Positions 1 through 64,000 of a DNA stretch of 64,000 nucleotides are shown piece after piece. The notes beneath the pieces are model-generated. The model saw nothing but the letters and a program-made list of their open reading frames with translations. It had not been told where the DNA came from and did no database searches. Numbering within the stretch: the stretch's first letter is position 1; the number at the start of each line of letters is the position of its first letter. The stretch lies in assembly GCF_003790525.1 (NCBI RefSeq), contig NZ_CP033636.1. The stretch is one strand, 5' to 3'. A program made the translations under genes and the position numbers. This stretch comes from Escherichia coli (GTDB lineage: Bacteria > Pseudomonadota > Gammaproteobacteria > Enterobacterales > Enterobacteriaceae).

Positions 1-685
1 AGTGAGCAATCTGCGTTCTTGCCACGGGGAGCCCGTACTGGCCGAGAAGTACCGAGCAGAGCCATTCATTTTCAACCGACGAGCTCATGTCGGCTTTCAT
101 GTTCCCCACAAGTCCGAGCGGTAGCTTGAATATATGCGTCGTTGGTGTATTACCCTCCGGCATACACCACCGATCTTCATGCCACAGTAGGGCTGTTTTC
201 TCCTGAGCACCGGCAATAGATAAACGTAAGTCGTCGTTATCTTCTGGCCTGCCCGGTAGCAATGTCTCCGTGGTATTACGCAAAGTTGCCGCAATTTCTG
301 ATTCAGTAAGCGGGTGATACTTCACGGAATATAAATCAGTGGGTTCATCTCCGTCATGAAGCAGCTGTATCGCGCCCACGCAGTCTTTTCCCAGCTCCGT
401 CAGCAGATCAAAAGGCTCCAGGCTATCGGCCTTGTAACGCATTGCCAGACGTCTGCGTATGCCTTCGCTGTCCGGCAGTAAATTATCAAAATAGTCACGT
501 ACCACATTTCCACGCCAGACCTGGTTCCCGGGAGTAAAAGGAAGGGACAATGACAGCGGCCTTCCCTGTTCGTCAGCAACCCATTCAGGAAGGTATTCTA
601 AGCTGTCTACCCCTTTGCTTTTTTCCCAGTACCCGACTTTGATGCCGTTCATCCAAATTACCAGACGTTGCTGTTTCCGGCTCAT
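1..685 (-). CDS. hipA: HipA-like Ser/Thr kinase toxin, N-terminal part (gene continues past window start)
   Basis: Open minus-strand frame from ATG (complement of 683-685) to the window edge; translation MSRKQQRLVIWMNG...SIAGAQEKTALLW...THIFKLP resembles the HipA N-domain; starts 4 nt after the hipB stop. Confidence 0.7.
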   Translation of the reverse strand, partial: MSRKQQRLVIWMNGIKVGYWEKSKGVDSLEYLPEWVADEQGRPLSLSLPFTPGNQVWRGNVVRDYFDNLLPDSEGIRRRLAMRYKADSLEPFDLLTELGKDCVGAIQLLHDGDEPTDLYSVKYHPLTESEIAATLRNTTETLLPGRPEDNDDLRLSIAGAQEKTALLWHEDRWCMPEGNTPTTHIFKLPLGLVGNMKADMSSSVENEWLCSVLLGQYGLPVARTQIAH

Positions 686-689
686 ATCG

Positions 690-986
690 TTACCAATCCT
701 CCTGTCGTGCAGGTGAGTTTGATTTAAGCATTTCTTCCGTCTGCTTCCTCTCTGAAGAGGTGGTTGCCGAGGAGAAGCTGATTTTTACGCCCAGGATGGA
801 AAACACCTTGAATAGCCGTTCAATGCTCGCACTGGCAGGGTTGGCTTCCAGACGTGAGTATGTCTGTTGAGTGACGCCTAACCTTTCGGACAGGTCTTTT
901 TGCGTCAGGCCATTCGCCTTGCGAAAACCAATGAGCAAGGGACGCAGCTGGTTGAGCGTGTTTAACGGGTAATCATTATTGATCAT
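690..986 (-). CDS. hipB: HipB-like HTH (XRE family) antitoxin/transcriptional regulator
   Basis: 98-aa ORF with helix-turn-helix segment GLTQKDLSERLGVTQQTYSRLE; immediately upstream of hipA in the same orientation. Confidence 0.7.
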   Translation of the reverse strand: MINNDYPLNTLNQLRPLLIGFRKANGLTQKDLSERLGVTQQTYSRLEANPASASIERLFKVFSILGVKISFSSATTSSERKQTEEMLKSNSPARQEDW

Positions 987-1040
987 AAGCTGGCCTCAGT
1001 AGTTTCCTCTGATACACCTTGCAGGCTGTTTCCTAAACAT

Positions 1041-1114
1041 ACACCCTAAAAGCTGTAATATCAAATTAACAGCCTAAAAGCTGTTAAATAGGGCGTACAA
1101 CTTTTAGGCTGTTA
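1041..1114. promoter_or_regulatory. Three copies of an inverted-repeat operator ACAGCCTAAAAGCTGT upstream of hipB (putative autoregulation site)
   Basis: Read directly: acaccctaaaagctgt (1041-1056), aacagcctaaaagctgtt (1068-1085) and its reverse-orientation copy acaacttttaggctgtt (1098-1114), 55-130 bp upstream of the hipB start. Confidence 0.55.
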
Positions 1115-1586
1115 CTATGTGGCAGCATAAATCTTGTTAGCGATACAACTTTATTGTCTCATCGCTCCTCTTTGCAACCAGCTACATACGATCATAAGTG
1201 ACACAACATTAATATGAAGCGACATTCACCAAATTAACCTTCGTCATTTCAGATAGTTAGCTTACTTGCATGTCCTCATCCCATGAAGGGGAGGGCCTAC
1301 CCCTGGCATCGAGCAAAACTGACCACCCTGCCCTTATTAAGACCCCACATGCGGCAATGGTGCCCTGTCCACGCCGCCCGCGATTTTTGAGGAAATGGGA
1401 AGAAAATAAAAAGAAAACAAAAAGTTATCGGCTGAAGTATCGGCGCAGATCGGGAATCAGGCGAAGCCTGACAGCACGTTGGGGCCTGGCAGGGGGCTTG
1501 AGGGATGAGGACATGCAACTCTGATAGCCTTCCCGCCACGGGGTCGGTTAAATTCGTATCCGGCCGGTGCAATTCCAACGGCCGCG

Positions 1587-1979
1587 TTACCAGTTCGCCG
1601 GGTAGCATGGCCAGCAAAGCCAGGCATCGAGCACCCGGGTTTCACTAACGGCCGCTGCATAGACGCCGGTATCCGGAAAGAAATAAACCGGGGTGGCGTT
1701 GTTCAGCTGGTCGCCTTCATCGGCCAGAGCGCCGATCACCTCATGAGGCTTCAGCAGCATATCCGTTAAATATTCATCCGGGTGGATGGCATTCAGCGAT
1801 ATGGCCATCTCCAGAAATTCATCCAGTGTGTGGCGGGTACGATACCCCCGGAAAACCTCGTATGAAGGCGTGACGCATTCACCATCCAGGGAACAGGCAT
1901 CGTACCCGGCCAGCTGCTCTTCGGTGAGTCCGGAGGCATGCTTTGCCACAAGATTCGTAAACTGCTCTTTATCGTCCAT
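1587..1979 (-). CDS. hypothetical protein (about 130 aa)
   Basis: ORF with ATG at 1979 preceded by AAGGA; the track ORF 1587..2018 begins at an upstream GTG; no motif recognised. Confidence 0.4.
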   Translation of the reverse strand: MDDKEQFTNLVAKHASGLTEEQLAGYDACSLDGECVTPSYEVFRGYRTRHTLDEFLEMAISLNAIHPDEYLTDMLLKPHEVIGALADEGDQLNNATPVYFFPDTGVYAAAVSETRVLDAWLCWPCYPANW

Positions 1980-2321
1980 CACAATCCTTACTCTGTAGGG
2001 GCCTGTTTGTGTTATCACTGCTTCCGGATTTTACATCGCACAACCCGGCAGGTATCCGGTCGCCCGGGCGTCCTTTGCGGTCATGTTAGCCTTTGGCCTG
2101 TATTACGACGAATCCCTTTCACTACACGGGCTCGCAGGGTGACACCTCCCCTTTTCACCGGAAGCGAAAGAGGAAGAACAGTTTAACAGCCCGGATCCTC
2201 AATAATTTTTGCATAACGGACTAAATGACCGGTTTATGCAGCCCCTGTTACTTACTGTCGCGGTAAGGATAAAACCCTGGTTATGAAACAGAGTTTGTAT
2301 CGACGTTTAGGTTTTGGTTGA

Positions 2322-2693
2322 ATGAGTAACTCTAAGCAACCGGAATATGACATGGCCAAAGTACAAGGGCTCTTTGTTGGATACCGAAAATTTGCTGTTG
2401 ATCGCGAGTGGCTTCGGCAGCAGGAAGAACAACGTTATCGGGATCGCCAGCGACAATTTGATGAATGGTCCAGAAAATGGGTCACTGTAACTAGGCTAAA
2501 AGAGACTCGTTTATGGACTGACGGAGCCATCAGGCGATGGCTGGGTGAACCTCAGCAACAGGGTAAATATAAAGTTTTCCCCGTTGAAGCGGTTTTGGCT
2601 GCTGAGAAGTTGAATGAGTTTCAGCTCTGGCTTAAACCCCGGCTGGAAAAGAAACGTGCCCAGCATCACCACTTTTTAATTCCATTTCTGTAA
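2322..2693 (+). CDS. hypothetical protein (123 aa)
   Basis: ORF from track; charged, Arg/Gln-rich; no recognisable domain. Confidence 0.35.
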   Translation: MSNSKQPEYDMAKVQGLFVGYRKFAVDREWLRQQEEQRYRDRQRQFDEWSRKWVTVTRLKETRLWTDGAIRRWLGEPQQQGKYKVFPVEAVLAAEKLNEFQLWLKPRLEKKRAQHHHFLIPFL

Positions 2694-2784
2694 AGTAGAA
2701 ACAACGACAGTTCCGGCTGCATTCAAGGCTTCGGCATCTGGTCAGAAGTAAAGCGCCATTTTTCATTATAAGGGAGGTTAGATA

Positions 2785-2976
2785 GTGGAAGGTATTGAGA
2801 CACTGAGTTTGCGGCTTGATGAGAACGAAACTATGGCCCTTGCTCAATTTGTTAAACGTCTGAGCTGGAGCGATCTACGTGGTTGTGCTGTGAGTGACGA
2901 AGAAGCCTGGGTAATGAAAAGCGCAGTTGATAAATTACAACAGGCGTTAAGGGAAGAAGGTTATGCGCCTCGATGA
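2785..2976 (+). CDS. hypothetical small protein (63 aa)
   Basis: GTG start preceded by AAGGGAGG Shine-Dalgarno. Confidence 0.35.
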   Translation: MEGIETLSLRLDENETMALAQFVKRLSWSDLRGCAVSDEEAWVMKSAVDKLQQALREEGYAPR

Positions 2977-3025
2977 TGCAGGCTTCGTGTTATTTTCCGA
3001 TGACAAATTTTCTTAAGGACTAAGT

Positions 3026-3307
3026 ATGAGCCAGCACTGGTATGAGGTGAAAAGCAATCAGGGAATTGTTCAGGTGATGTTAGGCTGGGATCCACCTTTG
3101 CAGTGGTTTCATATGTGCATTGATTATGACATTAATGCAGCAGAAGACCCACTCTATACTAATCTGGCTGAACCTGATCCCTACTACGTTACTCCGGAAT
3201 ATCTGCAATTTGTACTTGAACGCTTCGAAATAACGGATATTGTAATAAAGCCCGATACCTCTGGGCTTTACGAAGAATTATTAATGGATCAGCTTTTAGA
3301 CCGATAG
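3026..3307 (+). CDS. hypothetical protein (93 aa)
   Basis: ORF from track; ATG preceded by AAGGA. Confidence 0.4.
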   Translation: MSQHWYEVKSNQGIVQVMLGWDPPLQWFHMCIDYDINAAEDPLYTNLAEPDPYYVTPEYLQFVLERFEITDIVIKPDTSGLYEELLMDQLLDR

Positions 3308-3647
3308 CTAAGCTGCCAGCAACAGACGTGCTGACATAATCGTCACTTAACTGTAATGTCAGATACTTCAGGTACAAATGTCCGGACTCGTTTGAAACCT
3401 ATCCAAAACTGTAAATATATTTTCGTTATAATATAACCTTAATTGAATTGCTTTCTAACAGTTCCCACTCTTCTTTTCTAAGTACATTTTTAATTATTGT
3501 TCCATTGGCAAGCGTCAGCTCATACTCCCTGTCACTATAAATAAGGTTTTTATTTTCGACTCGTCGAAAGCTGGTAATGGCAACCTTTCTTTATCCACCT
3601 AACGAATAATTATCTTTGATTTCTGCGAACATTTAAACTCCCGTATA

Positions 3648-3780
3648 TTAACGTCTTAAAGACAACTGAACCTTCTCGGCCCTTTCTGCGCCCCGACTAA
3701 TGATACTATCGTAGTTGTCGATTTCATCATCAGTTGGTGATTCTTCAGCTATCCATTTCAGGTACTTGATGCGGTCCATA
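3648..3780 (-). CDS. possible small protein (43 aa), not in ORF track
   Basis: Minus-strand ATG at 3778-3780 preceded by strong SD CAGGGAGGAGCAT; translation MDRIKYLKWIAEESPTDDEIDNYDSIISRGAERAEKVQLSLRR; below the track length cutoff. Confidence 0.3.
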
Positions 3781-3869
3781 TGCTCCTCCCTGTACGATTT
3801 CCAGTGAACAAAGGCTCTACAGTATTAAGCTGCTGTAGAGCTCCTTTAACCATGCGAAAACTGTGCGTA

Positions 3870-5111
3870 TTACAGGATGCCTAACCTTTTTGTTTCATCG
3901 ATCCACGGTCTGAATTCTTCCAGTAAATTATCATATAACTTTTCATCGCTGATCGAACCGAAATCATCCATGGCAAAGAAGTGGGTGTTATCAACCCGGC
4001 GGTCAGTAAAGTCATCCAGATTTTTGAGGATACCGTAGCTTGAACCACCCAGGCCGACAAACTTCCAGAAGATGGGGTAGTTGGCAGAACGCCGGATTGC
4101 ATCTTTAATCGCCCGGGTCTTGCTGATCCCGCCATCGGTAATAAATACAACATATACCGGGATTTTCGAGTCCTTAAAGTAGTCGACAATTTCTTCCATC
4201 ACAGGGGGCTCATTGTTTGTCCCACCAAGTCCCGGCAGGTTCTCCCAGGCTGAACGCTTTCCAGACCCGCGAATGGACTGAATATATGTGTCCAGGTTGT
4301 CCAGTGTGACGTTTGGATACTTCTTGTGCTTCTCTCCAAATCCCCAGACATCCATTTCACCGTCGTCGTCGAACTGGGCGGCAAGAACGGCGATGCGGTC
4401 CAGCACAGACTGAACGTTGCCCTTACTGAACTGGCCACTCATTGAGCCGGATGCGTCAAGTACAAATGCAACCGCTGCCTCAAGGGTGTCCAGTTTATTT
4501 TTAGTGAGACTGACCGAGGCTTTTTTAGCGAGGCTTACGAGGCGCGGAGATCTGGTTTCAAGTTTCTTTTCCAGACTGATACGAGCAGGCTTTGCTGGCT
4601 GCGGAGCTGGCTGTGCGACATCAACGCCAAAGCTAATGGCCAGAGGCTCAAGACCACCGTTGAAACCCTGCCCGAGCGCACGAAGCTTCCAGGCGCCATT
4701 GTGCCGATATACTTCACCCAGGATGATTGCTTTCTCACTGCGGCCCTGAGTCTCAGCCTGAAAATCAGCGATACCAGGAGCCTGAATGCTCAATAAACTG
4801 AGCCCACTGATAGTATCTTCACCATCAATGACAACGGTGATCGCAATCTTACTGACGTTCGCCGGAACACGATCCAGTGCTATCTCAATGCTGGACTGCT
4901 GAGAACCGGTAACGAGCTTTACTGCCCCTTCAGGAGAAGACAGATTATTATAAAAGATAAAGTCAGAATCGCCGGTTACCTTTCCCTGAGCATTAAGCAG
5001 GAAGAGGCAGGTATCGGGTTCGCCTTTAAAGCCGGATTTGGCAGGGTACTGAAGATTCAGCCTGATCGCAGATTGCTGAAGCGGTATGTTTTGTCCGGAT
5101 TGTAGATTCAC
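3870..5111 (-). CDS. terF: TerF-like tellurite resistance protein (N-terminal TerD domain fused to C-terminal vWA domain)
   Basis: 413 aa; N-terminal TerD-type sequence ([10 protein letters not shown]...[19 protein letters not shown]), C-terminal vWA MIDAS motif (VLDASGSM...FITDG); AGGAG SD before the ATG. Confidence 0.8.
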
Positions 5112-5206
5112 ATTAACTCTCCTGATTTTTGATTATTTTTAAAGCGCAGCGCTTATATATGTTCCCCAGGCTTAGTTCAGGACGCTGGATTTCTGGTGAG
5201 GCGTAT

Positions 5207-5225
5207 ATATGGTGTGACACCATAT
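5207..5225. promoter_or_regulatory. 19-bp perfect palindrome ATATGGTGTGACACCATAT upstream of terF (candidate operator)
   Basis: Read directly; about 95 bp upstream of the terF start, in the terE-terF intergenic region. Confidence 0.4.
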
Positions 5226-5497
5226 TTCATCACGCTGAAGTTTCTATACCTGTTGAACTGGAATTTTGATTGACCGGGTATCTTATGTTCCAGATCCCGT
5301 TCCTTCATAAACCGCAAAAGTAACATATATCAGAGGGGCATTCTGTTGATAAAAGGCACGGAATACCGGCTTTAACCAGCAACCAGAGATAAATCCGTTT
5401 CCTGCCTTTAAAAGGCTCAGGTCTGAATTAACATGACCTGCTTTCTGAAATTTCCAGTCCCCTTTCTACTACTCCCTCCTGAAAGCGGATCGCAACC

Positions 5498-5522
5498 AAA
5501 AAAAACCCCGGCATTGCCGGGG
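5498..5522 (-). terminator. Rho-independent terminator after terE
   Basis: On the minus strand: CCCCGGC-AAT-GCCGGGG hairpin followed by a T8 run, about 20 nt past the terE stop. Confidence 0.65.
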
Positions 5523-5539
5523 TATGATTCAGCGTTGTT

Positions 5540-6115
5540 TTAGATGTTAACGCCGTGCTGGGAGGCAAGAGCCGCCAGGCCACCGGCAAAGCCCTGACCG
5601 ACAGCTTTAAACTTCCACTCAGCGCCATGACGATACAGTTCACCGAAGACCATAGCGGTTTCGGTTGAGGCATCTTCAGACAGATCGAAACGGGCAATTT
5701 CCGTGCCGTTGTCGTTGTTGTAAACGCGTATGAAGCTGTTGCTCACCATGCCGAAGTTTTGTTTACGCGCTTCTGCATCATAGATGGTAACGGCAAACAC
5801 CAGTTTTTTGATATCTGCTGAGACTTTGGTCAGATCGATTTTGACCTGCTCATCGTCACCGTCGCCTTCACCGGTACGGTTGTCGCCCTGGTGCTCTACC
5901 GCGCCATCAGGGCTGGTTTTGTTATTGAAGAAAATGAAATGCGCATCTGACAGCACTTTACCGTCTTCGCCTACTGCGAACACGGAAGCGTCCAGGTCAA
6001 AAGCCTGACCGTCAGTTACACGGGCATCCCAGCCGAGGCCAACCATAGCGATATTCATGGTTGGTGCTTCTTTGGTCAGAGATACGTTGCCGCCTTTTAC
6101 GAGAGAAACTGCCAT
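5540..6115 (-). CDS. terE: TerE tellurite resistance protein (TerD domain)
   Basis: 191 aa from the internal ATG at 6115 (AGGAG SD); [13 protein letters not shown]... shows the TerD-family pattern; the longer track ORF (to 6319) is an in-frame upstream extension. Confidence 0.85.
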
Positions 6116-6167
6116 TTTTAGCTCCTGCAAACAGTTGAATGAGGGCTGCATTAACAGCCCCGGGTGA

Positions 6168-6178
6168 AAAGTTACTTT
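6168..6178. repeat. AAAGTWACTTT palindrome copy 1 (intergenic terD-terE)
   Basis: Exact match gAAAAGTTACTTTTc read from sequence. Confidence 0.9.
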
Positions 6179-6182
6179 TCGA

Positions 6183-6761
6183 TCAGGACGCGTTAATGCC
6201 GTACTGAGCACATACAGATGCCAGACCACCAGCATAACCCTGGCCCACTGCGCGGAATTTCCACTCACCATTGTGGCGATACAGCTCGCCGAACAGCATG
6301 GCAGTCTCAGTGGACGCATCTTCGGTCAGATCGTAGCGAGCGACTTCAGTCTGGTTATCGTCATTGACCAGGCGAATAAACGCACCGGATACCTGACCAA
6401 AGCTCTGGCGACGAGCCTGAGCATCATGGATAGTGACAACGAAGATGATCTTGTCAACATCAGACGGGACGGCGTCCAGTTTAATTTTCAGCGATTCATC
6501 ATCACCATCACCTTCACCGGTACGGTTATCACCGGTATGGGTTACGGAACCGTCAGATGACGTCAGGTTGTTATAGAAGATGAAATCTGAATCGCCGCGC
6601 ACTTTGCCGTTTGAGGCCAGCAGGAACGCTGAAGCATCCAGGTCAAAGTCCTGACCGTCTGTTGAACGCGCATCCCAGCCAAGGCCCACCAGGACGTTTT
6701 TCATTGACGGAGCTGCTTTACTCAGGGAGACGTTCCCGCCTTTGGAAAGAGAAACACTCAT
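6183..6761 (-). CDS. terD: TerD tellurite resistance protein
   Basis: 192 aa; [15 protein letters not shown]...[10 protein letters not shown]...[19 protein letters not shown]; AAGAGG SD. Confidence 0.9.
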
Positions 6762-6809
6762 AAAATAACCTCTTCGATTAGTAATTGTTCAGGTTAACAC
6801 TTAAGGGGA

Positions 6810-7850
6810 TTAACTCCCCTTTTCCTCAGATTCAGGTTTGCCCGGGAACATGACGCTTGCGAGAATGCCCAGCGCCAGTACACCCAGTACAACATACAGG
6901 CTGGTTGTTGCCGCGATGCTGTAACCATGATGCCAGATGTGATCGGTCGCATTCAGGCCGAGTTTTGCCGCGATGAAGAACAGCAGCACGATAACGGCCT
7001 TCTCCAGATGAACCAGGTACTGTTTCAGTGCCTCAAGGACAAAGTACAGAGTACGCAGGCCCAGGATAGCAAACATCATGGCACTATAGACGATAAGCGG
7101 TTCACGACTGACGGCAATGATTGCCGGTACCGAGTCAAACGCGAACATTACGTCCGAGAGTTCAACCACAGCTACACACAGGAACAGCGGGGTCGCATAC
7201 AGCGCCGCTTTTTTACCACGGCCAATGGTGACATCGCTGTTTTCTGGTTTCGCCAGTTCAGCATCCACTTCCTTCTGGTTAAGCAGGAAGGCATGCCCTC
7301 TGAGCTTCGGCCAGATAGGGAAGAAGCGTTTAACCATGCGGTAAGCCAGATGCTGGGAGTAATCCTCAATTTCATCATCGTCATCACCGCTTTTAAGCAT
7401 CATGACCGCTGTCCAGGCAACGATAATAGCGAAGACAACTTCAACGTACGGCCCCAGACTCAGCAGGCTCGTACCGATGGCGACAAAGATGCCCCTGAAG
7501 ACAATGGCACCAATGATCCCCCAGTAGAGAACACGGTGGCGATAACGATCCGGAACGGCGAACCAGGAGAAGATGGCCATCATGACGAACAGGTTATCGA
7601 CCGACAGCACTTTCTCCAGCGCATAACCCGTGACAAACAGACTGGCAACCTCAGCACCGTGGTGGATATAGAGGAAACCGGCAAATGCCATCGCAACCAC
7701 AACCCAGAATACGGACCAGAGCGCCGCACTCTTCAGCGAGATAGGCTTGTCATCACGGTGCATAAACAGGTCAATAAAGATGGCACCGACTGAAAGCGCA
7801 ATAAAAACAATGACCGTTTCAGTCGGGAAGCCGATGTGTGTGGAAACCAT
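6810..7850 (-). CDS. terC: TerC integral membrane protein
   Basis: 346 aa, multiple hydrophobic helices and an acidic loop (DDDDEIED); position between terB and terD. Confidence 0.85.
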   Translation of the reverse strand: MVSTHIGFPTETVIVFIALSVGAIFIDLFMHRDDKPISLKSAALWSVFWVVVAMAFAGFLYIHHGAEVASLFVTGYALEKVLSVDNLFVMMAIFSWFAVPDRYRHRVLYWGIIGAIVFRGIFVAIGTSLLSLGPYVEVVFAIIVAWTAVMMLKSGDDDDEIEDYSQHLAYRMVKRFFPIWPKLRGHAFLLNQKEVDAELAKPENSDVTIGRGKKAALYATPLFLCVAVVELSDVMFAFDSVPAIIAVSREPLIVYSAMMFAILGLRTLYFVLEALKQYLVHLEKAVIVLLFFIAAKLGLNATDHIWHHGYSIAATTSLYVVLGVLALGILASVMFPGKPESEEKGS

Positions 7851-7872
7851 ATTTTACCCTTAGGGATGTGGA

Positions 7873-8328
7873 TCAGAGGCCAAATTCAGCCGGGTCGAAG
7901 CCCAACGCGATAGCGATCTCGCGGGAGGCCAGTTTCTCGTCCTGATCGAAGTTACCGTCACTTTTCGCAACGGCAATACCAACACGTAAGGCCAGCTGAG
8001 CGGCCTCAGGCTGATCTTTCAGCGCCAGGATGTATTTCATGGTTTCGCCCTTGCCGATTTCAACATCGAAATCGAAGCTTGAAACCAGTTTATTGAAGAA
8101 CTCAATCACCTCATTGGTATCGAAGACCTTCAGCTCTTCTGAAGAGCGCAGAAAGCCCATCATTTTCTGCTTTTCTTCCGAACTTACGCCGTCACTCGAT
8201 ACGGCAATACGGGCACATACAGCAACGGTGCCCTGCATGAATTTTTTGTTTTTGAAACGGCCAACCTGGCGGGTCAGTTCGTCACGGCCTGAGTTAATGG
8301 CACCTTTAACTTTGTCGAAAAAGCTCAT
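7873..8328 (-). CDS. terB: TerB tellurite resistance protein
   Basis: 151 aa from the internal ATG at 8328 (AGGA SD); MSFFDKVKGAINSGRDELTRQ...; the track ORF extends 20 codons upstream. Confidence 0.8.
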   Translation of the reverse strand: MSFFDKVKGAINSGRDELTRQVGRFKNKKFMQGTVAVCARIAVSSDGVSSEEKQKMMGFLRSSEELKVFDTNEVIEFFNKLVSSFDFDVEIGKGETMKYILALKDQPEAAQLALRVGIAVAKSDGNFDQDEKLASREIAIALGFDPAEFGL

Positions 8329-8350
8329 ACCTGTTTCCTTTGTTGCTGTG

Positions 8351-9508
8351 TTATTTAGAACCGGCGCTCCAGCGAAATCCCCAGCCAAATGCCCGGTCCA
8401 TTTCGTCCTGGCCTTTGAAGTACTGGTTAATTCGCTCGACTTTAATTGCGCCGTTTTCGTTTACGAGTCTGGCAATGGCGCACAATGTGCGACGGTTTTC
8501 ACCTTCGGTCAGGCGGGTCTCAATGGGCGGTTGATCCGGCACATGAATGGTGACCACACCATCAGTCTTGTCCCAGCTGGGAACACCTTCATAAATAAAG
8601 GCGTAAATCAGCACTTCGCGGATATGCTTCCATTCACGTCCATTGATATGCAGCCACTCGCCGTCTGATACATCACCCGTACGGTCATCGCCCTTGAGCT
8701 GAACATACGGTTCATCCCGATAATTACCGAATGCATTACCGAGCGCCTGAATGACCGATTTATACCCGTCCTGAAGCTCAACAAAGGCCCCCAGATCCAG
8801 GTCGATTCCTTTGGAGCCGAACATGCCTGCAAAGCCTGATTTGCCGCTGCCCCGGTGCCAGTTCAGGTTGATCCGGATTTCACCGAAGTTATCCCGTTTG
8901 GTCAGGCTGATTGCAGGCTTCTCTTTTGTCAGCGATACCTTGCTCAGGCTGATTTTTGTCTCAACTGGCGGAGGGGTTACAACCGGAGGAGTCGGGGCTG
9001 CGGGAGCCGGTTCGTCGGCAATATTTACGCCGAAATGCTCTGCCAGCGGTTTAAGTCCACCGTTGAACCCCTGCGCAACGAAGCGGAATTTCCAGTCATT
9101 ATTACGACGGTAAAATTCACCCAGAATTAAGGCTGCTTCCTGACGGCCGCTCAGTTCGACACTGCCGCTAACCAGGCCGGTAGCCCCTTGCTCCACGTCG
9201 ATGGAAAGATTACGAAGACCGGACACCGTCTGCCCACCGTCACAGGTCACGGTGAACGCAATTTTCTGGACATCAGGTTTCAGCCGGTTGAGCGCGACAG
9301 TAAAGGTTGAGTACTGGCCTTCACTGACCAGGCTGACGGTACCATCATCGTTACGTGGCTGACCATAAAACACCATGTCCGCATCACCCTGCACCTTCCC
9401 GTCGGCATACAGGCGAAACGCCGAAGCATCCACCTGGCCGCCCGAGGTGATCCGGACCCGCAACTCCTGGGCTGGAACGGGGGCATTGCCCCCCGGCGTC
9501 AGGTTCAT
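8351..9508 (-). CDS. terA: TerA tellurite resistance protein (tandem TerD-like domains)
   Basis: 385 aa; TerD-like blocks; start overlaps the terZ stop by 1 nt. Confidence 0.8.
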   Translation of the reverse strand: MNLTPGGNAPVPAQELRVRITSGGQVDASAFRLYADGKVQGDADMVFYGQPRNDDGTVSLVSEGQYSTFTVALNRLKPDVQKIAFTVTCDGGQTVSGLRNLSIDVEQGATGLVSGSVELSGRQEAALILGEFYRRNNDWKFRFVAQGFNGGLKPLAEHFGVNIADEPAPAAPTPPVVTPPPVETKISLSKVSLTKEKPAISLTKRDNFGEIRINLNWHRGSGKSGFAGMFGSKGIDLDLGAFVELQDGYKSVIQALGNAFGNYRDEPYVQLKGDDRTGDVSDGEWLHINGREWKHIREVLIYAFIYEGVPSWDKTDGVVTIHVPDQPPIETRLTEGENRRTLCAIARLVNENGAIKVERINQYFKGQDEMDRAFGWGFRWSAGSK

Positions 9509-10089
9509 TAGCGAATAACCGCTGAAACGATATCGGAGTGCATATCGTCAATTGTGCGGCCGCGACAGGCATGGCCAAGGGCGGTAAAGTCCCAGTTGCC
9601 GTTATTACGGCGCAGCGAAGAAATAACGATCCCGGTATGTGAGCCCTGCTCAGTCAGCTTGTAGCGAGCCAGCTCTTTGCCGGTTTGATCGACAACGCGG
9701 CAGAACGCGTTTTCGACGTCATTGAACGACTGACCACGGAAGCTGTTTACCGTAAACGCCAGGTATTCAACGTTTGCAGGCAGTCGGGAGAGGTTGACCT
9801 TAATCACCTCATCGTCACCGTCACCCTCACCGGTCAGGTTATCGCCACTGTGCACAACAGCGCCGCAGGTGGATTCCAGTTTGCGGAACCAGATGGTGTC
9901 AATTGTTTTACCGGTGCTGTCCATTAATACGCAGCCAGCATCGAGATCGATTGAGTCGTTGCCTCCAAACAATCCTCCAAGAAGACCTTTTTTCTTAACC
10001 GGATCCCAACCGAGACCGAAATGAAGCTGGCTTAATGCAGATGATTCTTTGCTGAGTGATACCGTCTGGTTCTTAACTAATGAAACCAT
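9508..10089 (-). CDS. terZ: TerZ tellurite resistance protein (TerD domain)
   Basis: 193 aa; MVSLVKNQTVSLSKE...[13 protein letters not shown]; AAGGA SD; first gene of the minus-strand ter operon. Confidence 0.85.
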   Translation of the reverse strand: MVSLVKNQTVSLSKESSALSQLHFGLGWDPVKKKGLLGGLFGGNDSIDLDAGCVLMDSTGKTIDTIWFRKLESTCGAVVHSGDNLTGEGDGDDEVIKVNLSRLPANVEYLAFTVNSFRGQSFNDVENAFCRVVDQTGKELARYKLTEQGSHTGIVISSLRRNNGNWDFTALGHACRGRTIDDMHSDIVSAVIR

Positions 10090-10335
10090 GTTTTATTCCT
10101 TAAAATGGTAATGACCGAGACAATCAAAGGTATATTTAGTAACTGACGAAGAAAATCATATCATGATGAAGTTCTCTGACAAGGGAAATTTTGGTAGTTT
10201 TCTTCAAAAACACAAAAATAAATCCTTTTCATGGTGTTCATTTTTCTATTTTTAATTTAAATATCAATACGTTATAAGGTACTAAAAAAACACTGACGCA
10301 CTCCATAACCACTGAAGTTATTAATCATATTATGA

Positions 10336-10364
10336 TTGACATGTAGCGTAGACACTCATAGACT
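10336..10364 (+). promoter_or_regulatory. Candidate sigma70 promoter for the plus-strand ter-associated biosynthetic operon
   Basis: TTGACA (10336-10341), 17-bp spacer, TAGACT (10359-10364), in the AT-rich divergent intergenic region between terZ and the ATP-grasp gene. Confidence 0.35.
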
Positions 10365-10411
10365 CACTTCTCAATCATAAATTTGCATGGCGTTCCGGAT
10401 AATTAAAAAAA

Positions 10412-11470
10412 ATGAACAAGAAAATTTGGTTTATGGAAGGTTTGTCCTCCCAGCGAGATATTATTCAGGGGGTAAAATCATTTGCACAAAAAAATAATTT
10501 TGCTATTACCGTATTTGCCTCCCACCGTAACGAAAGACATGAAATTCTTTCCGTTGCCGATTATTCTTTGACTGAACCTGAAGATCCTCAAAAACGTCTT
10601 CAGTTTATTCAGGAAACCATTCAGACCTACGGCATCCACCATATTCATACTGGCCGTAACAGCCAGTGGTTTGAAGAACACCGTTCAGCCATTGAATCGA
10701 CCGGAGCCACCCTTACTACCGGTGCAACAGGCGTCGACTGGTTAACTCTGGCTGACGAAAAAGTTACTTTTGCTCAGTTTATGGAGCAAAACGGGCTCCC
10801 GGTCGTACCGTCCTGGCGGGTGAATACGCTGGCAGAATTAAAGACGCACCTCGCGGCCCCGCCGTTCTCGGACAGCCCGGTATGCGTGAAGCCGGTGACG
10901 GGTATCTATGGCATGGGATTCTGGCGCTTTGATGACAGTGCTTCGCCCATGGCCGTCTTTAATCATCCCGAACATCGTCTGGTCAGTCCGCAACAGTATA
11001 TTGCAGCAGCATCGGCTTCTGAGTCGTTTAAACCCCTTGTTTTGATGCCGTACCTGCCAGGCCCGGAATTTTCCGTCGATATCCTCGCGGATAAGGGCGA
11101 AATACTCGCAGCCGTGGGACGCCGTAAGGAAGGGGCTATCCAGTATCTGGTAAACGAAGGAAGCGCCTGGGAACTGGCTTGTGACTGCGCCCGGGTTATG
11201 AAGGCCGACGGGCTGGTGAATGTTCAGACGCGAAACGATGTGAATGGCAACCCGGTGCTGCTTGAAACCAACATGCGTCCGTCAGGCGGGGTGGGTTATA
11301 CCCTTCACAGCGGGGTGAACCTTCCCGGGTTGTTTGCTGCCTTTAAGCTCGGTCTGATGTCTGAAGATGCGGTGATCCAGAGCGCCAGAAATACCTTTTC
11401 TCCGGTTGCAGTGAGATCCATCACAGATGTCATCGTTTACCCGGAATCACTCTCTAACCATCTGAATTAA
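10412..11470 (+). CDS. ATP-grasp family protein (ter-associated biosynthetic module)
   Basis: 352 aa; ATP-grasp-like fold pattern; gene order matches the ter-linked biosynthetic operon described in comparative genomics. Confidence 0.7.
   Translation: MNKKIWFMEGLSSQRDIIQGVKSFAQKNNFAITVFASHRNERHEILSVADYSLTEPEDPQKRLQFIQETIQTYGIHHIHTGRNSQWFEEHRSAIESTGATLTTGATGVDWLTLADEKVTFAQFMEQNGLPVVPSWRVNTLAELKTHLAAPPFSDSPVCVKPVTGIYGMGFWRFDDSASPMAVFNHPEHRLVSPQQYIAAASASESFKPLVLMPYLPGPEFSVDILADKGEILAAVGRRKEGAIQYLVNEGSAWELACDCARVMKADGLVNVQTRNDVNGNPVLLETNMRPSGGVGYTLHSGVNLPGLFAAFKLGLMSEDAVIQSARNTFSPVAVRSITDVIVYPESLSNHLN
10760..10770. repeat. AAAGTWACTTT palindrome copy 2 (inside ATP-grasp CDS, encodes K-V-T-F)
   Basis: Exact match cgaAAAAGTTACTTTTgc. 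Confidence 0.9.
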
Positions 11471-11473
11471 GGC

Positions 11474-12622
11474 GTGTTTATGTCTGATACCCTCGAAGAT
11501 ATGATTTATCGCCGTACCCTCTCATGCGGTACGATACAGGTAACCCGCGACCAGGGTGATGTTTCGCTCGATGACCTGTTTGATATCGCTGAAAGACGTA
11601 ACCCGAAACGCGCCTTTCTGTTTGTCAGCAAAGTACTCGGCAGGCACATTCCCGTGCCACCCTCAGTCATGCGGCAGGCCTACAGACAGCTTGCCAGCCA
11701 GTTCCCCGCAACGCTGACAGGGCCCGTACTTTTTATCGGTATGGCTGAAACCGCCGTTGGGCTAGGGGCCGGTGTGTTTGATGAAGTGCGCCACCAGCAT
11801 CGTGAATCTGTCTATCTGACCTCTACCCGTCACCCGGTTGATGGCACGTTACTTTGCGAGTTCAAGGAAGAACACAGCCACGCCACCGATCATCTGATCT
11901 ATCTGCCAGATGATGAAGAGAAAAGACGTCGTGTTACCAACGCACGAACGCTGGTTTTGATTGATGACGAGGCAACCACCGGTAATACCTTTATTAACCT
12001 GCTTTCTGCCCTGCGTAATACCGGCAAGCTTCAACATATTGAACAGGTTATCGCCGTTACGCTTACCGACTGGAGTAGCAACGCCCTGTCGGAGCGCACA
12101 TCCTTGCCCGTCACTTCGGTTTCGCTTGTAAGCGGTCAGTGGGGATGGACCCCATTACCTGATGCACCTGTCCCGGACATGCCGAAAGTCAACGTAACTT
12201 CACGCGGAGAATGGGACATCCTGGGAAAACAGTCCTGGGGTCGACTGGGGATGCTCGCACCTGCGGCCGATCTCGGCCATGAGGTCTCCGTCCGCAAGGG
12301 GGAACGTATTCTGGTTCTCGGGACCGGGGAATTCGTCTGGGAGCCGTTCCTGCTTGCTGAACGGCTCGAAGCTGCCGGAGCACAGGCACTTTATGGTTCG
12401 ACCACCCGCTCCCCTATCGCCGTTGGTTATGCCATTGAGTCCGCCATTTCCTTTACGGATAACTACGGGCTGGGCATCCCCAATTTTGTCTATAACGTCG
12501 CCCACCAGCAGTTTGACCGTATTCTTGTGTGTACTGAGACACCCGCAGAAAGTATTGACACGCAGCTTCTTAAAGCCCTGGCTGAGGTTGCGCCCGTCGT
12601 GGAGATTGTTACCTATGAATAA
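11474..12622 (+). CDS. Phosphoribosyltransferase (PRTase)-type protein with C-terminal extension (ter-associated)
   Basis: 382 aa; PRTase PRPP-binding-like motif TLVLIDDEATTGNT; stop overlaps the next start (ATGAATAA). Confidence 0.7.
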   Translation: MFMSDTLEDMIYRRTLSCGTIQVTRDQGDVSLDDLFDIAERRNPKRAFLFVSKVLGRHIPVPPSVMRQAYRQLASQFPATLTGPVLFIGMAETAVGLGAGVFDEVRHQHRESVYLTSTRHPVDGTLLCEFKEEHSHATDHLIYLPDDEEKRRRVTNARTLVLIDDEATTGNTFINLLSALRNTGKLQHIEQVIAVTLTDWSSNALSERTSLPVTSVSLVSGQWGWTPLPDAPVPDMPKVNVTSRGEWDILGKQSWGRLGMLAPAADLGHEVSVRKGERILVLGTGEFVWEPFLLAERLEAAGAQALYGSTTRSPIAVGYAIESAISFTDNYGLGIPNFVYNVAHQQFDRILVCTETPAESIDTQLLKALAEVAPVVEIVTYE

Positions 12623-13388
12623 ACCCGTTGTTCTGAGCGACCTTGACGACACGCTCTTTCAGACCCGTCGTAAAATGGTGGACGAGCTGGCCCTGGAGCC
12701 ATTCCGTACCGGTGCCGTTGATCGCACCCTGAATCCACGAAGCTTTATGACGGAAGAACAGTCCATGTTGGTGGACTGGCTCCTGGAGCAGGCTGAACTC
12801 ATACCTGTTACCGCCCGGGGAACTGAAGAAATCAGCCGCGTCCGGATCCCTTTCCACTCCTGGGCAATCACCACGCACGGGGCCGTCATTCTCACGCCTG
12901 AAGGCAAACCCGACGAGGAGTGGAAGGCCCATATGCTTGGCCAGCTGGCTCCCTACCAGGAAAAGCTGACATCGATGCAGCGTCTGATCACTGAAATGAT
13001 GGACGCAAAAGGGATCAATGCCTGGGCAAGGCTGAACTTCGAATACGGTGAAACGGCGGTTTATATGGTGATGAAGCACCGCGACAGCACCCGCCTTGAC
13101 GAGCTCAATGCCATTGCAGATGAGATAGAAACGGTGTTTCCGACCGAGGGCTTCTACATCCACCGCAACAGTAATAACGTGGCCTGGCTTCCCACCCCGG
13201 TTGAGAAAGGGCTGGCCGTCAGATGGCTGCTTGAAAAACTTCGGGCTGAACGCGGAGTCTTCCCCGTAATTGGCCTGGGCGACAGCCTGAGCGATCATCG
13301 TTTTATGAAACTGTGCAGCTGGTTTGGCATCCCGCGTCAGAGTCAGTTTGCAGATGCCATTTCACAGCGAATTTTTGGAGAAAATTAA
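12615..13388 (+). CDS. HAD-superfamily hydrolase/phosphatase (ter-associated)
   Basis: 257 aa from ATG 12615; HAD motif I VLSDLDDTLF at the N-terminus; the track ORF from 12279 is an upstream extension overlapping the PRTase gene. Confidence 0.7.
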   Translation: MNKPVVLSDLDDTLFQTRRKMVDELALEPFRTGAVDRTLNPRSFMTEEQSMLVDWLLEQAELIPVTARGTEEISRVRIPFHSWAITTHGAVILTPEGKPDEEWKAHMLGQLAPYQEKLTSMQRLITEMMDAKGINAWARLNFEYGETAVYMVMKHRDSTRLDELNAIADEIETVFPTEGFYIHRNSNNVAWLPTPVEKGLAVRWLLEKLRAERGVFPVIGLGDSLSDHRFMKLCSWFGIPRQSQFADAISQRIFGEN

Positions 13389-13389
13389 A

Positions 13390-14469
13390 ATGCAGCCACA
13401 TGACACATTTACCGGCTCATACCAGCCCGGTGACGTGGAATTTCTGCTAAAGCCGGTTGTCATTGAGATGACGCCGGTTGAGCAAAAAGAAGAGCTGATT
13501 CAGTCAGGGAAGAAACATTATTCGGACATGCTCAGTCAGGAGCCAGCGCCAACACAATGGCATCTTGATTTGTTTCACCGGGCGCTGGATCGGGGCGCAG
13601 AGAGACTTGCAAAAGAAGTCACACAGCTCGCTATTGCTCTGGCCAAACGCTTTGGTGATGAGCCCATTGTACTGGCCAGTCTTGTCAGGGCTGGCGTGCC
13701 GCTCGGCGTTATGCTGCACCAGGCCCTGCGTGACATGGGGAAAACCTCATGGCATTACGGTATCAGCATTATCCGGGATCGTGGAATTGACGGTGCAGCC
13801 CTCGACGTCATTGAAGAGCGGCATGGTACCAGCGGTATTGTCTTTGTTGACGGATGGACAGGTAAAGGCGCAATTACCGGAGAGCTTGTACGCGCACTGA
13901 AAGATCGCCCGGGCTATCCTGAGCAGCCGCGACTGGTTGTCCTGGCCGATCCCTGTGGCTGCTCCTGGCTTGCAGCCAGTGATGATGACTGGCTCATTCC
14001 TTTTGGCATCATGGGTGCGCCGGTGTCAGGCCTGATCTCCCGGTCAGTGTGGTCCTCTGAAGGATTACACGGGTGCATGGTTTGCGAGCATCTCAGTGAA
14101 TTCGAATGCAGCCGGATGCTTGTCGATACCGTCGCTCATTTCCGTAAGAAGTTAACCCCGTCATCCCTCGCTCCCCTGAGCTGGAATACGGAGTCAGCCC
14201 GGATCTTATGGCAGACAAGTCGCGACGTTATCGCGTTCCTGGCCGATGAATTTAAAGTGGACAGCGTCAATCGTATAAAACCCGGTATTGCTGAAGCAAC
14301 CCGGGCTGTATTACGTCGGGTACCGGACCATGTATTTGTGCGTTCTATTGACGACCCGGACGTTGCCTTGCTTGTAGGGCTTGCTCGTGAAAAGGGAATA
14401 GTTGTTACAGAAATGGGGGGAACCCTCGGCCAGTATCGGGCTGTAACCATTATCAAGAAGGTACTTTGA
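13390..14469 (+). CDS. ter-associated protein with PRTase-like segment and conserved cysteines (possibly StiP-like)
   Basis: 359 aa from ATG 13390; segment GIVFVDGWTGKGAITGEL resembles a PRTase nucleotide-binding loop; CGCSW and CMVCEH cysteine clusters; exact family not certain. Confidence 0.5.
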   Translation: MQPHDTFTGSYQPGDVEFLLKPVVIEMTPVEQKEELIQSGKKHYSDMLSQEPAPTQWHLDLFHRALDRGAERLAKEVTQLAIALAKRFGDEPIVLASLVRAGVPLGVMLHQALRDMGKTSWHYGISIIRDRGIDGAALDVIEERHGTSGIVFVDGWTGKGAITGELVRALKDRPGYPEQPRLVVLADPCGCSWLAASDDDWLIPFGIMGAPVSGLISRSVWSSEGLHGCMVCEHLSEFECSRMLVDTVAHFRKKLTPSSLAPLSWNTESARILWQTSRDVIAFLADEFKVDSVNRIKPGIAEATRAVLRRVPDHVFVRSIDDPDVALLVGLAREKGIVVTEMGGTLGQYRAVTIIKKVL

Positions 14470-15425
14470 TGAAAAATCGTCTTTCTCCCTGGAATCTGGG
14501 AGCCACGCTATACATGCCTGCAACACGGGAAGATATTGCTGATGCCGTCCTGCACGGGAAAATCCCGGGTTTGCGCTCTCTGGTGATTTGCCTGGAGGAT
14601 GCTGTCAGTGAAGCAGACATCCCCGTCGCCCTCAAAAATCTGGAGCACCTGCTGCACGAGCTCAGTAACAGCATGCATAGCCTGGGTAAAAATGACTGGC
14701 CTCTGGTGTTCATTCGCCCCCGGCATGCCGAAATGGGCAGATGGTTAAAAGCGCATTATGATCTTTCCGCTGTCGACGGGTTTGTGTTGCCGAAATTTAC
14801 CCTCAGTTCGTTAGCTGAATGGTGGGATATCATGGGCGGGACTCACCTGTGCATGATGCCAACGCTGGAAACAGAAGACGTCTTTGACGTGGTTCAGATG
14901 CGGGAGCTGGCCACCCGTCTGGTGGAACATCCCTGCCACGACCGCATTATTGCGCTTCGAATCGGCGGCAACGATCTTATGAACGTTGTGTCGCTTCGCC
15001 GTCCCCGGGACCTGACGCTGTATGACAGCCCGATGGGCTACGTCATCAAAATGCTCGTTTCGGTCTTCGGCCCGCGTGATTTTGCCCTGACCGCGCCCGT
15101 ATGTGAGCATATTGACGATCATGCCGTAATGGCCAGAGAGCTGGCTCTTGATATGGCACATGGGCTTGTTGGGAAAACGGCCATTCACCCGGGTCAGATA
15201 GAGGTCATTCAAAACGCGCTGATGGTCACTCAGGGTGAGCATTCTGACGCTCTGCGGATCCTGAACTCTACCCAGGCCGTGTTTAAGTCGCAGGGAGCAA
15301 TGTGTGAACCCGCCACACATCGCCGCTGGGCGGCTGGCATTCTGGACAGAGCTCGTTTTTATGGGTTACAGAACGAGCAAAGCGCTGATGGAATCAGATT
15401 ACTTACCGTGACCCAGCATCATTAA
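14469..15425 (+). CDS. HpcH/HpaI aldolase / citrate-lyase beta-like TIM-barrel protein (ter-associated)
   Basis: 318 aa; motif VICLEDAVSEADIP; ATG overlaps the upstream stop (TGATG); AAGAAGG SD. Confidence 0.65.
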   Translation: MKNRLSPWNLGATLYMPATREDIADAVLHGKIPGLRSLVICLEDAVSEADIPVALKNLEHLLHELSNSMHSLGKNDWPLVFIRPRHAEMGRWLKAHYDLSAVDGFVLPKFTLSSLAEWWDIMGGTHLCMMPTLETEDVFDVVQMRELATRLVEHPCHDRIIALRIGGNDLMNVVSLRRPRDLTLYDSPMGYVIKMLVSVFGPRDFALTAPVCEHIDDHAVMARELALDMAHGLVGKTAIHPGQIEVIQNALMVTQGEHSDALRILNSTQAVFKSQGAMCEPATHRRWAAGILDRARFYGLQNEQSADGIRLLTVTQHH

Positions 15426-15435
15426 GGAAATCATA

Positions 15436-16644
15436 ATGGGGTTCAGATTCAGAAAGTCGATCAACATTATTCCTGGTGTTCGCCTCAACCTGAGTAACGG
15501 TGCACCGAGCCTGAGTGTCGGGCCGAGAGGTGCTTCCGTTTCTTTTGGAAGCCGGGGGACCTATGCCAATCTGGGCTTGCCCGGTACCGGGCTGAGTTAC
15601 CGTACCCGGCTTGATCGGGCCGCGCGTTCCGGAGGTGGGAACCGGACGGCTACCGACCCGGGGCTCAGACAGGCGCTTGAGGAGGAAGCCGCTGATCTCA
15701 TGTCAGCGGTGACCGCAATCCGTAATATTCACGAGCTGACGCCGGATCCTAAAACAGGCATCAGCTGGGCAGAGCTGGAAGCAGTATACCTGCATAACAG
15801 AACGTCGCCTTTTCAGGTTCCGGCACCGGTGCGTCCAGAAAAGCCAGACTATCTTGCATTGCCGGAAAAGCCTGCCGAGAGCGAAGGCATTAGTTTTCTG
15901 GGTAAATGGTTTGAATCGGAATCAGCTAAAGCTGAGCGCCACGCCGAAAATCTTCGCCGGTGGCAGCAGGAGCTGATTGATGTGGAGCGTGAGAATACCC
16001 TTCGACAGCACCGGTACCAGCAACAACGGACGGCCTGGGCCGAACAGTATGCAAACTGGAAGTTTGAGGCTGAAGAACATGAAAAACGGCTCGCCACGGC
16101 TCAGGCAGATGCCCGGCAGCAGTTCCGGACAGACGCCGCGTTTTTCGAATCATACCTGGCGGGTGTGCTGGCAGAAACTGAATGGCCGCGTGAAACGCTT
16201 GTTGCATTTGAAGTAAAGCCGGAGCTATCAGCAGTCCTGCTGGATGTTGATTTAGCTGAGATTGAAGATTTCCCTGATAAGATTTACGGCGTTAATGCCC
16301 GGGGCACGGAGCTGACGGAAAAAGCCATGACGCAAAAAGCCGTACGCGAAAACTATGCCCGCCACGTCCATGGCTGCTTGTTCCGCCTGGTCGGTATCGT
16401 TTTACATACGCTACCGTTCGACAACGTGATTGTGTCAGGCTTTACGCAACGGGTCAGTAAGCGGACCGGCTATCTGGAGGATGAGTATATCCTGTCCTGC
16501 AAATGCAGTCGCAGCCAGATGTCGTCAGTAAATTTTGCAGGCTTAGAACACATTGATCCGGTTGAAGCGTTAGGCGATCACCCGGTTATTCGAAAGATGA
16601 GCAGTACCTTCATTTTTCAGCCTATTGAACCACTAACCCTTTAA
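15436..16644 (+). CDS. DUF4236-like protein
   Basis: 402 aa; N-terminus MGFRFRKSINIIPGVRLNLSNGAPSLSVGPRGASVSFG resembles the DUF4236 signature; remainder charged and helical. Confidence 0.55.
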   Translation: MGFRFRKSINIIPGVRLNLSNGAPSLSVGPRGASVSFGSRGTYANLGLPGTGLSYRTRLDRAARSGGGNRTATDPGLRQALEEEAADLMSAVTAIRNIHELTPDPKTGISWAELEAVYLHNRTSPFQVPAPVRPEKPDYLALPEKPAESEGISFLGKWFESESAKAERHAENLRRWQQELIDVERENTLRQHRYQQQRTAWAEQYANWKFEAEEHEKRLATAQADARQQFRTDAAFFESYLAGVLAETEWPRETLVAFEVKPELSAVLLDVDLAEIEDFPDKIYGVNARGTELTEKAMTQKAVRENYARHVHGCLFRLVGIVLHTLPFDNVIVSGFTQRVSKRTGYLEDEYILSCKCSRSQMSSVNFAGLEHIDPVEALGDHPVIRKMSSTFIFQPIEPLTL

Positions 16645-16661
16645 GCAGGCTAAATCTTACG

Positions 16662-17129
16662 ATGCAATTAAATACCAGACAGGCCCGGATTTTTAAGCTT
16701 GCCAACTTACTGGGCACCGGCAAGCCCGTTTCCGCTGCCGACATTATAACCAGTCTGGAATGCTCAGAGCCGACATTAACCCGGGCACTCAAAGAGCTAC
16801 GCGAGTCATATTCTGCGGAGATCAAATACAGCAAGGCAGGTCATTCCTACCATCTCGTTAATCCGGGCCAGCTGGATAAAAAGACCCTTCGCCGGATGAA
16901 TGAAGCGCTCGCACAGAATGCTGAACTGAAAACCGGTGAGTCCACAGGGAAGGTCGTACTCGATAAGGATAAAAAAACAGCCGTGTCATTATCGCTACGC
17001 ATGCGGATTTTAAGAAAAATTGACCGTCTGGCTGCGCTGAGTGGCTCGACCCGAAGTGAAGCGGTAGAGAAGCTGGCTCTGCACTCCGTTGATGAACTGA
17101 TAAAAGAATACAGCGCTAAAAAGTCCTGA
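16662..17129 (+). CDS. terW: TerW-like DNA-binding protein
   Basis: 155 aa; size and position (just upstream of the terY/terX module) match terW; HTH-like segment SAADIITSLECSEPTLTRALKEL. Confidence 0.7.
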   Translation: MQLNTRQARIFKLANLLGTGKPVSAADIITSLECSEPTLTRALKELRESYSAEIKYSKAGHSYHLVNPGQLDKKTLRRMNEALAQNAELKTGESTGKVVLDKDKKTAVSLSLRMRILRKIDRLAALSGSTRSEAVEKLALHSVDELIKEYSAKKS

Positions 17130-17142
17130 CGCTAAATCTCAG

Positions 17143-17168
17143 ACCGGGGTGAAAACCCCGGTTTTGTC
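17143..17168 (+). terminator. Rho-independent terminator after terW
   Basis: ACCGGGGT-GAAA-ACCCCGGT hairpin followed by TTTGTC, 14 nt after the terW stop. Confidence 0.6.
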
Positions 17169-17591
17169 ATATTTCACCTCTGTATCTGCGTGACGGAGTT
17201 TTGATCTATTCTCCTCCCGCAATGTCAGCAGCGCCTTTCTGCCTACAAAACCTGGTGTCTTGACATCCTCTTGTGCTACACATCAATCTTTGGGCGATTT
17301 ACACTCCATTCATGCAGATCTGTGATGTATGATGATTTTCATACATAAGAAAGTTTATTTTTGCCGGAGTTTTTTTCAGAAATTTATATTCCAGTACGGT
17401 CTGAATTTTTTTCTCTGATAAGAGGCCATTCACATGTCGGTAATTCAATGGTGGTTAACTTATTTCTTTAATGCCGCTTCTGAGTATTTAATCTCCACCC
17501 GACAGATGTCGTGCCGTTTTATCAAATCTACAAACTCTGGCCTCTTCCTGAAACTACTCTCCTCTTCCGATCTCTTAAGAAGGAATTACAT

Positions 17592-18230
17592 TTGAGACGC
17601 TTACCCGTATATCTGCTACTCGACACGTCCGGCTCTATGCACGGAGAGCCTATCGAAGCGGTTAAGAATGGCGTTCAGACGCTGCTTACCACGCTGAAAC
17701 AGGATCCGTATGCACTCGAAACGGCTTACGTGTCAGTGATCACCTTTGATTCTTCAGCCCGACAGGCAGTCCCCCTGACAGACCTCCTGAGTTTCCAGAT
17801 GCCAGCACTAACAGCCAGCGGCACCACCTCTCTTGGCGAAGCGCTTTCCCTCACGGCCAGCTCCATTGCCAAAGAAGTACAGAAAACGACGGCTGACACT
17901 AAAGGTGACTGGCGTCCCCTTGTATTCCTGATGACGGATGGAAGTCCGAATGATGACTGGCGTAAAGGCCTGAATGACTTTAAAGCGGCCAGAACCGGCG
18001 TTGTTGTGGCATGTGCAGCCGGGCATGATGCCGATACCAGCGTCCTCAAAGAAATCACTGAAATCGTGGTTCAGCTCGATACAGCTGACAGTTCGACGAT
18101 TAAAGCTTTCTTTAAATGGGTCAGTGCGAGCATTTCGGTAGGCAGTCAGAAAGTGGAGTCCAGCAAAAAAGAAGTGATCGGTCTTGAAGACCTGCCACCG
18201 CCGCCGCCAGAAGTAAACGTGGTCTTATAA
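17592..18230 (+). CDS. terY: TerY-like vWA domain protein
   Basis: vWA MIDAS motif LLLDTSGSM...LMTDGSPND; proposed TTG start at 17592 preceded by AAGGA, in the same context (AGGAATTACAT) as the next terY paralogue; the track ORF starts at ATG 17511 without an SD. Confidence 0.65.
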   Translation: MRRLPVYLLLDTSGSMHGEPIEAVKNGVQTLLTTLKQDPYALETAYVSVITFDSSARQAVPLTDLLSFQMPALTASGTTSLGEALSLTASSIAKEVQKTTADTKGDWRPLVFLMTDGSPNDDWRKGLNDFKAARTGVVVACAAGHDADTSVLKEITEIVVQLDTADSSTIKAFFKWVSASISVGSQKVESSKKEVIGLEDLPPPPPEVNVVL

Positions 18231-18252
18231 TTTTATTAATTAAGGGGATGTC

Positions 18253-18894
18253 ATGTCTGTCAGTCTGAGCAAAGGCCAGGGCGTAAGCCTGAAAAAAAAT
18301 GAATACGATCTCTCGTCCGTTACTATCGGCCTGGGTTGGGATATTAATGAGGAAAAGAAAGGTTTCCTCGGCGGGATCTTTGGTAAAAAAGAAGAAGAAT
18401 ACGACCTTGATGTGATCGCTTTCCTGTGTAATTCAGCCGGAAAGGTGACCGATCTCGGCAATGTGGAAAATGGTAAACCAACGCTTGTGAATGGCGATAT
18501 CATCTTTTTCAACAGCCTTCGCCATAAGTCAGGAAATATCTGGCTGACGGGCGATAACCGAACCGGAGCCGGTGATGGTGACGATGAGCAAATTATTGTG
18601 CGCCTGAATTCCCTTGACGCTCAGTACGAGAAAATTGTGTTCATCGTTCAGATCTACAATGGTGAAAAGCTCCAGCAGCACTTTGGTAAAGTTCAGAATG
18701 CCTTCATCCGGGCAGTAGATGCCCGTAATATTGAAATGGCACGATTCGATCTTTCTGGCGGACCCGCCTTCGCCAGCCAGCGCTCCATGGTTTTTGCCGA
18801 GCTGATACGCGAGGCTACAGGCTGGAAACTCAGGGCAATTGGTGAGCCTTCAGAATCAGATTCGTTTGTCTCGCACCTGAGGAATTACATGTGA
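18253..18894 (+). CDS. terX: TerX-like TerD-domain protein
   Basis: 213 aa; [15 protein letters not shown]...GDNRTGAGDGDDE TerD-family pattern; AAGGGGA SD. Confidence 0.8.
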   Translation: MSVSLSKGQGVSLKKNEYDLSSVTIGLGWDINEEKKGFLGGIFGKKEEEYDLDVIAFLCNSAGKVTDLGNVENGKPTLVNGDIIFFNSLRHKSGNIWLTGDNRTGAGDGDDEQIIVRLNSLDAQYEKIVFIVQIYNGEKLQQHFGKVQNAFIRAVDARNIEMARFDLSGGPAFASQRSMVFAELIREATGWKLRAIGEPSESDSFVSHLRNYM

Positions 18895-19532
18895 TGCGCC
18901 GCCTGCCTGTTTACCTTGTTATCGACACATCCGGCTCGATGCGCGGTGAGTCCATCCATTCCGTTAACGTTGGAATTCAGGCGATGCTTAGCGCTCTTCG
19001 CCAGGATCCCTACGCCCTCGAAAGCGTTCATATCTCCATTATCACCTATGACAATGAGGCGCGTGAGTTCATTCCTCTCACGCCGCTGGAAGACTTCCAG
19101 TTTTCTGACATCGTTGTGCCAAGCGCAGGCGGGACGTTCACCGGTGCTGCCCTTGAATGTCTGATGCAGTGTGTTGAACGGGATGTACGTCGCTCAGATG
19201 GTGATACAAAAGGAGACTGGCGTCCTCTGGTATTCCTGATGACTGATGGAACCCCTTCTGATGCCCTGGCGTACGGTGAAGCGGTAAAAGCGATTCGCGG
19301 CCGGGGATTCGGATCCATCATTGCCTGCGCCGTTGGTCCTAAAGCAGGCCATGAGCACTTAAAACAGCTCACCGATAAGGTTGTGTCTCTGGAGACGCTA
19401 GATTCAACCGCGTTTGCAGGTTTCTTTAAATGGGTATCGGCCAGCGTGTCTTCCGGCAGCACAAGCGCGGGGATCAATAACGGAACTGATACCCTTCCCC
19501 CTCCTCCACCAGAAATCCAGCTGGTGCTCTGA
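18894..19532 (+). CDS. terY: TerY-like vWA domain protein (second copy)
   Basis: MRRLPVYLVIDTSGSMRGE...LMTDGTPSD; ATG overlaps the terX stop (TGATG). Confidence 0.7.
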   Translation: MRRLPVYLVIDTSGSMRGESIHSVNVGIQAMLSALRQDPYALESVHISIITYDNEAREFIPLTPLEDFQFSDIVVPSAGGTFTGAALECLMQCVERDVRRSDGDTKGDWRPLVFLMTDGTPSDALAYGEAVKAIRGRGFGSIIACAVGPKAGHEHLKQLTDKVVSLETLDSTAFAGFFKWVSASVSSGSTSAGINNGTDTLPPPPPEIQLVL

Positions 19533-19535
19533 CAG

Positions 19536-19572
19536 ACAGAAAGGTGCTGCTTTCCGGGCAGCACCTTTCTGT
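19536..19572 (+). other. Perfect 15-bp-stem hairpin between two terY genes (intercistronic RNA structure)
   Basis: ACAGAAAGGTGCTGC-TTTCCGG-GCAGCACCTTTCTGT; no U-run follows, so not a canonical intrinsic terminator. Confidence 0.6.
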
Positions 19573-19617
19573 ACAGCAACGTTTTCTGCTGGCCGTACCA
19601 GCCGTACGAGGAAAATT

Positions 19618-20658
19618 ATGAGACGCCTTCCCGTGTTTTTTGTCCTGGACTGTTCAGAGTCCATGATTGGTGAAAACCTGAAAAAAATGACTGATGGTCT
19701 GCAAATGATCATCGGAGATTTAAGAAAGGATCCACACGCACTTGAAACAGCCTGGGTTTCGGTAATCGCATTTGCCGGTGTAGCCCGTACGATTGTACCT
19801 CTTCACGAAATTGCCTCGTTCTACCCTCCCCGCCTTCCCGTTGGCGGCGGTACGAGCCTTGGGGCCGCATTGCGTGAGCTGACCGTACAAATTGATACCC
19901 AGGTCAGAAAAACCACTCATGAGGCTAAAGGCGACTGGAAACCCGTCGTGTATCTCCTTACCGACGGACGTCCGACTGACGACACAACCGCAGAAGTGAA
20001 GCGCTGGAAGGATCACTACGCGAGTAAAGTGAATCTCATTGCCGTTGGCCTGGGGCCGTCAGCGGACCTGAATACCCTGCGGCAACTGACAGAGAATGTC
20101 ATGCTGTTCACCGAGTCTCAGGAAGGGGACTTTACCCGCTTCATCAAATGGATCACAGCCTCGGTTACGGCGCACAGCCGCAGCGTCGGAGACGACAAAC
20201 AACCTGAGCTCAGCCAGACTGAATACATAGTCCGGCTGGCCAAGGACGAGCCAGTAAAAGCGTACGACGAAAACTGCGTTACGCTTACCGGCCGTTGCAG
20301 CAAGACCCGTCGTCCGTATCTGATGAAGTATGAACGGCCACCAGCAAGGATTTCCGGGCTCGATTTCAGCCTGAACCTGAACAGCTTTAATATTGCCGGA
20401 TGCTATCCCATCGATGAAGACTATTTTGCATGGTCAGATGCCACCGCTACCGGTTTGCAGGTAAACACCAGCGAACTGCATGGCGTACCGGGTTGCCCTC
20501 ACTGCGGTAATGCCAGTGCGTTTGCCCTGTGCTCATGCGGAAAATTGCTGTGCATTGACGGCCCGGATGACGTGATCTGCCCGTGGTGTGAAACAGGTCT
20601 GTCATTCAGCAATGATGGCGGAAACACTAACTTCGACGTAAACAGAGGGAGAGGTTGA
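19618..20658 (+). CDS. terY: TerY-like vWA protein with C-terminal cysteine-rich zinc-ribbon-like domain
   Basis: 346 aa from ATG 19618; MRRLPVFFVLDCSESM...LLTDGRPTDD; C-terminal CPHCGN...CSCGKLLC...CPWCE; the track ORF from 19414 is an in-frame upstream extension across the hairpin. Confidence 0.7.
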   Translation: MRRLPVFFVLDCSESMIGENLKKMTDGLQMIIGDLRKDPHALETAWVSVIAFAGVARTIVPLHEIASFYPPRLPVGGGTSLGAALRELTVQIDTQVRKTTHEAKGDWKPVVYLLTDGRPTDDTTAEVKRWKDHYASKVNLIAVGLGPSADLNTLRQLTENVMLFTESQEGDFTRFIKWITASVTAHSRSVGDDKQPELSQTEYIVRLAKDEPVKAYDENCVTLTGRCSKTRRPYLMKYERPPARISGLDFSLNLNSFNIAGCYPIDEDYFAWSDATATGLQVNTSELHGVPGCPHCGNASAFALCSCGKLLCIDGPDDVICPWCETGLSFSNDGGNTNFDVNRGRG

Positions 20659-22295
20659 TGTCGCAAAATGTTTTACTTGAAGAGAAGATTATCCGCTTAG
20701 TGCTGTCTGAGCTGGGCCACCCTGTAGAAGGTGAGCGGCTTTTTCTTCTATCGCACGACCCTTCCCTTACTGAAGAGATTATGCGGCTTAAAGAGCGGAT
20801 TGAGAGCCTTGCACAGGGTTTATCTGCGCGGGTTAGCGAAGGTTATAACGACGCAGAGATCGCCCCCTCGTCAGCATCCAGCCTTTCCGATCAGCAACAA
20901 ACGGTCGTAAGTGATGCTGATAACCCGGGCATTGACGCTACCGATACACCATTACTGCAACCCCTGCCAGAAAATGAACCTCATCCTCCGTTCTGGAAGC
21001 TGATGCCTTATTACGAATTTGATAAACCAGCACAGAGGGAAGACGAAAACCTGTCTTCCCTGGTATTAAAACCCGGGCAGATACCGACAGGCCAGCAGCG
21101 GGCCGGATTAGCTGTGCCACCTGCCGTTCCCCCGAGAGCTAAAATAGTTATTCCCAACGCCCGCGCAGGCGAACGTTTCTCTTCGCCGGTTGCTATAGTT
21201 CTGGATGAGGGCCAGCAGGCTACTGTCAGGGACGTTGTCTTTCCCAGGAACATTGGCCTGACCTTTGACAAAGAGCATAAGTTGCTGACAGGTACACCCA
21301 CCGAAAGCGGCGATATAGAGCTTTCAGTACTCTGGTCATGCGCTTCGCACGACGAATGCGAAACAAAACAGCTTTTTATAGTCAATCCCGATCCGAGAAG
21401 CCTGTGGAAGGTGGTAGAGCCACCAGCAGACGCTTCCTACCCTAAGTCCCATCTGGACGCTGCTGGCCTGGTCAGGGGTGACATACGTATTGCTGCCGCC
21501 AGTCGCCGGGGACGATCTCATGAGCATGCCGGGAGCTTCAGAGATGACGACTTCTATATCAACCACTGCCAGGAAACAGGATGGTCTGTCATGCTGGTCG
21601 CAGACGGGGCCGGTAGTGCGGTAAATTCCCGGGAAGGCTCCCGGATTGCAGTCCAAACGGCTGGCGATTACCTTTTCAATCAGCTCAGTGGTTTGAAAGG
21701 CGTCCATCTAAAGCAGCACATCACGGCGTGGGAAGGGAGCGATCAGCAGGCAACCATAAACGCCATGCTTCATCATTTTAAACAGGCAGCTACGCTCGCG
21801 GTCAACAGTATCCAGAACGAAGCCATTTGTGCAGAACAACCTGTGAAATCCTATTCAACAACCCTACTGGCAACTGTAGCGCTACGAACTGATAACGAGC
21901 TGTTTGCGGCTGCATTCTGGCTTGGTGATGGTGCGATAGGTGCATACAGCCCTTCCGGTAAAGTCAGGATACTGGGAAATCCCGATAGCGGAGAATACGC
22001 AGGACAAACCCGCTTTCTTGACCAGAGCATTATCGCAGACCCCTCGTTTAGCGGCCGCATCAGCGTGGGTAAATGGAATGATGTATCTCACTTGATCCTC
22101 ATGACAGATGGCGTATCAGACCCTCTGTTTGAGACAGATAACGGGCTTCGCAGTGACGAAAAATGGACCCGTCTCCTTGATGAGCTCATCCCTGTCCTTA
22201 CAGACGCCAGTATTGCGCCTGAGAGGTTAGGCGACTGGCTTAACTTTTTCTCCACAGGGAACCACGATGACCGCACTATTGCGGTGTTGTGGTAA
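20655..22295 (+). CDS. PP2C-family Ser/Thr protein phosphatase (ter-associated)
   Basis: 546 aa; PP2C-like motifs (RGRSHEHAGSFRDDDF, LVADGAGS, LMTDGVSD); GGGAGAGG SD; ATGA overlap with the upstream stop. Confidence 0.75.
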   Translation: MMSQNVLLEEKIIRLVLSELGHPVEGERLFLLSHDPSLTEEIMRLKERIESLAQGLSARVSEGYNDAEIAPSSASSLSDQQQTVVSDADNPGIDATDTPLLQPLPENEPHPPFWKLMPYYEFDKPAQREDENLSSLVLKPGQIPTGQQRAGLAVPPAVPPRAKIVIPNARAGERFSSPVAIVLDEGQQATVRDVVFPRNIGLTFDKEHKLLTGTPTESGDIELSVLWSCASHDECETKQLFIVNPDPRSLWKVVEPPADASYPKSHLDAAGLVRGDIRIAAASRRGRSHEHAGSFRDDDFYINHCQETGWSVMLVADGAGSAVNSREGSRIAVQTAGDYLFNQLSGLKGVHLKQHITAWEGSDQQATINAMLHHFKQAATLAVNSIQNEAICAEQPVKSYSTTLLATVALRTDNELFAAAFWLGDGAIGAYSPSGKVRILGNPDSGEYAGQTRFLDQSIIADPSFSGRISVGKWNDVSHLILMTDGVSDPLFETDNGLRSDEKWTRLLDELIPVLTDASIAPERLGDWLNFFSTGNHDDRTIAVLW

Positions 22296-22320
22296 GGGAT
22301 ACGCTTCTTCGGTGATCAAT

Positions 22321-23820
22321 ATGGCAAATATTGTTACGTGCAAAACAAAGGACGGCGAAACAGTCCAGTATGTTGACGAGGTAATTGGTTCGGGCTCGAT
22401 GAAGGATGTTTACTTCTCGCCTGATAAATCATACGTCGTCGCTTTTTATCATAAACCGCAGAACGAGCAGGCCCGGGATCGGATTGATATGATCACCGGA
22501 CGCTACAGGCAAAACATTTTTGGCCAGTCCGGAGGTGAATACTGGAAGGACCTGTTTTGCTGGCCGACCCACGTTGTTGAGCATGGGGATAAAATCGGCA
22601 TCGTGGTTCCAACCTACAAAAGCTACTTTTTCTTTAAATACGGCTCTAAAAACGATGATTTTCTTGGCATAAAAGGCCGTGAAAAGGAAGGCAAATGGTT
22701 TGCCAGCGCCAGCAACCAGAATAAATTTCTCGACCCACGTGAACGAGGCAATACGCTTACCTATCTCAAGGTCTGTCTGCTGCTAACAAGAGCCGTCAGA
22801 AGGATGCATGCGGCAGGTCTCTGTCACAGCGATCTAAGCTATAAAAACGTGCTTATCGATCCAGAAATGGGACATGCCTGCATCATTGACGTAGACGGCC
22901 TGGTTGTCCCTGGAAAGTATCCTCCCGACGTCGTGGGCACCCCGGATTTTATCGCTCCGGAAGTGGTGAAAACCAGCCATCTTTCCAAAGAGGATCCGAA
23001 CCGCGTATTGCCAAGCATTTCTACTGACCGTCATGCGCTGTCGGTGCTTATCTACATGTATCTGTTCTTCCGTCATCCGCTACGTGGCGGAAAAATACAT
23101 GACATGTCGGATGAAGTACGTGATGAGACCTTATCTATGGGTGAGAAGGCACTCTTCATTGAACATCCGACAGACAAAAGCAATGCAGTCAAAGTCAGTC
23201 AGCTATCCTCCTTTTCACTGCCCTGGGCTGACCCGGAGAAAATTCCTTACACCATCATGGGCCCTTATTTGACGCCTTTGTTTGAACGCGCCTTTATTGA
23301 TGGCTTACACGATGCCAATAAACGCCCGACCGCCGATGAGTGGGAAAGTGCCCTGGTTAAAACAGTCGATCTGATACAGCCCTGCCAGAACAAGGCGTGT
23401 GAACAGAAATGGTACGTTTTCTCAGGTAAGACAAAGCCGGTTTGTCCCTACTGCGGTACGCCATACAAGGGTAAATTACCGGTTCTAAATTTATATTCAT
23501 CCCGAAAGGAAGGCAGTTATCGTCCTGACGACCACCGGTTGATGGTGTGGAGCGGGCAGTCAATCTATGCGTGGCATGTGAATCGCCTCATTGCGCCAAA
23601 TGAGCGCACAACCGATGCACAAAGGAAACGAGTTGGGTATTTTGTTTTCCATAACGATCAGTGGTGGTTAGTAAATGAAGGCATAAATGGGCTTATGTCA
23701 TTACCGGATAAACGACAGATTGCCATTGGGGAAAAAATTGAACTGACGAATAACGCTCAGTTTGTTCTGTCAAAGGAGGAAGGCGGCAGGCTGGTCGTCG
23801 TTCAGTTAGTTGAAAACTAA
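22321..23820 (+). CDS. Ser/Thr protein kinase with C-terminal zinc-ribbon (ter-associated)
   Basis: Kinase catalytic-loop-like HSDLSYKNVLID and IIDVDG; C-terminal CQNKACEQ...CPYCG; start taken at ATG 22321, track ORF starts at 22267. Confidence 0.7.
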   Translation: MANIVTCKTKDGETVQYVDEVIGSGSMKDVYFSPDKSYVVAFYHKPQNEQARDRIDMITGRYRQNIFGQSGGEYWKDLFCWPTHVVEHGDKIGIVVPTYKSYFFFKYGSKNDDFLGIKGREKEGKWFASASNQNKFLDPRERGNTLTYLKVCLLLTRAVRRMHAAGLCHSDLSYKNVLIDPEMGHACIIDVDGLVVPGKYPPDVVGTPDFIAPEVVKTSHLSKEDPNRVLPSISTDRHALSVLIYMYLFFRHPLRGGKIHDMSDEVRDETLSMGEKALFIEHPTDKSNAVKVSQLSSFSLPWADPEKIPYTIMGPYLTPLFERAFIDGLHDANKRPTADEWESALVKTVDLIQPCQNKACEQKWYVFSGKTKPVCPYCGTPYKGKLPVLNLYSSRKEGSYRPDDHRLMVWSGQSIYAWHVNRLIAPNERTTDAQRKRVGYFVFHNDQWWLVNEGINGLMSLPDKRQIAIGEKIELTNNAQFVLSKEEGGRLVVVQLVEN

Positions 23821-23986
23821 CGGACGCCCATTACGACTAAAACGTTCTGGCAGCATACTGAACCTGTTTAATGAATCACTATATTAAGCAGTGTCAAATT
23901 TAAGCTGCCAGAAAAAACTGACTGTCTGTGCCGGATATGCGGTACACCGCCTGCGGCAAGGGTTTAATGCGCAAAGCCCAAGTTAT

Positions 23987-25069
23987 TTATAAAAGTGAAT
24001 AATTTTGTGACTCTACCCTGCCGCTCTTCTTTCCAGTGTCATGGTTTTTAACATCTGAAATACTGACATTGTTAAGCCGGTGATTGTAAAAGGCGATGCG
24101 GACAATCTCATGAAGATATTCAAGTTCGTTTTGTGTCAAGGACTGGCCTTCCTGGGTTTTTGAAATCATTTCCTGCCAGCAGATCAGTCTTTCGTAACTG
24201 ACATGTTCGCTGTTTTCCAGGCAGTGCAACCTGAAATAGCGAAGGAACAAAGGAAATTCATCGGTCTGAGCGATGTCATAAGCCCGAACCGTTAACCGAC
24301 ACAGACATACAATCGTATCCTGCTGTAACCTGACTAGCGCGTTATGACTGCCCGGAAGGATATCAGGCAATTTCATCTTACAGTCAGCAAGGCGCTGAAG
24401 AAGAGGCCCTTCCTCTGAAGGCTCCCGTCCCCGATACTCCTGAAGAGGTTCAGATTCAAGTTCATGCATTAATGGATGATATAGCCATTCCCGGGAACTG
24501 GTCTCATCAATGATCAGGCTTTCAATGCACTCACTGTATGTTGTTTTACGTCGCCCGAGCTGCACCTGACTGATTTCATATTCAATATCAGGAAGATCGA
24601 TACGCAATGCGGCAACTCTTTCGGAAGGATGAAGATGGTCAAAGGTTAACTTCTCTGAAATGCTGCGATCCCTGTCCAGAAAGACGGCCACACATAAATC
24701 ATTAACCTTTACGAACAGATCAGCTGTGCCTCCGAACATACTGCCGCTTCCACTAACCTCATTCAGTGAAACCGGCCCACCATCGTCGCCAGCGAGAAGA
24801 TTTGGGAAACCAAGAACCTGGTGCTCGTTGATGACTTCAATAATCTTTCCCCGGATGGCTTCCATCAGACCATCACAGTCACCGGCTACAGCTGTACTGT
24901 GTGAGAAATGCCAAAGCTTGACCTCCCCCTGCTTTGCTAACAGATCAGTTTTGCAAGCGGGGCAGATGCAGTTACAGTCAATACCCCGGCTGACCTCTGT
25001 AATATCTAAAAAGAGTCCTGATTCTCGCTGGAGTCCAAATGGAATACCAAATGTATAACTCTTACGCAT
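23987..25069 (-). CDS. hypothetical protein with CoiA-like N-terminal zinc-finger motif (possible nuclease-related)
   Basis: Motif CNCICPACKTDLLAKQGEVKLWHFSH resembles the N-terminal motif of CoiA-like proteins; start ambiguous (TTG 25099 or ATG 25069). Confidence 0.4.
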   Translation of the reverse strand: MRKSYTFGIPFGLQRESGLFLDITEVSRGIDCNCICPACKTDLLAKQGEVKLWHFSHSTAVAGDCDGLMEAIRGKIIEVINEHQVLGFPNLLAGDDGGPVSLNEVSGSGSMFGGTADLFVKVNDLCVAVFLDRDRSISEKLTFDHLHPSERVAALRIDLPDIEYEISQVQLGRRKTTYSECIESLIIDETSSREWLYHPLMHELESEPLQEYRGREPSEEGPLLQRLADCKMKLPDILPGSHNALVRLQQDTIVCLCRLTVRAYDIAQTDEFPLFLRYFRLHCLENSEHVSYERLICWQEMISKTQEGQSLTQNELEYLHEIVRIAFYNHRLNNVSISDVKNHDTGKKSGRVESQNYSLL

Positions 25070-25228
25070 GGCTGCACCCCGTTTTTGATAATGATTCAAA
25101 CTATATCCGAAATAACGGAGGAGGATTTCTGTAAAACGTATTAAAAGAAATGATTTTTCCGTCTTCCAGATTAATGTTTGACAAAAATCAAATGAGAGCC
25201 TTACAAATATTGAGAGAGAAGTTTAGGT

Positions 25229-25239
25229 AAAGTAACTTT
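25229..25239. repeat. AAAGTWACTTT palindrome copy 3 (intergenic)
   Basis: Exact match ggtAAAGTAACTTTTatc. Confidence 0.9.
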
Positions 25240-25429
25240 TATCACTTCTAATAAAATGAAGGAGAATATCGGATGTATTTAGCAGTGGGCTTGGCTTATG
25301 ATTAAAGTTTTTCTCCGAACTTAATAAACAACTTTAAAAGACAGGCTATTACAATGCCTTTAGCCCCGAAAGGGGCATAAACTATTTTCAAATCTAGGCA
25401 CAGTCTTTTTGTTGTGCCAATATTAATAA

Positions 25430-25648
25430 TTACTCGCGAACAAAGGTCCACACACTCGCAGGAACTTTGTCATATAACTTTTTCATTGTCAGTTCGGCTT
25501 TACGATGATCATAAGCACCAGAAATTTCAAGAGAGGCGACACCCGAGTTTTTTTCACATAACCTTTCAAATACTTTTTCGAGCGTTTCGAACGAACTACA
25601 CTTACGGAATTTCATTAAATAAGACTGCTTTGTGTCAGACATAATCAA
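25430..25648 (-). CDS. hypothetical small protein (72 aa), divergent from the recombinase gene
   Basis: ORF from track; no motif recognised. Confidence 0.35.
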   Translation of the reverse strand: MIMSDTKQSYLMKFRKCSSFETLEKVFERLCEKNSGVASLEISGAYDHRKAELTMKKLYDKVPASVWTFVRE

Positions 25649-25803
25649 CCTTCTTTAGACAGGCCTCAACTGGCCAGGGATAATCTTAATATCATTTTTC
25701 ACTTAAGCCTAACGATTTCACAACCTTTTTCGTTGTTTCCACCCTGTTCATAACCAGGTACATGAGTGCTAAAATGACCTGTAATTAAAACCAGTGTATC
25801 CCG

Positions 25804-26988
25804 GTGAGCAGGATGAAGAATCAATCAGTGATCAGACAGTTTTCGGAAAGCGAATTGCATCAGCAGCTGGAAACGTTCGGCAACCATGATAAACAGCTTT
25901 CACGCTTGATCCGTTACTTTTCCCATCTGAGATACAACACTGCTAAAACCTATCTGCACTGGCTACGAGTATGGAACGAATGGTATCTGGCGAATGCCCG
26001 GTTGCATACAGACTGGCCAGTAAGTTCGCTCCCCGTGTCTGAGGACGCTCTGCTTGCGTTTATGGGGCATCTTGAAGGCAAATTGTCACGAAGCAGCATA
26101 AACAGCTGTCTTCAGGCCTTAAATAGTATCCATAAAAAAGGGCTTAACCTGCCCGGGATTATTACGTCTGAAGCATGGTACATGCTGGAAGCCTTAAAAC
26201 AATCGGAAGCCCGGAAGCGAAAGACGACTAAACAGGCAACTCCCTTTCTTATTGGCGATCTCAAGGCTCTGATAAAGTTACGCAGTACTACAAACTCAGT
26301 TCGTAAACTTCGTGACCTGTGCCTGATCTGGACAGGCTTTGAAACACTGCTCCGTTCATCCGAAATTCGACGTATACGTCTGAAAGATCTGTCTCTGGAT
26401 AGTATGACCGGTGAATTTAACCTGACGGTATACCGTACAAAAACGAACATTAGTACACTTCTTACCTACCGGCTGACACGTCAGTTAACTAACTGCCTCT
26501 TGAGATTGATGAACCTCGTGAAAATGGATCAGCACAGTCATCCGGATGAATTCCTTTTCCAGGCCGTAAATTTCCATGATACAGGCTATATGCCACCCGG
26601 CTGGAAGCTTCGGAGTAAGGGGAATGAGCTATCTGAACTTCTTAAAAGGCATAACCTACCCTATCGTGCTAAGCAAAGTCTTCTGAACGATGAAGATGAA
26701 GAAGACACTGTGGACGATGCCGGTATGCTCAGCAAAAATTCCCTTTTACGAGCATTTAAAGAGATGTGGAATGAGCTTTATCCAAATGAGACTAAAACTC
26801 GTTACTGGACAGGGCACAGCGTTCGTGTAGGCGGAGCGATACAGCTAAATATTGAAGGTTACTCGCTACCACAGATTATGGAAATGGGGAACTGGTCGAA
26901 TGAAGAAATGGTTATGCGCTACATTCGTAATATTGAAGCTGGTAAAAAAGCAATGATCAAGCTTATGCGAAATGCCTTTGATGAATAG
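25804..26988 (+). CDS. Tyrosine site-specific recombinase (phage-integrase family)
   Basis: 394 aa; C-terminal catalytic-region pattern HSVRVGGA...GNWSNEEMVMRYIRN (His-x-x-Arg, terminal Tyr) and upstream Arg block LRSSEIRRIRLKDL; alternative ATG at 25813. Confidence 0.75.
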   Translation: MSRMKNQSVIRQFSESELHQQLETFGNHDKQLSRLIRYFSHLRYNTAKTYLHWLRVWNEWYLANARLHTDWPVSSLPVSEDALLAFMGHLEGKLSRSSINSCLQALNSIHKKGLNLPGIITSEAWYMLEALKQSEARKRKTTKQATPFLIGDLKALIKLRSTTNSVRKLRDLCLIWTGFETLLRSSEIRRIRLKDLSLDSMTGEFNLTVYRTKTNISTLLTYRLTRQLTNCLLRLMNLVKMDQHSHPDEFLFQAVNFHDTGYMPPGWKLRSKGNELSELLKRHNLPYRAKQSLLNDEDEEDTVDDAGMLSKNSLLRAFKEMWNELYPNETKTRYWTGHSVRVGGAIQLNIEGYSLPQIMEMGNWSNEEMVMRYIRNIEAGKKAMIKLMRNAFDE

Positions 26989-27018
26989 CGCCCTCACGGG
27001 CGCATAACTTTATTTTTT
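26988..27018 (+). terminator. Probable terminator after the recombinase gene
   Basis: GCGCCC-TCAC-GGGCGC hairpin at the stop codon, T-run 27011-27018. Confidence 0.45.
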
Positions 27019-27354
27019 CTTGAACGGGTTAAGTCTGGTGAGATTAGAGAGTGCCCCTCCCGGAGGCAAAATTCCCGTTCTTTTATATTTGTACACGCCA
27101 TTTAATTTCATTGTCTGGATTCCAAGATTAATAAGCGTGACAAGTTTAAGGGTATACAGAAGTGTAAATTGTGGAGCAACCTGAATAAAAACCAATAACA
27201 AGCCTGCACACATTACACGTAGCCATGCCGCGTACTCCATGCTCAGCGGACGCTTGAAATAGAATCTTTCGAGCAAATCAACTGTCTTATTACTGATCCA
27301 CGCCGCCGCCACGGAGAGTAACAACACGATGCACACCATAATGCCCAGTTCCAT
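27010..27354 (-). CDS. hypothetical membrane protein
   Basis: Hydrophobic N-terminus (GIMVCIVLLLSVAAAW) and second helix; GAGAAGGGA SD. Confidence 0.4.
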   Translation of the reverse strand: MELGIMVCIVLLLSVAAAWISNKTVDLLERFYFKRPLSMEYAAWLRVMCAGLLLVFIQVAPQFTLLYTLKLVTLINLGIQTMKLNGVYKYKRTGILPPGGALSNLTRLNPFKKK

Positions 27355-28195
27355 TTTCACTCCCTTCTCTTTTAGTCTCTTTAAGTTGAGGCTTAGCCAC
27401 AGTAGTTTTGTTTTTTGCTTTTTTCTTAGGTTTGGTATGATGAAACAGAAAACAATCCACCATTACCCAACCATTTTTATATCGAGCCACCAGCATCTTC
27501 TGGCTGGGGTAATGAGCATGAAACAGCATTTTCACGTCCATGGTGCCCATCAACGACTGTTTGCGCTTTAGCTCATCCTCAGCCATCTGAAATTCTTGTA
27601 AGAATTCTGAAGACAGACGCTGACGCAGGATTCTTATGGCACTGGAGTTTTCATCATTCTTTGCCAGATGCCCGAAGCGTACTAGTGCCTTGTGGGTTAT
27701 CTGGATGGGTCCCAGATGAGAGCTGAGCTGTTCGTACTGCCAGAAGTAGGTCAAATCCACCTTAACCCAGCTGATGCTGTCCAGCAGAGCCTCGTTCATG
27801 ATGGTTCCGGACATTGGTACCATTGTCAGCCTGGCCAGACGCATATGTATGTAGTCCGTAAGCAACCTCAGCGACTCAGGAACGTTTTTATTGAGCAGGA
27901 GATGCTGAAGCACCGGGGTTGCGGTCTGCCAACACAGATTGCGCCCGTCAGGCAGGAAAGCAAACTTTTGATCGTCAGGCGCAGAGTTCGAAGCGTTTTC
28001 CTTACGAAGCAAAAAATAATGGCCGCACAGCAGCTCTGCTCTTACCTGGTCCTCGTCAGGGTCATGTCGGGCTTTACTTAGATCAACGGTAAGCACAACG
28101 CGGTTAATCGCATCAGCGTGATATTTTTTTACCCAGACGCAGACACGATAGAGACGCTCATCGATTTTCTGGCTGGCTGTGGAAATCCATTGCAT
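27290..28195 (-). CDS. hypothetical protein (301 aa)
   Basis: ORF from track; lysine-rich C-terminal tail overlaps the next gene by about 65 nt. Confidence 0.45.
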   Translation of the reverse strand: MQWISTASQKIDERLYRVCVWVKKYHADAINRVVLTVDLSKARHDPDEDQVRAELLCGHYFLLRKENASNSAPDDQKFAFLPDGRNLCWQTATPVLQHLLLNKNVPESLRLLTDYIHMRLARLTMVPMSGTIMNEALLDSISWVKVDLTYFWQYEQLSSHLGPIQITHKALVRFGHLAKNDENSSAIRILRQRLSSEFLQEFQMAEDELKRKQSLMGTMDVKMLFHAHYPSQKMLVARYKNGWVMVDCFLFHHTKPKKKAKNKTTVAKPQLKETKREGSENGTGHYGVHRVVTLRGGGVDQ

Positions 28196-28204
28196 TGTTG
28201 TTCC

Positions 28205-29185
28205 TTAATTTTCGGGGCTGACAATGAAAATGCCCAGCTCAGCCCCCGGCACGAGTTCTGTATATTTCAGGCTCAGCTTCCGTTGGTTGGACGGGCCCTG
28301 GCTGTTTTCAGGAGCCCAGTCAGAGAGCGTTTTTAATTGAGGTATGTTGCCTGCTGCGAAAATGGGCAAGGATGCTTTTACTACTGAATAATCAGTCTCA
28401 GCATATTTATTCCCGTTTCGTTCCTGCCCTTCAGGCCTAAATGCAAAAATGTGAGCAATCGGAACAGGGAAAGAGTTAGTTCGACAAAGGCGATAAGATT
28501 CGCCCTGCTTCAGTGGGTGAAATTCAAGACGGTGTAAAGCCTTATCGATATTAGACACGACATTCAAATTGGTAGTTGCTACATTTTTTACTTCTGAGGC
28601 TCTCCTGCGCTCCAACAAACTCACAAGTTGCTCTGCTGTTTTAACTTCCTGGTTTCGGTTTAGCCGCCATGAAAAAGTAACTTTTTTAAGCTGGGACTTG
28701 ATGAAAAGGACATTTCTTGTTGAGTGCATAGCGACAAGGCCCGGGAGCTTCTTGTGCACTTTATCAAAACGGACATTCTTTTTATTATCGATACGCCTCA
28801 TTGCCGCAGCAAAATCATTTTTTGCTTCATTTATAGATGTGATCAAGCTTTCGAGAAGATCTGCTCTTTCTGGGACAATGATAAGACCCGGGTATTTAGT
28901 GGTCACTTTGGTGGAATCATGACTTAATGACTCTATGTCATCCACACAGATGTCAGTAAGTGCCTGAATAATTTCCTCAACCGAAGCATCGTCTTTAACA
29001 CTAACCCTGATGGGTTTAACCTGCTTCAGTCGCTCTTCTGTTCGAGATACGGTGGAGACAGTCATCAGGTTTGCCATCAGCGGGGGGGTGTTCGAAAGAA
29101 AACACTTAAGCGAGTCGATACGTTCCAGAATCTGGTCACGAAAATAGGGCAAATCGTCATAACTCATACGTTTCTCCAGGCTCAT
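28205..29185 (-). CDS. hypothetical protein (326 aa)
   Basis: ORF from track; codirectional tightly packed gene. Confidence 0.45.
   Translation of the reverse strand: MSLEKRMSYDDLPYFRDQILERIDSLKCFLSNTPPLMANLMTVSTVSRTEERLKQVKPIRVSVKDDASVEEIIQALTDICVDDIESLSHDSTKVTTKYPGLIIVPERADLLESLITSINEAKNDFAAAMRRIDNKKNVRFDKVHKKLPGLVAMHSTRNVLFIKSQLKKVTFSWRLNRNQEVKTAEQLVSLLERRRASEVKNVATTNLNVVSNIDKALHRLEFHPLKQGESYRLCRTNSFPVPIAHIFAFRPEGQERNGNKYAETDYSVVKASLPIFAAGNIPQLKTLSDWAPENSQGPSNQRKLSLKYTELVPGAELGIFIVSPEN
28675..28685. repeat. AAAGTWACTTT palindrome copy 4 (inside CDS 28205..29185, encodes K-V-T-F)
   Basis: Exact match tgaAAAAGTAACTTTTTTaag. Confidence 0.9.
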
Positions 29186-29257
29186 GTTATTTCAAATCAA
29201 TTTTGCTGCCCTGGCTGACCTTGCAGAACATAAATGTCATGTAAACCTCTAAAGAAG

Positions 29258-29704
29258 TCATTTTGAAACAGCTTTCACAGCATGCGATTTATGTTCGATA
29301 GGGCTCATGAACAAAGGATGATAATGGAGACGCCATGGATAGTGGATAGTCTTACCCACCTGGGTGATCCGATTGAGGCGAAAACGACCATTTATACAGT
29401 CAACTGACCAAAGCCCGGGAGAAACTAACCTCTTCCAGCGGTAAAAAGAGAAACCTGCAACACAGAGGTCATGCTCCAGGAAATGTTGAGTTTCGACGAC
29501 GCGAACTTTTATCAAAAACCCCAGCATTGGCGAAAACCAGATCAACAACCATGTTGGCGGCAGGATGACTTTGTTCAGGAGATGATCTGTCATAAGCAAG
29601 GCAGATAACATCAGAAAACTGATAGTCAACCACAGGGCCATCCAACCGGCCCATACGCGGCTCTGACAGGGTTTCCATTCGAGAAGAAAAAGTTTTTTAT
29701 GCAT
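29258..29704 (-). CDS. hypothetical membrane protein (148 aa)
   Basis: Two to three hydrophobic helices (WAGWMALWLTISFLMLSALLM, LLIWFSPMLGFLI). Confidence 0.4.
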   Translation of the reverse strand: MHKKLFLLEWKPCQSRVWAGWMALWLTISFLMLSALLMTDHLLNKVILPPTWLLIWFSPMLGFLIKVRVVETQHFLEHDLCVAGFSFYRWKRLVSPGLWSVDCINGRFRLNRITQVGKTIHYPWRLHYHPLFMSPIEHKSHAVKAVSK

Positions 29705-29720
29705 TCTGCCCCGCCTAATT

Positions 29721-30257
29721 TTAATGTATTGCCGAAGTATGCTGCATCATGATGGTGGTGCGGGGAAAGATTTCAAACTTCCACAATTCTGAAGCCGTGT
29801 TCCAACCATGAAAGATCCCGTCTCCACAGCGAGTGTTAAAAGCAAGAATTTCATCCCTGACCTGGTAAGCGAGCACTTCTGGCATATCAATAAATTCAGG
29901 TAAGGAAAGAAGAATCCCATGGATAACTTCTCCGGTTAACTTACTCATAACCTCTTCCTCAGACAGGGCAGCGTCCGGGAACAAACACGACGGAAGTGAA
30001 AAACAACATAGGTCAAGACCAAGAGCAGCCCTTCCTGCGTCGTAGCCTTCTTCATTAACGACAAAACGAAAGAATTTTTCAGCCTCACCCAGTAATGTTG
30101 ACGGTCCTTCAGACGGAACTTCAATACCACTGAAGACTTTATCGGTCCAGTTGGTAAATGGACTGGTGAAAACCCAACAAATTAAGGATAACGCCAGCTC
30201 TTCCTTAAACATACGTTCAGTGCCGGTTGTTCTGGAAAGTTGCTTTTGAGTACTCAT
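29721..30257 (-). CDS. hypothetical protein (178 aa)
   Basis: ORF from track. Confidence 0.4.
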   Translation of the reverse strand: MSTQKQLSRTTGTERMFKEELALSLICWVFTSPFTNWTDKVFSGIEVPSEGPSTLLGEAEKFFRFVVNEEGYDAGRAALGLDLCCFSLPSCLFPDAALSEEEVMSKLTGEVIHGILLSLPEFIDMPEVLAYQVRDEILAFNTRCGDGIFHGWNTASELWKFEIFPRTTIMMQHTSAIH

Positions 30258-30330
30258 GTTTTACCTGTTGCATGAAATTATTGATGTTATATAAACACAA
30301 CCGGCATTTTATCTAATAGGTTTGAAAACA

Positions 30331-30588
30331 CTAAAAATCGCAAATGCTGGTACCTTTCTGTTTTAAGAGATTTTCAAGGTAAAGTGAGCCGAGATCAATT
30401 GGCTGGTTCTCTTCAAGACAGGCTCGCACAAGATCTTCAATAGAGACCGAATCAACCCCCCTTCCCTGTAAAATTTCTTTAGCAGATGCCAGCGTTTTAT
30501 GAACGCTTCGACTTAGTTGTAATCTGACTTGTGTGCGGGTATCAAAAAGACAATCTTCTGTGACACTTTGTGAAACGGTTCTACTCAT
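30331..30588 (-). CDS. hypothetical protein (85 aa)
   Basis: ORF from track. Confidence 0.35.
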   Translation of the reverse strand: MSRTVSQSVTEDCLFDTRTQVRLQLSRSVHKTLASAKEILQGRGVDSVSIEDLVRACLEENQPIDLGSLYLENLLKQKGTSICDF

Positions 30589-30595
30589 TGAAAAA

Positions 30596-31186
30596 TCACT
30601 CCATTTCTGGGATCGAATGAAAATTAACAGCTATAGATGTATCAGGTTTCCCATTTTCTACGATACTCAACCACGTACGCGCTGAGATTTGTTGTTCACA
30701 GACGAGTATGTAACCTGTTCCCTGTTGATGATGTAGCTCAAGAGCTTTTAGGATAGGCCCTGAATGAGGTCCGAGAGCATCACGCGTGTGAATAAGCGTT
30801 TGCTCTGGCAATACGTTGCTAAGCATAGACAGCAGAACATTACGCTCATCCTCATTATCCGACAAAACAAGAATTATACGAAAACCCGTTTTTATACGAA
30901 ATCTGATCTCTGAAACTAACTTTCTTAATCTTAATTTATATATGACCAGGCGGAATCGAGTCATCAGTAAAGAAACCACTGTGAAGATAACGATTACTGC
31001 GCCATATTTTGACCTGTAGAACCACCAGTTAAGGCCTCCAGCAACTATCAGGATTAACATTAAAATTAAACTCCCATAGAAAAAAAGTGCTGGGTAGCGA
31101 GTTGTCTTTCCTTCAATTAGTGCTGAGGCAAATATCAAAATGGATATTCCGTAAATTACCCAGTCAAAAATACTTTCTCCAATCAT
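30596..31186 (-). CDS. hypothetical membrane-anchored protein (196 aa)
   Basis: Three N-terminal hydrophobic helices then a soluble C-terminal domain. Confidence 0.4.
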   Translation of the reverse strand: MIGESIFDWVIYGISILIFASALIEGKTTRYPALFFYGSLILMLILIVAGGLNWWFYRSKYGAVIVIFTVVSLLMTRFRLVIYKLRLRKLVSEIRFRIKTGFRIILVLSDNEDERNVLLSMLSNVLPEQTLIHTRDALGPHSGPILKALELHHQQGTGYILVCEQQISARTWLSIVENGKPDTSIAVNFHSIPEME

Positions 31187-31230
31187 TCTTTAGTGAACAT
31201 CCTTAAAAGTGGAAATGTAGGTTTATGGGT

Positions 31231-31536
31231 TTATGCATTTTCCTGATGGCCTTGACAACCAAGGATTTCACAGAAATTGTCACAGTGTGAAGCTGTAACA
31301 AAGCGCTCTCCACGTTCGAATCGCTCAACCAAATCCTTTCTTACTTCACTTCCAGGTTTCTGGAAGATGTACTCAAGCTGGAGATCCTCGGCCGTAGAAA
31401 GTAGTCGTTCTATGCTGAAATCAACATGGTAAAAGCAAAACTGATTATCAACCGGGGGAAAGTTGCTTTTGGTACTGTTCTCGTTTTTGGATTTTAGTTC
31501 ATTCATGAGCTCTCCTTGGTTGAGAACAGTATACAA
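31231..31536 (-). CDS. hypothetical protein (101 aa)
   Basis: ORF from track. Confidence 0.35.
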   Translation of the reverse strand: MYTVLNQGELMNELKSKNENSTKSNFPPVDNQFCFYHVDFSIERLLSTAEDLQLEYIFQKPGSEVRKDLVERFERGERFVTASHCDNFCEILGCQGHQENA

Positions 31537-31704
31537 ATCTCTTTAGGGATTTTTTTTCGTTAATAGCACTTTTTTGAGTTTAAAGAGTATGTTCATACCA
31601 GAGCATTAGAGGCTACGAAAAGGATAATGGAATTAGAAAGATAGATTTTAAGTGGTGATGTAAGGTGGGATAGGTAGAAGAGGAGTAGACGCTTGTAAGC
31701 GAGG

Positions 31705-31730
31705 CAAAAAAAAGGCACGGAAACCGTGCC
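31705..31730 (-). terminator. Rho-independent terminator ending the paralogue array
   Basis: On the minus strand: GGCACGG-TTT-CCGTGCC followed by T8; about 40 nt past the P5 stop. Confidence 0.65.
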
Positions 31731-31769
31731 ATAAGAGTATGTGAGAAAAAATCAAAATCAGGGAAAGAA

Positions 31770-32726
31770 TCAAGCAGCTTGTGAAACTGAATCTCCAACT
31801 GCAAGATTTAAATTTCTTAGGTTATCGAAAACTTCAGATACTAAGTCATTACGGTCGTGGATTTTAATCCGCCCACCGGTTAACTCTGAAACATAAACGG
31901 TATGGCAGAGGTCAGTAACCACTTCGCCGTATTCATCAACGACTTCCAAAGATGCAATCATCGGAATATAAGAAGCCGCAGCATAGCTCTCATAAATACT
32001 TATTATGGAGTCATTGTTGCGTCGAGAAATTACCCTACCAGAAGGTAAAGCCTCATCTTCCATATAGCAATCAGATAGGTCCTCACAGAAGTCATTTTCT
32101 TTAAGTGAAATATTAAGGGTCAATTCACTGTTGATAGAGCGTGAATAAGAATATTCACTCAGTTTATAGCAAGCCAAACTAATATCACTAAAAGTTTCAT
32201 AAGCTTTATAGAGGCTCGATGTTATAGACTCAGATACAAATGTTATTAGTCCAATAAAATGAGTATCCCAGAACTGTTGCAAAGCAAAACGGGCAATCAT
32301 AACCTGACCATCAACCTGCATCAGTCTGTTATATTCATCCCGGTCATAACCTTTCGACTGAGAAACATCATTAGACATGCTAAGAACTTCACTACAAACA
32401 TCATCATATTCAAAACGACTAGTTGCAAAGTGTTTTCCTGAAATTTCAAGGTACTGACCAGAGACTGCGTCAAACACCTCAAGAAAGTAACAGAGTCGCG
32501 ATTTTAAAGATTCTCTGTTTAAAGCTTCTATTTCATTCTCAGAGATACTATCGACATATAAATCAACAACATTCTTGAGTTCAATAGCTTTGATATTACA
32601 GGTAAAAGAAAGCTCGTCACTTTGACAATGGCAAACACTTAATACTATATCCGCCTCATCAAAATCTATGCCAAGATAACTCAGAACTGCTCGGACATAG
32701 TTTTTATCATCAGATGAATGTGTCAT
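31770..32726 (-). CDS. paralogue-array protein P5 (about 318 aa, unknown function)
   Basis: Clear similarity to P4 (e.g. QVDGQVMIARFALQQFWDTHFIGLITFV versus KVDGKVLVAKFALKQFFHSDFGDFISFV); ATG 32726 preceded by GAGGTAGTGTAT as for P4. Confidence 0.55.
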   Translation of the reverse strand: MTHSSDDKNYVRAVLSYLGIDFDEADIVLSVCHCQSDELSFTCNIKAIELKNVVDLYVDSISENEIEALNRESLKSRLCYFLEVFDAVSGQYLEISGKHFATSRFEYDDVCSEVLSMSNDVSQSKGYDRDEYNRLMQVDGQVMIARFALQQFWDTHFIGLITFVSESITSSLYKAYETFSDISLACYKLSEYSYSRSINSELTLNISLKENDFCEDLSDCYMEDEALPSGRVISRRNNDSIISIYESYAAASYIPMIASLEVVDEYGEVVTDLCHTVYVSELTGGRIKIHDRNDLVSEVFDNLRNLNLAVGDSVSQAA

Positions 32727-32866
32727 ATACACTACCTCGAATTTGAGAGGAAGTGCCCCAGAAGGGAAGCGACTTCCCCACTGGGTTAGATAAAAATTTG
32801 GTTAAGCTAAAAGAAGATGCCAGCGACAGATTTTACATTGTCATAGACAAGTGTCTTCAGCCAACC

Positions 32867-32877
32867 AAAGTTACTTT
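32867..32877. repeat. AAAGTWACTTT palindrome copy 5 (intergenic P4-P5)
   Basis: Exact match ccAAAGTTACTTTTTTgg. Confidence 0.9.
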
Positions 32878-32897
32878 TTTGGACTGAAGCAAAAGGA

Positions 32898-33836
32898 TCA
32901 TTGAGACGCGTTACGAAAATCGTCAAAAGCTTCAGTTATTAGTAATGTGCGATCAGTTACTCTGTATCGGTCATTACTTTCGAGAGATACGTAAGTTGAA
33001 TGCGAAGAATCACAGACAACACGCCCTCTTTTATTGATCAATCTTACTTCCATCATCACCGGCACATTGATAATTGAAGCAACATCGGTATAGAGGGATA
33101 TGAGGGCATCATTGTCACAATATAACGCCCCGTTCCCATCAAATGTATCGTTAAACTTAATATATATATCTGGCATATTTGCCGGATAATCATCAGTATT
33201 GAAATCAATGCATAACTTTAAGTCATCATTAATACGGCGATTAATCTTATGCTGCCCTACACGTACAAAGCCATGTTCAACAGCTTTGATAATCCTTAAA
33301 GTTTCATTAAGACAATCTGTAATTCTTTTCTCGACAAATGAGATAAAGTCACCAAAGTCGGAATGAAAAAACTGTTTAAGTGCAAATTTCGCAACTAACA
33401 CTTTCCCATCCACCTTCATTTTATCGAGATAAAGATTTCTTATAGCATCAGTAGAAGAATTAGCTTTAGATAACTCTTCACAGTCATTAATAATCATTGA
33501 AACAATATCAATAACTTTAACTGGGCTTAAAGTATTACTATATCCGCGAATATCAAACGTAAAAAATCCGAAATTCTTAAATACTCCAAGAAAATAAATT
33601 ATTTTTTGTTTCAAAAGAATAGAATCGGAGTAAGATGCGTTGTGCTTTATTAGCTCAGATATGTAGAGATCCAACATACAATTTAAATTATCGATATCTA
33701 CATCGTAATCAAAGGTTACTTTGTCGAACGAAGTATCAGATAATTGAACGGTTATATCGTCAGCGGAAACATTAAGGCCTAAATTTTGATAAAGAAAGGC
33801 ACTAACAAATTCCACGTGGTCAGATTCTTTAAACAT
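32898..33836 (-). CDS. paralogue-array protein P4 (312 aa, unknown function)
   Basis: Paralogous to P5; GAGG SD. Confidence 0.55.
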   Translation of the reverse strand: MFKESDHVEFVSAFLYQNLGLNVSADDITVQLSDTSFDKVTFDYDVDIDNLNCMLDLYISELIKHNASYSDSILLKQKIIYFLGVFKNFGFFTFDIRGYSNTLSPVKVIDIVSMIINDCEELSKANSSTDAIRNLYLDKMKVDGKVLVAKFALKQFFHSDFGDFISFVEKRITDCLNETLRIIKAVEHGFVRVGQHKINRRINDDLKLCIDFNTDDYPANMPDIYIKFNDTFDGNGALYCDNDALISLYTDVASIINVPVMMEVRLINKRGRVVCDSSHSTYVSLESNDRYRVTDRTLLITEAFDDFRNASQ

Positions 33837-33902
33837 TTACACTACCTCATGACTAAAAAGGAAGTGCTTCCCACCGGGAAGCAGGTTCCCGGATGGGTTA
33901 GA

Positions 33903-34823
33903 TTAATTATAAAAGAGTTCTTCAGAAGGTACATGCATTTCTGGTTTGAACTGTTTTAAGGAGTTGTTTATAGCTTTTCGATATAACCCTGAAGAGTGTG
34001 GCTTAAACATTTGATATTCCGTAACGAGCAGAGGAGACGTAAAGCATCCTAAGTTCACTAGTGAAATACTTGATGTTTCTTCACAAACATCTAATTCAGC
34101 GTATATCCGCCTCTTCATTACCCTGCCTGCTAAATAGCGACGAACATGATTTATAAACTTGTCCGCATCTGATATAGAATTAACTATATAATCAGATGTG
34201 ACTATCTGATTAGATACAGTTTCAGGTATAGCTTCGGCTATTATTTTTACGTTCATTTCATAATCAACACTATGGAAGCAAGCAAGAATTTGTGGCTTCG
34301 CGCTTTCTAAAATCTTTTCAAGAACAGAAAAAATCAGAGAGAACTCGTTTAAAATTCGCTTTTGTATAAGTCCATGTAGATGTTTTATGAAAGGAGAACC
34401 GTGTTCAACAAGGCCTAGTATAAGATCCTTAGAGGCCAAATCTGAGCGGTAATAAACGTATTCTAGATTATCCCGGTTAAATCCTTTGAAAAGCAAATCA
34501 GGCTGCTCTGAGACCAGTCGTAAATGAGTTGAAGCTATAGAAACTTCAAAACGAAAGTTCGCGAGATTTACAGGACCTGCTTTTAATGTAGCCGCTTCGG
34601 AAAAATAAATGAAAAGAGGATGCAAATCATCGTTACCACTGTAAAGATGGTCTGCACCCTTAAGATATTTCACCAAATGAGGTAGAAAAGATATTACTGG
34701 AATATCAGCCACAAATCGAATATGCCGAAATGGTTTTGAATCCAAATATATATTTTCCACTACAGCGCCAACAAAACCCATTTTAACAAGAATAGATTCA
34801 ACTAACTTTTGTATAGCATTCAT
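33903..34823 (-). CDS. paralogue-array protein P3 (306 aa, unknown function)
   Basis: Same size class and array position; AAGAGGG SD; homology to P4/P5 not verified. Confidence 0.5.
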   Translation of the reverse strand: MNAIQKLVESILVKMGFVGAVVENIYLDSKPFRHIRFVADIPVISFLPHLVKYLKGADHLYSGNDDLHPLFIYFSEAATLKAGPVNLANFRFEVSIASTHLRLVSEQPDLLFKGFNRDNLEYVYYRSDLASKDLILGLVEHGSPFIKHLHGLIQKRILNEFSLIFSVLEKILESAKPQILACFHSVDYEMNVKIIAEAIPETVSNQIVTSDYIVNSISDADKFINHVRRYLAGRVMKRRIYAELDVCEETSSISLVNLGCFTSPLLVTEYQMFKPHSSGLYRKAINNSLKQFKPEMHVPSEELFYN

Positions 34824-34843
34824 TTCAATACCCTCTTAATAGA

Positions 34844-34879
34844 GGGATTTCTCCCATAGGGAGAAATCCCTATGGGAGA
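34844..34879 (-). repeat. Two overlapping, mutually exclusive perfect hairpins between P2 and P3
   Basis: GGGATTTCTCCC-ATA-GGGAGAAATCCC (34844-34870) overlaps TCTCCCATAGGGA-GAAA-TCCCTATGGGAGA (34850-34879); followed by CCCTCT-ATTA-AGAGGG which pairs with the SD of P3. Confidence 0.7.
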
Positions 34880-34891
34880 AAATAATTTTAA

Positions 34892-35827
34892 TTAATAATT
34901 ATAGCGAAGCGCATGTTCTTTTTCACTAAGATGGTTTTCATATTCCGACTTACCAGAACTTAAACACTCTTTGAAAAAGACCTTTGAAAAATTCTTCAAG
35001 TCACTTCGGTTATTAATTTCTTTGTCAGACATCAACTTAGCTGAGTGTGAGGTATCAACAGGCCCCAACCACCATTCATATTTAATATAAACACAATTGG
35101 TTTGTGTATGTCCATTTAGAAATCGTTTTGCATTTCTAAGTATTTTTCTACAACCGTTAAGGTCTGAAAGTAAGATATCTGGAGCAATGAGCTCTTCCAG
35201 AATATGACCAGGTAAGCCTTTCCTAAAAAGCTCAACATCGTAACTACAATACCAGTCACGATAATTAAAAGCTTTAATAAGTCTTTCAGGTGTATCCAAA
35301 GATATCTTATTCAGGATTTTTAATGCAAAGCATACAGCATCTTTTAACAACTCGTGCACCTCAACATTGATAAATGAGAAAAACGAGCTTAATTCTTTCT
35401 CTAAGGAATTATACAACTTACCGTAAATATCCTGAGAAAAAAGATACTGCAATCTTTCTTTATTATAAGTGCAATTCGAAATTGAATAGACTTCTCCTCT
35501 TTCGATTTTGCACCCTTCCCTTAAAACTATAGGAAACCTCAAATGGTTAACAAAGAAAGAATGATTCTTTCTTTGCTTCAAAGCATCTAATTGAAATTTC
35601 GTAATTTCCTCCAGATTTGCATCTTCAAAACCTGGAAAGGGAATATCACAGAAACAAGAACTATATGCTTTTGCTGATTCATACATAAACTCCAGTGAAA
35701 CATCAGCATCAAAAGACATACCAGAGAACATGCCCTGCCCATTGTCTAAAAATGTAATGTTTTTAACCTGTATTTTTTTATGTTGAACAACCAAAAAGGC
35801 ATTAATGATTTTTTCGATAATTTTCAT
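34892..35827 (-). CDS. paralogue-array protein P2 (about 311 aa, unknown function)
   Basis: ATG at 35827 preceded by GAGAGAGG; the track ORF starts at an upstream TTG (35842). Confidence 0.5.
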   Translation of the reverse strand: MKIIEKIINAFLVVQHKKIQVKNITFLDNGQGMFSGMSFDADVSLEFMYESAKAYSSCFCDIPFPGFEDANLEEITKFQLDALKQRKNHSFFVNHLRFPIVLREGCKIERGEVYSISNCTYNKERLQYLFSQDIYGKLYNSLEKELSSFFSFINVEVHELLKDAVCFALKILNKISLDTPERLIKAFNYRDWYCSYDVELFRKGLPGHILEELIAPDILLSDLNGCRKILRNAKRFLNGHTQTNCVYIKYEWWLGPVDTSHSAKLMSDKEINNRSDLKNFSKVFFKECLSSGKSEYENHLSEKEHALRYNY

Positions 35828-35843
35828 GTGATCCTCTCTCAAT

Positions 35844-35879
35844 AAAAAAAGGGATCACTCCCATATGGGGTGTGATCCC
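35844..35879 (-). terminator. Terminator-like hairpin with U7 between P1 and P2
   Basis: On the minus strand: GGGATCAC-(13-nt loop containing palindrome CCCATATGGG)-GTGATCCC followed by T7, then the SD and start of P2. Confidence 0.6.
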
Positions 35880-35897
35880 CACATGGGTATAATTTAA

Positions 35898-36776
35898 TTA
35901 AAAATCTGTAAGACCTAAATCTTTATTTCTACCACAAACTGTAGAAGATATAAGACGTTTTACTCGCTTTCGAGCACTTCGGCCTGACGTATCTTTCAAG
36001 TACATCGGTAATGACAATGATGAAATTTGATTACTTCGCTTATGATGGCAGACTATATAGCCCTGCCTCCACCCCGAACGCACAAACTCACGGATGCGGT
36101 TAATATATGCCGAAGCTTGAGATTTTGTACTTATCGATTCAGAACACTTTAAGTTCTGTTCGATAGAGTAAAGCTCAGCCGCCATGAATTTCACCTCATA
36201 CAGCTCATCGCCATAACTTATAGTTTTCAACAGCTCTTCCTTTTCCCGAATGAAAAATACTTGCTGCATTCCAAGGATCAGGTCATAGGCCTCTCGAAAG
36301 AGGTCGATAAGCTTATTACGAACATAAATCATAAACTCCTCAAAGTGCTGAAGCCAGAAATAAGCCGCATTACTTATTTGTGAATTGTGAGAACAAACAA
36401 GCCCTTTAGCAAGCTCGACCTCTTCCTCCCGAAAAGTAAAGTTACTTTTCTTAAACCGACTTTGTTCAAAAATGCTTTGATGCATTTCTATCCATACAGA
36501 AACAAAACCGAGGGATTCAAATTCTTCGTTTAACAAATGTAAACTTTCGAAGATTTTCTGAATTTCGATCCCGATGTCATATGACAGTGGACATTCTTTT
36601 ATAGAATAAACATAACCGGGTAGGAAGTGAGATAAATGCTCAGTTCGCAAATATAAACTGAATTTAAGTTCTGTCAGTGGTTGTTTCAAAGATAACTTAG
36701 ATGATTCGCTTATATTTACTGGTTCAACGCCATTTCTAATCAAAATAGCTTTTACCAGGTCCGTAGCTAACTTCAT
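35898..36776 (-). CDS. paralogue-array protein P1 (292 aa, unknown function)
   Basis: First gene of the array; GGAGG SD. Confidence 0.5.
   Translation of the reverse strand: MKLATDLVKAILIRNGVEPVNISESSKLSLKQPLTELKFSLYLRTEHLSHFLPGYVYSIKECPLSYDIGIEIQKIFESLHLLNEEFESLGFVSVWIEMHQSIFEQSRFKKSNFTFREEEVELAKGLVCSHNSQISNAAYFWLQHFEEFMIYVRNKLIDLFREAYDLILGMQQVFFIREKEELLKTISYGDELYEVKFMAAELYSIEQNLKCSESISTKSQASAYINRIREFVRSGWRQGYIVCHHKRSNQISSLSLPMYLKDTSGRSARKRVKRLISSTVCGRNKDLGLTDF
36438..36448. repeat. AAAGTWACTTT palindrome copy 6 (inside P1 CDS, encodes S-N-F register)
   Basis: Exact match gaaaagtAAAGTTACTTTTc. Confidence 0.9.
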
Positions 36777-36854
36777 ACAGCCTCCATTCGTTATTGAGGC
36801 CTCCCTGATGCAGGTTGGCCATCAGGGAAAATATGTAAATCAATTAGCAATCAA

Positions 36855-37376
36855 TCAGACCGTTGCCATGACATTGTCAATGTATCTGACAAGGGATGGG
36901 CGGTCGTCCTGTAAGGCAAAACGGCGAAGGTCATCAAGATTATACGCAGGAAGATAATCAGCGTAACCTCGAATACGAAGGTCCTCAACCACAACTTTTA
37001 TATACTCAAATCGTCCAAGATTCCCTTTTAATGGGGGTTTTCCTGGACTAGACAGCATATCGTCTGCTTGCTCCCATGTGATTTCTTTAGCTTCACCACT
37101 ATGTAGATCAAGATGGACATATATGAATGACTTATAATCTCCACGGCAACGAAGATAATATTTCGGATAGAAATATTTGTCACAACGCAACAAACACGTT
37201 CCTGAAGGACGAACTACGTACAACAGGTTTCTGTCATTTTCTAATATGCTATGTTTCAAAATCGTTATATCTATCTCATTATCATGCAGCAAATAGCATG
37301 ACGATGGTTCATTGACGATGCGCGATTTTATAACAGCAGCAAATTTATTAAAAACTTCGTTAATTTGAAAATTCAT
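36855..37376 (-). CDS. hypothetical protein (173 aa)
   Basis: ORF from track. Confidence 0.4.
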   Translation of the reverse strand: MNFQINEVFNKFAAVIKSRIVNEPSSCYLLHDNEIDITILKHSILENDRNLLYVVRPSGTCLLRCDKYFYPKYYLRCRGDYKSFIYVHLDLHSGEAKEITWEQADDMLSSPGKPPLKGNLGRFEYIKVVVEDLRIRGYADYLPAYNLDDLRRFALQDDRPSLVRYIDNVMATV

Positions 37377-37569
37377 TAAAATGCTCTCCGATGTAAAACG
37401 ACGAGCATCACCATAACGGTAATACTCCCGTTATGGGTTTTAATAGTTTATGGAATAACCATGTCATACAACCGACCATAGCCAGTAGTACCGCACATTT
37501 ATTTAACTGAGCAAGCATCTCAGCCGTGAAAAGACCTTAAAGGCAGGTAATTATCACGAAGGAAAGCGG

Positions 37570-37613
37570 TTATCTTATCAATACAATTTTAAAATATAAT
37601 ATTGATAAGATAA
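37570..37613. promoter_or_regulatory. 14-bp perfect inverted repeat TTATCTTATCAATA / TATTGATAAGATAA with 16-bp AT-only spacer (candidate operator or origin-like site)
   Basis: Read directly; immediately followed by the CCCCCGC-AAAAA-GCGGGGG hairpin (37614-37636); lies between the primase stop and the next gene. Confidence 0.5.
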
Positions 37614-37646
37614 CCCCCCCCGCAAAAAGCGGGGGAGTTATCGTTG

Positions 37647-38879
37647 TTACAGCTGATTAAGACATTCAGGAGCCCAGTGAATCGGGAATCCATCCTGCCC
37701 TGTTAACTGGAGAACATCGTTCCAGTCGATACCCTTTTTCCCATCAGGAATATCTTGTGCTGGTTCGAAGACTTCAATTGTCAGCTTTGATGCGGGATAT
37801 CGTTTAGCCAAAAACTCAACCATGCGGCTTTGAAGTCGCTGAGCAGCTTCAATACCGGCACGAGTGCCTTGTGAGTTAGCAATATCCTTATCCGCCCAGA
37901 TATAAAAGTTTATAGATTTTACATCCGGCGGAGGCAGTAAAAAATCAGGAACAGTAACGTTTTCAAGGCACCATGCGGAGCTGGCTGCCCAGCATGGTGT
38001 TGAAGTCGCTTCTACAACAGAAAGCGCGTTCTCGATCCCTTCAGCCACTCCCAGTGTCCAGGTCGAACTACCTGAATCATAGTGAGGGTCAAACAACTGA
38101 ATTGAGCCACCTGTCATATCGGCAGGAGGCTTCATCATCAGCTTTGGATTTTCTACAGGTGCCTTATCACCATTTTTGTCTACGTATGTTCTATGAATAG
38201 TCAGAGGCCGACCTCGGGTGTCACGATAGATCGCAATCATTCCCGGATAGATAATCGATTTCTGCTTATCTTTATCCCAATAGTAGATCCGGTTATTAAA
38301 GCCTAAATCCTTTGGTAAGTGACTCAGTAAGCGGGAGATCCCACGATTACGGAGGTACAAAGCAACAGGAGTATTAGGCTTGATTTCACCGGTATAGTGA
38401 TACATCACATCAAGTTTTCGCATTCGCTTTGCCACTTCCTCTCGGTCAAGAGTTTCTGTGGCACGAACTGCTGATTTATAGCGTCGTTCATTTTCAATGT
38501 CGGCGTCAGTTAACGGAGCATGCAGATCCATCCCGAAAAAATCTGAGAGAATCTTTTTGCAAGTCTGCGTTTTACTTAATTCATAATATTTCGCCAGAAC
38601 ATCAATTCCGTCGCAAAACTCATTTACCGGAAAGTCATTATGGATCGCACATCCGGTATAAAGGTCTTTTTGTCGGAAACGAAACTTCGATTTCCCTGCG
38701 CCAGTAAACGGGCAAGGAACCTGGCTCGGGGCTTTTGCACAAGCGTCTTTGAAAGCAGGTATTCTTTCGAATATATACTTCCAGCCAGACACTTCAGCAA
38801 TTCGAGCATGAACGAGTTTAATAAAGTGTTCAGATACTTCCTGTGGATTACGACGAAGAGCCGGGGATGCATAAGTCAT
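37647..38879 (-). CDS. DNA primase-like protein (CHC2 zinc finger plus TOPRIM domain)
   Basis: Zinc-binding motif CPFTGAGKSKFRF...C.H; TOPRIM-like GVAEGIENA and WADKDIANSQG; start taken at ATG 38879, track ORF starts at 38951 and overlaps the upstream terminator. Confidence 0.65.
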   Translation of the reverse strand: MTYASPALRRNPQEVSEHFIKLVHARIAEVSGWKYIFERIPAFKDACAKAPSQVPCPFTGAGKSKFRFRQKDLYTGCAIHNDFPVNEFCDGIDVLAKYYELSKTQTCKKILSDFFGMDLHAPLTDADIENERRYKSAVRATETLDREEVAKRMRKLDVMYHYTGEIKPNTPVALYLRNRGISRLLSHLPKDLGFNNRIYYWDKDKQKSIIYPGMIAIYRDTRGRPLTIHRTYVDKNGDKAPVENPKLMMKPPADMTGGSIQLFDPHYDSGSSTWTLGVAEGIENALSVVEATSTPCWAASSAWCLENVTVPDFLLPPPDVKSINFYIWADKDIANSQGTRAGIEAAQRLQSRMVEFLAKRYPASKLTIEVFEPAQDIPDGKKGIDWNDVLQLTGQDGFPIHWAPECLNQL

Positions 38880-38960
38880 GATGATCTCTCTTATCTGGCA
38901 TTGTGAGTTTCTCAATGCCTTCTGCGGTGCAGAAGACAGGGAGAAACCCACAACGCAGAA

Positions 38961-38987
38961 TTTAAGAAAGAGGGCCCGGGGGCCCTC
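38961..38987 (-). terminator. Terminator-like hairpin after the 73-aa gene
   Basis: GAGGGCCC / GGGCCCTC stem followed on the minus strand by a U-rich tract (TTTCTTAAATT). Confidence 0.5.
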
Positions 38988-38992
38988 AACAT

Positions 38993-39214
38993 TTATGCTT
39001 CAGTCGTGAAGCCATTATTCTCAAGACACTGTATGTAGTTATCTACAAGTAACGCAGCCTGCTGGCTATTACCCTCCGCTATAGTGACTTCGCGGAAGAT
39101 TCTTTCCTGAGGGCTATCATTGCTTATAACTTCACCAACACGTCCGAAAATACGGACTTTATGCATCGCACCGACTTTTTCATGTTCTACACGGTAAGTT
39201 TTTATCTGAGTCAT
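38993..39214 (-). CDS. hypothetical small protein (73 aa)
   Basis: AAGGAG SD; no motif recognised. Confidence 0.4.
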   Translation of the reverse strand: MTQIKTYRVEHEKVGAMHKVRIFGRVGEVISNDSPQERIFREVTIAEGNSQQAALLVDNYIQCLENNGFTTEA

Positions 39215-39242
39215 ATTTTGCTCCTTATTCCTTCATGGAGCA
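39215..39242 (-). other. Hairpin that pairs with the SD of the 73-aa gene
   Basis: TTTGCTCC (39215-39222) pairs with GGAGCAAA (39235-39242); on the mRNA the AAGGAG SD lies inside the stem. Confidence 0.45.
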
Positions 39243-39285
39243 AAAAGACCCACCGGGGCCTTTTGCCCCGATTGGGTAGAGTTTA

Positions 39286-41298
39286 TTAAGAAAGTATTTG
39301 ATGAACTAGCTTACTGACTTCAATAGACAATAAAGAAGTATCATCAACTGTTACGAAAGTGTCCGTTTCAAAACCAATTATTTCATCAGTCTTAATACCA
39401 ACACCAACGATTTCTATTCCATTACATTTAGCCTTTTCCATAACTTCGCCGATAGTAAATTCCGATTTATTCGGATAACCATCAGTTATAAGAAAAATTA
39501 TTTTCCTATCGAATTGGCTGTCAAGTAACAGATCAACAGCTGCCATTAAAGCCGATCCCGTAGGGGTATAATAACCCTTACATCCAAGAGTGAATTTCGA
39601 TAGAGATTCCTCAACGCTTTGATCAAACGTTTTGATAATCTCAAATTCACTTTCCTTGAAGGGAAAGACTATATTGGAGACATGCATTTTTGACAAACTT
39701 TCAGCGGCCATCGATAAAGCAAGATCTGACTTAATGGCATGAATATATCTTTCATCATTAGCCATTGACGCTGAAATATCACGAACTAATACGAGGCCAA
39801 CATGCCCTCTATTTTTAGATTCGCTTTGAGCTCTGAAGACATCACGAACTCCCATTGGTGACAGAATTAATCGATTTCCATCGAAGGTAATTCCACGCTC
39901 ATGAGTTTTGTTTCGGCCACGCATTTTAACCTGCTGTAAAACAGACAAGTCGCTACCGATTGAATGACTCAGAGACAAAGCCTCATTGTAAACATTCAAA
40001 TCGATAAGGAGATCAGGGATATCCCATTCAGAAGCACCGAATTCGGCTTTCACGTCATCGGATACTTTTGATGCAATACCTTCAATCTCTTCAGCCAAAG
40101 CATCGTGATAATCTTCGCTATCCTCATCACTGCCAAGAAAGGCATCCAACAAATCTGCCAGTATCTCCCATTGAGCCGATGAAAAGTTACTTTCATCTTC
40201 AACGTTAGTCGAACTGGCTTCATCTGATTCACTCTCGGAAGGGTTAATCGCATCAGTATCGTCTTCAATAATGTTATCACCTGTGGGATTGCCACCGGTG
40301 GGTTCATTATTTCCCTCGTTATCTTCAGCAAGTTCTGAAGGCTCAGAACATCCCTCTTGAGCAAGATCAGAGTTATCGGAAGTATCTGCCTGACCTTCAC
40401 TATCGTCCTCAGAATCATCCTCACGACTATCAGTCGACTCAAGCGATTTATCTTCTGATTCGGTATCGGTATCGGTATCGGTCTCGGATTCATCATATGC
40501 CTCCTGCTCCTCCTGCTCTGTCTGCTGCTGTTGTTCCCTTGCCTCATCCCGCAGTCTCTCTAAAAGAGCCAGGGTCTTACGAGCAAGGGATTCACAGCCC
40601 TGAGTATTTTCACAACCAAGAGCATCATGAAAAATTTCCTCAACATCAGAAATTACTGGAGAAAGTATCTTTTGGGCATAGTCAAAAAACGGATCGAGTG
40701 TTTCTTTGTGACCTGCCTGCTGAAGGACTTTTACTCGCAATGAGTTAAGCAGATACCACTCAATAAATAGGACAGGATTTTCCGGACGAGAAGATATATC
40801 AGGAGTCATCCTTCCGGCTTTAACCATCAGTGCGTAAGTGGCTGCAAGCCGCCGCTTTGCATCCGGATAATCGTTACCAACCTTCTCTTCCATCTGTACA
40901 TCATCGAACAGATTTATAAGCCCGGTAAGACGTTTTGCCCTGCTATAAGCTTTACGTTTCTCAGCGAGGCTCTCAAACTCTGCATTCATTCCGTCATCGA
41001 AGCGTGTAAACCCTTCAGATGACTTGAGAACACTATTAAAGGCGTCACTGTAAACCTCGCTGTCGGTATAGCGACCATGACCAGCTTCATGACAGGTAAA
41101 ACCTTCAATCAGACTGACAAAGTCATCATCGCTATAATCGCCGTTTGGTAAAACACAAACTTTATTTACAGGATCAAAATACGGTCCTTTGGTATTGTCG
41201 TCTATTACAACTCTTACATCGCCTAAGCCGCTAATGACTTTTGCTATATTCTGTAAACGCTTAATATGGCGCGGTGATGATTTAAGATCTAATTTCAT
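39286..41298 (-). CDS. vWA domain protein with acidic low-complexity region (CobT-like)
   Basis: 670 aa; C-terminal vWA (LVLVRDISASM...FLITDGYPN); central acidic, Asp/Glu/Ser-rich region with TDTDTDTE repeat; AAAGAGG SD. Confidence 0.65.
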   Translation of the reverse strand: MKLDLKSSPRHIKRLQNIAKVISGLGDVRVVIDDNTKGPYFDPVNKVCVLPNGDYSDDDFVSLIEGFTCHEAGHGRYTDSEVYSDAFNSVLKSSEGFTRFDDGMNAEFESLAEKRKAYSRAKRLTGLINLFDDVQMEEKVGNDYPDAKRRLAATYALMVKAGRMTPDISSRPENPVLFIEWYLLNSLRVKVLQQAGHKETLDPFFDYAQKILSPVISDVEEIFHDALGCENTQGCESLARKTLALLERLRDEAREQQQQTEQEEQEAYDESETDTDTDTESEDKSLESTDSREDDSEDDSEGQADTSDNSDLAQEGCSEPSELAEDNEGNNEPTGGNPTGDNIIEDDTDAINPSESESDEASSTNVEDESNFSSAQWEILADLLDAFLGSDEDSEDYHDALAEEIEGIASKVSDDVKAEFGASEWDIPDLLIDLNVYNEALSLSHSIGSDLSVLQQVKMRGRNKTHERGITFDGNRLILSPMGVRDVFRAQSESKNRGHVGLVLVRDISASMANDERYIHAIKSDLALSMAAESLSKMHVSNIVFPFKESEFEIIKTFDQSVEESLSKFTLGCKGYYTPTGSALMAAVDLLLDSQFDRKIIFLITDGYPNKSEFTIGEVMEKAKCNGIEIVGVGIKTDEIIGFETDTFVTVDDTSLLSIEVSKLVHQILS
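40183..40193. repeat. AAAGTWACTTT palindrome copy 7 (inside vWA CDS, S-N-F register)
   Basis: Exact match tgAAAAGTTACTTTcat. Confidence 0.9.
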
Positions 41299-41314
41299 AG
41301 AATACCTCTTTATA

Positions 41315-41362
41315 AAAAAGGGGTACTCACCCAGATGGTGAAGTACCCATCTGGGGTTTTTA
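41315..41362. terminator. Bidirectional terminator-like palindrome between the 379-aa gene and the vWA gene
   Basis: AAAAAA-GGGGTACTCACCCAGATGGTGAAGTACCCATCTGGGG-TTTTT; nested stems CCCAGATGG/CCATCTGGG and GGGTACT/AGTACCC flanked by A6 and T5. Confidence 0.6.
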
Positions 41363-41375
41363 ATAAAGCAAACAG

Positions 41376-42503
41376 TTACCAGCCTTTGAGCTCGATATCA
41401 AAACCATTTTCAACATTGTCTTCCTGTTGCGAAACTGATTTCTCAGGTTCAGCTACAGGATCAGTGTTTGAAAACGTGCTGTTATTTATATCGTTCTCTA
41501 CGACAGGTTCAACCTGGAACACATTTGTTGAATCTAAAATAGCTTCAATACCTGTGTTCTGTAGCGCGTTCGGTTCTGTTTGTGAGCTTTGATTAAATGA
41601 TCTGGTAATAGATTCCAACCAGTCAGTAACCTTTTGCTCTCCTGAAATAATACGCTTTAACATTGAAGCATCACTCATGAAATAAAACCACTGCTGTAAC
41701 ACCGCAACGTCGCGAGGTTCAGAAATGGCACCTTTAGGTAAATTATTCATTATGTGTTTTATAGCTTCTGCAAGTACTGCCGCCTCTTTATGTATAAACA
41801 TGAAGCTAATGATCTTATTTTGCATTTGCTTCAGTCGGTCAATAGTACTTGAGCGCAAATTGTTATTTTTGCTAATTTTTTCATAAACCTTCATTGCTTC
41901 TTCTGCCAGATCTGTTATCAATTGTTCCTGATAGTAGTCCTGGGTTTCATCACCTTCAACGCTAATAGGCGTAAAAGGAATAAAGTGAGCAATATTAAAT
42001 CTAAAGGATTTTATGAAATCATCTTTAGTTAATTTCAACTGATCAATCAAAGAAGACATTCTTGGGCTTCTATTTTTTTCAGCCTCAATATGCATCTCAT
42101 AATTGTCTACAACGTTTTGAATACCTGCCTGAAACTCTCGTTCAATCTCTTGGGCCCCTTCCAGAAACTCTTCCATACTGGATACTGGTAAAATCCACAT
42201 ATTGCTATAGCGGATGCACAAGCGTGAGCAAAGAGTTGATATTCTGCTGGTAATCGTACTTTTGAAGCTAAGGGCTTTTATGTCAATCCAGCGTACTTCG
42301 CTTTTAGATACGCTTTTTTGATCCGTAATATCATCTCCATCATAAGACAAATCGATTTTATCGGTTCGACGCGATCCTTGACAGCCACTTATTTCAATTT
42401 TTGTTATAACTGCACCTTCCAGTAAATCTGGATATGATTTTGCAAAATTCTCAGAGATTTGTTTTGCAGATACTTTGTTAAGCATTGAAGTATTTAAAGT
42501 CAT
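41376..42503 (-). CDS. hypothetical protein (about 375 aa)
   Basis: ATG at 42503 preceded by GGAG; the track ORF starts at TTG 42515; sits between the AAA+ and vWA genes. Confidence 0.45.
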   Translation of the reverse strand: MTLNTSMLNKVSAKQISENFAKSYPDLLEGAVITKIEISGCQGSRRTDKIDLSYDGDDITDQKSVSKSEVRWIDIKALSFKSTITSRISTLCSRLCIRYSNMWILPVSSMEEFLEGAQEIEREFQAGIQNVVDNYEMHIEAEKNRSPRMSSLIDQLKLTKDDFIKSFRFNIAHFIPFTPISVEGDETQDYYQEQLITDLAEEAMKVYEKISKNNNLRSSTIDRLKQMQNKIISFMFIHKEAAVLAEAIKHIMNNLPKGAISEPRDVAVLQQWFYFMSDASMLKRIISGEQKVTDWLESITRSFNQSSQTEPNALQNTGIEAILDSTNVFQVEPVVENDINNSTFSNTDPVAEPEKSVSQQEDNVENGFDIELKGW

Positions 42504-42871
42504 GGGTTTCTCCAAAAAAAAGGGGAAACCCTCCCCAACGGGAAAGATTTCCCGATAGGGTTGATATTAAAGCTTCTCTGGTGAAATTAAAAGAATACCG
42601 GGAAACTCAGCAACAACATCATCATTGCCCATTGCTCCCTGATACATATAACCTTTTAATTCCATTTGTTTAATCAGACCTTCCATATTTATTTTACCAT
42701 CATGATAAAACAATAAAGAATAGTCGTTATTCAGTTGCATAAGTCCAGTAAAATTAGTTCCGTTTTTTGCTATAGCAATGGTAGCAGCACCATCCGTACT
42801 TAAAAACGCACTAAATTCAAGATGGGATAACTCTGAGATACAAATATCAGAGGTTTCATAACAAATCCCAT

Positions 42872-43930
42872 CTAACTCGACTTTTTTGCTGTGAAATACT
42901 CCAGCGATTTATCCTTGTCTTCGCCAAGAGAAAGATCTATAGCTTGAAGAACAAGATCGACCACATGTAAAGGTAAAGCAGAAGCAAAAGCTATTTTGAA
43001 AGTGTCAAGAAGACTAAAGGTTTTTAACGTCATCGACGTGCCAACCCAAGCTACTAATTGACGAATATCCATCACACTGTCTTCTGTACCAGAGTCATTT
43101 ACTGCAATCGCTACTCTTACGAACTTCTCAATGACCTGAAAAGGCAAAGAGCTATATCGTTTAGTAAGCACATTGGTTAAAGCAACTTTGTCGGGCTTCT
43201 CCATTTCAACTATCAAGAACCGCTTTATAAAAGCTGCATCTTGACGTTGAGAAGAAACGAACCGGCGAGCGCCTCCACTCATGTTTGTGTTTGCAGTACC
43301 AATAAATCGCGTGTAGCCATTAGCAGTTATAACCTCACCACCATTAGCACTGAGTGACCAGGGCTTACGTTCAATGGGCATGTGAAGTTTTGCTGCCGTA
43401 TCAGGATCGATTTTGTCCACTTCATCCAGAAGAATGAGGTGACCATTACGAAATCCCGTTACCAAATCGCTGTGTACAAAACCTGTATTACCACCATTAA
43501 GACTGCGCTCACCTTCAAGCTCATCAACTCGAATATTGCTGTTGATCTGCTTAATTGTCAGCGGCCAATTCATCATGTGGCTAATGTACATTACCATTTC
43601 AGTCTTGCCAGAACCGGACTCACCTTTAAGACACACACTTAAATCTATATCCGGACTGATAAGCAGTTTAACCACTTGTTCAAGTATTCGGGGATTTGGT
43701 ATGTAGTCTTTGTTCAGCGGAGCTCGATACGAGGTTTTAGTTTTGAAAACAGGCACAGCCATCTTTGGATCCATTTCTGGAATACCAAAAAGGTCCTTTG
43801 CTAGAACTAAAAGATACTCACCTTTATCCACATAATGTTTTAACTTTATAACATCCGGGGAAAGAAGAGCTTCTAATTTTTCATAAGCATCAGAAGATGT
43901 TTCATTTAACTTCATAGCGGCATTAGACAT
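42872..43930 (-). CDS. AAA+ ATPase (MoxR/CbbQ/CobS-like)
   Basis: Walker A GESGSGKT and Walker B LILLDEVD; 352 aa; paired with the downstream vWA gene as in MoxR-vWA and CobS-CobT systems. Confidence 0.7.
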   Translation of the reverse strand: MSNAAMKLNETSSDAYEKLEALLSPDVIKLKHYVDKGEYLLVLAKDLFGIPEMDPKMAVPVFKTKTSYRAPLNKDYIPNPRILEQVVKLLISPDIDLSVCLKGESGSGKTEMVMYISHMMNWPLTIKQINSNIRVDELEGERSLNGGNTGFVHSDLVTGFRNGHLILLDEVDKIDPDTAAKLHMPIERKPWSLSANGGEVITANGYTRFIGTANTNMSGGARRFVSSQRQDAAFIKRFLIVEMEKPDKVALTNVLTKRYSSLPFQVIEKFVRVAIAVNDSGTEDSVMDIRQLVAWVGTSMTLKTFSLLDTFKIAFASALPLHVVDLVLQAIDLSLGEDKDKSLEYFTAKKSS

Positions 43931-43987
43931 TTTTAACTCCGGTAAAATGCAAACACCGCCCTCTGGCAGATGTTTGCCAGTGGCATT

Positions 43988-44965
43988 TTATTTGAGATTC
44001 ATTTGGCAAATAGTTGCCATCAGTTTCCTGATTTGAGGCACATTATAACCAAGATGATTTCCCACTATTTCAAAAGCTTCAGACATGATCCATTCAAAAT
44101 GATTTTCGAATATTGGATTGATTTCTAACTTGCCAAAAGCGTTTCGTTTAGTTAACAGATCACATGAAACAAGCTCGTCAAACAACTCTAATGTGGATTT
44201 AAAAGCTTTTATGTAAACATCCATAATTTCCCTGTCAGTCCATTTAACAGCCAGTTTTTTTTCTGACATTAAATAATCCTGATCAAAGAAGATGTCCCAG
44301 CCCATATCGTCATTGCAATCATGCAAAATGATTTCATCATCATTCCTGCATTCAGCTAATTTCGTGTTTTCACTAATCGAACGATGCGAATGATAATAGA
44401 GCCATGATTTTAATTCCGCTCTAAATTCACATGCATCAAGTCCATGACATAAACAAGTGTATTCAAATGATTTTGACATATACCACCGTGTTTCAGCTTC
44501 TAAAAGTGGATTCACTGTGATATTACCATTGTCATCTTTGAAGAATAACTTTCTCCTCAACACTAGTTCTTTAATGATTTCCAAAGACTCTTCCATAGCG
44601 GATAGAAAAACAACATACACATCCTCAGGGGTCCATTCTATTACCAGACCACCCAAATCTGGGTTATATTCTTCAACCGTATATAGATAATCTGTTTCTG
44701 CTGCAAAATTAATTGTATGCAAAATCTGATTTTTAAGTAATTTGGATTTTTCATAAAGGTGATTTTCACGCCTTTCAGAATCATAATTTATCTCAGAAAT
44801 GTTACTTTCTTCTGATTTAAAGTTTAATCCGGACGTGTAAGCATCATTTAAATGCTCTTTGGGTGAATCAACTATTTGCGTTATTTCATCTTCATCTATA
44901 TCGAGTATAGAAAAAAAACTAAGTTGATTACTACTTATTGCAGTAGCCCTAAATTTTTGTTTCAT
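43988..44965 (-). CDS. hypothetical protein (325 aa)
   Basis: ORF from track; GGAG SD. Confidence 0.45.
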   Translation of the reverse strand: MKQKFRATAISSNQLSFFSILDIDEDEITQIVDSPKEHLNDAYTSGLNFKSEESNISEINYDSERRENHLYEKSKLLKNQILHTINFAAETDYLYTVEEYNPDLGGLVIEWTPEDVYVVFLSAMEESLEIIKELVLRRKLFFKDDNGNITVNPLLEAETRWYMSKSFEYTCLCHGLDACEFRAELKSWLYYHSHRSISENTKLAECRNDDEIILHDCNDDMGWDIFFDQDYLMSEKKLAVKWTDREIMDVYIKAFKSTLELFDELVSCDLLTKRNAFGKLEINPIFENHFEWIMSEAFEIVGNHLGYNVPQIRKLMATICQMNLK

Positions 44966-44978
44966 GGGGACTCCAAAA

Positions 44979-45005
44979 GGAGAAATCCCATGAAGGGATT
45001 TCTCC
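44979..45005 (-). repeat. Perfect 11-bp-stem hairpin, arm-swapped relative of the hairpin at 34844
   Basis: GGAGAAATCCC-ATGAA-GGGATTTCTCC; same stem sequence as 34844-34870 with the two arms exchanged; followed on the minus strand by UUUU, SD and ATG. Confidence 0.7.
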
Positions 45006-45025
45006 CCTTTAGGGTGGGTTTAATG

Positions 45026-45403
45026 TCAGATCTGATTAAAGCTACTTTGTCCAAAACCTTTTAGAGGTTTAGGTATGTGAGCCAACTTACTTGTTGCTAC
45101 CACTCTCATGTAGTCAAGAGGATGTTCTCTCCCTTCAATCATAATAGTATCGACAACAATATAACCGGAGACCATCAACTCATCACCCTGATTTATACCA
45201 GTGAAACAGGTTGAATACATTTCAGGCGACACCTTGATTTGAACTGAAAATTCTCTCTCAGTGATTTCACCATCAACTTCTGTCTTCATCCTATTTTTGA
45301 GCTTTATTAACAAACCTATACTCTGGTCAGTCATTTTTTTCTCCACAGCACTGATAACTATCCCGGACACTTTTACTTCATTGATATATTCAAGATATGA
45401 CAT
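45026..45403 (-). CDS. hypothetical protein (125 aa)
   Basis: GAGGAG SD. Confidence 0.4.
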   Translation of the reverse strand: MSYLEYINEVKVSGIVISAVEKKMTDQSIGLLIKLKNRMKTEVDGEITEREFSVQIKVSPEMYSTCFTGINQGDELMVSGYIVVDTIMIEGREHPLDYMRVVATSKLAHIPKPLKGFGQSSFNQI

Positions 45404-45460
45404 TTTCCGCTCCTCGATTTGTTCAAAGAGAAGCCCCGTTAGGGTTCCCCCTTAACAGGA

Positions 45461-46333
45461 TTAAATAAATTTATTAGTTACATACATGAACGTGCAGACT
45501 ACCAAACAGGCAATTCCGGCAATATGTAACCAATTTCTTGTTGGTTTAGTTGGTGCAATCGCTAAAGAGTTCTCCAACTTCTCTGTTACAAGACGTCGAT
45601 TCTCTGCTTTAGCCGCATCATCTAAATATTGAGTTTCACGCTTAGCGAGAGTCTCAATTTTCGATTTTATTGCATGGTCCCATCCTTTAGTTTCAAAAAC
45701 GCTTAACTCACTAAAGGTGTGCGTCATGAGATCTTCTGGGAAACCCAGTTTTTTCATTAACGGACGAATGGTATCATACATTTTTTCTACATTTTCGTAG
45801 TGGGCCTTTACTGCGACATCAAAACGCTTACGTAAAGTTAATTTTTCACGTTTGCAAATGATGTCCGAAACCCAATTTATTAACTGCTCATTTTTGAGTT
45901 CACTGGCTTTTTCAAGTGAGTAATCCAGATTATCCACGTCAAGAAATGAATTTAATCCGTATTTTTCAAACTCCTCAACAAGATATTTATCCAGTTCAGT
46001 TAAGCTTTTAAAAAGTGGTACATCTGGGGAAGCTTTAAGAAGCTTATAAGCTCCTTCGAAATCAATTTTCTTGACCACGAGCTCCACAACATCCACATGA
46101 TAATAGCTTGAATAAGCAGAAAGCTTTTCGGCCAACAAAGACACAGGCTTAAGAGACTTAAGTTCAATGATATTTGGGCCGTCCTCATTCAAAATAACAA
46201 TCAGTTCATTATCACGTTCTGTATATTTCATCAGAACTTCTAAGAGCTGTTTGTTTAGCGCCTTATCCATCTCTGGAATAATTTCACTAAAGGTTTGATG
46301 AAGGGCTTTACTGCGAGCTTTATTTTTAGACAT
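45461..46333 (-). CDS. hypothetical protein with C-terminal membrane anchor (290 aa)
   Basis: C-terminal hydrophobic helix WLHIAGIACLVVCTFMYV; AGGTGA SD. Confidence 0.45.
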   Translation of the reverse strand: MSKNKARSKALHQTFSEIIPEMDKALNKQLLEVLMKYTERDNELIVILNEDGPNIIELKSLKPVSLLAEKLSAYSSYYHVDVVELVVKKIDFEGAYKLLKASPDVPLFKSLTELDKYLVEEFEKYGLNSFLDVDNLDYSLEKASELKNEQLINWVSDIICKREKLTLRKRFDVAVKAHYENVEKMYDTIRPLMKKLGFPEDLMTHTFSELSVFETKGWDHAIKSKIETLAKRETQYLDDAAKAENRRLVTEKLENSLAIAPTKPTRNWLHIAGIACLVVCTFMYVTNKFI

Positions 46334-46462
46334 TTGGGGTCACCTATATATAGTAAGAAGGAAGAAACAATTTTTTGTTTCAACACGAAGGCAAAGCCTG
46401 TCATTCATCTCCCGTAAGCTATGAACCGCCTGATTTATACTATCTGGCATTAGAAGTACGCA

Positions 46463-46487
46463 ACAAAAATAGCTCCAGGAGGAGCTA
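46463..46487 (-). terminator. Rho-independent terminator about 240 nt downstream of the helicase gene
   Basis: On the minus strand: TAGCTCC-TCCT-GGAGCTA followed by TTTTTGTTG. Confidence 0.55.
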
Positions 46488-46628
46488 AATTAGTTACGGT
46501 TTGGTAAATTCAGATTGCCTTTTTCAGGCATGGGAAGTGCACCAGCGACAAAGGTGACATTTTGCCGGTGGTGTCTTACAGCTTGTTTAAGCTGGCCGCT
46601 TTTCACGGCTAAATCAACGCTTAACGCG

Positions 46629-46639
46629 AAAGTAACTTT
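46629..46639. repeat. AAAGTWACTTT palindrome copy 8 (intergenic), paired with an inverted partial copy
   Basis: cgAAAGTAACTTTaagcAAAGTTACTcaa; the two copies can form a 9-bp stem. Confidence 0.9.
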
Positions 46640-46727
46640 AAGCAAAGTTACTCAAATTTGGGAGCTGATATTTAAGCTCATTGTTTTTATACTATAGCTT
46701 TAAGCATAAGTAAATGCCCATATCGAA

Positions 46728-48512
46728 TTATTCTGTATAAACTGGAGAAATTCGAATATTAGCTGCTTCTTTTATCTTTTCTTCACTGCATTCTCTTAAA
46801 AAGAAAGAAGGGTCACCATACCACATTACAAAAAGTTGCTTTTCTGCACGCGTAAATCCAACATAAAGCAAACGTCTTTCTTCTTCTATTGCCTCCTCCC
46901 CAACTGATCTTTTACTTGGTATCTGATCCGCATTACAACTCATTATTATTACTTTATTCCACTCAAGACCCTTTGAACCATGCAAGGTTGATAGGACTAC
47001 TTTCTCTGGGCTGTATTCCTCGTCCTTCTTCCTAGGGCCTAATGACATTGCAGCAGCACGATTGATCATATTCATCCAACCAGTCTTTTCTGCCCACTGT
47101 TTACAAGTGTCTAAAGCAATTTTTGTTAAGGTTGCTGTACCTTTATTACTCCTCATCTTGATTGACGACGATTCCATCCATTTCGTAAGGTTGGCGAAAC
47201 GTTTTGCTATCTCAACTTTATCAGTACTTTCCTGGGTAAAGCGCACGAAGTTTGAATGTAATGTTTTTGTTTCGAGAGAACTGTCCTCCGGGATGGCAAG
47301 GTCGCCAAAAGTAACTTTTCTTCCTCTCATACTCAATGCCACATCATCCAAAACTGATTCCTGTTCTCCAAACAATGCCAATACTCTCTTCATTAAGCGA
47401 GGATCATTTGATTGTCGGAAAAAGGCCATAAGGCTTAACACATCGCTTGTTTCTTTTTCATCCCAGAATGATTTACCTCCGTAACGAATTACTGGCTGTT
47501 CGATCAAACTTTCTAGCTCATCCAAGTGAGCATTATTGCGGCTTAGAATTGCCCATCCATGTGGATCCTGATTTATAAGGCTTAAAATACCCTGTATCTG
47601 TTCCTCCATATCTACATATGAACGAAAAGTGACCTTTCCTCCTCCCTTTTTTGCCGAGCGTAACTCTTTGGCATAACGGTAAACATTCTTTCCTATCAGT
47701 GCTCCGGCCACCTCTAAAATTTCAGGTTCACACCTAAAGCATGTGTTTAAGTAAAATATGTTAGGTCTGAAGTGTTTTTCAAACTGTTGAAATATTTTGA
47801 CTCCTCCTGAGGATCTGAAGGAGTAGATGGCCTGATCATCGTCTCCAACTATACTCGTATAGACTCCAGCTCTTGTATGCAATGCTATCCATGAGAATTG
47901 TATAGAGTCAGTATCCTGAACTTCGTCTACTATCAAATGTGTCAAATCTAACGTGCGCATTTTTCCCGAATGCATTTGACCGACAACAAATTTTGAAAGA
48001 GCATTGAGGTCCGCCACATGGTCTTTCTGGCATAACGCCTGATAGGTATTAAATAAATGGATCTGTTGTCTGTTATGCCGAACTGAAATCACATCCGTAT
48101 CCATTTCTCTGCCGATAGCATCAATAACGAATTCAGCTTCAGCAAACTTCATCGTTACACCGGATTCTTTCAAAGCCCGGTGAATGACAGATCTCTGTGC
48201 TGGCCCTATCAACATCTTTCCCGGCCAGCGAATCATGTCCAGTTGCTTCTTAACGAGTCCGTGAAAAGTATCCACCAGCACCCGGTCAAGATCCTTCTTG
48301 CTCAATCGCTTTTGTAACTTTGCTGCAAGTGCGTTTGTTGCAGCGCGAGTAAAGGTCACCATCCCGATTCTTGCATATGGATACTTTTTGAGAATCGATA
48401 TAACCGCTTCTATCATGGTGAATGATTTGCCTGATCCAGGCGCTGCTATCACCATATTGTTTGCGCTAGCATTCTCGATAACAGGTCTTTGCTCTTCTGT
48501 TGGCTTACCCAT
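46728..48512 (-). CDS. UvrD/Rep-type superfamily-1 DNA helicase
   Basis: 594 aa; N-terminal Walker A AAPGSGKS; UvrD-like layout; GAGG SD. Confidence 0.7.
   Translation of the reverse strand: MGKPTEEQRPVIENASANNMVIAAPGSGKSFTMIEAVISILKKYPYARIGMVTFTRAATNALAAKLQKRLSKKDLDRVLVDTFHGLVKKQLDMIRWPGKMLIGPAQRSVIHRALKESGVTMKFAEAEFVIDAIGREMDTDVISVRHNRQQIHLFNTYQALCQKDHVADLNALSKFVVGQMHSGKMRTLDLTHLIVDEVQDTDSIQFSWIALHTRAGVYTSIVGDDDQAIYSFRSSGGVKIFQQFEKHFRPNIFYLNTCFRCEPEILEVAGALIGKNVYRYAKELRSAKKGGGKVTFRSYVDMEEQIQGILSLINQDPHGWAILSRNNAHLDELESLIEQPVIRYGGKSFWDEKETSDVLSLMAFFRQSNDPRLMKRVLALFGEQESVLDDVALSMRGRKVTFGDLAIPEDSSLETKTLHSNFVRFTQESTDKVEIAKRFANLTKWMESSSIKMRSNKGTATLTKIALDTCKQWAEKTGWMNMINRAAAMSLGPRKKDEEYSPEKVVLSTLHGSKGLEWNKVIIMSCNADQIPSKRSVGEEAIEEERRLLYVGFTRAEKQLFVMWYGDPSFFLRECSEEKIKEAANIRISPVYTE
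47308..47318. repeat. AAAGTWACTTT palindrome copy 9 (inside helicase CDS, encodes K-V-T-F)
   Basis: Exact match ccAAAAGTAACTTTTct. Confidence 0.9.
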
Positions 48513-48691
48513 TTCAACCTCATTACTTCGTTTTAATAATTATACATTTTTATAAAAGCGCTTTTCTTGTGTACTGCTGGTTCTACTGGAAATCACTTTT
48601 TTTCCTTTTTTATGCAATCAGGTTGTTTGTGAAACGCGTGACTATGGAATAATGGTTCCATCTCCAAAAGACATTACAAAAAGGGCTTTAA

Positions 48692-49564
48692 ATGAAACTT
48701 TTACGTTTAGTATCTCTGGTCTCTTCTGTCGTCATTGGTTTTTCCCTATCGGGTTGTGCCGGTGACACCGGCACTACGCCAGGCACCGCTCTGAATGCGT
48801 ACAGTCACGGCCAGTACTGGCATGCTAAAGCAAATGATTCTGTCGCCAAGAATGCCTATTCGTTTGCTGGTTTCGACGTTAATTTTAAGGAGCAAGAGGT
48901 TACTCCTGGAGGGGATGCCGACAACTTTCTTTCTAAGTATCTCATCAATAGTTCGATGGGCTACGTAACAGGCGGTCTAAAAGGTTTTGGGATCATGAGC
49001 CTCGGCTCTTTGTACAGTTCTTCTGACGCCGAATACATCCAGGTCAATCAATACCTAGTGTTCGTCCCCAATCCAAAAAAATTGCCTTACAATGATGAAA
49101 GTTTGGTACGTGAAGGAGCTAAGTATGTTTTTGAGCATACAAAAGCAACTCAGGCCTCATTTGGATACAACCCTGAAAAACAGAAAGCAGCTCTGGCCAC
49201 ATGTAAAATTGATATGGCAGTCGTCAATAAATGGAGTACCTGTGATCTGCCCTCTAAGCCTGATGCTGATGTTTTCCCTACAGATTCAATGTACAGCTTT
49301 CAGGCGATTCGCCCCGCAACAGGAACCGAAACTCCTCAGCTAAACCTTCCCGCTGGTGATTACGCTGTAATTCGTTATGTGTTCATCCCATTTAAAGGAA
49401 ACGAAACAAGCGCTGATTTTTCGGGTATCATTTTCCGTTCTGATAGCCCAAATACAACAACTCCAGGGGGTGTTGCAGCCTCCATCAACGGAAAAGATTA
49501 TTACCTCTTTACCGGTGAATACGGTAAAAAAGGCTTCCCAGAAAAAACATTGAAAGCCAAGTAA
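48692..49564 (+). CDS. putative lipoprotein (290 aa)
   Basis: Signal peptide with lipobox MKLLRLVSLVSSVVIGFSLSGC; only sizeable plus-strand gene in this region. Confidence 0.55.
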   Translation: MKLLRLVSLVSSVVIGFSLSGCAGDTGTTPGTALNAYSHGQYWHAKANDSVAKNAYSFAGFDVNFKEQEVTPGGDADNFLSKYLINSSMGYVTGGLKGFGIMSLGSLYSSSDAEYIQVNQYLVFVPNPKKLPYNDESLVREGAKYVFEHTKATQASFGYNPEKQKAALATCKIDMAVVNKWSTCDLPSKPDADVFPTDSMYSFQAIRPATGTETPQLNLPAGDYAVIRYVFIPFKGNETSADFSGIIFRSDSPNTTTPGGVAASINGKDYYLFTGEYGKKGFPEKTLKAK

Positions 49565-49565
49565 T

Positions 49566-49592
49566 TAAAAAAGGGGCCTAACGGCCCCTTCT
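49566..49592. terminator. Bidirectional terminator between the lipoprotein gene and the traN-like gene
   Basis: AAAAAAA-GGGGCC-TAAC-GGCCCC-TTCTT; T-run on both strands. Confidence 0.65.
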
Positions 49593-52500
49593 TCAATATT
49601 TCGGCAACTGCTTGCCCGTAACCGGATCCAGCGTAGTTGAACCTACCTCACATATGGCCGGTCGAGGTAAATAGCTACAATCTACATTTTCCTCTTTTAT
49701 AGCCTGAGCATTTTCTTGTCTGGCCTTTATCATATTTTCTTCACCGCCCATTGCTTCCTTGGTACGTTCTGATGGAAGTTGATAGTTCTCATTCTGGAAT
49801 GGTAAGTTTTCCACAATTGATTCTTCGGAGAATTTTGAATATTGATCAGGAACTTCTCCTACCTGAACTGCATCATTAATCCACTCCGTCAGATCAATTT
49901 TATCGAAATCCAGTTGCTGTATTTGCTTTATTGATAGCCCCACGCAATTAGAGGCGACAGGGTCTATTCCTAATTGCGGATAAGCTTGTTGCATAATAAC
50001 GCGTGACAACATGGAATTATAACAGCACATGTCTGTTGCTTTTTTAACGCATTTCTTTGTGAAACCAACATTCAGATATTTGACGCATCGTTCCGTATCT
50101 AATGTAAAACAGGATTTTTGATTCTTATGAATAGAAGCTTCCATCTCTTTCTGGTCGCATGCTACCAACATTTCTAAAAGCATTTTAGTGACCTGATAGG
50201 CTGTATAAATCCAACCGATCACGTTTAATGCAAGCATAAAGTTTTGAACCGCAGCCGAGAAGACAACCTCTCCTCCGGTAGTAGCAACGTTCTTAAAGAC
50301 AAAGTCTCGAACTGTATCTGGTAGCAATTCGTAGGCTTTCTTCATTGCCATCTGCTTAAGCTGACCTATACCGAAGCTGGACATTGTTTCCTGTGCCAAC
50401 TGGCCAGCACCTCCTGCCCCTCCAGAAGTTGCGGAAGACCCAACTGCCCTGCTTAGATTACCAGCGACGTTTTCATATACGCTCGTTAAGGAGCTCGTGA
50501 CATTGTTCCACATTTGCCCTACTGTTTTACCAGCTGATGCAGTCCACTCACCGACCGCATTGGACATAGAAGCCCATGTACCTGTATCACCGCCGGTCCA
50601 TTTTATTAGCTGAGCATTAACTCTGGTCCAGTTAGTGTTTCTGATCATAGATCCGGCAAGCATGATACCTTCAAGTGCTCCTGCGGTTCCCTGCGGTGCT
50701 TCGCAGCAGTCCGTCTTTGCCAGGCCATTTACAAAGCCTACTGAACGACCACACCATTCAGGTTTTCCTTCAAAGACAGAACAGGAATTGGCATCGTTAG
50801 GGTCTTCGCATTTGGCTTCGCCCTGCATGTACTGAACCATGTTTGAATAAGCCGCAACTTTTCCAAAATCGTTGTTCTCTTCCTTTGGCCCAGTTTCGCA
50901 TGTTCCTCCAGAACATGGGATCATGCCAACACAGGCATTTGTAGAAGATTCAACCTCACGAACTACATCCTTACCTCTGTCACAGGTGTATTTCTGTTCA
51001 TACATGTAGCAGCTGTTAGTGCCCTCATCGAACCAACCCTCTGCACATGTTTGTTTATCGAGTACACATGCTGCATCATTTTTATAAGAACTACATGCAT
51101 CAGGCATACTCTTAATTTCTTCGTAGTTGTAACAGAGGTCCTTTCCATTAGCGTCTTTCATAATTTTCCCACTGGCGTCATAAGAGCAAATCTTGTCTTT
51201 AGCCAATGGATCACAAAAATAGCCTTCAAGGTTAGTCTTCCAGGTAAGAAAGCCTTTATCGCCTTCATACAGCGGCTTTGCCATAGAAAGCACGCTTTCC
51301 GGAAGCCGCTTCGTGCCAACATCCATATCTTTAAACCGATCGAAACGGCAGAATGTATTTGGTGTTTGTACAGCATCGTAACAACCAGCTGGTTCCTGGA
51401 CGTGCTTATCTTCGAGCTTCATATTTTCAAACGTCAGCTCAACCTCAAAGTACCCTTCACCTCCCCCACCAACCCAGACTCTGGATGCCATTGTCACTTC
51501 ACGATCAGGTTCTTCATAAACTGATTTTCTGACCTTTTCAGTTACATCGTATACTTTGTCGAGTTTCCACGATTTTTTTAACTCCCAAGATCCCTTTGGA
51601 GCCGGATAGTCACTTTCTCGATATGCACCATCTATGTGAGCAAAAATCTGCGTGCCATCAAGTGTTACCCGCATGTGGTCATCCCACTCCGCGTTAACAA
51701 TCTTTGCTGAGGCCAATTTTGCATCCGGATGGAATTTTAATGTCAGTTCGTTATCAAATACCCCGTCACTCCAGTAGTTGTCATCACGGCGACCAAACCA
51801 TATACGCACACAATTATCGCCGCACATCGACATGTCTCCGTTTCCGCCTGAAATGTATACAGGAACAGAGAAGTCACGAGTTATCGTGCAGCTGCTGAAG
51901 TTATCTTGCTTAGGCGAGTTACAGTAGAACTCTTTGTAATCAGGATAGTGTGTGGTTACTGTTTTTTTGGAGGTCTCAACATTACAGTTCTGAAGCCAGT
52001 TTCCAGTACCAGCAACAGCATTGGTTATCTCATTTCTCCCCGCAGTAAACATGGGATCGTTAGGCTTTACAGACGATGCCGGGTTGTCCTTGTTAGCATT
52101 TACGAGGGTGCGGTAGGCAACGCCATCATAACTTTGAGCATCAAATAACTGGCTTTTCCGATTCTTTATATCGTTAACAAAGCCATCCTCATCCCCATAA
52201 CGATCTGCGGCGTTGAACTTTATATCGCTGTGCTTTTGCTCTGAGCTGAAAATCTCTCCCGTATTTGTTTTGGTTCCAGGAGTAGTATTGGGATTACTGC
52301 TTATACCAATGTTGCCATTAGCATCACGAGAGAGCAGCTTTGCCCCTTCCTTGGTGTAGTTTGAATTGATTGTCCCTCCAGACATACTCGGCAGTTGTAC
52401 GGCGCTACCAATAGACTTTCCATCGGATGCGGCATTTTTCATGACACTTTCATTAGAGTTCCCTGCCCCATACTTCCCGAGATTAAGATTAGCGGATTCG

Positions 52501-52781
52501 GCTTTACCCACGTATTTCTCGGTGATCTTCCCACTGACATTCTCGCCTGAATCCGCGTTCTTGTATTTCTCCACAATGTCCTGAGCACTGGTGGTTGCAT
52601 TGCGATTTGCGTTAGGATTTGCAAGGTTAAAATTATTTTCGAGCTGGTCAAATATAGCGTCAGCAGCGTAAACACGTGGTGTCATTACCATGTTTATGAG
52701 TGTGACATAAAAAGCCCAACTCATAGTATTGGCAACCATTGATGCAATAATCGCTGAGGTGATTGTTTTTCTAAGTTTCAC
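49593..52781 (-). CDS. trhN: TraN-like cysteine-rich outer-membrane mating-pair stabilisation protein (IncH TrhN-like)
   Basis: 1062 aa; signal-peptide-like N-terminus; many cysteines in the C-terminal half; gene order peptidase-traW-traU-traN; GTG start preceded by AAGGAG. Confidence 0.6.
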   Translation of the reverse strand: MKLRKTITSAIIASMVANTMSWAFYVTLINMVMTPRVYAADAIFDQLENNFNLANPNANRNATTSAQDIVEKYKNADSGENVSGKITEKYVGKAESANLNLGKYGAGNSNESVMKNAASDGKSIGSAVQLPSMSGGTINSNYTKEGAKLLSRDANGNIGISSNPNTTPGTKTNTGEIFSSEQKHSDIKFNAADRYGDEDGFVNDIKNRKSQLFDAQSYDGVAYRTLVNANKDNPASSVKPNDPMFTAGRNEITNAVAGTGNWLQNCNVETSKKTVTTHYPDYKEFYCNSPKQDNFSSCTITRDFSVPVYISGGNGDMSMCGDNCVRIWFGRRDDNYWSDGVFDNELTLKFHPDAKLASAKIVNAEWDDHMRVTLDGTQIFAHIDGAYRESDYPAPKGSWELKKSWKLDKVYDVTEKVRKSVYEEPDREVTMASRVWVGGGGEGYFEVELTFENMKLEDKHVQEPAGCYDAVQTPNTFCRFDRFKDMDVGTKRLPESVLSMAKPLYEGDKGFLTWKTNLEGYFCDPLAKDKICSYDASGKIMKDANGKDLCYNYEEIKSMPDACSSYKNDAACVLDKQTCAEGWFDEGTNSCYMYEQKYTCDRGKDVVREVESSTNACVGMIPCSGGTCETGPKEENNDFGKVAAYSNMVQYMQGEAKCEDPNDANSCSVFEGKPEWCGRSVGFVNGLAKTDCCEAPQGTAGALEGIMLAGSMIRNTNWTRVNAQLIKWTGGDTGTWASMSNAVGEWTASAGKTVGQMWNNVTSSLTSVYENVAGNLSRAVGSSATSGGAGGAGQLAQETMSSFGIGQLKQMAMKKAYELLPDTVRDFVFKNVATTGGEVVFSAAVQNFMLALNVIGWIYTAYQVTKMLLEMLVACDQKEMEASIHKNQKSCFTLDTERCVKYLNVGFTKKCVKKATDMCCYNSMLSRVIMQQAYPQLGIDPVASNCVGLSIKQIQQLDFDKIDLTEWINDAVQVGEVPDQYSKFSEESIVENLPFQNENYQLPSERTKEAMGGEENMIKARQENAQAIKEENVDCSYLPRPAICEVGSTTLDPVTGKQLPKY

Positions 52782-52799
52782 TTATTTTCTCCTTAGAAA

Positions 52800-53861
52800 T
52801 CAAACGCCTGGAACGTAGCGAACACAACAGTCATTGTAACGCCACAACATATAGACATAATTATCGTTGCCTATTTTTTTGCGCCCACCTTTAAGGGTTG
52901 ACCAGTCGTGTACCGAATCACCAAGACGATGACAGCAATCCGGTCCCTTCGCCTCAGGAGTAGGGAAAAGCATTGAAAGCCGATACTGGGAACGTGGTGT
53001 AAAGTATTCCCACGTTTTCTCACACATTGCGTCTGCTCCCATCGTTCGCATCAGCATGCCTTGGCGATGTAGTTTTGTCAGAAGACGCTGGGTAATCAGT
53101 GAACTCGTCCTTACAGCGTCATCATTTGCGTAAATGTGGCCGGTTAATGGGTAAAGGTTGCCATCGCATCCGGCACAAAAGTATGCAGCGAGATTATCCT
53201 TTCCTGCTGTTACTGCTACACAGTCAGCAGCGCACACCATTGAGGCAATTGGGTTTGCAAAAACTACTGCCTCGGGATTCAGGACGAGTGTAAGCAGATC
53301 ACTTTCCCACATAGGGTCCACTTCGCTTATATAGGTCAGGCTGGCATCTATATAGGGTTCAGCAGTGCACTCGCCAATAATCAGTAATTTGAGCATTGTC
53401 ATGATTGGGAACTCCCAAAGATGAACATCGTAAAATCCGGCTTCAGTTGCTGTCATTGGCTGATTAGTGTTGCTTTTACCAATATCAAACTGCGATTTTT
53501 GAAGCATCGTGCCTTCAAGAAAGGGGCTGCACCAGGGGCTCTTTACAACTTCTACAATCTTCACCGGCTGAAAGAAGCTCAATTGCCAACCTATTTCCGG
53601 TACGCCGTTCTGATCTGTGCAGTAGCAACCCGGACGTGAAGGTGCAGCGCCTTCTGGAGCAGCCCCTATGCCCATTATCCTCATGGGAAAAATGCAGCTC
53701 CAACAGATATTCTTAATCAAGCCCTGCCACACTCCAGCTGACTGACACATAGCCCCAGGGACTCCAGCATCTGCTGCCATAGCCATACCAGGTATAGAAA
53801 GCGAAAGCATAACTGCTACAATGAACTCTAAAAGTAACTTTTTGAATTTTTTCACCATCAT
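52800..53861 (-). CDS. trhU: TraU-like conjugative pilus assembly protein (TrhU-like)
   Basis: Signal peptide MMVKKFKKLLLEFIVAVMLSLSIPGMAMA; cysteine pattern CWSCIFPM, CYC typical of TraU as I recall it; start taken at 53861, track ORF extends to 53960. Confidence 0.6.
   Translation of the reverse strand: MMVKKFKKLLLEFIVAVMLSLSIPGMAMAADAGVPGAMCQSAGVWQGLIKNICWSCIFPMRIMGIGAAPEGAAPSRPGCYCTDQNGVPEIGWQLSFFQPVKIVEVVKSPWCSPFLEGTMLQKSQFDIGKSNTNQPMTATEAGFYDVHLWEFPIMTMLKLLIIGECTAEPYIDASLTYISEVDPMWESDLLTLVLNPEAVVFANPIASMVCAADCVAVTAGKDNLAAYFCAGCDGNLYPLTGHIYANDDAVRTSSLITQRLLTKLHRQGMLMRTMGADAMCEKTWEYFTPRSQYRLSMLFPTPEAKGPDCCHRLGDSVHDWSTLKGGRKKIGNDNYVYMLWRYNDCCVRYVPGV
53831..53841. repeat. AAAGTWACTTT palindrome copy 10 (inside traU-like CDS)
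   Basis: Exact match ctAAAAGTAACTTTTTga. Confidence 0.9.
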
Positions 53862-53999
53862 GCTCACTTGGATGTAATAAATGTTGCAACACTTTCGATA
53901 TAGTCGACGGCTTTGGTAAAATAACTTCTCATCTGGTCCGGATAATTTAGCGTCAGCCATGTTGCAAAGAGAGCGCCTATAATAAATCCGAGTTTCATA

Positions 54000-55511
54000 T
54001 TATTTTTCCTCTGAAAGATTTGGGGCTCCGATTCCACGGACTTCTGCCTCGCTAAACAGGGTGATCCGGAATTTATCTTGGTCAGTAGTTATAAGCGCAG
54101 GTGTATTTTTAATCTGAAAGCGTGAGATAATCTGTTCGTTTACTTTAAACACCTTACCGTTAAATTTTTCACGTAAATCATTTAGGTGATCCCATCCATT
54201 ATCTTTTTGGATACGGGTAAACATTGGCATTACTTTTCCACTACCCAGACGTTGTCGATACTGCTGCTCAGCCCATACCAGCTGGCCCGGATTGAGTGGA
54301 TCGAAAATTATCATCGTCAGGTTTTGAGGAAATCTCGAAAGTGGATTAATCAACTCCCCGGCGGAAGCTATTACACGGCCCTGCTTATCTTTTACGTCCT
54401 GAGTGACCCTCACTGTAGGGTCAATTAAAAATTCTTTGTGTTCCTGGGCAGGAGGGAGATCGACCATCCATTGATTTTTCCAGGTGTCCGCAACGGCCCT
54501 TTTTTTTGCACCTTCCCAGTCATATTTTTGTGCGCGTTCTTCCAGTTCTTTAATGATGCTCTTTTCTTCAACGGGATAAATCGTACCAGCAACAGGAAAA
54601 ATGTCCTGATCGGGTTTTTTAGCAAGTTCTCGCTGAAAAAACTCAACGTTGAAGGACCCTACCATTTTTGCAAAACGAGCTTGCTCCCGAGAAATAATTG
54701 TCGGTACTTGAGTTACTTGATACTGACTGAAGCTATCAGGATCAATTGTAATCAAAGGAGATTCAAATTTTCCTTTGACAATCATTTGGTTTATTGCTGC
54801 CTGTGTCTCTGGTAGCCGAGTAGTTCCTTTCTTTAGACCATTGAAAACTACACGAGCTTTATGCTCTGAGGCCGTACGTAAAAGGTCTTCCAGTACATAA
54901 TCCGGTAAGCTAAATGAAGCAAAGATCGTTATACCATTTTCAGTTGATAGTGCTTCTTCACGTGTGCTATCCATTTTTCTTTCGAAGTCAGCAGCTGTGA
55001 TGCCCGAGGAACCAAACAATTTTTCGATATTTTTAGATTGTCCTCGCATGACTTCCGGCTTATTTTCCACAGCTTTCAGAGCCGCTTCATTAAGGCTGGC
55101 GTTTTCCTGAATTTCATCACGTCTTCTAATTATATCGTTGACAGCATCAGAGTTATTACTTTGGGCCCTTATAGCCTGGGTATGGTCTATAACTGCTTGA
55201 ACACTATCCGCATTCATACCGGGCACGTAACCACGGTTTGTTTGCCTGCTCAGGTCCTGGTTTTTTTTGAGTGCTTCAGATTGCGCAATGTACTTCTGCA
55301 CATCTGGTGAATTTAGCGTAGCATCAAGGCTAAGAGCCCCATCTGGCTGCTGTGCACCTTTAGCCTGAGCGCCAAGCCCTTTTGCTTGCTGAGCGATTAG
55401 GTCAGCATCATGTTGATACTCAGTGCTTGCATTTGTATTACTTAAAACTGCACATAACGCAAGTCCAGGAAGTATTGGTAAATATTTTTTATTTACATTA
55501 AAAGATCGCAT
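54000..55511 (-). CDS. trhW: TraW-like pilus assembly protein with long N-terminal extension (TrhW-like, possibly a TrbC-TraW fusion)
   Basis: C-terminal region (GRVIASAGELINPLSRFPQNLTMIIFDPLNPGQLVWAEQQ) resembles F TraW as recalled; signal peptide; ATG 55511 preferred over the track TTG at 55523. Confidence 0.55.
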   Translation of the reverse strand: MRSFNVNKKYLPILPGLALCAVLSNTNASTEYQHDADLIAQQAKGLGAQAKGAQQPDGALSLDATLNSPDVQKYIAQSEALKKNQDLSRQTNRGYVPGMNADSVQAVIDHTQAIRAQSNNSDAVNDIIRRRDEIQENASLNEAALKAVENKPEVMRGQSKNIEKLFGSSGITAADFERKMDSTREEALSTENGITIFASFSLPDYVLEDLLRTASEHKARVVFNGLKKGTTRLPETQAAINQMIVKGKFESPLITIDPDSFSQYQVTQVPTIISREQARFAKMVGSFNVEFFQRELAKKPDQDIFPVAGTIYPVEEKSIIKELEERAQKYDWEGAKKRAVADTWKNQWMVDLPPAQEHKEFLIDPTVRVTQDVKDKQGRVIASAGELINPLSRFPQNLTMIIFDPLNPGQLVWAEQQYRQRLGSGKVMPMFTRIQKDNGWDHLNDLREKFNGKVFKVNEQIISRFQIKNTPALITTDQDKFRITLFSEAEVRGIGAPNLSEEK

Positions 55512-56010
55512 ATGTTTTCCCAATTACTGAATTCAGCTTTACTGTTCCCCAAAAACGGGAATCCCATGAGTGATCGGTTTGCCCAATTAGGAAAACTTCG
55601 CCTTCAGGAATTATCAATTCTTTTTCAATCAAAATGGACGGAATACTGTATTTCTTTGAAATACGACGTGCATTAGCTTCAAAAAATTTGTCCCCGTTAT
55701 AAACCCCATCCATTGTTACTTTGAGTTTGTCACCGCCCACACCGGCAACAATTTTTATGACTCGTTCATTTTCTGGGATAAAACGAACCGATTTCGGCAT
55801 GTTGAAAGCTATGAGTTCACCAGTTTTAATAGTTTTATCCGAATGATCAATCATATAAAAATCAGCAGGCAGGCACCCATTCAATAAACCGTATCCAAAT
55901 GTATAACGGGTGAAAAAGACACACATAACGAGAATCAGCAATAAAATATTAATGGGGACATACCAATCCAGTATAAGCAGCCCTCTCTTTTTAGGTATGT
56001 AGTCGCTCAT
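55498..56010 (-). CDS. trhP: S26-family signal-peptidase-like protein (TraF(RP4)/TrhP-like pilin-processing peptidase)
   Basis: 170 aa; N-terminal membrane anchor; C-terminal signal peptidase I-like motif GQTDHSWDSRFWG. Confidence 0.55.
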   Translation of the reverse strand: MSDYIPKKRGLLILDWYVPINILLLILVMCVFFTRYTFGYGLLNGCLPADFYMIDHSDKTIKTGELIAFNMPKSVRFIPENERVIKIVAGVGGDKLKVTMDGVYNGDKFFEANARRISKKYSIPSILIEKELIIPEGEVFLIGQTDHSWDSRFWGTVKLNSVIGKTYAIF

Positions 56011-56194
56011 ATTTTTCTCACTAGCACTGAAGAATATTTTTACTAAGTAGATACACCTCTATCCAAGTAACTATTATCCATGTTTTTCAACGCTCGGAAG
56101 TCTGCAAACTAACCTAATATTAACCTATAAGGATGTTAATTTCTCAGCATGTAGACGCAGCCTTGTTAGCGGCCATGAAAGATACCTTTGTAGC

Positions 56195-56205
56195 AAAGTT
56201 ACTTT
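56195..56205. repeat. AAAGTWACTTT palindrome copy 11 (intergenic)
   Basis: Exact match gcAAAGTTACTTTcc. Confidence 0.9.
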
Positions 56206-56241
56206 CCGGTATTAATTTTTCAAAGGTCCAATTGTTGGGCA

Positions 56242-56276
56242 TAAAAAAGCCGGGACAAAATGTCCCGGCTTTATAT
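56242..56276 (-). terminator. Rho-independent terminator after the 1434-aa gene
   Basis: AGCCGGGAC-AAAAT-GTCCCGGCT with T6 on the minus strand (A6 on plus). Confidence 0.65.
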
Positions 56277-56287
56277 TTAAAAATTTA

Positions 56288-59200
56288 TTACTCACTGCTT
56301 GGTATTGATACAGTGTTTTCAGACTTACTTGCCTCTTCAGCCGGTCCGAAAACTGTCACGTGCTGCGTTGCAAAGTCTCCACTATCATCATAAGCAATTA
56401 CTTTTATGTCCTGCTTACCACGGTTAAGGTTTTTAGAAAGTGTAGCCGTACTACCGAAAACGTTCCTTAATTCGCCGTTGATGAACCATTCATATCTAAC
56501 CATTTTTCCATCAGTATCATCACATTTATTGGTAAAGCTCCAGCTTAGGTTGGTTTCCGTGTAGCTCAATGTACAATTAGGCACTGCGTTTTTAACGACA
56601 TCAAACTCAACAGATGCTGAACCTCTCTGTCCAAGTTTACTAACAACATCAATTGTGATCTCGTATTTCTTTTCTTTTAAACCCGAAATCAGTTGAGCCC
56701 AATAATTTTTGCCGCTGGGTATTACCTCACCGTTCACCTTGTATGTGACCGTATCTATCGAGTCCGCCGAATGAGATAGCTTGATGTTTGACCTTAAGGT
56801 TACATCGAGTGGAGCTCTCATATATTTGTTAGAGAACTTGGGTGTCATCTCAACGTTCATTGGCGTTTGTTCATCGACAACAAAGGTATTTTCGATACGC
56901 TGTTCATTGTTGCGGTTATCTTTGAAAACAACCATCAATGTATATTTGCCAGGATTTTCAATTGTAAATTCTTTGGTGTCACCTTCATCTTTAGTGATTA
57001 CCAGATTCTCTTTGTCGTAAATCCATTCTCGGGAATAAGTAACACCAGGATAGTCTCCATCCTTAATACCGCTCAACGCAACGCGTAGGGTGGTCGGTGC
57101 CATGTCGTATTTAAGTTTGGAGCTTATTTTCATTTCGGGGAATTTATAAACCCACGATTTGACAGAAACTCTACGGGTAGAAACCGTATTCACCTTATTG
57201 TCCGCTAACCATGCACTGTATTCAAAAGCAGCATATCCCTGTTTATCCAACATTTGCTCAGTAAGGGTAACAGACAGTGTAGAGCCTTTAAATGTCTGGC
57301 CATCCGGTGTTTTCCATTCTTCAACTACGTTATTACCATTCTGGTACTTACTGTTAGGGTTCGTGAACTTACCTTCCAAAGTAACTTTTTGACCAACCTC
57401 TACCTTAGAAACCCCCGTTACCGAGACAGAAAGGCGCTTGGGTTTTGCGGCTGCCAACCGAGCAGACGTTTCCTTCCATGAAGACTCCTCTGCCAGTTCA
57501 TCGGAATCAAGGTAACGCATCCGGGCATAAATCGTAGACGGTAGGGTATCAGCTGAAGCCACAGTGTAAGTTGTATCTCCCTGCACCCAGTTGACTTTAT
57601 CCTCTGACCAGAGAACCTCAGCGGTGCCTGCTGGTATAGGCTCATCGTTATCAAGCAGGGTTACAGGTACATCTGAGCCCTGAAGAATGTCTGTCACATC
57701 TATACTGAGCTTAGGCTGCTTGTAGGTAACTACCGTTAAGGCATCTGTGTAGGAAACCTTAGATGTGAATTTATTGGTCATTTTTGCCCTATAAAGCCAC
57801 TTTCCTACTTCTGTCTTTTTGATACTTACACTTCTCTTTCCGGTCATGTCGGAAAGCATATTCCAGGTTTGACCATTATCAGAGGACTGCTGCCATTCGG
57901 TGGGGGCAAGTGCGTCAGAGTTAGCAGTACTGGCAGATTTGAAGCTTACCAGAGTACTAAGTGGGATCCTTCCGATAATAAGGCTTTTCGACAGGTTACC
58001 CTCCAGTTCCTCACCTTTATAGATTCGAATGCCTACAGCACTGGTCTCACGTTTCATTTCAAAATCAGAGAATGGCGATCTGACCTTAGCCACACCAACC
58101 AGACGCATATTACCCAGATCCATATTTTCAATTTTAATCTTGGTTTCGACAATGCCCGCATCATTGACCGGCAATGCTTCAGTCAGCGCAGTTCTTTCGT
58201 ATGTAGTTTTATAACGGCCTGTTTCTGGATCTTTGCCGTATACACTTTTTTGCGAGTATATCGTGACGTCCCATTCTCCCATTGTTTTACGGTCAAATGC
58301 ACTTTTACGTGTGGAGTTGTTATAACGCCCCACTGTTACCTTTAAGGGCACTTCAAGAGATGTGGCTGTTTTTCTGTCATCCACTTCCATCGATGCTCGA
58401 ATATTGAAATCAGGCACCGTATATACGTTGAGTGTGTCTGTAGTTCTTAATTCTGGATCCTTTGAGTATTCTACAGCTATGTCAAAGACGTTCTTTGTCC
58501 ACAATGGTGCAGCAGCAACCTTAACCCTTTGTACAAAGGTCGTTGCATCGTTGTTTGAGGAACGATTTTTAAATGACGTTTTGACAGCCTCAGAGCCGTT
58601 TTGAGAGACGATCATCGTAACGTCAGCTGGTACCACCTTCGCTAATATTCGAGCGGCCTCCCCCCCGGTCGTATAAGCCAGAGCAGTGTTCGGATTGATG
58701 CCAGCTATGACTTTATTCTTTTTGTAAGAGATGATCGGGTTGTATGGTAATTGTGTGGTCAGAGTACGGCGATTCCTTGCGGATACCGCTTTAGAGCCCT
58801 TCCCGTTAATCATATAGACTTGATAGTCGAGCAGATTCTCACCTGTTTTATTAAAGAATCCAGTTAGACCCGGGGTACGTCCTTTAAAATAGAACTCCAA
58901 CCCATCAGGGACATTGTTCCACTGAGGGTAGCATGCTGTAACATCTGATTTTTCCCCATACCAGGCGAGGTAAGCATTCGCATTTTCCTCTGTGGTAAAC
59001 AGAGTGCATTTATCACCAGCTGTTTGACTAAGCAGGTCCGTATACTGACGTACACGCGAGTAAAGAGTTACGTTTTTTTCCAGATTCTTGAGAGTGAATC
59101 CAGTAGGTTGATAAGTGAAAACGGTACTGAAATTAACGTTTTTTCCATAAAGGTTTTCAGCCACCACAGTAATCTCGTGATCCGAATTAACTGCTAAATC

Positions 59201-60592
59201 GTCTCCAACCGGCAGGTAGTAAATACCTCTATAATTTGTAGGTGTTAACGAAACTACTTTGTTGTCTATTGTTACTGATTTTATGTCAGCAACCCCAGCC
59301 TGCCCCTGGAAAGCTGCAACGATAATCTCGTTCAGGAAGTATACGGGTGCTCGTTTAGTTAATACCTGCCCATCTTTGAGAACCATAAGCGTTGGGTTAT
59401 CAGACAGCATCAGTTTGCTTTCAGGCTCAGTGTACGTAGAAGAGTTTTTGCTCGTATTTTCTACTGTAAAAGTCGCTGCGTAGGACCCGTTTATAAGATC
59501 CGTTAAGTCGAAGATATAGAGGTACTCATCACCGACTTTTTGAGGTCCACTTACCGGCTGTAAAGTTCTACGTAAAGGGGTTGCCCAGGACTGTTTGAAA
59601 TCAATCTCAGTGCCATCATCTAAAGTCACTTTAGTCGTCGGTTTAAACACGCCATCCGGAGTCATAGTGAGCGACATAGCTGTTGGGAGCCACCATTCAC
59701 CTTCTGTTTCTTGCTGGGGTACCTTAACGGCCACAGCAACGGTTTTGGCTCCGGTATAGATGTCCTGGCCACCTACTTTGATTGTTTTAGCCTCATCGGT
59801 AAAATTCCAAAGTGTATGGTCTACTACAGGAGGCCGATAATCCCAGTTAACAACAAGCTTTTTGGATTCAGGAGGTGCGAAATAATTATTCTTAGAGTTT
59901 GCTGTAATTGTGATATCACGTGAACCCAAAAGTTCATCTGTATCACTGGCCTTAATGCTTCCAACTTCAATGGTACAGGAAGTTCCGCCAATAGGAACTT
60001 CACAGGCGGAGCCTGAACCTATTGAGATGTATTGAATATAATTGCGGGGCTCAACAGAAACAGCGATATCTTTGATCGCTTCATCCTTTAAATACGATTT
60101 GAAAGAAAAGCCGTCATAGACTAATCCGTTCAGGGATGATTTAAGACCGGTGATAGTAGGTTTTACCGGTGCCACACTTTTGATTGAATATTCACCTTTT
60201 ACTATTTCAACTTTTTTCCGTTCAGAACCAGAGAAGTAAGAAATCTTGTAAGGTAGTTTTAAATCACCGGTGGTGTTGGGAACGCCTGAAAGAGTGAAAC
60301 CGTTAGAAGTAAATCCCAAGGTATTGGGTAACCACTCAAAAAAACAAACGAGGTTATCAACAGAGGAAGTCGCTCGATCATCAACCGTTACATTACAGGC
60401 TGTGCCTGCACCTGAGGCAGTGATAGTGTTAGAATTAACGTATGCAACAAAGTCGCCCGGCCCCGGGTCAAAGGATACGGCTGGCAAATCAGCCTGTAGC
60501 TTTCCTGAAATCATAATCGCTTCGGCGTAGACCGCTTTAATCGGAGCAATTAAAGAAAACAACAGGGCTAAACCTAAACCTGATTTTCTCAT
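56288..60592 (-). CDS. large exported protein (1434 aa), beta-rich, possible surface or adhesin-like repeats
   Basis: Signal peptide MRKSGLGLALLFSLIAPIKAVYA; Thr/Ser/Val/Asn-rich composition; no nucleotide-binding motif seen; function unknown. Confidence 0.5.
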   Translation of the reverse strand: MRKSGLGLALLFSLIAPIKAVYAEAIMISGKLQADLPAVSFDPGPGDFVAYVNSNTITASGAGTACNVTVDDRATSSVDNLVCFFEWLPNTLGFTSNGFTLSGVPNTTGDLKLPYKISYFSGSERKKVEIVKGEYSIKSVAPVKPTITGLKSSLNGLVYDGFSFKSYLKDEAIKDIAVSVEPRNYIQYISIGSGSACEVPIGGTSCTIEVGSIKASDTDELLGSRDITITANSKNNYFAPPESKKLVVNWDYRPPVVDHTLWNFTDEAKTIKVGGQDIYTGAKTVAVAVKVPQQETEGEWWLPTAMSLTMTPDGVFKPTTKVTLDDGTEIDFKQSWATPLRRTLQPVSGPQKVGDEYLYIFDLTDLINGSYAATFTVENTSKNSSTYTEPESKLMLSDNPTLMVLKDGQVLTKRAPVYFLNEIIVAAFQGQAGVADIKSVTIDNKVVSLTPTNYRGIYYLPVGDDLAVNSDHEITVVAENLYGKNVNFSTVFTYQPTGFTLKNLEKNVTLYSRVRQYTDLLSQTAGDKCTLFTTEENANAYLAWYGEKSDVTACYPQWNNVPDGLEFYFKGRTPGLTGFFNKTGENLLDYQVYMINGKGSKAVSARNRRTLTTQLPYNPIISYKKNKVIAGINPNTALAYTTGGEAARILAKVVPADVTMIVSQNGSEAVKTSFKNRSSNNDATTFVQRVKVAAAPLWTKNVFDIAVEYSKDPELRTTDTLNVYTVPDFNIRASMEVDDRKTATSLEVPLKVTVGRYNNSTRKSAFDRKTMGEWDVTIYSQKSVYGKDPETGRYKTTYERTALTEALPVNDAGIVETKIKIENMDLGNMRLVGVAKVRSPFSDFEMKRETSAVGIRIYKGEELEGNLSKSLIIGRIPLSTLVSFKSASTANSDALAPTEWQQSSDNGQTWNMLSDMTGKRSVSIKKTEVGKWLYRAKMTNKFTSKVSYTDALTVVTYKQPKLSIDVTDILQGSDVPVTLLDNDEPIPAGTAEVLWSEDKVNWVQGDTTYTVASADTLPSTIYARMRYLDSDELAEESSWKETSARLAAAKPKRLSVSVTGVSKVEVGQKVTLEGKFTNPNSKYQNGNNVVEEWKTPDGQTFKGSTLSVTLTEQMLDKQGYAAFEYSAWLADNKVNTVSTRRVSVKSWVYKFPEMKISSKLKYDMAPTTLRVALSGIKDGDYPGVTYSREWIYDKENLVITKDEGDTKEFTIENPGKYTLMVVFKDNRNNEQRIENTFVVDEQTPMNVEMTPKFSNKYMRAPLDVTLRSNIKLSHSADSIDTVTYKVNGEVIPSGKNYWAQLISGLKEKKYEITIDVVSKLGQRGSASVEFDVVKNAVPNCTLSYTETNLSWSFTNKCDDTDGKMVRYEWFINGELRNVFGSTATLSKNLNRGKQDIKVIAYDDSGDFATQHVTVFGPAEEASKSENTVSIPSSE
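57378..57388. repeat. AAAGTWACTTT palindrome copy 12 (inside 1434-aa CDS, encodes K-V-T-L)
   Basis: Exact match ccAAAGTAACTTTTTga. Confidence 0.9.
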
Positions 60593-60711
60593 GACGAATA
60601 CCTGTTTTTCTGAGCAAAATTAAACTCACTTTACGATGAAAAACAGAAATATCCGTTCGTATAACATTTAAAAAAACCTGTATTTTTCCATGTATTCCGT
60701 ATGTTAATACG

Positions 60712-61293
60712 CTATTTTGAATTCTTGGCTTCAGATAAGCGAAGCGCGGTAATTATAGACTCGGAGCTTACCCAAGGCGTTTTTTGAGCAAGATATCCAA
60801 GTATGTAGAGGCCAATTTTAACGCAGTCCATTTGTGAGACGGGGACCATGTGCATGAAGGGTTTTAAGCCGTCTTTATCGACTGGAACTATCCCTGCTGA
60901 TAACAACAAACCGCCCCTCTCGTTTGGGGTAACGCTTATATTTTTGTATACGACGTGGCCATGATGTGAGGTTTTCCTCTTATCAATTTTTAAAGTATGC
61001 ATGATTCTAAGAAATACAGATGCCATCTGCATAACTTCATTCGTCGACAATTTTAGAAGTACAGAACGGTTTGAGCCCCAGTCATAATCTTTTTTGGCGT
61101 TCCTCGGAGCGACGTGCAATGTAAGATAATAATTATCAATCTCATTTGAAAAAGGTGAAGGTTTTGATGAGCTAACATCTTCATTGTTCATCTCAATGAC
61201 AAGTGCTGCATCCTGACCAAAAGCTTTTACATTATGGTTTTTAAGAGAGAAGTCTGAAGTTGCCATATAAAAAGTCACTTTTGATAAAACCAC
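60712..61293 (-). CDS. hypothetical protein (193 aa)
   Basis: GTG start at 61293 preceded by AGGTGG; a near-variant motif AAAGTCACTTT lies in its first codons (61270-61280). Confidence 0.45.
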   Translation of the reverse strand: MVLSKVTFYMATSDFSLKNHNVKAFGQDAALVIEMNNEDVSSSKPSPFSNEIDNYYLTLHVAPRNAKKDYDWGSNRSVLLKLSTNEVMQMASVFLRIMHTLKIDKRKTSHHGHVVYKNISVTPNERGGLLLSAGIVPVDKDGLKPFMHMVPVSQMDCVKIGLYILGYLAQKTPWVSSESIITALRLSEAKNSK

Positions 61294-61700
61294 ATACCAC
61301 CTAATGATTCATCATCGGCAAGATGCTTGAAATTTGAGAGTGTATATCCTGTTTTGGTTTCAGAAATCACCATGCTGTAAGATGCCGTATGTACAAGGCG
61401 AGAATTGTTTAGATCAAGATCATCACAAAAACCAGGGCTTTTGACGGGGTCAGCCTTTTCAACAAAAGTTACTTTTGAAGCGATGCCGTTGATCACGATT
61501 TTCTCGTTATCAGCAATTTTAATGTTTAAAGAAGGCGAGCTTTTATCACATGGCAGGAAGAGTGATGTCTTTTTAAATGTGTTTCCAGTGAAGTCCAAAA
61601 GGTCAGGTTTAACCGGAACATTGTTTAGGATTTTATAAACTCCAGCAAATGCACATATCACAACAAAACCAGATAAAACATATCTAATCTTAGACTTCAT
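61275..61700 (-). CDS. hypothetical exported or membrane-anchored protein (141 aa)
   Basis: N-terminal hydrophobic segment YVLSGFVVICAFAGV; GAGAGGA SD. Confidence 0.45.
   Translation of the reverse strand: MKSKIRYVLSGFVVICAFAGVYKILNNVPVKPDLLDFTGNTFKKTSLFLPCDKSSPSLNIKIADNEKIVINGIASKVTFVEKADPVKSPGFCDDLDLNNSRLVHTASYSMVISETKTGYTLSNFKHLADDESLGGMWFYQK
61465..61475. repeat. AAAGTWACTTT palindrome copy 13 (inside CDS 61275..61700, encodes K-V-T-F)
   Basis: Exact match caAAAGTTACTTTTga. Confidence 0.9.
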
Positions 61701-62142
61701 CCCCCAGTTCCTCTCCTAAAAGTTTTAACGCACTTACGCACATAAGCCTCAACTGATACAGTAAGTTATCAGCGGTTATTCCACCAACGAAGGTAACTGT
61801 ACGTCGTATTGATGCTCCGCCAGGCTCGCACTGGATATGGCCGATACCAGAATCACGGAGGAAGTCATTTTCTGCACTTACAAGGTCTGACTCTACAGGT
61901 GGAATGATAACTTCAATGAGTATTGTATCAACTGGGGCCCACTCCCAATCGAACTTAAGAGAGGAAATTGGGGATATAGAAACAAGAAGCTCATCAATAT
62001 TAAAAATTACGGGTTTTATTCCCATAACCTCAGACTGAATGAAGTGGCTTTCTACCATAACTACCGGAAACTCTGAAATAGTCAGAACTCCGATTAACTG
62101 GTCTCGGCGTAAACCATGTATTAGTGAGTTGCGAGATAGCAT
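61690..62142 (-). CDS. hypothetical protein (about 150 aa)
   Basis: ATG at 62142 preceded by AAAGG; the track ORF starts at TTG 62169. Confidence 0.4.
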   Translation of the reverse strand: MLSRNSLIHGLRRDQLIGVLTISEFPVVMVESHFIQSEVMGIKPVIFNIDELLVSISPISSLKFDWEWAPVDTILIEVIIPPVESDLVSAENDFLRDSGIGHIQCEPGGASIRRTVTFVGGITADNLLYQLRLMCVSALKLLGEELGDEV

Positions 62143-62467
62143 TCGATCAGCCTTTATTATAATAATCAAACATTTGGGACAAGAACAAAAGGGATTACAG
62201 AAACGAAGATTCTACATGAACATCGTTGTCAGTGACCTTAGGTCCATCGGGTATAAGGGTATCAAAAAATCCTTACATAACCATTAAAGCACAGAGACTT
62301 TATAAGTAAAATAATAATTAAGTACCAGATTTATTAAGATAATTCTTAGGTTTTTTACAAATTTAGGAAAAATCCGCACTTCCTGTAACAGCACCCAAAT
62401 TAACCTAAAATACCGTTTCATTAACAGTAATTTTACATACCCAGGTGAAGCCTGAAATTATTATAAC

Positions 62468-62497
62468 AAAAAAAAGGCCAGCAAGTATGCTGGCTTT
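62468..62497 (-). terminator. Rho-independent terminator after the 212-aa gene
   Basis: A8 then GCCAGC-AAGTAT-GCTGGC on plus, i.e. hairpin followed by T8 on the minus strand. Confidence 0.6.
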
Positions 62498-62545
62498 CCT
62501 GGTAAGACAAGTTGGAACTCAGAAGTCGATTGTACTGTCTCTCAC

Positions 62546-63184
62546 CTATCTTGCCAAAGTTGCCAGTCGCTTGTTTGCCTTAGCTTTAGATTTTATGCTT
62601 ATGGAGGCGGTTTGATTTTCATCCGATACTTTTTCTAGCACTGGCACCACAGCGGAAATGGACTTTTCTTTTGAAATTTTGGATGCATCTGAAGAAAGTG
62701 GGCTTTCAGATGGTATAGAGGTATCGCTTCCCTCATTTTCAATCTTCACACCAAAGCAGGCATGTTCCTTTTGTACAAGGAAGGTTTCTTTTACAGAAAC
62801 AGAATCCTGCTTTGAATTATCTAATTGTAGAGGTGTTAAATACTCCTTAAACTTTTGATCTAAGACATTCTCTAGCAATACATTAATAGGAGGCTTAGGT
62901 TCAGTATCTATAGTATTTCCATCATTCAGAAACCTATTAAGATCTGCAAGTGTTAATCTTTCGTTTAAACCATTTATAAAATTTGCCAAGTCAGGAAATA
63001 AATTATTCAATACCAACCCGGTACTAATAGCCGACCTAATTAAATCCAGTTGGTCACCCCTATGAGAAAGTTCTGTTTTTTTCAAGAAACTATAAACATA
63101 GGGTGCTTTTCTTTCGGATATCCAGAAAGACCGGATCTGAATCCGGTCGTTATCTGCCTTATTTGAGATAGGGTTTTTAGCCAT
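62546..63184 (-). CDS. hypothetical protein (212 aa) downstream of the parM-like gene (possible partition adaptor)
   Basis: Position is where a ParR-type adaptor would sit; no sequence motif recognised. Confidence 0.4.
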   Translation of the reverse strand: MAKNPISNKADNDRIQIRSFWISERKAPYVYSFLKKTELSHRGDQLDLIRSAISTGLVLNNLFPDLANFINGLNERLTLADLNRFLNDGNTIDTEPKPPINVLLENVLDQKFKEYLTPLQLDNSKQDSVSVKETFLVQKEHACFGVKIENEGSDTSIPSESPLSSDASKISKEKSISAVVPVLEKVSDENQTASISIKSKAKANKRLATLAR

Positions 63185-63195
63185 GTTCTAGCTCA

Positions 63196-64000
63196 TTATT
63201 CTGAATAAATAGTATCAGCAATTGCCAAAGATAATGCGAACTGCGGATTGTCTACCATGATAACTTTAGCCGTTTCAAAATGTTTACGAATAGCTGTTTC
63301 GATGAGATATGAACCTCCCCCAACAAGGAAAACATTATGAGGCCTCTCTTCGACTTGTGTAACCGCTCTGATTACTTTACTTTGCAACTTCTGTACCGCA
63401 GAGTTTACCGCATCAAAAACACCGTCACGCTTGTCCTCTGCAACCTTCAAAGCTGATTTATCATGACGATTATCAACAAGATGATGAATGTAAGCATTAC
63501 TCGTATTCAGTTTCTCAGATTCAAGATACCTGCTGATCTCATCGTAAACAATAGAACAACCAATACGGTCAAAACCTTTTACTTTCGAAATCTGTTCTAA
63601 TTGCCCAGTAATACTTGCAACATCAAGAGTAGTACCACCAAGATCAATTACCAAACTTGATTCAAATGAAGCAATATCCTCAATTTCATCTGCCCGGGTC
63701 ACAGCTGGTAAAGATTCAGGGAAAACAGTCACAGACAAAACGTTGAAAGAATAGCGTTTACCGTCAAGATAACGCTCAACTGGTTTCATCAGGTTATCTT
63801 TTTTTCTCTGAATATTTTCAATATTCGTTTCCCCTAAAGCAGTATAGAACTGGCTAAGAGGTAAAGTAACAAAGAGGTGAACATCCTGAGGAACTAAACC
63901 AGAAGCATGAAGTGCATGGTGAACATTTAACCGGCTAATTTCATCGTATTGGTGAGATACATCAGTCGATTCCAGTGAGTTACTAGATTCGCTGTGATGC
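63196..64000 (-). CDS. parM: ParM/StbA-like actin-type partition ATPase, C-terminal part (gene continues past window end)
   Basis: Actin-fold phosphate-binding-like motifs LVIDLGGTTLDV and VFLVGGGS; frame stays open upstream of the first Met to the window edge. Confidence 0.55.
   Translation of the reverse strand, partial: HHSESSNSLESTDVSHQYDEISRLNVHHALHASGLVPQDVHLFVTLPLSQFYTALGETNIENIQRKKDNLMKPVERYLDGKRYSFNVLSVTVFPESLPAVTRADEIEDIASFESSLVIDLGGTTLDVASITGQLEQISKVKGFDRIGCSIVYDEISRYLESEKLNTSNAYIHHLVDNRHDKSALKVAEDKRDGVFDAVNSAVQKLQSKVIRAVTQVEERPHNVFLVGGGSYLIETAIRKHFETAKVIMVDNPQFALSLAIADTIYSE

What the first reader, a model, noticed from the sequence alone, without database searches (positions are those of the whole stretch)
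37647..43930. Primase plus CobT-like vWA plus MoxR/CobS-like AAA+ ATPase block inside a unidirectional AT-rich gene train
A CHC2/TOPRIM primase, a 670-aa vWA protein with a long acidic region, a 379-aa unknown protein and an AAA+ ATPase are tightly linked and codirectional with about 25 further unknown genes, ending with a UvrD-like helicase. Unidirectional blocks with a primase and many small unknown genes are typical of plasmid leading or early-expressed regions that carry anti-defence functions, and AAA+/vWA pairs also occur in chaperone and defence contexts. The function of this set is not evident from sequence.
Basis: partly seen in the sequence, partly recalled or inferred. Interest (0 to 1): 0.65.

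Follow-up and report, generated by a model that had tools for sequence, protein, structure and literature searches.

The report
Plasmid CobS/CobT-like AAA+ motor–adaptor module
This block is a conserved backbone module of IncHI2 resistance plasmids: an ATP-driven motor, an adaptor protein with an intact-looking zinc-protease site, and an unknown third protein; its motor is related to one that helps IncC plasmids survive restriction enzymes on entering a new cell.

Summary
The genes are real and sit at the stated coordinates. They are 100% identical in over 1,100 IncHI2-type plasmids. The block is plasmid backbone next to the Tra2 transfer region. It is not a leading region: the relaxase and mobI lie at least 100 kb away.

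The conserved unit is a trio: an AAA_5 ATPase, DUF3150, and a CobT-like protein. That order recurs in IncHI1B, IncC, Shewanella, Aeromonas and Pseudomonas plasmids at 20-40% identity. The primase (DUF7146+Toprim, not CHC2) is a frequent neighbour, not a constant one.

The ATPase is a homologue of IncC Vcrx089 (27% identity, E=2e-25). Vcrx089 with Vcrx090 gives type I anti-restriction in the recipient. No Vcrx090 homologue is present here.

Three points appear to be new:
- The CobT-like N-domain is M48-peptidase-like and keeps an invariant HExxH...N-x3-D-x3-E in all 14 orthologues examined.
- 84% of DUF3150 proteins end in an acidic tail with a terminal aromatic residue, as Vcrx090 does.
- A GC-rich hairpin family marks the intergenic gaps of these operons across plasmid families.

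Best reading: a motor-adaptor-third-subunit machine built like CobS-CobT-CobN, acting on proteins during establishment, probably to evade restriction. A replication-accessory role is a serious rival. No PADLOC defence model matches meaningfully, and it is not a cobalt chelatase.

The parts
42872..43930 (-). AAA+ motor: AAA_5 (MoxR/CobS/CbbQ/NorQ-clade) ATPase, 352 aa; homologue of IncC Vcrx089
   Evidence: Pfam AAA_5 E=9e-28. The nearest PDB sequences are Midasin AAA modules, NorQ, CobS and CbbQ. BLASTP against Vcrx089 gives 27% identity and E=2e-25. Walker A GESGSGKT, Walker B LLDEVD, sensor-1 N and the Arg residues are conserved in 9 orthologues. TIGR01650 CobS scores 34 bits against a cut-off of 558.
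42567..42740 (-). Small 57-aa ORF (RefSeq WP_001176647.1) in the variable slot that Vcrx090 occupies in IncC
   Evidence: Annotated in pS304_1 and translated. The slot after the AAA gene holds unrelated proteins of 147-302 aa in the IncC, Shewanella, pPUV-9 and P. putida loci, and nothing in L002, L003 and L011. They show no sequence similarity to one another (L005, L006 and L007 tested).
41376..42515 (-). DUF3150 protein, 379 aa (RefSeq start 42503): candidate third subunit or client
39286..41298 (-). CobT-like adaptor, 670 aa: M48-like zincin N-domain with HExxH (residues 1-255), acidic disordered linker (about 255-400), and a C-terminal vWA domain with intact MIDAS
38993..39214 (-). 73-aa protein of unknown function, conserved in IncHI1B
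   Evidence: 30% identity to the 76-aa protein at the same position in L002. No family hits.
37647..38951 (-). DnaG-type plasmid primase (DUF7146 + Toprim_3); a frequent but not constant neighbour of the trio
   Evidence: Pfam. PHROG 510 DNA primase, E=2e-27. A toprim gene lies within the fetched flanks in 5 of 8 loci (window, L002, L003, L006, L007) and not in L005, L011 or L012. The catalytic motifs are conserved.
43988..46333 (-). Three upstream co-directional genes (325 aa, 125 aa, 290 aa) shared only with IncHI1B; the 125-aa protein may be an SSB-like OB fold
   Evidence: Orthologues lie in the same order in L002. There are no Pfam, NCBIfam or PADLOC hits, and the only PHROG hit is one marginal match for the 290-aa protein. 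The profile of the 125-aa family has one PDB hit, an SSB OB domain aligned over its full length, at E=0.16. None resembles Vcrx090 by hhalign; the 325-aa and 290-aa families give probabilities of about 1%.
46728..48512 (-).
   Evidence: RefSeq annotation. It is 49% identical to the helicase in the IncHI1B locus L002 and 33% to the one in the Aeromonas locus L003.
32756..45014 (-). Seven intergenic GC-rich hairpins of the form (A)ACCC-N-GGG...CCC-N-GGG, at 32756-32785, 33870-33897, 34853-34876, 35860-35887, 39249-39276, 42533-42560 and 44987-45014
   Evidence: All seven sites lie in intergenic gaps of this train. There are none elsewhere in the window and shuffles average 0.15. Whole-gap folds give z = -4 to -10. 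The same class occurs in the orthologous operons of six divergent plasmids; 50 of 50 sites are outside CDSs in the four loci where coding placement was scored.

Best explanation
The block encodes a three-part protein-remodelling machine specific to mobile elements and built on the CobS-CobT-CobN plan, together with the plasmid's own primase.

The AAA_5 ATPase forms the hexameric motor. The 670-aa CobT-like protein is the adaptor. Its M48-like N-domain would dock on the motor's lid. A segment ahead of the vWA domain would enter the pore. The MIDAS face would hold a partner through an acidic residue. DUF3150 takes the genetic place of the third ('executor' or client) subunit. It has no catalytic signature and carries an acidic tail ending in an aromatic residue.

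The machine is made from a backbone operon next to Tra2. It most likely acts on proteins when the plasmid establishes itself in a new host, and the output is protection of incoming DNA from restriction, type I above all, as shown genetically for the homologous motor Vcrx089 in IncC.

Because the adaptor keeps a complete gluzincin signature, the action may include ATP-assisted proteolysis of a target, not only remodelling.

Shown: domain identities, conserved motifs, conserved gene order, homology to Vcrx089, and distance from oriT.

Inferred: the assembly (by analogy with CobSTN), the role of DUF3150, the anti-restriction output in IncHI2, and any proteolysis.
For: 1. The trio AAA-DUF3150-vWA keeps its order in the window, IncHI1B/FIB, Aeromonas, IncC, Shewanella, pPUV-9, pWTJH2 and a P. 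putida megaplasmid. In the window-versus-locus comparisons run, identities are 26-52% (AAA), 21-41% (DUF3150) and 22-33% (vWA).

2. In IncC, ssb-bet-exo sits between the AAA gene and DUF3150. In P. putida the order is ssb-recT-exo-AAA-hyp-DUF3150-VWA. So the experimentally defined Vcrx089 motor belongs to this trio. RT-PCR in pVCR94 used a primer in vcrx094, which I take to be the DUF3150 gene from gene order in a sister IncC plasmid. It showed one transcript running from vcrx087.

3. Vcrx089-090 give anti-restriction in the recipient, and the pair is catalogued in AntiDefenseFinder.

4. The motor and MIDAS motifs are intact.

5. The cryo-EM and crystal work on CobSTN shows motor, adaptor and executor. 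CobT_N has an M48C-like fold and binds the CobS lid, a shaft enters the ring, and CobN is held between CobT_N and the MIDAS side (bioRxiv 10.64898/2026.07.21.739949). My model of the N-domain has the same topology and hits M48/M56 peptidases.

6. HExxH...N-x3-D-x3-E is invariant in 14 sequences, including phage and phage-plasmid clades.

7. DUF3150 and the unrelated Vcrx090 share an acidic tail ending in an aromatic residue: 74 of 88 and 11 of 11, against 6 of 81 background proteins. That fits alternative partners using one docking site.

8. ArdC is a precedent for a plasmid gluzincin that counters HsdRMS from within the recipient.
Against: - No Vcrx090 homologue is in the block by BLAST, phmmer or hhalign. 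The published phenotype is for the vcrx089-090 pair, and no experiment has tested DUF3150 or the vWA gene.
- Identity to Vcrx089 is only 27%, so function may have diverged.
- There are no experimental data for IncHI plasmids.
- In phages and phage-plasmids the CobT-like/AAA pair lacks DUF3150 and sits directly upstream of dnaE. In plasmids its neighbours are a primase, a helicase and ssb. Both patterns point to replication.
- ArdC's protease site was dispensable for its anti-restriction activity, so a conserved HExxH does not prove that proteolysis matters.
- The block is at least 100 kb from oriT, so early entry and expression cannot be assumed.
Confidence: 0.45

Rival explanations
1. Replication or DNA-processing accessory. 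The AAA+/CobT-like machine (with DUF3150 in plasmids) remodels or recruits replisome or ssDNA-handling proteins for the element's own replication or complementary-strand synthesis. The partners could be host SSB-interacting proteins, the plasmid primase or helicase, or a polymerase. Any anti-restriction effect would be secondary.
For: The neighbours are consistently DNA-metabolism genes. They include a Toprim primase in 5 of 8 loci, the TrhI-type helicase, ssb-bet/recT-exo, a PD-(D/E)XK nuclease, a DEAD helicase, HU, a 3'-5' exonuclease and a Tus-like protein. In a Rhizobium phage and in Y. pestis pMT1 the CobT-like/AAA pair lies just upstream of dnaE. More than 1,000 plasmids of about 100-115 kb, many of phage-plasmid type, carry that clade. 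The DUF3150 and Vcrx090 tails resemble the acidic tail with terminal Phe of SSB and of T7 gp2.5 and gp4, which are replisome docking motifs (the resemblance rests on my own knowledge). The 125-aa neighbour may be an SSB-like OB fold.
Against: No member of the MoxR/CobS clade is known to act as a replication factor. The only genetic phenotype for a homologue is anti-restriction that depends on hsdR in the recipient, and transfer into hsdR-deleted or isogenic recipients was normal without vcrx089-090. The gene-neighbourhood argument is weak on large plasmids, where establishment, repair and anti-defence genes are routinely mixed.
Confidence: 0.3
2. Genuine cobalt (or other tetrapyrrole) chelatase subunits, that is, an auxiliary metabolic gene set, as the database names 'CobS', 'CobT' and 'porphyrin biosynthesis protein' imply.
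For: Weak hits to TIGR01650 CobS and to a putative cobaltochelatase model, and PHROG labels 'porphyrin biosynthesis' and 'CobT'. CobS and CobT are among the PDB sequence matches. A YfaE-like 2Fe-2S ferredoxin lies downstream in the IncC and Aeromonas loci.
Against: The scores are 34 bits against curated cut-offs of 558 and 779. No CobN-like subunit is present: the only ORFs over 1,000 aa in the window are the transfer proteins TrhN and RSP. DUF3150 occupies the third position instead. The module is conserved across plasmids of hosts with and without aerobic B12 synthesis. The IncC homologue has an anti-restriction phenotype.
Confidence: 0.03
3. An anti-phage or anti-plasmid defence system of the MoxR-vWA type, carried by the plasmid.
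For: AAA+/vWA pairs occur in conflict systems (own knowledge). Marginal PADLOC hits to DolB, IetA and PDC-M37B fall on the P-loop region.
Against: The PADLOC E-values are 2e-4 or weaker and cover only about 35-80 residues of the ATPase core. The genes are core backbone, 100% identical in over 1,100 plasmids, and are not in a variable island. They lie in one co-directional train with transfer and establishment genes, and in IncC the homologues are co-transcribed with the hde genes. No nuclease, TIR, protease-effector or other toxic effector domain is encoded in the trio.
Confidence: 0.05
4. A classical leading-region island: a set of unrelated, early-expressed anti-defence genes that enter first during conjugation.
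For: A one-directional train of many small unknown genes, the presence of a primase, and orphan methyltransferases in related loci. Leading regions are known to carry anti-defence genes (PMC11541004, listed).
Against: mobI and the MobH relaxase are at 188-192.5 kb and the block is at 41-47 kb on a 254.9-kb circle. The trio is a co-evolving unit, not a collection of unrelated genes.
Confidence: 0.07

Closest known systems
[quoted passage not shown] 2020; Dimitriu et al. 2024; AntiDefenseFinder 'vcrx089_090')
   Same: The AAA_5 ATPase is homologous (27% identity, E=2e-25). It belongs to the same conserved gene set, with DUF3150 and a CobT-like vWA protein downstream. It sits in the same family of MOBH/MPF_F conjugative elements, next to traN- or trhN-type transfer genes.
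   Different: No Vcrx090 homologue is present, and no ssb-bet-exo lies between the genes. A primase is attached instead. The published work did not consider DUF3150, the vWA protein or the zincin motif, and no phenotype is known for IncHI2.
Aerobic cobaltochelatase CobS-CobT-CobN (cryo-EM preprint 10.64898/2026.07.21.739949)
   Same: The architecture of the two smaller subunits matches: an AAA+ clade-7 motor, and an adaptor with an M48C-like N-domain, a disordered linker and a vWA/MIDAS C-domain. It is also a three-gene logic.
   Different: The scores are far below the equivalog cut-offs. CobN is replaced by the unrelated 379-aa DUF3150. The adaptor has a strictly conserved HExxH...E. The preprint's main text contains no occurrence of 'zinc' or 'HEXXH', and I could not test whether genuine CobT has the motif. 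The context is a plasmid backbone, not a cob operon.
MoxR-vWA chaperone pairs CbbQ-CbbO (Rubisco activase) and NorQ-NorD (NO reductase maturation)
   Same: An AAA_5 motor plus a vWA partner with a MIDAS site. NorQ, NorD and CbbQ are among the nearest solved sequences. A motor and adaptor acting on a specific client is the shared principle (own knowledge).
   Different: The adaptor has a zincin-like N-domain with catalytic residues and a very long acidic linker. The client is unknown. The module is carried by mobile elements.
ArdC of plasmid R388 (PMC7213743)
   Same: A plasmid-encoded gluzincin (HExxH plus a Glu on the next helix) that overcomes HsdRMS and is needed in the recipient, not the donor.
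   Different: ArdC is a single protein with an ssDNA-binding domain and has no AAA+ or vWA partner. Its E229A mutant still works. No sequence relationship was tested or is claimed.
CobT-like/CobS-like pairs of phages and SSU5/pMT1-type phage-plasmids ('porphyrin biosynthesis protein')
   Same: Homologous motor and adaptor, with the same HExxH, N..ED...E and MIDAS motifs. PHROGs 249 and 1576 match.
   Different: The gene order is reversed (adaptor, then motor). There is no DUF3150 in the neighbourhoods examined. The pair lies just upstream of dnaE.

Membership tests
Vcrx089-Vcrx090 (hde) anti-restriction system | AAA_5/CbbQ-type ATPase homologous to Vcrx089 | tested here: met
   BLASTP gives 27% identity over 275 aa, E=2e-25. 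Pfam AAA_5. The CbbQ_C lid domain was not detected by Pfam in the window protein.
Vcrx089-Vcrx090 (hde) anti-restriction system | Vcrx090-family partner encoded next to the ATPase | tested here: not met
   No hit by BLASTP or phmmer to any protein of the gene train. hhalign of an 11-sequence Vcrx090 profile against the 325-aa, 290-aa and DUF3150 families gives probabilities of 0.4-1.1%. The slot holds an unrelated 57-aa ORF.
Vcrx089-Vcrx090 (hde) anti-restriction system | Same operon as ssb-bet-exo | tested here: not met
   No Bet, Exo or SSB homologue was found among the train proteins by BLASTP. There is only a weak SSB-like lead for the 125-aa protein.
Vcrx089-Vcrx090 (hde) anti-restriction system | Relieves type I restriction of incoming plasmid DNA, acting in the recipient | not testable with these tools
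   Shown only for IncC. No IncHI data were found.
Cobaltochelatase CobNST | CobS and CobT reach the curated equivalog scores | tested here: not met
   TIGR01650 scores 34.4 bits against a cut-off of 558.55. TIGR02442 scores 33.5 against 779.45.
Cobaltochelatase CobNST | CobN catalytic subunit present | tested here: not met
   The only ORFs over 1,000 aa in the window are TrhN and RSP. The third gene of the set is DUF3150.
Cobaltochelatase CobNST | CobT architecture: M48C-like N-domain, linker, vWA with MIDAS | tested here: met
MoxR-type AAA+ / vWA remodelling pairs | Catalytically competent AAA_5 ATPase | tested here: met
   Walker A, Walker B, sensor 1 and the Arg residues are conserved in 9 orthologues.
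MoxR-type AAA+ / vWA remodelling pairs | Co-encoded vWA protein with an intact MIDAS site | tested here: met
   DxSxS...T...D is invariant. The two are co-encoded in 8 of 8 loci.
M48-like gluzincin metallopeptidase | HExxH on an 'active-site helix' that follows a three-stranded sheet | tested here: met
   H70-E71-x-x-H74 is invariant in 14 sequences. It lies in helix 58-77, after strands 29-33, 40-42 and 47-51.
M48-like gluzincin metallopeptidase | Third zinc ligand (Glu) on a following helix, positioned next to the two His | tested here: inconclusive
   E137 is invariant, with N129 and D133, on helix 111-143. I could not inspect the model coordinates, so the geometry is unverified.
M48-like gluzincin metallopeptidase | Fold similarity to M48 peptidases | tested here: met
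M48-like gluzincin metallopeptidase | Peptidase activity | not testable with these tools
   This needs biochemistry. The ArdC precedent shows that such a site can be dispensable.
DnaG-type primase with CHC2 zinc finger | Toprim catalytic domain | tested here: met
   Toprim_3 E=7.5e-12. The EGIE and ADxD motifs are conserved.
DnaG-type primase with CHC2 zinc finger | zf-CHC2 zinc-binding domain | tested here: not met
   No Pfam zf-CHC2 match. Only one Cys and one His are invariant in four orthologues.
Plasmid leading region | Lies within the first kilobases next to oriT | tested here: not met
   mobI and MobH are at 188-192.5 kb and the block is at 41-47 kb of 254.9 kb. That oriT lies next to mobI in MOBH elements is my own knowledge; it was not mapped here.
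Known anti-phage defence systems (PADLOC) | Significant match to a defence-system protein model | tested here: not met
   There are only marginal hits: P-loop hits for the ATPase at E of 2e-4 or weaker, and one DRT-model hit at E=0.0044 for the primase. There is nothing for DUF3150 or the vWA protein.

The most novel reading that the evidence does not exclude
Conjugative plasmids, phages and phage-plasmids share a previously unrecognised ATP-driven machine derived from the chelatase motor-adaptor pair. In it, the CobT-like adaptor is an active M48-type zinc peptidase tethered by a long acidic linker to a MIDAS domain. Interchangeable third subunits (DUF3150, Vcrx090) dock through an SSB-tip-like acidic tail ending in an aromatic residue. 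On entry into a new cell the machine captures and unfolds or cleaves a host factor, such as the HsdR motor of type I restriction enzymes or an SSB-interactome nuclease. That would make it an enzymatic, ATP-consuming anti-defence mechanism unlike the known DNA-mimic or methylation strategies.
Probability: 0.2. Interest if true: 0.85.

Novelty: new variant of a known kind. Interest (0 to 1): 0.6.

Why it matters
IncHI2, IncHI1, IncC and SXT/R391 elements are major vehicles of multidrug resistance, including mcr and carbapenemase genes. All of them carry this module in their backbone.

The only functional clue so far is the Vcrx089-090 anti-restriction phenotype, and its mechanism has not been explained. 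Three observations here turn that open question into specific experiments:
- The motor always travels with DUF3150 and a CobT-like adaptor.
- The adaptor keeps a complete zinc-peptidase signature.
- DUF3150 and Vcrx090 share a terminal docking-type motif.

The work also corrects a widespread misannotation ('cobalamin/porphyrin biosynthesis protein') on thousands of plasmids and phages, including Y. pestis pMT1. If the machine is needed for establishment in restriction-proficient hosts, it is a determinant of host range and a possible target for blocking plasmid spread.

Tried and rejected
- **Defence-system reading.** PADLOC gave only marginal hits, mostly to the ATPase P-loop. Rejected.
- **Chelatase reading.** Scores are far below the cut-offs and there is no CobN. 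Rejected.
- **Leading-region reading.** The relaxase and mobI are at least 100 kb away. Rejected.
- **Locus scans with DUF3150 alignments.** Both alignments were too divergent for the tool. I used tblastn on the plasmid and phage collections instead.
- **Word-indexed homologue searches.** They returned mostly near-identical or truncated proteins.
- **Contigs encoding distant DUF3150 representatives.** They were too short for context.
- **Vcrx090 counterpart.** BLAST, phmmer and hhalign were all negative.
- **Whether genuine CobT keeps HExxH.** Profile and single-sequence searches of the PDB aligned only the vWA domain. A plasmid tblastn found phage-plasmid homologues, not canonical CobT. This remains untested.
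- **Covariance model of the intergenic hairpins.** MAFFT could not register the variable arms and RNAalifold kept only 4 base pairs. I abandoned it. I make no covariation claim, because the set was selected by a pairing criterion.
- **Rfam.** No match in the window.
- **TnSeq supplement of Roy et al.** Not held.
- **Literature.** No paper links DUF3150 to a function. No IncHI-specific data on these genes were found.

Full report
**1. What is there**

- Primase: 37647-38951.
- 670-aa vWA protein: 39286-41298.
- 379-aa protein: 41376-42515.
- AAA+ ATPase: 42872-43930.
- Also in the block: a 73-aa ORF at 38993-39214 and a 57-aa ORF at 42567-42740.

The 6.3-kb stretch is 100% identical in the best-matching plasmid records. 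1,121 of the 1,406 matching records have their best match at 99% identity or more. These are large conjugative plasmids of Escherichia, Salmonella, Enterobacter and Klebsiella. A complete example, pS304_1, types as IncHI2A / MOBH / MPF_F. The window is therefore IncHI2 backbone.

The train of about 24 co-directional genes starts at TrhI (46728-48512), the last gene of the Tra2 transfer region. It runs down through a Tus-like terminus protein (28205-29185). GC content is 0.35-0.42 there, against about 0.5 in the left part of the window.

**2. Domain identities**

- **ATPase.** Pfam AAA_5. Its nearest solved relatives by sequence are Midasin AAA modules, NorQ, CobS and CbbQ. The Walker A, Walker B, sensor-1 and arginine residues are conserved in nine orthologues.
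- **379-aa protein.** Pfam DUF3150.
- **670-aa protein.** It has a C-terminal vWA domain with an invariant MIDAS site and an extremely acidic linker.
- **Primase.** DUF7146 + Toprim_3, with no CHC2 zinc finger. Only one Cys and one His are invariant among orthologues.
- **Other libraries.** NCBIfam hits to CobS and to a putative cobaltochelatase model are more than 500 bits below the cut-offs. PADLOC gives only marginal hits.

**3. The conserved unit is a trio**

tblastn with DUF3150 and with a distant homologue found about 2,000-2,400 plasmid records. I inspected seven divergent loci:
- IncHI1B/FIB Klebsiella (L002)
- Aeromonas pAeme5 (L003)
- IncC (L005)
- the Pseudomonas megaplasmid pPUV-9 (L006)
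- a Shewanella MOBH plasmid (L007)
- P. aeruginosa pWTJH2 (L011)
- a P. putida megaplasmid (L012)

The order AAA, then DUF3150, then CobT-like vWA holds in all of them. Identities to the window proteins are about 20-50%. A short metagenomic contig has DUF3150 next to an AAA_5 gene, in the reverse order.

A variable, unrelated small gene often sits just after the AAA gene. A Toprim primase lies in the fetched flanks in 5 of 8 loci. The neighbours are DNA-metabolism genes throughout: helicases, ssb-bet/recT-exo, nucleases, HU and orphan Dam/Dcm methylases.

**4. Link to a known phenotype**

In IncC the arrangement is traN ... AAA - hyp - ssb - bet - exo - DUF3150 - VWA. The AAA and 'hyp' genes are Vcrx089 and Vcrx090 of pVCR94.

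- Roy et al. showed that deleting the pair lowers transfer into V. cholerae 25-fold. The effect needs the recipient's type I hsdR. It is complemented from the recipient, not the donor.
- They also showed one transcript running from vcrx087 into vcrx094, using an RT primer in vcrx094. I take vcrx094 to be the DUF3150 gene from gene order in a sister IncC plasmid.
- Dimitriu et al. found that restriction by EcoBI and EcoKI rose 424- and 906-fold when the pair was deleted from pKAZ3.
- AntiDefenseFinder lists the pair as a system.

The window ATPase is a clear homologue of Vcrx089 (27% identity, E=2e-25). In the P. putida plasmid the AAA gene lies after ssb-recT-exo and directly before hyp-DUF3150-VWA. 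That shows the Vcrx089-type motor belongs with DUF3150 and the vWA protein.

None of the papers I found mentions DUF3150 or the vWA protein in this connection. Vcrx090 has no counterpart in the IncHI2 train by BLAST, phmmer or profile-profile comparison.

**5. The adaptor is CobT-like end to end and keeps a zinc-peptidase signature**

Two of six orthologues hit Pfam CobT (PF06213), which my reading takes as the family's N-terminal part.

A July 2026 preprint on Brucella CobSTN reports four things:
- CobT_N has a peptidase-M48C-like fold and binds the lid of CobS.
- A 'shaft' ahead of the vWA domain inserts into the CobS ring.
- The vWA domain carries the MIDAS site.

H70-E71-x-x-H74 and N129-x3-D133-x3-E137 are invariant in 12 orthologues at 15-38% identity. 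They are also present in a Rhizobium phage protein and in the Y. pestis pMT1 protein.

I could not obtain a genuine CobT N-domain sequence to see whether it has lost the motif. The preprint's main text contains no occurrence of 'zinc' or 'HEXXH'.

ArdC of R388 is both a precedent and a caution. It is a plasmid gluzincin that counters HsdRMS from within the recipient, yet its E229A mutant remains active.

**6. DUF3150**

- The family has 118 representative clusters in 1.84 billion proteins.
- The model is confident: pLDDT 84.5, residues 30-300 mostly above 90, and a disordered tail from about residue 320.
- It has no informative structural neighbour in the PDB.
- DUF3150-like folds exist in tailed phages.
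- No polar residue is invariant across 88 sequences. That argues for a structural, adaptor or client role, not an enzymatic one.
- 74 of 88 members end in F, W or Y after a net-acidic tail, against 6 of 81 proteins from the same loci. All 11 Vcrx090-family proteins end in (D/E)(D/E)xFF although the families are unrelated.

Such tails recall the SSB C-terminal tip and the T7 gp2.5 and gp4 tails. That resemblance is from my own knowledge and is a lead, not a test.

**7. Not a leading region**

In pS304_1, mobI and the MobH relaxase lie at 188-192.5 kb and the block at 41-47 kb of a 254.9-kb circle. That is about 108 kb one way and about 141 kb the other. That oriT of MOBH elements lies next to mobI is my own knowledge; it was not mapped here.

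**8. Mechanism**

The best-supported reading is a motor-adaptor-third-subunit machine on the CobSTN plan that acts on proteins during establishment. Its probable output is restriction evasion.

- Shown: motifs, folds, gene order and homology.
- Inferred: the assembly, the role of DUF3150, the phenotype in IncHI2, and any proteolysis.

The main rival is a replication-accessory role. Its support is the constant DNA-replication neighbourhood, above all the CobT-like/AAA pair lying just upstream of dnaE in a Rhizobium phage and in pMT1. That clade is present in more than 1,000 plasmids of about 100-115 kb. The two readings are not exclusive.

**9. Novelty**

The genes are annotated only generically in RefSeq. 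The motor's relative has a known phenotype, and the fold of CobT_N has just been described. What appears to be new is:
- the recognition of the trio as one unit that includes Vcrx089;
- the conserved peptidase signature in the adaptor;
- the shared terminal motif of DUF3150 and Vcrx090;
- the intergenic hairpin family.

I class the finding as a new variant of a known kind.

**10. Seen in passing: an intergenic hairpin family**

Almost every intergenic gap of the train between 32.7 and 45.5 kb folds into a strong GC-rich hairpin (z = -4 to -10).

A simple pattern, CCC-N2-6-GGG ... CCC-N2-6-GGG with MFE of -12 or lower, finds seven sites. All are in these gaps, none is elsewhere in the 64-kb window, and shuffles average 0.15.

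The same class occurs in the orthologous operons of other plasmids:
- IncC: 14 sites
- Shewanella: 12
- P. putida: 15
- pWTJH2: 9
- IncHI1B: 5
- pPUV-9: 4

In the four loci where I scored coding placement, all 50 sites are outside coding sequences, although non-coding DNA is only 14-21% of those loci. There are none in 100 kb of the rest of the IncHI2 plasmid. An 'AA' before the first CCC, present in at least 70% of sites, was not imposed by the pattern.

Roy et al. described intergenic, partly palindromic repeats in IncC as substrates for Bet/Exo repair. These may be the same elements. Their presence in plasmids where no bet/exo was found, in the window's gene train or in the fetched IncHI1B flank, suggests a more general role.

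Noticed in passing
window 32756-32785, 33870-33897, 34853-34876, 35860-35887, 39249-39276, 42533-42560, 44987-45014 (minus-strand sense); also L002, L005, L006, L007, L011, L012: A family of GC-rich intergenic hairpins, (T)AACCC-N-GGGG...loop...CCCC-N-GGGG, often starting at the stop codon. It marks the gaps between consecutive genes of this operon. It also marks the orthologous operons of IncC, IncHI1B, Shewanella and Pseudomonas plasmids (4-15 sites per ~20 kb against 0.55 or fewer in shuffles; 50 of 50 sites outside CDSs in the four loci scored). It is absent from 100 kb of the rest of the IncHI2 plasmid. Possible roles are a REP-like mRNA element, priming sites on single-stranded DNA, or exonuclease pause sites. 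It may correspond to the rptI-IV repeats of IncC.
   Followed up: partly
window 41376-41500 (C-terminal tail of DUF3150); L005 6136-7044 (Vcrx090): DUF3150 proteins (74 of 88) and the unrelated Vcrx090 family (11 of 11) both end in an acidic tail with a terminal aromatic residue, for example DDDLDFGFGF, DELDFGGW and EQEDHFF. The background rate is 6 of 81. The tails resemble the SSB C-terminal tip and the T7 gp2.5/gp4 tails.
   Followed up: partly
window 45026-45403 (-): The only PDB hit for the profile of the 125-aa protein is an SSB OB domain aligned over its full length (E=0.16), and Pfam finds nothing. Its conserved C-terminus, PKPxxGFGxSxF, is reminiscent of the GFG-rich DUF3150 tails. 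It may be a cryptic plasmid SSB.
   Followed up: partly
L014 4956-8654 (Y. pestis pFra/pMT1); L013 4843-8734 (Rhizobium phage RHph_N1_10): A sister clade of the CobT-like/AAA pair has the same HExxH and MIDAS motifs but no DUF3150 nearby. It is annotated 'porphyrin/cobalamin biosynthesis protein' and lies just upstream of dnaE in a phage and in pMT1. More than 1,000 non-mobilizable plasmids of about 100-115 kb carry it. The annotation is probably a widespread misnomer.
   Followed up: partly
window 31770-36776 (-): A run of five consecutive proteins of about 300 aa with no family hits follows the primase: 320, 312, 306, 316 and 292 aa. Only the 312- and 320-aa proteins are detectably paralogous (27% identity, E=7e-37).
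   Followed up: partly
window 38880-38992 (-): The gap between the 73-aa gene and the RefSeq start of the primase folds into a very stable long hairpin (MFE -61.9 kcal/mol over 113 nt, z about -10). It overlaps the alternative upstream GTG start at 38951 and may be a translational control element for the primase.
   Followed up: no
window 28205-29185 (-) and about 25431-25643: A Tus-like replication-terminus protein sits in the same co-directional train as the primase and the trio. An Hha/YmoA-family regulator is encoded a few kb beyond it. This fits H-NS/Hha silencing of this AT-rich backbone, which is my own knowledge and was not tested.
   Followed up: no
L005 15966-16190; L003 13803-14027: A YfaE-like 2Fe-2S ferredoxin gene recurs a few genes downstream of the vWA gene in the IncC and Aeromonas loci (42% identity to each other). 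No counterpart was seen among the window's train proteins. Its meaning is unknown.
   Followed up: no

Follow-up and report, generated by a model that had tools for sequence, protein, structure and literature searches.

The gene for a 73-residue protein (38993-39214, minus strand) is preceded by a Shine-Dalgarno (SD) sequence that pairs with bases further upstream on the mRNA, which raises the question of whether this pairing restrains translation of the gene and, if so, what would relieve it. A sequence-only reading of the locus had placed the SD inside a stem and had suggested that translation could depend on translation of the preceding gene or on another unfolding event. The window, i.e. 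the whole stretch of 64,000 nt that was analysed, is IncHI2 plasmid backbone. Many E. coli and Salmonella plasmids of 200-290 kb, typed IncHI2A/MOBH, match the 501-nt region around the hairpin at 100% identity, and the whole window is collinear with pAMSH1 (63,919 of 64,000 positions identical). The genes of interest lie on the minus strand in a long co-directional series downstream of trhI, consisting of three hypothetical genes, an AAA ATPase, a small ORF, a DUF3150 gene, the gene for a 670-residue VWA-domain protein, the 73-residue gene, the gene for a DUF7146/toprim protein and then more hypothetical genes. This gene order is fixed across IncHI1, IncHI2 and IncHI3 plasmids. The part that begins with the first gene after trhI and ends with the toprim gene corresponds to R0002, R0001 and R0210-R0204 of plasmid R27, a mapping inferred from the order and the matching count of nine genes, and by gene order the 73-residue gene is the orthologue of R0205. 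Its product has a predicted beta-beta-beta-alpha fold, and analyses of the protein yielded neither an assignable family nor a functional lead. The VWA gene and the 73-residue gene are 71 nt apart on one transcript, the former ending in a UAA stop codon (39286-39288, minus strand) that is followed by a second in-frame UAA.

On the mRNA, the spacer reads UAAUAAACUCU-ACCCAAUCGGGGCAAAAGGCCCCGGUGGGU-CU-UUUUGCUCC-AUGAAGGAAUAA-GGAGCAAAA-U-AUG and is folded by RNAfold into two adjacent hairpins with an MFE of -32.5 kcal/mol (z = -3.9), leaving about 13 nt unpaired in the whole 71 nt. The upstream, GC-rich hairpin (H1; 39248-39277, minus strand; ACCCA(A)UCGGGGC-AAAAG-GCCCCGGUGGGU) has 12 bp with one bulge and a predicted energy of -21.4 kcal/mol, and ends 2 nt upstream of the second hairpin (H2). 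H2 is formed by nine perfect base pairs between an anti-SD 5' arm (UUUUGCUCC; 39245-39237) and a 3' arm comprising the SD core and the spacer (GGAGCAAAA; 39224-39216), which enclose a 12-nt loop (AUGAAGGAAUAA; 39225-39236, all on the minus strand). The SD itself, AAGGAG (39221-39226, minus strand), is situated 6 nt before the AUG at 39214-39212, and its last four bases (GGAG) as well as the entire SD-AUG spacer are paired in the stem. The earlier placement of the SD inside a stem is thus confirmed, and the pairing it described is present, although the range 39215-39242 given for it clips 3 nt from the 5' arm of a stem that is one base pair longer. The GC hairpin reported just upstream is likewise present, but at 12 bp it is twice as long as described.

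H2 alone has an MFE of -11.1 kcal/mol at 37 °C, and in a 46-nt context it reaches -14.1 kcal/mol (z = -2.95), a stability equalled by two of 200 shuffled sequences. Opening the SD is predicted to cost about 9.0 kcal/mol, compared with 3.0 ± 1.3 kcal/mol when the upstream intergenic region is dinucleotide-shuffled, and a single shuffle out of 200 attains the observed value. A palindrome of 8-9 bp is by itself unremarkable, as about 14 perfect stems of at least 8 bp are expected in a composition-matched 64-kb sequence; the placement of H2 over the SD is not a matter of chance. In H2 the SD is therefore paired in a stable local stem, the arrangement expected of an RBS-occluding hairpin.

Both hairpins are present, with a spacer of about 71 nt, in all nine lineages that were compared: IncHI2, a diverged IncHI2-like contig, IncHI1, pLec-476, a Photorhabdus contig, two metagenomic contigs and two Klebsiella IncHI3-like plasmids. 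A profile search of genome contigs with the VWA profile returned two loci only. Between IncHI2 and IncHI1 the 71-nt region is about 90% identical, compared with 64% for the 73-residue protein; in the Klebsiella IncHI3-like plasmids the VWA protein and the small protein are 34% and 30% identical, respectively, to those of the window. The six core pairs of H2 (UUGCUC/GAGCAA) are invariant in the nine lineages, and the next pair outward (pair 51-80) is U-A, A-U or G-C depending on the lineage. Beyond the core the stem is built differently: IncHI2 has 9-10 bp around a 12-nt loop, IncHI1-like plasmids have 7 bp extended inwards by another 3 bp, and in Klebsiella 11 bp enclose a loop of 9 nt. The energy is nevertheless held at -10.1 to -14.6 kcal/mol through different pairs, and pairing is maintained in the homologues. 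Three of the 12 loop positions vary within IncHI1/2, and the loop is replaced by GCCUUUAAG in the IncHI3-like plasmids. For K. grimontii, opening the SD in its own sequence context costs just 4.9 kcal/mol in the ensemble, a value reached by 72 of 200 shuffles. An invariant core is uninformative on its own, and with no variation in it here, direct covariation comes from the one flanking pair together with the conserved stability. The 5' arm, however, is non-coding and has outlasted 70% divergence of the protein while its only evident property is complementarity to the RBS, which argues for selection on the pairing.

H1 is kept in IncHI2 and IncHI1 despite a register shift between them. In IncHI2 it has the shape of an intrinsic terminator, a GC-rich stem-loop with a U-tract, as it is followed by five U residues (39242-39246, minus strand) that also form the outer part of the anti-SD arm. 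Among the lineages this terminator-like run is confined to IncHI2: the tail is CUUUUUG there, CGCUUUG in IncHI1 and AUGUUUG or GUAUUUG in the Klebsiella plasmids. Expression data for R27 bear on whether transcription passes this point. Gibert et al. 2020 (PMC7366339) reported that a 'cluster of 9 genes, from R0204 to R0002' is strongly induced at 25 °C relative to 37 °C, together with the tra genes, with R0205 induced 8.7-fold and its neighbours 5-23-fold. The microarray signals at 25 °C were 197 for R0206, 352 for R0205 and 403 for R0204 (PMC7366339). Since the signal does not fall from R0206 to R0204, the mRNA continues across the intergenic region between the VWA and 73-residue genes, and H1 is not a strong terminator there.

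The sequence-only reading treated the hairpin as a single feature. When every spacer of the cluster was folded, it proved rather to be one copy of a module found in about 12 of 14 intergenic regions between positions 45460 and 32727 of the window. The series runs through the counterparts of the R27 genes induced at low temperature (R0002-R0204) and on into the genes beyond them. In each module a GC-rich hairpin lies soon after the stop codon (4 to 29 nt from it); the SD hairpin follows at a distance of 0-2 nt, and 0-7 nt separate its end from the AUG. The 15 cluster genes have a median SD opening energy of 7.8 kcal/mol, compared with 3.0 kcal/mol for the 48 other annotated genes of the window (Mann-Whitney p = 0.0013, an optimistic value as the cluster was delimited after the pattern had been seen), and for seven of the 14 cluster intergenic regions no more than three of 200 shuffles reach the observed opening energy. 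The H1 hairpins share the consensus CCC-N2-5-GGG...CCC-N2-5-GGG with complementary spacers (which may also be written CCCA..GGG..CCC..UGGG). Six copies of this motif occur in the window, H1 of the 73-residue gene among them, against 0.07 expected, and every one lies in a cluster intergenic region; in the complete 180-kb R27 all seven sites fall within the orthologous cluster. The H1 loops differ among copies, as do the sequences of the H2 5' arms, and the SDs of the cluster are strong (around -6 to -8.7 kcal/mol).

The sister modules, all on the minus strand, follow this plan with different sequences. At 45404-45460, H1 (CCUGUUA.GGG/CCCUAACGGG) is followed by the SD hairpin GCUUCUC/GAGGAGC. 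The module before the DUF3150 gene (42504-42566) has the SD hairpin GGGUUUC.CC/GG.AGAAACCC, which IncHI1 and IncHI3 preserve in another sequence. Before the VWA gene (41299-41375) the SD hairpin is GAGUACC/GGUAUUC, and in Klebsiella IncHI3 it is replaced by the unrelated sequence GCGCCCAU/AUGGGUGC with the same fold, the RBS still being covered. The module before the toprim gene (38880-38992) is enlarged; besides an outer stem, CUCUUUCUUA/UAAGAGAG, that covers the SD, it has a terminator-like hairpin and a long conserved one. The 270-nt region between the toprim gene and the next gene carries a CCAUAACGG hairpin and an SD hairpin at its 3' end (37377-37438), and at 36777-36854 UCCCUGAUG../CAUCAGGGA is followed by GGCCUC/GAGGCU over the SD. 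The SD hairpin at 35828-35897 is GUGAUCC/GGAUCAC and reads GUAAUCC/GGAUUAC in IncHI1, a compensatory change from G-C to A-U. Further along, a 15-bp H1 precedes CCCUC/GAGGG over the SD (34824-34891), an H1 with ACCCAUCCGGGAA.. precedes GCACU.CCUU/GAGG.UAGUGU (33837-33902), and a final module stands at the end of a 171-nt intergenic region (32727-32787). Compensation is also seen in a sister SD hairpin that reads GGGUUUC..GAAACCC, GGUUUUC..GAAAACC or GAUAUUUUUCC..GGAGAAAUAUC. Conservation of the sister regions was judged from folds made lineage by lineage; MAFFT column counts were set aside, as bulged and unbulged lineages are out of register in the alignment.

The flanking genes contain a single paralogous pair, and gene duplication is therefore not the explanation of the repeated intergenic regions. 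In a much more distantly related Aeromonas operon the spacers are structured in another way and leave the SDs free, so that the module is an IncHI-family trait. Full-text literature searches returned no prior description of such spacers.

Several further observations were made on the spacers and genes of this operon family. The paralogous pair belongs to a run of five consecutive hypothetical genes (about 290-320 residues) after the toprim region, of which only the last two, at 32898-33836 and 31770-32726 (minus strand; within 31770-33836), are detectably paralogous (27% identity, E = 3e-37); the SD hairpins upstream of these two have GCACUUCC..GAGGUAGUGU in common. The toprim spacer (38880-38992, 113 nt, minus strand; MFE of the intergenic region -62.7) contains a terminator-like element, GAGGGCCCCCGGGCCCUC+UUUCUU, and a long hairpin that is nearly perfect, GUGGGUUUCUC..UUCUGC-ACC-GCAGAA..GAGAAACUCAC. 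The 69 nt in the middle of the spacer have matches of 84-87% identity in unannotated DNA of hundreds of Klebsiella IncHI3-like plasmids; these matches are the orthologous toprim leader, and the changes between lineages are compatible with pairing. For the primase-like gene next to it, this spacer could provide a leader RNA or a signal in single-stranded DNA. Between trhI and the first cluster gene lies a heavily structured spacer of 394 nt (46334-46727, minus strand; MFE -123.7), in which the promoter matches are only weak and a terminator-like element, UAGCUCCUCCUGGAGCUA+UUUUUG, occupies 46487-46470. In the spacer before the DUF3150 gene of K. oxytoca pKOX3-p1 (7764-7860), H1 is directly preceded by 13 consecutive C residues, which could be a slippage-prone tract or an assembly artefact. 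The distant relative of the operon on Aeromonas media pAeme5, which includes toprim, ATPase, DUF3150 and VWA genes, has spacers with arrays of tiny CCUUCGGG (UUCG-tetraloop) hairpins at 5617-5699, 10035-10173, 13155-13214 and 13746-13880 (for example AUCCUUCGGGAU..GCCUUCGGGC..ACCUUCGGGU), which are a different repeated intergenic element in the same operon family. An ATG ORF of 42 residues on the plus strand (39161-39289), antisense to the spacer and the start of the 73-residue gene, is unannotated in every record examined, has no supporting signal and is probably spurious.

The reading favoured here, with slightly better than even confidence, is that H2 acts as a constitutive translational throttle within a conserved intercistronic module. 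According to this proposal the 9-bp stem UUUUGCUCC/GGAGCAAAA would keep the SD core and the SD-AUG spacer double-stranded on the polycistronic mRNA. The anti-SD arm is transcribed ahead of the SD and lies beyond the reach of a ribosome terminating on the VWA gene, for which reason the stem should form on essentially every transcript. The stem would thereby lower de novo 30S loading, and the strong SD AAGGAG would permit just a low, breathing-limited rate of initiation. The most likely role of H1 would be to insulate and stabilize the upstream cistron, either as a structural barrier on its 3' side or as a weak terminator. The enclosure of the SD and spacer in a stable, conserved stem supports the earlier suggestion that some unfolding event is needed for initiation. 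Ribosomal protein S1 is able to unfold hairpins of the size of H2, and the throttle could therefore be mild. The conserved, operon-specific sequence motif of H1 exceeds the needs of a passive throttle.

The motif is one reason to consider that the modules might instead block translation of the whole operon for as long as no trans-acting factor unfolds the SD hairpins. The binding sites of such a factor would be the H1 hairpins or the C/U-rich arms that pair with the SDs. Candidates include a plasmid protein, an sRNA, a helicase and an RNA chaperone of the CspA family, which is plentiful in the cold and during early growth, as well as Hfq or ProQ acting on the hairpin-plus-U-run, and the effect would be to add a post-transcriptional layer to thermoregulated IncHI expression. 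The exclusiveness of the H1 motif to this operon goes beyond what the fold alone would require, and together with the strict juxtaposition of H1 and H2, separated by 0-2 nt in every module, makes a factor-gated switch a serious alternative. The co-induction of the operon with the tra genes at 25 °C fits such a switch, as do the strong SDs, which look as if translation were intended once the hairpins open. Against it, the window annotation yields no candidate RNA-binding protein, and neither the H1 loops nor the sequences of the H2 5' arms are conserved among copies. On balance a gated switch is possible but clearly the less probable explanation. A more specific form of it, in which the approximately 12 spacers are a dedicated cis-regulatory RNA family and one trans-acting factor gates the translation, and perhaps the read-through, of the IncHI low-temperature operon, is more doubtful still; that single factor, recognizing the CCCA..GGG..CCC..UGGG hairpin or the anti-SD arms, could be a cold-shock-type RNA chaperone or a plasmid protein.

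The structures might also serve mainly in mRNA stabilization or processing, with SD pairing as a side effect: folding could shield an AU-rich intergenic region from RNase E and 3' exonucleases, or a coaxial stack of H1 and H2 could form a processing site. The small number of unpaired nucleotides in the spacer would suit this role, H1 stands where REP-like stabilizers sit, and the distant Aeromonas operon has structured intergenic regions (UUCG mini-hairpins) without SD occlusion. Yet H2 always takes in the SD and ends at the AUG, the replacement hairpin before the VWA gene in IncHI3 still lies over the RBS, and the stems are too short for canonical RNase III sites. Stabilization as the main function is accordingly regarded as improbable.

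Translational coupling, in which ribosomes finishing the VWA gene unfold the SD hairpin so that the 73-residue protein is made only when VWA is translated, has in its favour that the two genes are 71 nt apart on one transcript, and dependence on upstream translation was among the possibilities raised by the sequence-only reading. The geometry is unfavourable: the VWA stop codon (39288-39286) and the start of the anti-SD arm are separated by 40 nt that include the -21 kcal/mol H1, and the arm thus lies outside the footprint of about 13-15 nt that a terminating ribosome covers past the stop. Occupancy of the stop codon does not expose the SD either: when pairing was forbidden through stop+13 nt as a mimic of a terminating ribosome, the SD opening energy rose from 8.9 to 10.0 kcal/mol, and masking the whole 5' arm of H1 lowered it only to 7.9 kcal/mol. 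The same ribosome mask does open three sister intergenic regions (those at 45404, 42504 and 33837), where the SD opening energy drops from 7-9 to 2-3 kcal/mol, but the modules differ in how far H1 lies from the stop codon (4 to 29 nt), so that coupling is not their general logic. The 40-nt distance, the intervening H1 and the ineffective mask leave coupling to upstream translation unsupported for the 73-residue gene, and quite unlikely as the explanation of H2. A relay model, in which the ribosome opens H1 and the freed 3' arm of H1 pairs with the anti-SD arm to release the SD, works in silico in three sister intergenic regions and was rejected for the VWA/73-residue region, where it does not.

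An RNA thermometer, in which H2 would melt with temperature and so tie translation to the IncHI temperature phenotype, is suggested by the SD in a hairpin, by the UUGCU of the anti-SD arm (as in ROSE elements) and by the temperature control of IncHI functions. A thermometer would be a marginal, mismatched helix melting at about 30-42 °C, whereas H2 is a perfect stem with MFEs of -13.9, -11.1 and -9.9 kcal/mol and SD opening energies of 10.3, 8.9 and 8.3 kcal/mol at 25, 37 and 42 °C, respectively. An Rfam covariance-model scan of 38700-39500 identified no ROSE, fourU or cis-regulatory family and gave only chance matches (for example to miRNA, snoRNA and plastid-rpoB models). With a perfect stem that is predicted to stay closed at physiological temperatures, no Rfam match and an mRNA that is made at 25 °C, when a heat-opened element would be shut, a thermometer is very unlikely. 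Equally remote is a chance palindrome without function, for which the abundance of perfect 8-9 bp stems in composition-matched sequence would speak, as against the placement over the SD (1/200 shuffles), the conservation in nine lineages with maintained stability and the recurrence in about 12 intergenic regions.

Other candidate features of the spacer were considered and rejected. A mini-ORF (AUG-AAG-GAA-UAA) in the H2 loop has CUG in place of its AUG in most IncHI1-type lineages and disappears with the loop in IncHI3, and a 'standby' SD in the loop is not conserved. A CsrA site might be seen in the loop AAGGAA and the SD AAGGAG of IncHI1/2, which start 8 nt apart, but the loop GGA motif is absent from the IncHI3-like loop GCCUUUAAG and from the sister modules. 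An integron attC site (RYYYAAC ... GTTRRRY) was dismissed because its cores are missing from the IncHI2 copy and from the other H1 copies and the gene order is fixed; the IncHI1 copy of H1 alone fortuitously reads ACCCAAT...GTTGGGT. No internal promoter between the arms, of the type found in T4, was found in the VWA/73-residue intergenic region. The VWA gene itself does contain, at 39497-39524 (minus strand), a near-consensus sigma-70-like promoter (TTGACA-16-AATAAT, 11/12), which precedes the start codon of the 73-residue gene by 280 nt. Its -10 element is AATTGT in IncHI1, i.e. not conserved, and the region is unalignable in IncHI3, so that this promoter is probably fortuitous.

IncHI1, IncHI2 and IncHI3 plasmids are of major importance as carriers of resistance to multiple drugs, colistin and carbapenems, and their biology is governed by tight temperature-dependent silencing. 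A hairpin over nearly every RBS of the cluster points to protein output being deliberately restrained or gated through the RNA, a control that would stand beyond the known transcriptional circuit of H-NS/Hha and TrhR/TrhY-HtdA. The module would be the more interesting if a trans-acting key exists; were that reading true, it would represent an unrecognized post-transcriptional layer of the classic temperature-sensitive IncHI phenotype. If it is a passive throttle only, it would still provide a clean natural example of operon-wide tuning by RBS structure. In either case the conserved hairpins define simple mutations with which the share of the RNA layer in plasmid cost and transfer could be tested.

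Among known systems, ROSE and fourU elements resemble H2 in having the SD paired by a U-rich, UUGCU-like anti-SD in a hairpin that ends near the AUG; H2 differs in lacking a destabilizing bulge, as well as in its predicted closure at 42 °C and its lack of an Rfam match. REP/BIME elements are repeated GC-rich imperfect palindromes of enterobacterial chromosomes that are located just after stop codons inside operons; they are thought to stabilize upstream mRNA and are able to affect translation near the stop codon. H1 is likewise one of a family of similar imperfect palindromes in intergenic regions after stops (six copies in the window and seven R27 sites). The H1 copies, however, are restricted to one plasmid operon instead of being dispersed over many unrelated transcription units, have another consensus and are each joined to an SD hairpin.

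In the cea-cei-cel intercistronic region of ColE7, a terminator stem-loop is followed by the cel SD, which is repressed by CsrA (PMC2896534). Both operons are carried by plasmids, both have a terminator-like hairpin just ahead of a small gene's SD, and in both the restraint is, or would be, post-transcriptional. In the IncHI operon it would be exerted by an intramolecular anti-SD arm rather than through a demonstrated protein site, and the loop GGA (AAGGAA) is lost in the IncHI3-like plasmids.

The kind of control proposed for H2 is well known. Classical coupling through an RBS-masking structure operates in the lysis and replicase genes of RNA phages and in many operons, and there too the SD of a downstream cistron is hidden on a polycistronic mRNA. 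In the present case the masking arm is intergenic, 40 nt past the stop and behind the -21 kcal/mol H1, beyond the terminating ribosome. More generally, the structure of operon mRNA, organized ORF by ORF, sets the translation of each cistron. H2 also invites comparison with SD-occluding hairpins acting as translational attenuators, as reportedly worked out by de Smit and van Duin with a series of MS2 coat-gene hairpins. In both, a strong SD competes with the local stem (about -10 to -14 kcal/mol) that holds it and its spacer, and the effect is expected to be quantitative, cistron by cistron. What sets the IncHI plasmids apart is the second, operon-specific hairpin and the repetition of the arrangement in about 12 consecutive intergenic regions. 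H2 is a conserved hairpin over an RBS and one member of a family of two-hairpin intercistronic modules that is specific to this IncHI operon.

Follow-up and report, generated by a model that had tools for sequence, protein, structure and literature searches.

A coding hexanucleotide repeat with variable copy number in the vWA-domain gene of IncHI2 plasmids

The window analyzed here is a stretch of 64,000 nucleotides of Escherichia coli contig NZ_CP033636.1 (64 kb), and it was found to possess a gene for a vWA protein of 670 aa in which a short tandem repeat lies within the coding sequence. Matches to the gene at 90–100% identity are found in 1,120 plasmid records, mostly from Escherichia, Salmonella, Enterobacter and Klebsiella. 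All 14 of the records that were fetched are typed as IncHI2/IncHI2A, and all 13 of those with relaxase typing are MOBH. The features of the region, together with the two distant relatives used for comparison (a Shewanella element, L015, and a Buttiauxella locus, L016), are as follows:

37647..43930, minus strand: four-gene cluster with conserved synteny (L015 3258-9397; L016 3348-9651)
37647..38951, minus strand: DUF7146/Toprim_3 primase-like gene (phrog_510 DNA primase, E 1.7e-27; annotated start at 38879)
39286..41298, minus strand: vWA protein gene, 670 aa, annotated only as "VWA domain-containing protein"
39286..40194, minus strand: C-terminal helical region and vWA/MIDAS domain (residues 369-670 and stop codon)
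40195..40485, minus strand: acidic predicted-disordered linker (residues 272-368, 97 residues) between the protein's two folded parts
40460..40487, minus strand: hexanucleotide array (TRF: period 6, 4.7 copies, 95% matches, score 49)
40486..41298, minus strand: N-terminal folded domain (residues 1-271)
40500..40518, minus strand: second in-frame tandem repeat, CCTCCTGCT x2.1 (TRF), in a glutamine/glutamate-rich stretch just upstream in the protein
41376..42515, minus strand: DUF3150 protein gene (Pfam PF11348, E 2.3e-23; annotated start at 42503)
42872..43930, minus strand: AAA_5 ATPase gene, dynein-related and CobS/MoxR-like (Pfam AAA_5, E 5.3e-28; phrog_249, E 2.5e-30)

The DUF3150 gene is located immediately upstream of the vWA gene in the same orientation, and the AAA_5 gene is the second gene upstream, likewise on the minus strand, an arrangement that corresponds to a MoxR/AAA_5 gene accompanied by a vWA partner, as in the NorQ/NorD, CbbQ/CbbO and RavA/ViaA types. 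The fourth conserved member of the cluster, the DUF7146/Toprim_3 gene, is found downstream of the vWA gene, with a 73-aa minus-strand ORF listed between the two and with the conjugal helicase gene trhI (minus strand) a few kb beyond it. The order AAA_5, DUF3150, vWA, DUF7146/Toprim is kept in the Shewanella element (27% protein identity) and in Buttiauxella. The AAA_5 ATPase is presumed to be the motor partner of the vWA protein. Identity with cobaltochelatase subunits was considered and rejected, the vWA protein scoring 33.5 bits against the 779-bit cut-off of the putative cobaltochelatase model TIGR02442 and the ATPase scoring 34.4 bits against a cut-off of 558 (TIGR01650, CobS); the likeness of the two proteins to CobT/CobS is at the domain level only. 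An acidic linker is present in BchD/ChlD and CobT of the AAA+ chelatases. No PADLOC defence-system model matched the vWA protein and only marginal P-loop matches were obtained for the ATPase, while literature searches yielded no publications on the hexamer repeat, the vWA gene or the cluster.

The N-terminal domain of the vWA protein has an invariant H70-E71-x-x-H74 motif together with E137, and probably adopts a zincin-like (HExxH) metallopeptidase fold, a putative assignment that has so far gone unannotated. The vWA domain of the C-terminal part was identified by Pfam (PF00092; 31.7 bits, gathering threshold 23.8) and its MIDAS motif is intact, with D507-x-S509-x-S511, T580 and D606 being invariant in 17 homologues, so that the protein has both the Pfam score and the motif that are expected of the vWA family. 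The closest structures found with Foldseek were the vWA domain of NorD (E 1.3e-7) in complex with NorQ, a MoxR-type ATPase, and the MIDAS domain of Rea1/MDN1, with the fold also matching the integrin I domain. In the AlphaFold model the N- and C-terminal parts are confident, and residues 272-368 have a pLDDT of 26-38 and are without secondary structure. The hexamer array is placed by this model at the N-terminal edge of the linker, exactly at the end of a long helix (232-272). When 17 homologues, the most divergent at 23% identity, were aligned, conservation stayed below 90% at every column between residues 253 and 370, and both flanking domains were rich in invariant positions.

In the Enterobacter cloacae plasmid pSTN0717-73-1 (L006, AP022520.1, locus 1-900) the vWA gene is broken by an insertion sequence, whose transposase genes abut it ~20 nt from the repeat and leave a remnant ORF of 861 nt. 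This same truncation may be represented by the cluster member P0007 (287 aa). In view of the interruption, plasmids seem able to persist without the vWA gene in some hosts at least.

The sequence-only reading had described a hexanucleotide repeated three times and followed by a variant unit on the plus strand, in frame within the vWA gene and encoding a TDTDTDTE tract in acidic surroundings. Direct reading of the sequence agrees with this description. Positions 40461-40484 of the plus strand are CGGTAT x3 followed by CGGTCT, the frame is that of the 670-aa ORF 39286..41298(-), the tract corresponds to residues 273-280 (the minus-strand translation of 40459-40491 being ESETDTDTDTE), and the surrounding 116 residues (254-369) contain 25 E and 20 D (39% D/E). 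In codon phase (40462-40485) the array reads GAG-ACC (E-T) and then three times GAT-ACC (D-T), giving residues 272-279 (E-T-D-T-D-T-D-T). It can be written on the plus strand as three copies of TCGGTA (hereafter unit A) and one of TCGGTC (unit B), after which a degenerate TCGGAT follows. A plus-strand ORF of 83 aa (40497..40748) which overlaps the region was taken as a mechanical call only.

The self-match run of the array at lag 6 is 22 bases long (with at most one mismatch), the longest in the 64-kb window for periods 2-12. No trial equalled it, as 200 simulations of 64 kb under a first-order Markov model gave runs of at most 15 and 5,000 shufflings of the acidic linker's codons gave runs of at most 19, which indicates that the array is more than chance and is not a by-product of composition. 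It possesses the three or more head-to-tail short units, beyond chance, by which a coding microsatellite or VNTR is recognized.

A tandem repeat of this kind, according to the earlier reading, can vary in copy number by slippage and thereby change the length of the linker, an idea that invariance across related sequences would have contradicted. Among related IncHI2 plasmids it was found to vary, from 2 to 6 units. A 341-nt probe of the locus matched stretches of 341, 347, 335 and 353 nt, and alleles were then read directly in 15 sequences (14 fetched plasmid loci and the 64-kb window) and two database proteins. In all 15 sequences and in the two proteins, when anchored on their flanks, the length differences are confined to the array, consist of whole units and remain in frame. 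The change of linker length was thus also borne out, as whole-unit indels at the edge of the predicted-disordered segment (residues 272-368). Nine alleles were read, each of them a run of A followed by a run of B, comprising 2-6 units:

AB, 2 units: L009; protein P0016
AAB, 3 units: L004, L006, L011, L012; protein P0003
AAAB, 4 units: 64-kb window, L001, L007
AABB, 4 units: L010
ABBB, 4 units: L008, L013
AAABB, 5 units: L002, L014
AABBB, 5 units: L003
ABBBB, 5 units: protein P0005, reading ETETETETDT
AAABBB, 6 units: L005

All nine are connected to one another by single-unit steps, and no interspersed allele such as ABAB was present among them. The ORF is kept in all alleles, which are annotated as an intact CDS of 2001-2025 nt. 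The alleles also match separate long-standing RefSeq proteins, each of which is found on many contigs, and on this account they are not assembly noise.

The distribution of the alleles was estimated with a 97-nt probe, chosen to be free of lineage SNPs, which was run against 1,117 IncHI2 plasmid records. Matches of at least 99% identity were obtained for 480 records, 127 had the same length with one or two mismatches, 509 had a 6-nt indel and one was of another kind. Accordingly, ~43% of about 1,100 plasmids are estimated to carry the window allele, ~11% an allele of the same length with another unit mix and ~46% an allele one unit off. These frequencies are estimates from identity-band counts and from two evenly spaced 60-row samples, and the top identity band is inflated by alleles 12 nt apart, which align as two pieces of 100% identity (e.g., H126). 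An evenly spaced 60-row sample of the 1,117 records contained 25 AAAB, 23 with one unit fewer, four with one unit more, five at 97.9% identity (ABBB class), and one each of AABB, AB and an odd record. In complete E. coli genomes the locus was detected in 273 of 5,426, the 275 records dividing into 188, 47 and 40 for matches of at least 99%, same-length mismatched matches and 6-nt indels, respectively. A scan of JGI metagenome contigs for alleles, using a gapped flank-anchored pattern, gave no matches. Three of 277 E. coli matches are on chromosome records, such as H204 (NZ_CM148383.1, at 4865688-4865784), which suggests either chromosomal integration of IncHI2 segments or an assembly in which a plasmid contig was joined to the chromosome.

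Point substitutions were compared over window positions 39541-41298 excluding the array region, a total of ~1,717 positions. The loci L003, L005, L008, L013 and L014 have no SNPs over these positions, yet they carry four alleles, and L004 and L007, which also have none, differ as AAB vs. AAAB. The array therefore shows the whole-unit copy-number differences among near-identical sequences that are characteristic of a coding microsatellite or VNTR, and, given four alleles among five sequences without SNPs, it changes faster than point substitution in this between-record comparison. Within the second lineage, plasmids that differ in the array still have the SNPs of that lineage on both sides of it (20 nt to the left and 51 nt to the right), and the intactness of these flanking SNPs argues against alleles having been imported by recombination.

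The array is nevertheless only modestly mutable and far from a hypermutable locus, as the alleles are strongly structured by lineage (AAB being dominant in the Enterobacter-type lineage and AAAB in the E. coli/Salmonella lineage) and the window allele is shared by hundreds of plasmids of diverse host and country of origin, the entire gene being 100% identical. As a control, the same assay was applied to an imperfect period-6 repeat in terZ (window 9804-9832), which was without length variation: 40 rows were sampled at even spacing from 1,253 plasmids, and all 38 full-length matches among them were exactly 97 nt. The constant length of this repeat on the same backbone supports the specificity of the variation seen in the array. 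The window has two such imperfect period-6 repeats (TCACCA/TCACCG), at 6496-6518 and 9804-9832, both in minus-strand ORFs of ~192 aa; in matching plasmids the ORF containing the latter bears the annotation TerD family/TerZ.

The CCTCCTGCT repeat is perfect and lies 13 nt from the hexamer array. In plasmid pD36-1 (L011, NZ_MF083142.1) it is down to one copy through a 9-nt deletion, and no other such record among ~1,117 plasmids was found at 80-90% identity. Tandem arrays unrelated to the hexamer were identified at the same position in more distant homologues, namely a 15-nt unit x19.5 encoding QQQDG/QQQDS in Buttiauxella (L016 6770-7071) and a 48-nt unit x6.8 in Shewanella (L015 6724-7047). Near-identical proteins of the Yersinia/Buttiauxella type range from 626 to 722 aa, which suggests that the 15-nt and 48-nt arrays probably mutate much more readily than the hexamer of IncHI2. 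A 43-aa insertion is present in homologue P0045 relative to P0044. The TD array is absent from homologues at 63-68% identity, which places its origin within the IncHI2 branch, from an ESETDTESE-like seed still visible in the 2-unit alleles.

These observations are, in all probability, best explained by slipped-strand copy-number variation of a coding microsatellite which is located in a predicted-disordered linker and is near-neutral. During replication, the nascent and template strands would occasionally slip out of register by one unit in either the TCGGTA or the TCGGTC run, with the gain or loss of a D-T or E-T dipeptide. As the unit is 6 nt and the linker is without sequence constraint, such changes would be tolerated and then fixed in plasmid sub-lineages, resulting in the 2-6-unit polymorphism. 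Independent slippage of each homogeneous run would be expected to give a run of A followed by a run of B and steps of a single unit. The sequence pattern of the alleles points to slippage as the mechanism, and the variants would be near-neutral. The acidic linker would act as a flexible tether in an AAA+/MIDAS remodelling machine, in which 2-8 residues more or fewer at the start of the linker would be tolerated. The same-length alleles (AAAB, AABB and ABBB) could also have arisen by A-to-C substitution at the boundary between the runs.

It could alternatively be proposed that linker length or charge is under selection, setting the reach of the vWA/MIDAS domain or its affinity for a partner with respect to the N-terminal domain and the AAA_5 ATPase, with different hosts favouring different lengths. 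The alleles do split by lineage and host genus (3 units being mostly Enterobacter-type and 4 units E. coli/Salmonella), an acidic linker is kept in every homologue although its sequence is free to change, and flexible D/E-rich tethers are kept in related AAA+/MIDAS machines such as Rea1 (PMC6286127). However, the 16-17 linked backbone SNPs which define the lineages fully explain the host association, the changes involve only 2-8 residues of a 97-residue disordered segment, and the linkers of homologues differ by tens of residues without pattern, so that adaptive tuning is considered unlikely. A wider form of this proposal, likewise improbable, is that the four-gene cluster constitutes a machine of IncHI-type and related conjugative elements in which the linker ties the zincin-like domain to a MIDAS that docks onto the AAA+ ring, and that the recurrent, lineage-specific birth and turnover of repeats (6-, 9-, 15- and 48-nt arrays among different relatives) reflects selection on tether length or charge, for example in host adaptation or an arms race, and not drift.

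There is only a slight chance that the alleles are sequencing or assembly artefacts, or that point substitutions and inter-lineage recombination, and not slippage, gave rise to them. Low-complexity regions are error-prone, and alleles of the same length differ only by A or C at position 6 of the unit. Against this, the indels are exact 6-nt units, unlike homopolymer errors, and each allele is present in tens to hundreds of independent complete plasmids under its own RefSeq protein accession. Moreover, the nine alleles include none of the ABAB type, and the lineage SNPs within 20-51 nt are kept when the array changes.

Even less probable is a plus-strand element acting at the DNA level, for example an RNA structure or protein-binding repeats of the iteron kind, whose overlap with the gene would be incidental. 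Although three to four direct hexamer repeats resemble short arrays of binding sites, the array is deep in a conserved ORF and in codon phase, encodes residues typical of the acidic tract, is free to vary in copy number and is missing from the homologues at 63-68% identity, with the 83-aa mechanical call as the sole overlapping ORF on the plus strand. Phase variation, whereby changes in the repeat would switch the gene on or off or alter its expression, was rejected as having practically no probability, since, although a perfect short tandem repeat inside a mobile-element gene corresponds to the usual setting of contingency loci, no copy-number change of a 6-nt unit shifts the frame (nine of nine alleles have an intact ORF), there are only 2-6 units with the window allele identical across hundreds of plasmids, and the array is situated 813 nt inside the coding sequence and not in a promoter, so that the shift in frame or promoter spacing that defines a contingency locus does not occur.

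The proposed near-neutral slippage in the vWA gene can be compared with known systems. The Salmonella virulence plasmid pSLT has been reported to have a 9-bp VNTR in traD, and MLVA typing makes use of the STTR10pl locus (PMC6459517). As with the pSLT VNTRs, the IncHI2 array has a short unit that is a multiple of 3, is carried on a large conjugative/virulence plasmid and varies by lineage with the frame kept. The pSLT VNTRs, however, are MLVA loci picked for typing, of which STTR10pl is intergenic, whereas the IncHI2 array has only 2-6 units, of two variants, and has stayed stable through large clonal expansions. The array also resembles the contingency loci of bacterial pathogens in being a perfect short intragenic repeat which changes by whole units, presumably through slipped-strand mispairing, but its unit is a multiple of three, which precludes an ON/OFF switch, and it has a low copy number and slow turnover.

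With regard to the protein, Rea1/Midasin has a flexible D/E-rich tether before its MIDAS domain (PMC6286127). The two systems share the succession of a folded part, an acidic flexible region and a MIDAS-type vWA domain, together with a dynein-related/MoxR-type AAA+ ATPase, a partnership that is presumed in the case of IncHI2. They differ in that IncHI2 has its ATPase as a separate polypeptide and a putative HExxH domain as the N-terminal part.

The repeat itself appears to represent ordinary slippage-driven length variation of little mechanistic importance, with no sign of a regulatory role. With at least nine alleles, and separating even plasmids which are identical over the rest of the vWA gene, the array may be useful as a cheap, PCR-sized marker for sub-typing IncHI2, the plasmid family which spreads mcr-1, mcr-9, carbapenemase and tellurite-resistance genes. 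Annotators should expect isoforms of the vWA protein of 666-674 aa. The gene cluster is a more interesting lead than the repeat, extending as it does from Enterobacteriaceae to Shewanella and containing a vWA protein with an apparent HExxH domain.

Follow-up and report, generated by a model that had tools for sequence, protein, structure and literature searches.

A start-less reading frame behind the CobS-like ATPase gene of IncHI2 plasmids is very probably reached by -1 programmed ribosomal frameshifting

Behind the gene of an AAA+ ATPase on the backbone of IncHI2 plasmids lies a reading frame with protein-like sequence and no start codon over its first 46 codons, which raises the question of how, if at all, this frame is translated. 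A preliminary description of the window (the whole stretch of DNA analysed here, 64,000 nucleotides of an IncHI2 plasmid backbone from Escherichia coli, with trhN and trhI nearby) had proposed four answers: a decayed gene, a frameshifted or recoded gene, a non-canonical start, or a sequencing error. Using comparisons with related loci, estimates of selection, structure prediction and profile searches, we come down on the side of recoding. We consider it highly probable that the start-less frame is the 3' part of the ATPase gene itself, read by -1 frameshifting at the heptamer A_AAA_AAG, and we find that the other three answers do not hold, the non-canonical start being simply unneeded.

The ATPase (RefSeq ATP-binding protein WP_000063335.1) is a member of Pfam AAA_5 (E 5.3e-28) and of PHROG 249, and its gene, part of the backbone, is found in some 1400 sequenced plasmids. 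IncHI2 plasmids from E. coli, Salmonella, Enterobacter and others match the region at 100% identity, and 1116 PLSDB records reach 99% or more. Much of what had been described from the letters of the sequence stands: the gap between the ATPase stop and the next gene, given as roughly 350 bp, measures 368 nt to the ATG of the DUF3150 gene at 42503, and the minus-strand frame of about 100 codons is there, with 113 open codons (42908 to 42570) between a TAA at 42911-42909 upstream and a TAA at 42569-42567 downstream, with a C-terminus that reads ...PGILLISPEKL. Its first ATG, GTG or TTG is indeed the ATG at 42740, 57 codons from the end. What has to be corrected is the placement of the frame within the gap, as it reaches back over the final 12 sense codons of the ATPase gene, and this overlap includes an in-phase A_AAA_AAG. 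The ATPase gene ends with GAG TAT TTC ACA GCA AAA AAG TCG AGT TAG. A slip of -1 at the heptamer leads into GTC GAG TTA GAT GGG..., and conceptual translation then yields a 454-aa product consisting of the ATPase plus a further domain, which shares 350 residues with the predicted short product. The -1 frame opens 9 codons before the heptamer and runs for 104 codons past it (Table 1). The heptamer (42887-42881) adjoins the interval 42840-42880, whose homopolymer tracts had been named in the preliminary description.

Table 1. Features of the ATPase locus and its surroundings (positions are those of the window)
Feature	Position	Strand	Remarks
AAA_5 (CobS-like, MoxR-type) ATPase gene, 0 frame	42872-43930	-	352 aa; C-terminus ...EYFTAKKSS; stop TAG at 42874-42872
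Slippery heptamer A_AAA_AAG	42881-42887	-	Phase GC[A AAA AAG] in the ATPase frame; 0-frame stop two codons on
Shine-Dalgarno-like GGAG	42899-42902	-	Candidate stimulator, 11 nt upstream of the heptamer
-1-frame extension	42567-42881	-	104 codons (VELDGICYETSD...ISPEKL) plus TAA; with 42882-43930 gives the predicted 454-aa product
Candidate 3' stimulatory hairpin	42813-42878	-	Outer stem GATGGGAT (42872-42865) with ATCCCATC (42828-42821), from 8 nt past the heptamer
57-aa 'hypothetical protein' WP_001176647.1 (RefSeq)	42567-42740	-	Read as a truncated call of the extension
23-codon ATG ORF in the ATPase frame, right after the ATPase stop	42800-42871	-	From the ORF list; judged incidental
Terminator-like G+C hairpin followed by T8	42522-42553	-	From a terminator scan; past the extension stop and before the DUF3150 ATG at 42503
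DUF3150 protein gene	41376-42503	-	Pfam DUF3150, E 2.3e-23; downstream partner
670-aa VWA (CobT-like) protein gene	39286-41298	-	Pfam VWA, E 2.2e-7; downstream partner

We followed this arrangement into related loci, which were collected by protein searches and contig look-ups. The DNA was examined at 17 loci with a -1 ORF, namely IncHI2, IncHI1, IncHI1B, seven IncHI-like backbones (L031-L037), three plasmid or chromosomal Shewanella loci (L010, L012 and L013) and four metagenomic loci (L038-L041). The set spans considerable divergence, with Shewanella ATPases about 27-29% identical to that of the window and metagenomic ATPases 36-48% identical to the Shewanella one. At every one of the 17, a shifty heptamer in phase with the ATPase gene stands 0-2 codons short of its stop, and in all of them the -1 frame opens 3-18 codons 5' of the heptamer and then continues for 100-197 codons. 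IncHI1 and IncHI1B (pHCM1-type, about 71% nucleotide identity) retain GGAGTATTACACTGCAAAAAAG, with the 0-frame stop directly after AAG, and their -1-frame peptide is 45-47% identical to the IncHI2 extension from the first codon after the heptamer. The frame is thus carried by related elements, and peptide identity of this order at about 71% DNA identity, together with a dN/dS of about 0.2 (see below), demonstrates that it is not a product of chance.

The heptamer is conserved as a shift site and varies in its letters. A_AAA_AAG is found at 14 loci, C_CCA_AAG in L038, G_GGA_AAG in L041 and A_AAA_AAT in Photorhabdus, so that X_XXA_AAG accounts for 16 of the 17. In E. coli, -1 shifts are most efficient on C_CCA_AAG, G_GGA_AAG and A_AAA_AAG, the last of which is under-represented among the genes of that species (Sharma et al., PMC4066793). 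It is difficult to account for a switch among these three top motifs other than by selection for slippage at the ribosome. As a control, we used a Lys-Lys pair in trhI, where the window also has A_AAA_AAG; the codons of this pair vary among the same lineages (AAA AAG, AAG AAG, AAG AAA or otherwise). More widely, the ATPases of 94 out of 116 family cluster representatives (DNA checked for 17) have KK, PK or GK within two residues of the C-terminus, which suggests that the arrangement is widespread. A contig scan yielded two further Shewanella positives; otherwise it returned mostly AAA_5 and sigma-54-type ATPases that are unrelated and lack a heptamer, and these we take as informal negatives. 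Two minor points concern the motifs themselves. The A_AAA_AAT of Photorhabdus is a less established motif, and the in-phase A_AAA_AAG inside trhI (47652), which was considered as a second recoding site, was rejected since it is not conserved among the lineages.

The heptamer and the extension either occur together or are both absent. A Klebsiella-type locus (L009), whose ATPase is 52% identical, has neither of them, and its ATPase-to-DUF3150 gap is reduced to 92 nt. A natural fusion is found in Buttiauxella, in which a single in-frame ORF of 456 aa (P0019, present on many contigs) lacks the heptamer. At the DNA level, Buttiauxella has GCA GCT AGG GTG ACG where the others have GCA AAA AAG T, and its junction TAAR/VTIEN matches the predicted trans-frame junction TAKK/VELDG residue for residue. 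A comparison with intact homologues in related elements had been suggested at the outset as a check, and the single ORF of Buttiauxella is a homologue of this kind.

We also asked whether the extension bears the marks of a functional protein. Between IncHI2 and IncHI1, its dN of 0.385 and dS of about 2 give a ratio near 0.2; pairs with less saturation give dN/dS values of 0.21-0.32. Codons 1-46, which precede any start codon in IncHI2, have dN and dS of 0.45 and 2.0, and codons 47 onward 0.34 and 1.9. These substitution patterns indicate that the extension is under purifying selection, the start-less part included. An AlphaFold2 model of the extension, built from 11 sequences, reached a pLDDT of 89.7 and contains strands at residues 23-28, 34-40 and 43-49. 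Since these strands precede or span Met48, the 57-aa product of the annotation would amount to half a domain. Taken as a whole, the comparisons show that the shift site and the trans-frame domain are each held in place by selection.

Four features expected of X_XXY_YYZ-type frameshifting are present at this locus: a heptamer in phase, a long overlapping -1 ORF with no conserved start, conservation of heptamer and frame beyond what the protein would need, and signs that the trans-frame product is functional.

The identity of the domain was less readily apparent. The IncHI2 extension has no Pfam, PHROGs or PADLOC match, the WGR model PF05406 matches none of 18 extension sequences even at E values up to 10, and a Foldseek search of the short-form model against the PDB gave no significant match. 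A word-indexed protein search with the extension returned nothing beyond truncated gene calls of the same locus, and tblastn against plasmids found it only in IncHI-type records. An HMM search with the extension profile across 1.84 billion representatives recovered only truncated calls and spurious repetitive proteins, from which the short form appears to be confined to these backbones. The longer extensions gave more information. Those of the Shewanella and metagenomic loci (176-189 aa; 112 aa in L041) align with one another, and the C-terminal half of this long form is homologous to the short form of the IncHI plasmids (hhalign with a long-form profile of 7 sequences, probability 79%, E 1.6e-5); an earlier hhalign comparison of the short form with the three Shewanella extensions was non-significant (probability 3.9%). 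When the long-form profile was compared with the whole PDB, its sole match was residues 5-68 of 2ra8_A (E 0.036), a segment that is itself a Pfam WGR domain (E 2.5e-19). As a yardstick for such values, 2ra8 compared with the WGR domain of PARP3 reaches an E of only 0.22. The extension has structural similarity to solved WGR domains, as a WGR fold requires. Based on these results, we consider it probably a divergent WGR-like domain. Compared with WGR domains proper (PF05406, as in the N-terminal domain of 2ra8, in PARP1/2/3 and in MolR-like proteins), the IncHI2 extension is without the W-G-R signature, and the IncHI short form has added N- and C-terminal elements. WGR is a DNA-binding domain (PMC7824862), and the extension probably binds nucleic acid, perhaps DNA, as well. 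A 302-aa protein that follows the IncC/SXT-type ATPase (L011) and has a ...GY motif in common with the extension was examined as a possible homologue and rejected (hhalign probability of about 1% or less).

Several other explanations for the start-less frame deserve consideration. One is that the extension is a separate small gene, translated from the ATG at 42740 (57 aa), from a non-canonical codon or by termination-reinitiation. The databases would agree with this, as RefSeq lists a 57-aa protein in IncHI2 and an 89-aa protein with a GTG start in IncHI1, and gene callers have produced many such truncated proteins. In L032, moreover, an ATG at extension codon 3 overlaps the ATPase stop (TAATG), so independent coupled translation is possible in that lineage and may contribute there. 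As an account of the family, we find a separate gene quite improbable. The first start codon in the extension frame falls at codon 2, 5, 9, 14, 25, 47, 68 or 97 according to the lineage (47 in IncHI2, 68 in L035 and 97 in Photorhabdus) with no position conserved, and no candidate codon for a non-canonical start is conserved either. The codons that precede these starts are as constrained as those that follow and form part of the predicted fold, and the alignment of the extensions begins at the codon right after the heptamer in every lineage. A separate gene would also leave unexplained the invariant in-phase heptamer, the switching of motifs and the Buttiauxella fusion. Decay, one of the four answers proposed at the outset, would mean that an ancestral in-frame fusion suffered a 1-nt deletion and that the tail is a non-functional remnant. 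Such a fusion is known in Buttiauxella, and homopolymer runs are indel-prone. We nevertheless find this barely credible, because the supposedly broken state recurs in 17 lineages whose synonymous divergence is saturated, with the -1 ORFs intact at every one of them, and because the break lies in every case on a shifty heptamer of top efficiency beside a stop; purifying selection and the confident fold of the tail rule decay out.

The remaining two explanations concern the run of six A's. If the homopolymer had been misread or misassembled, the true gene would be a single in-frame ORF; A6 tracts are error-prone on some platforms, and one-base differences are seen here in a few records (H59). 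Against this stand 1117 plasmid records, from many laboratories and platforms, in which the 101-nt junction is at least 99% identical, and the same frame arrangement in the IncHI1, Shewanella and metagenomic lineages. The matching records exclude a sequencing error, and the probability that we would still assign to it is negligible. Alternatively, RNA polymerase could slip on the A6 run and add one A to the transcript, which would encode the same AKKV... fusion, so that the protein sequence would be identical under both mechanisms. Poly-A tracts are known sites of transcriptional realignment, but the reported sites need runs of more than 7 A (PMC3711429). The homologues with C_CCA_AAG and G_GGA_AAG have just three A's, and the phase of the motif, which matters to ribosomes and not to RNA polymerase, is invariant. 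We leave only a very small chance to transcriptional slippage.

Candidate stimulators of the predicted shift lie on both sides of the heptamer. Upstream, each of the ten enterobacterial lineages, as well as L039, has a GGAG, GAGG or GGGG at a distance of 10-11 nt from the heptamer, despite differences in the residues encoded; such a Shine-Dalgarno-like motif is absent from the three Shewanella loci and from L038. Downstream, the IncHI2 hairpin has a minimum free energy of -18.1 kcal/mol (z -2.3) and begins 8 nt past the heptamer. Hairpins beginning 6-8 nt past the heptamer were predicted for 8 of the 9 enterobacterial lineages folded (z from -0.9 to -3.8, six of them at -2.2 or lower), and L031 has no convincing hairpin. 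In the seven lineages that are in register, the stem cells are 92% paired, with compensatory changes at two pairs and no variation at 5 of the 9. RNAalifold found no consensus structure in the 10-lineage alignment, and cmscan (Rfam) of 42500-43000 at E values up to 10 gave unrelated sub-threshold matches only and no frameshift element. As the arms of the stem also encode conserved DG and SHL residues, covariation is weak and the evidence for the stem is suggestive. The upstream GGAG and the downstream hairpin, both of them candidates, would probably raise slippage. The nearby 0-frame stop, which is another conserved feature (0-2 codons past the site), may do so too.

Taken together, these observations suggest a model for the expression of the gene. 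Ribosomes on the IncHI2 ATPase mRNA would reach GCA AAA AAG, and most would read two more codons and stop, giving the 352-aa protein. A fraction would slip one base back on A_AAA_AAG as the two tRNA-Lys re-pair on AAA AAA. The slipped ribosomes would decode GUC (Val) next and go on in the -1 frame for 104 codons, giving a 454-aa ATPase with a C-terminal WGR-like domain. One gene would in this way supply two isoforms at a fixed ratio, as in dnaX and chlD. The isoforms may co-assemble, so that some subunits of a CobS-like ring would carry the WGR-like, probably nucleic-acid-binding, module. Such a mixed ring could work with the DUF3150 protein and the VWA protein (a CobT-like adaptor), next to a primase and the TrhI helicase. 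The gene order of the DUF3150 and VWA genes is syntenic across related loci, RefSeq places a DUF7146/Toprim primase among the other neighbours, and the module would sit in a DNA-processing neighbourhood of a conjugative plasmid. One could go further and propose that a few WGR modules tether the ring to DNA ends or single-stranded DNA, making it a so far unrecognised ATP-driven DNA- or nucleoprotein-remodelling machine of MOBH-type elements that is tuned by frameshifting. This last step is speculative and we hold it to be rather doubtful; if true, it would imply a role in transfer or establishment for IncHI plasmids, Shewanella plasmids and related integrative elements.

The proposed mechanism has clear precedents. 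The E. coli dnaX gene, which gives tau and gamma, has the same A_AAA_AAG in an AAA+ ATPase gene and makes two isoforms of an AAA+ subunit. Its Shine-Dalgarno-like motif about 10 nt upstream and its hairpin a few nt downstream (PMC3711429) have a spacing similar to that of the IncHI2 site. The dnaX shift truncates the protein, whereas the IncHI2 shift would add a whole domain; the IncHI2 site, unlike that of dnaX, lies at the very end of the 0-frame ORF; and the IncHI2 ATPase is of the AAA_5 clade (CobS/MoxR-like), whereas dnaX encodes a clamp loader. The chlD or 'magnesium chelatase' genes, which shift at A_AAA_AAR (Antonov et al., 2013, PMC3711429; Kuznetsov et al., 2022, PMC9227772; Atkins et al., 2016, PMC5009743), are also of the chelatase-type AAA+ kind, and their -1 product has an added C-terminal module, as we predict here. 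One chlD gene gives the small and medium chelatase subunits through -1 frameshifting (PMC9227772; PMC5009743). The likeness extends to the short and long subunits from one gene, to natural in-frame fusions and to databases that list two adjacent genes. In-frame fusions elsewhere also served to support the chlD frameshift (PMC3711429), which is the same type of evidence as the Buttiauxella fusion provides here. There are clear differences nonetheless. The downstream ORF of chlD is about 1000 nt long and encodes a medium ChlD-type subunit (PMC3711429), as against a WGR-like domain of 100-190 aa in our family; the IncHI2 extension, at 104 aa, contains no VWA domain, and the 670-aa VWA gene is separate and two positions downstream. 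The AAA+ family is different as well, and the setting is a conjugative plasmid backbone rather than tetrapyrrole metabolism.

Mobile elements offer further parallels. The orfA-orfB pair of IS3/IS911 and the G/GT genes of phage tail chaperones also use -1 shifts on A_AAA_AAG-type heptamers near the end of the upstream ORF to make a fusion at a fixed ratio, and this type of motif is common in mobile elements (PMC4066793). Their products (transposase and tail assembly chaperone) are unrelated to the protein studied here, an ATPase of an accessory module of conjugative elements. In terms of protein partners, the module recalls CobS-CobT of the aerobic cobaltochelatase, likewise an AAA_5 motor with a VWA-containing adaptor, in which CobT inserts into the hexameric CobS ring (bioRxiv 10.64898/2026.07.21.739949), and weak matches to the CobS and CobT models were obtained. 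The ATPase and the VWA protein are not orthologues of these two, as the NCBIfam scores are far below the equivalog cut-offs (34.4 bits against 558.6 for the CobS model, and 33.5 bits against 779 for the cobaltochelatase VWA model), and by profile score only the AAA_5 and VWA superfamily memberships hold for the ATPase and the VWA protein. In comparison with CobS-CobT, the module has no CobN, possesses in addition a DUF3150 protein and the WGR-like extension, and lies next to a primase and a helicase. PADLOC gave weak, P-loop-level matches for the ATPase (E 2e-4 or worse) and none for the DUF3150 protein, the VWA protein or the extension.

While the mechanism is that of textbook bacterial -1 programmed frameshifting, this instance of it appears to be undescribed. 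Our literature search found no paper that ties IncHI, R27 or CobS-like plasmid ATPases to frameshifting, and the accessible part of the supplements to the GeneTack paper mentions neither pHCM1 nor CobS. The records that we inspected carry a spurious 'hypothetical protein' of 57 or 89 aa or leave the region unannotated, and none has a longer ATPase isoform. For multidrug and colistin resistance, IncHI1 and IncHI2 plasmids are major carriers, and the frameshift, if confirmed, would correct the annotation of a medically relevant backbone. It would add a broadly conserved family to the short list of bacterial -1 frameshift genes from outside insertion sequences and phages. The family would also be an unusually clean comparative case, in which the heptamer switches between the top three E. 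coli motifs, an in-frame fusion occurs naturally, and site and domain are lost together. Finally, a WGR-like, probably nucleic-acid-binding, module would give a first functional lead on the uncharacterised AAA_5-DUF3150-VWA module of conjugative elements.

Two smaller features of the intergenic region were also considered. The 23-codon ATG frame that had been noticed right at the ATPase stop does exist, and we judge it an incidental by-product of the extension. Its ATG is made of the letters of GAT GGG (Asp-Gly in the extension) read in the ATPase frame, and the counterpart frame in IncHI1 has just 11 codons. Past the extension stop, in the space occupied by the terminator-like hairpin of Table 1, sequences resembling CGGGAAAT...TTTCCCG are found at the same intergenic position in L009 and L029.

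The shift site at the end of the AAA_5 ATPase gene was compared among homologous loci with a second in-phase A_AAA_AAG, located within the helicase gene trhI, serving as the control. A -1 shift at the trhI heptamer would lead to a stop after 37 codons. Buttiauxella trhI has G_GGA_AAG at the equivalent position, and because three IncHI-like loci (L031, L032 and L033) code the site differently, we consider the trhI heptamer probably incidental.

Two lineages differ from the window at the end of the ATPase gene. In the Photorhabdus locus (L034), the altered heptamer gives a 0-frame product with the C-terminus ...AKNS, while the -1 ORF is intact over 103 codons and has its first start codon only at codon 97. 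This variant may be a less efficient shift site, may slip on the A_AAA tetramer alone, or may be a recent mutation. The metagenomic IncHI-like backbone L032 has kept A_AAA_AAG and shows an overlap between the ATPase stop and an ATG, an arrangement by which its extension might additionally be synthesized independently, through translational coupling.

Features of the ATPase region and of related loci
Feature	Location	Strand	Description
Three genes (325, 125 and 290 aa)	window 43988-46333	minus	upstream of ATPase
Terminator-like hairpin, then T8	window 42522-42553	minus	GGGAAATCTTTCCCGTTGGGGAGGGTTTCCC, inner part GGGGAGGGTTTCCCC
In-phase A_AAA_AAG	window 47652-47646	minus	TCG GCA AAA AAG GGA GGA GGA, within TrhI helicase gene trhI (46728-48512)
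A_AAA_AAT in place of A_AAA_AAG	L034 4044-4050		Photorhabdus tasmaniensis contig; single G-to-T change
ATPase stop overlapping ATG in extension frame	L032 5044-5060		metagenomic IncHI-like backbone; GTCGTAATGGAG
Separately initiated 302-aa protein	L011 4447-5355		IncC plasmid pEC2-NDM-3; 3' of ATPase relative

The three genes upstream of the ATPase are strictly syntenic with it in all IncHI-like loci fetched (L029, L031-L036) and may be part of the same functional module; their products had no match in Pfam, PHROG or NCBIfam. In the distant metagenomic relatives L038 and L039, the order is ATPase (with extension), DUF3150, a small ORF, a DUF7146/Toprim primase and a Fer2 ferredoxin, with no VWA gene called across either whole locus, and L039 has an integrase of phage type and an HTH regulator beside it. 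Judging from this gene content, the module occurs in integrative elements too, and VWA is not obligatory to it. The IncC/SXT-type ATPase relative of L011 (27% identity) has no heptamer and is followed by the 302-aa protein gene and then ssb-bet-exo; no homology of the 302-aa protein to the extension could be demonstrated.

The DUF3150 gene starts at TTG 42515 in the mechanical ORF list versus ATG 42503 in RefSeq. GGAGAAACCC precedes this ATG (region 42501-42515), which we regard as the more plausible start. Between it and the extension stop (42567), directly 5' of the DUF3150 ribosome-binding site, lies the hairpin with its T8; in both the Klebsiella-type backbone (L009) and that of Buttiauxella (L029), similar CGGGAAAT...TTTCCCG sequences lie in the same gap between genes. 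The hairpin may act as an attenuator or serve to bind a protein, setting ATPase expression apart from that of DUF3150/VWA.
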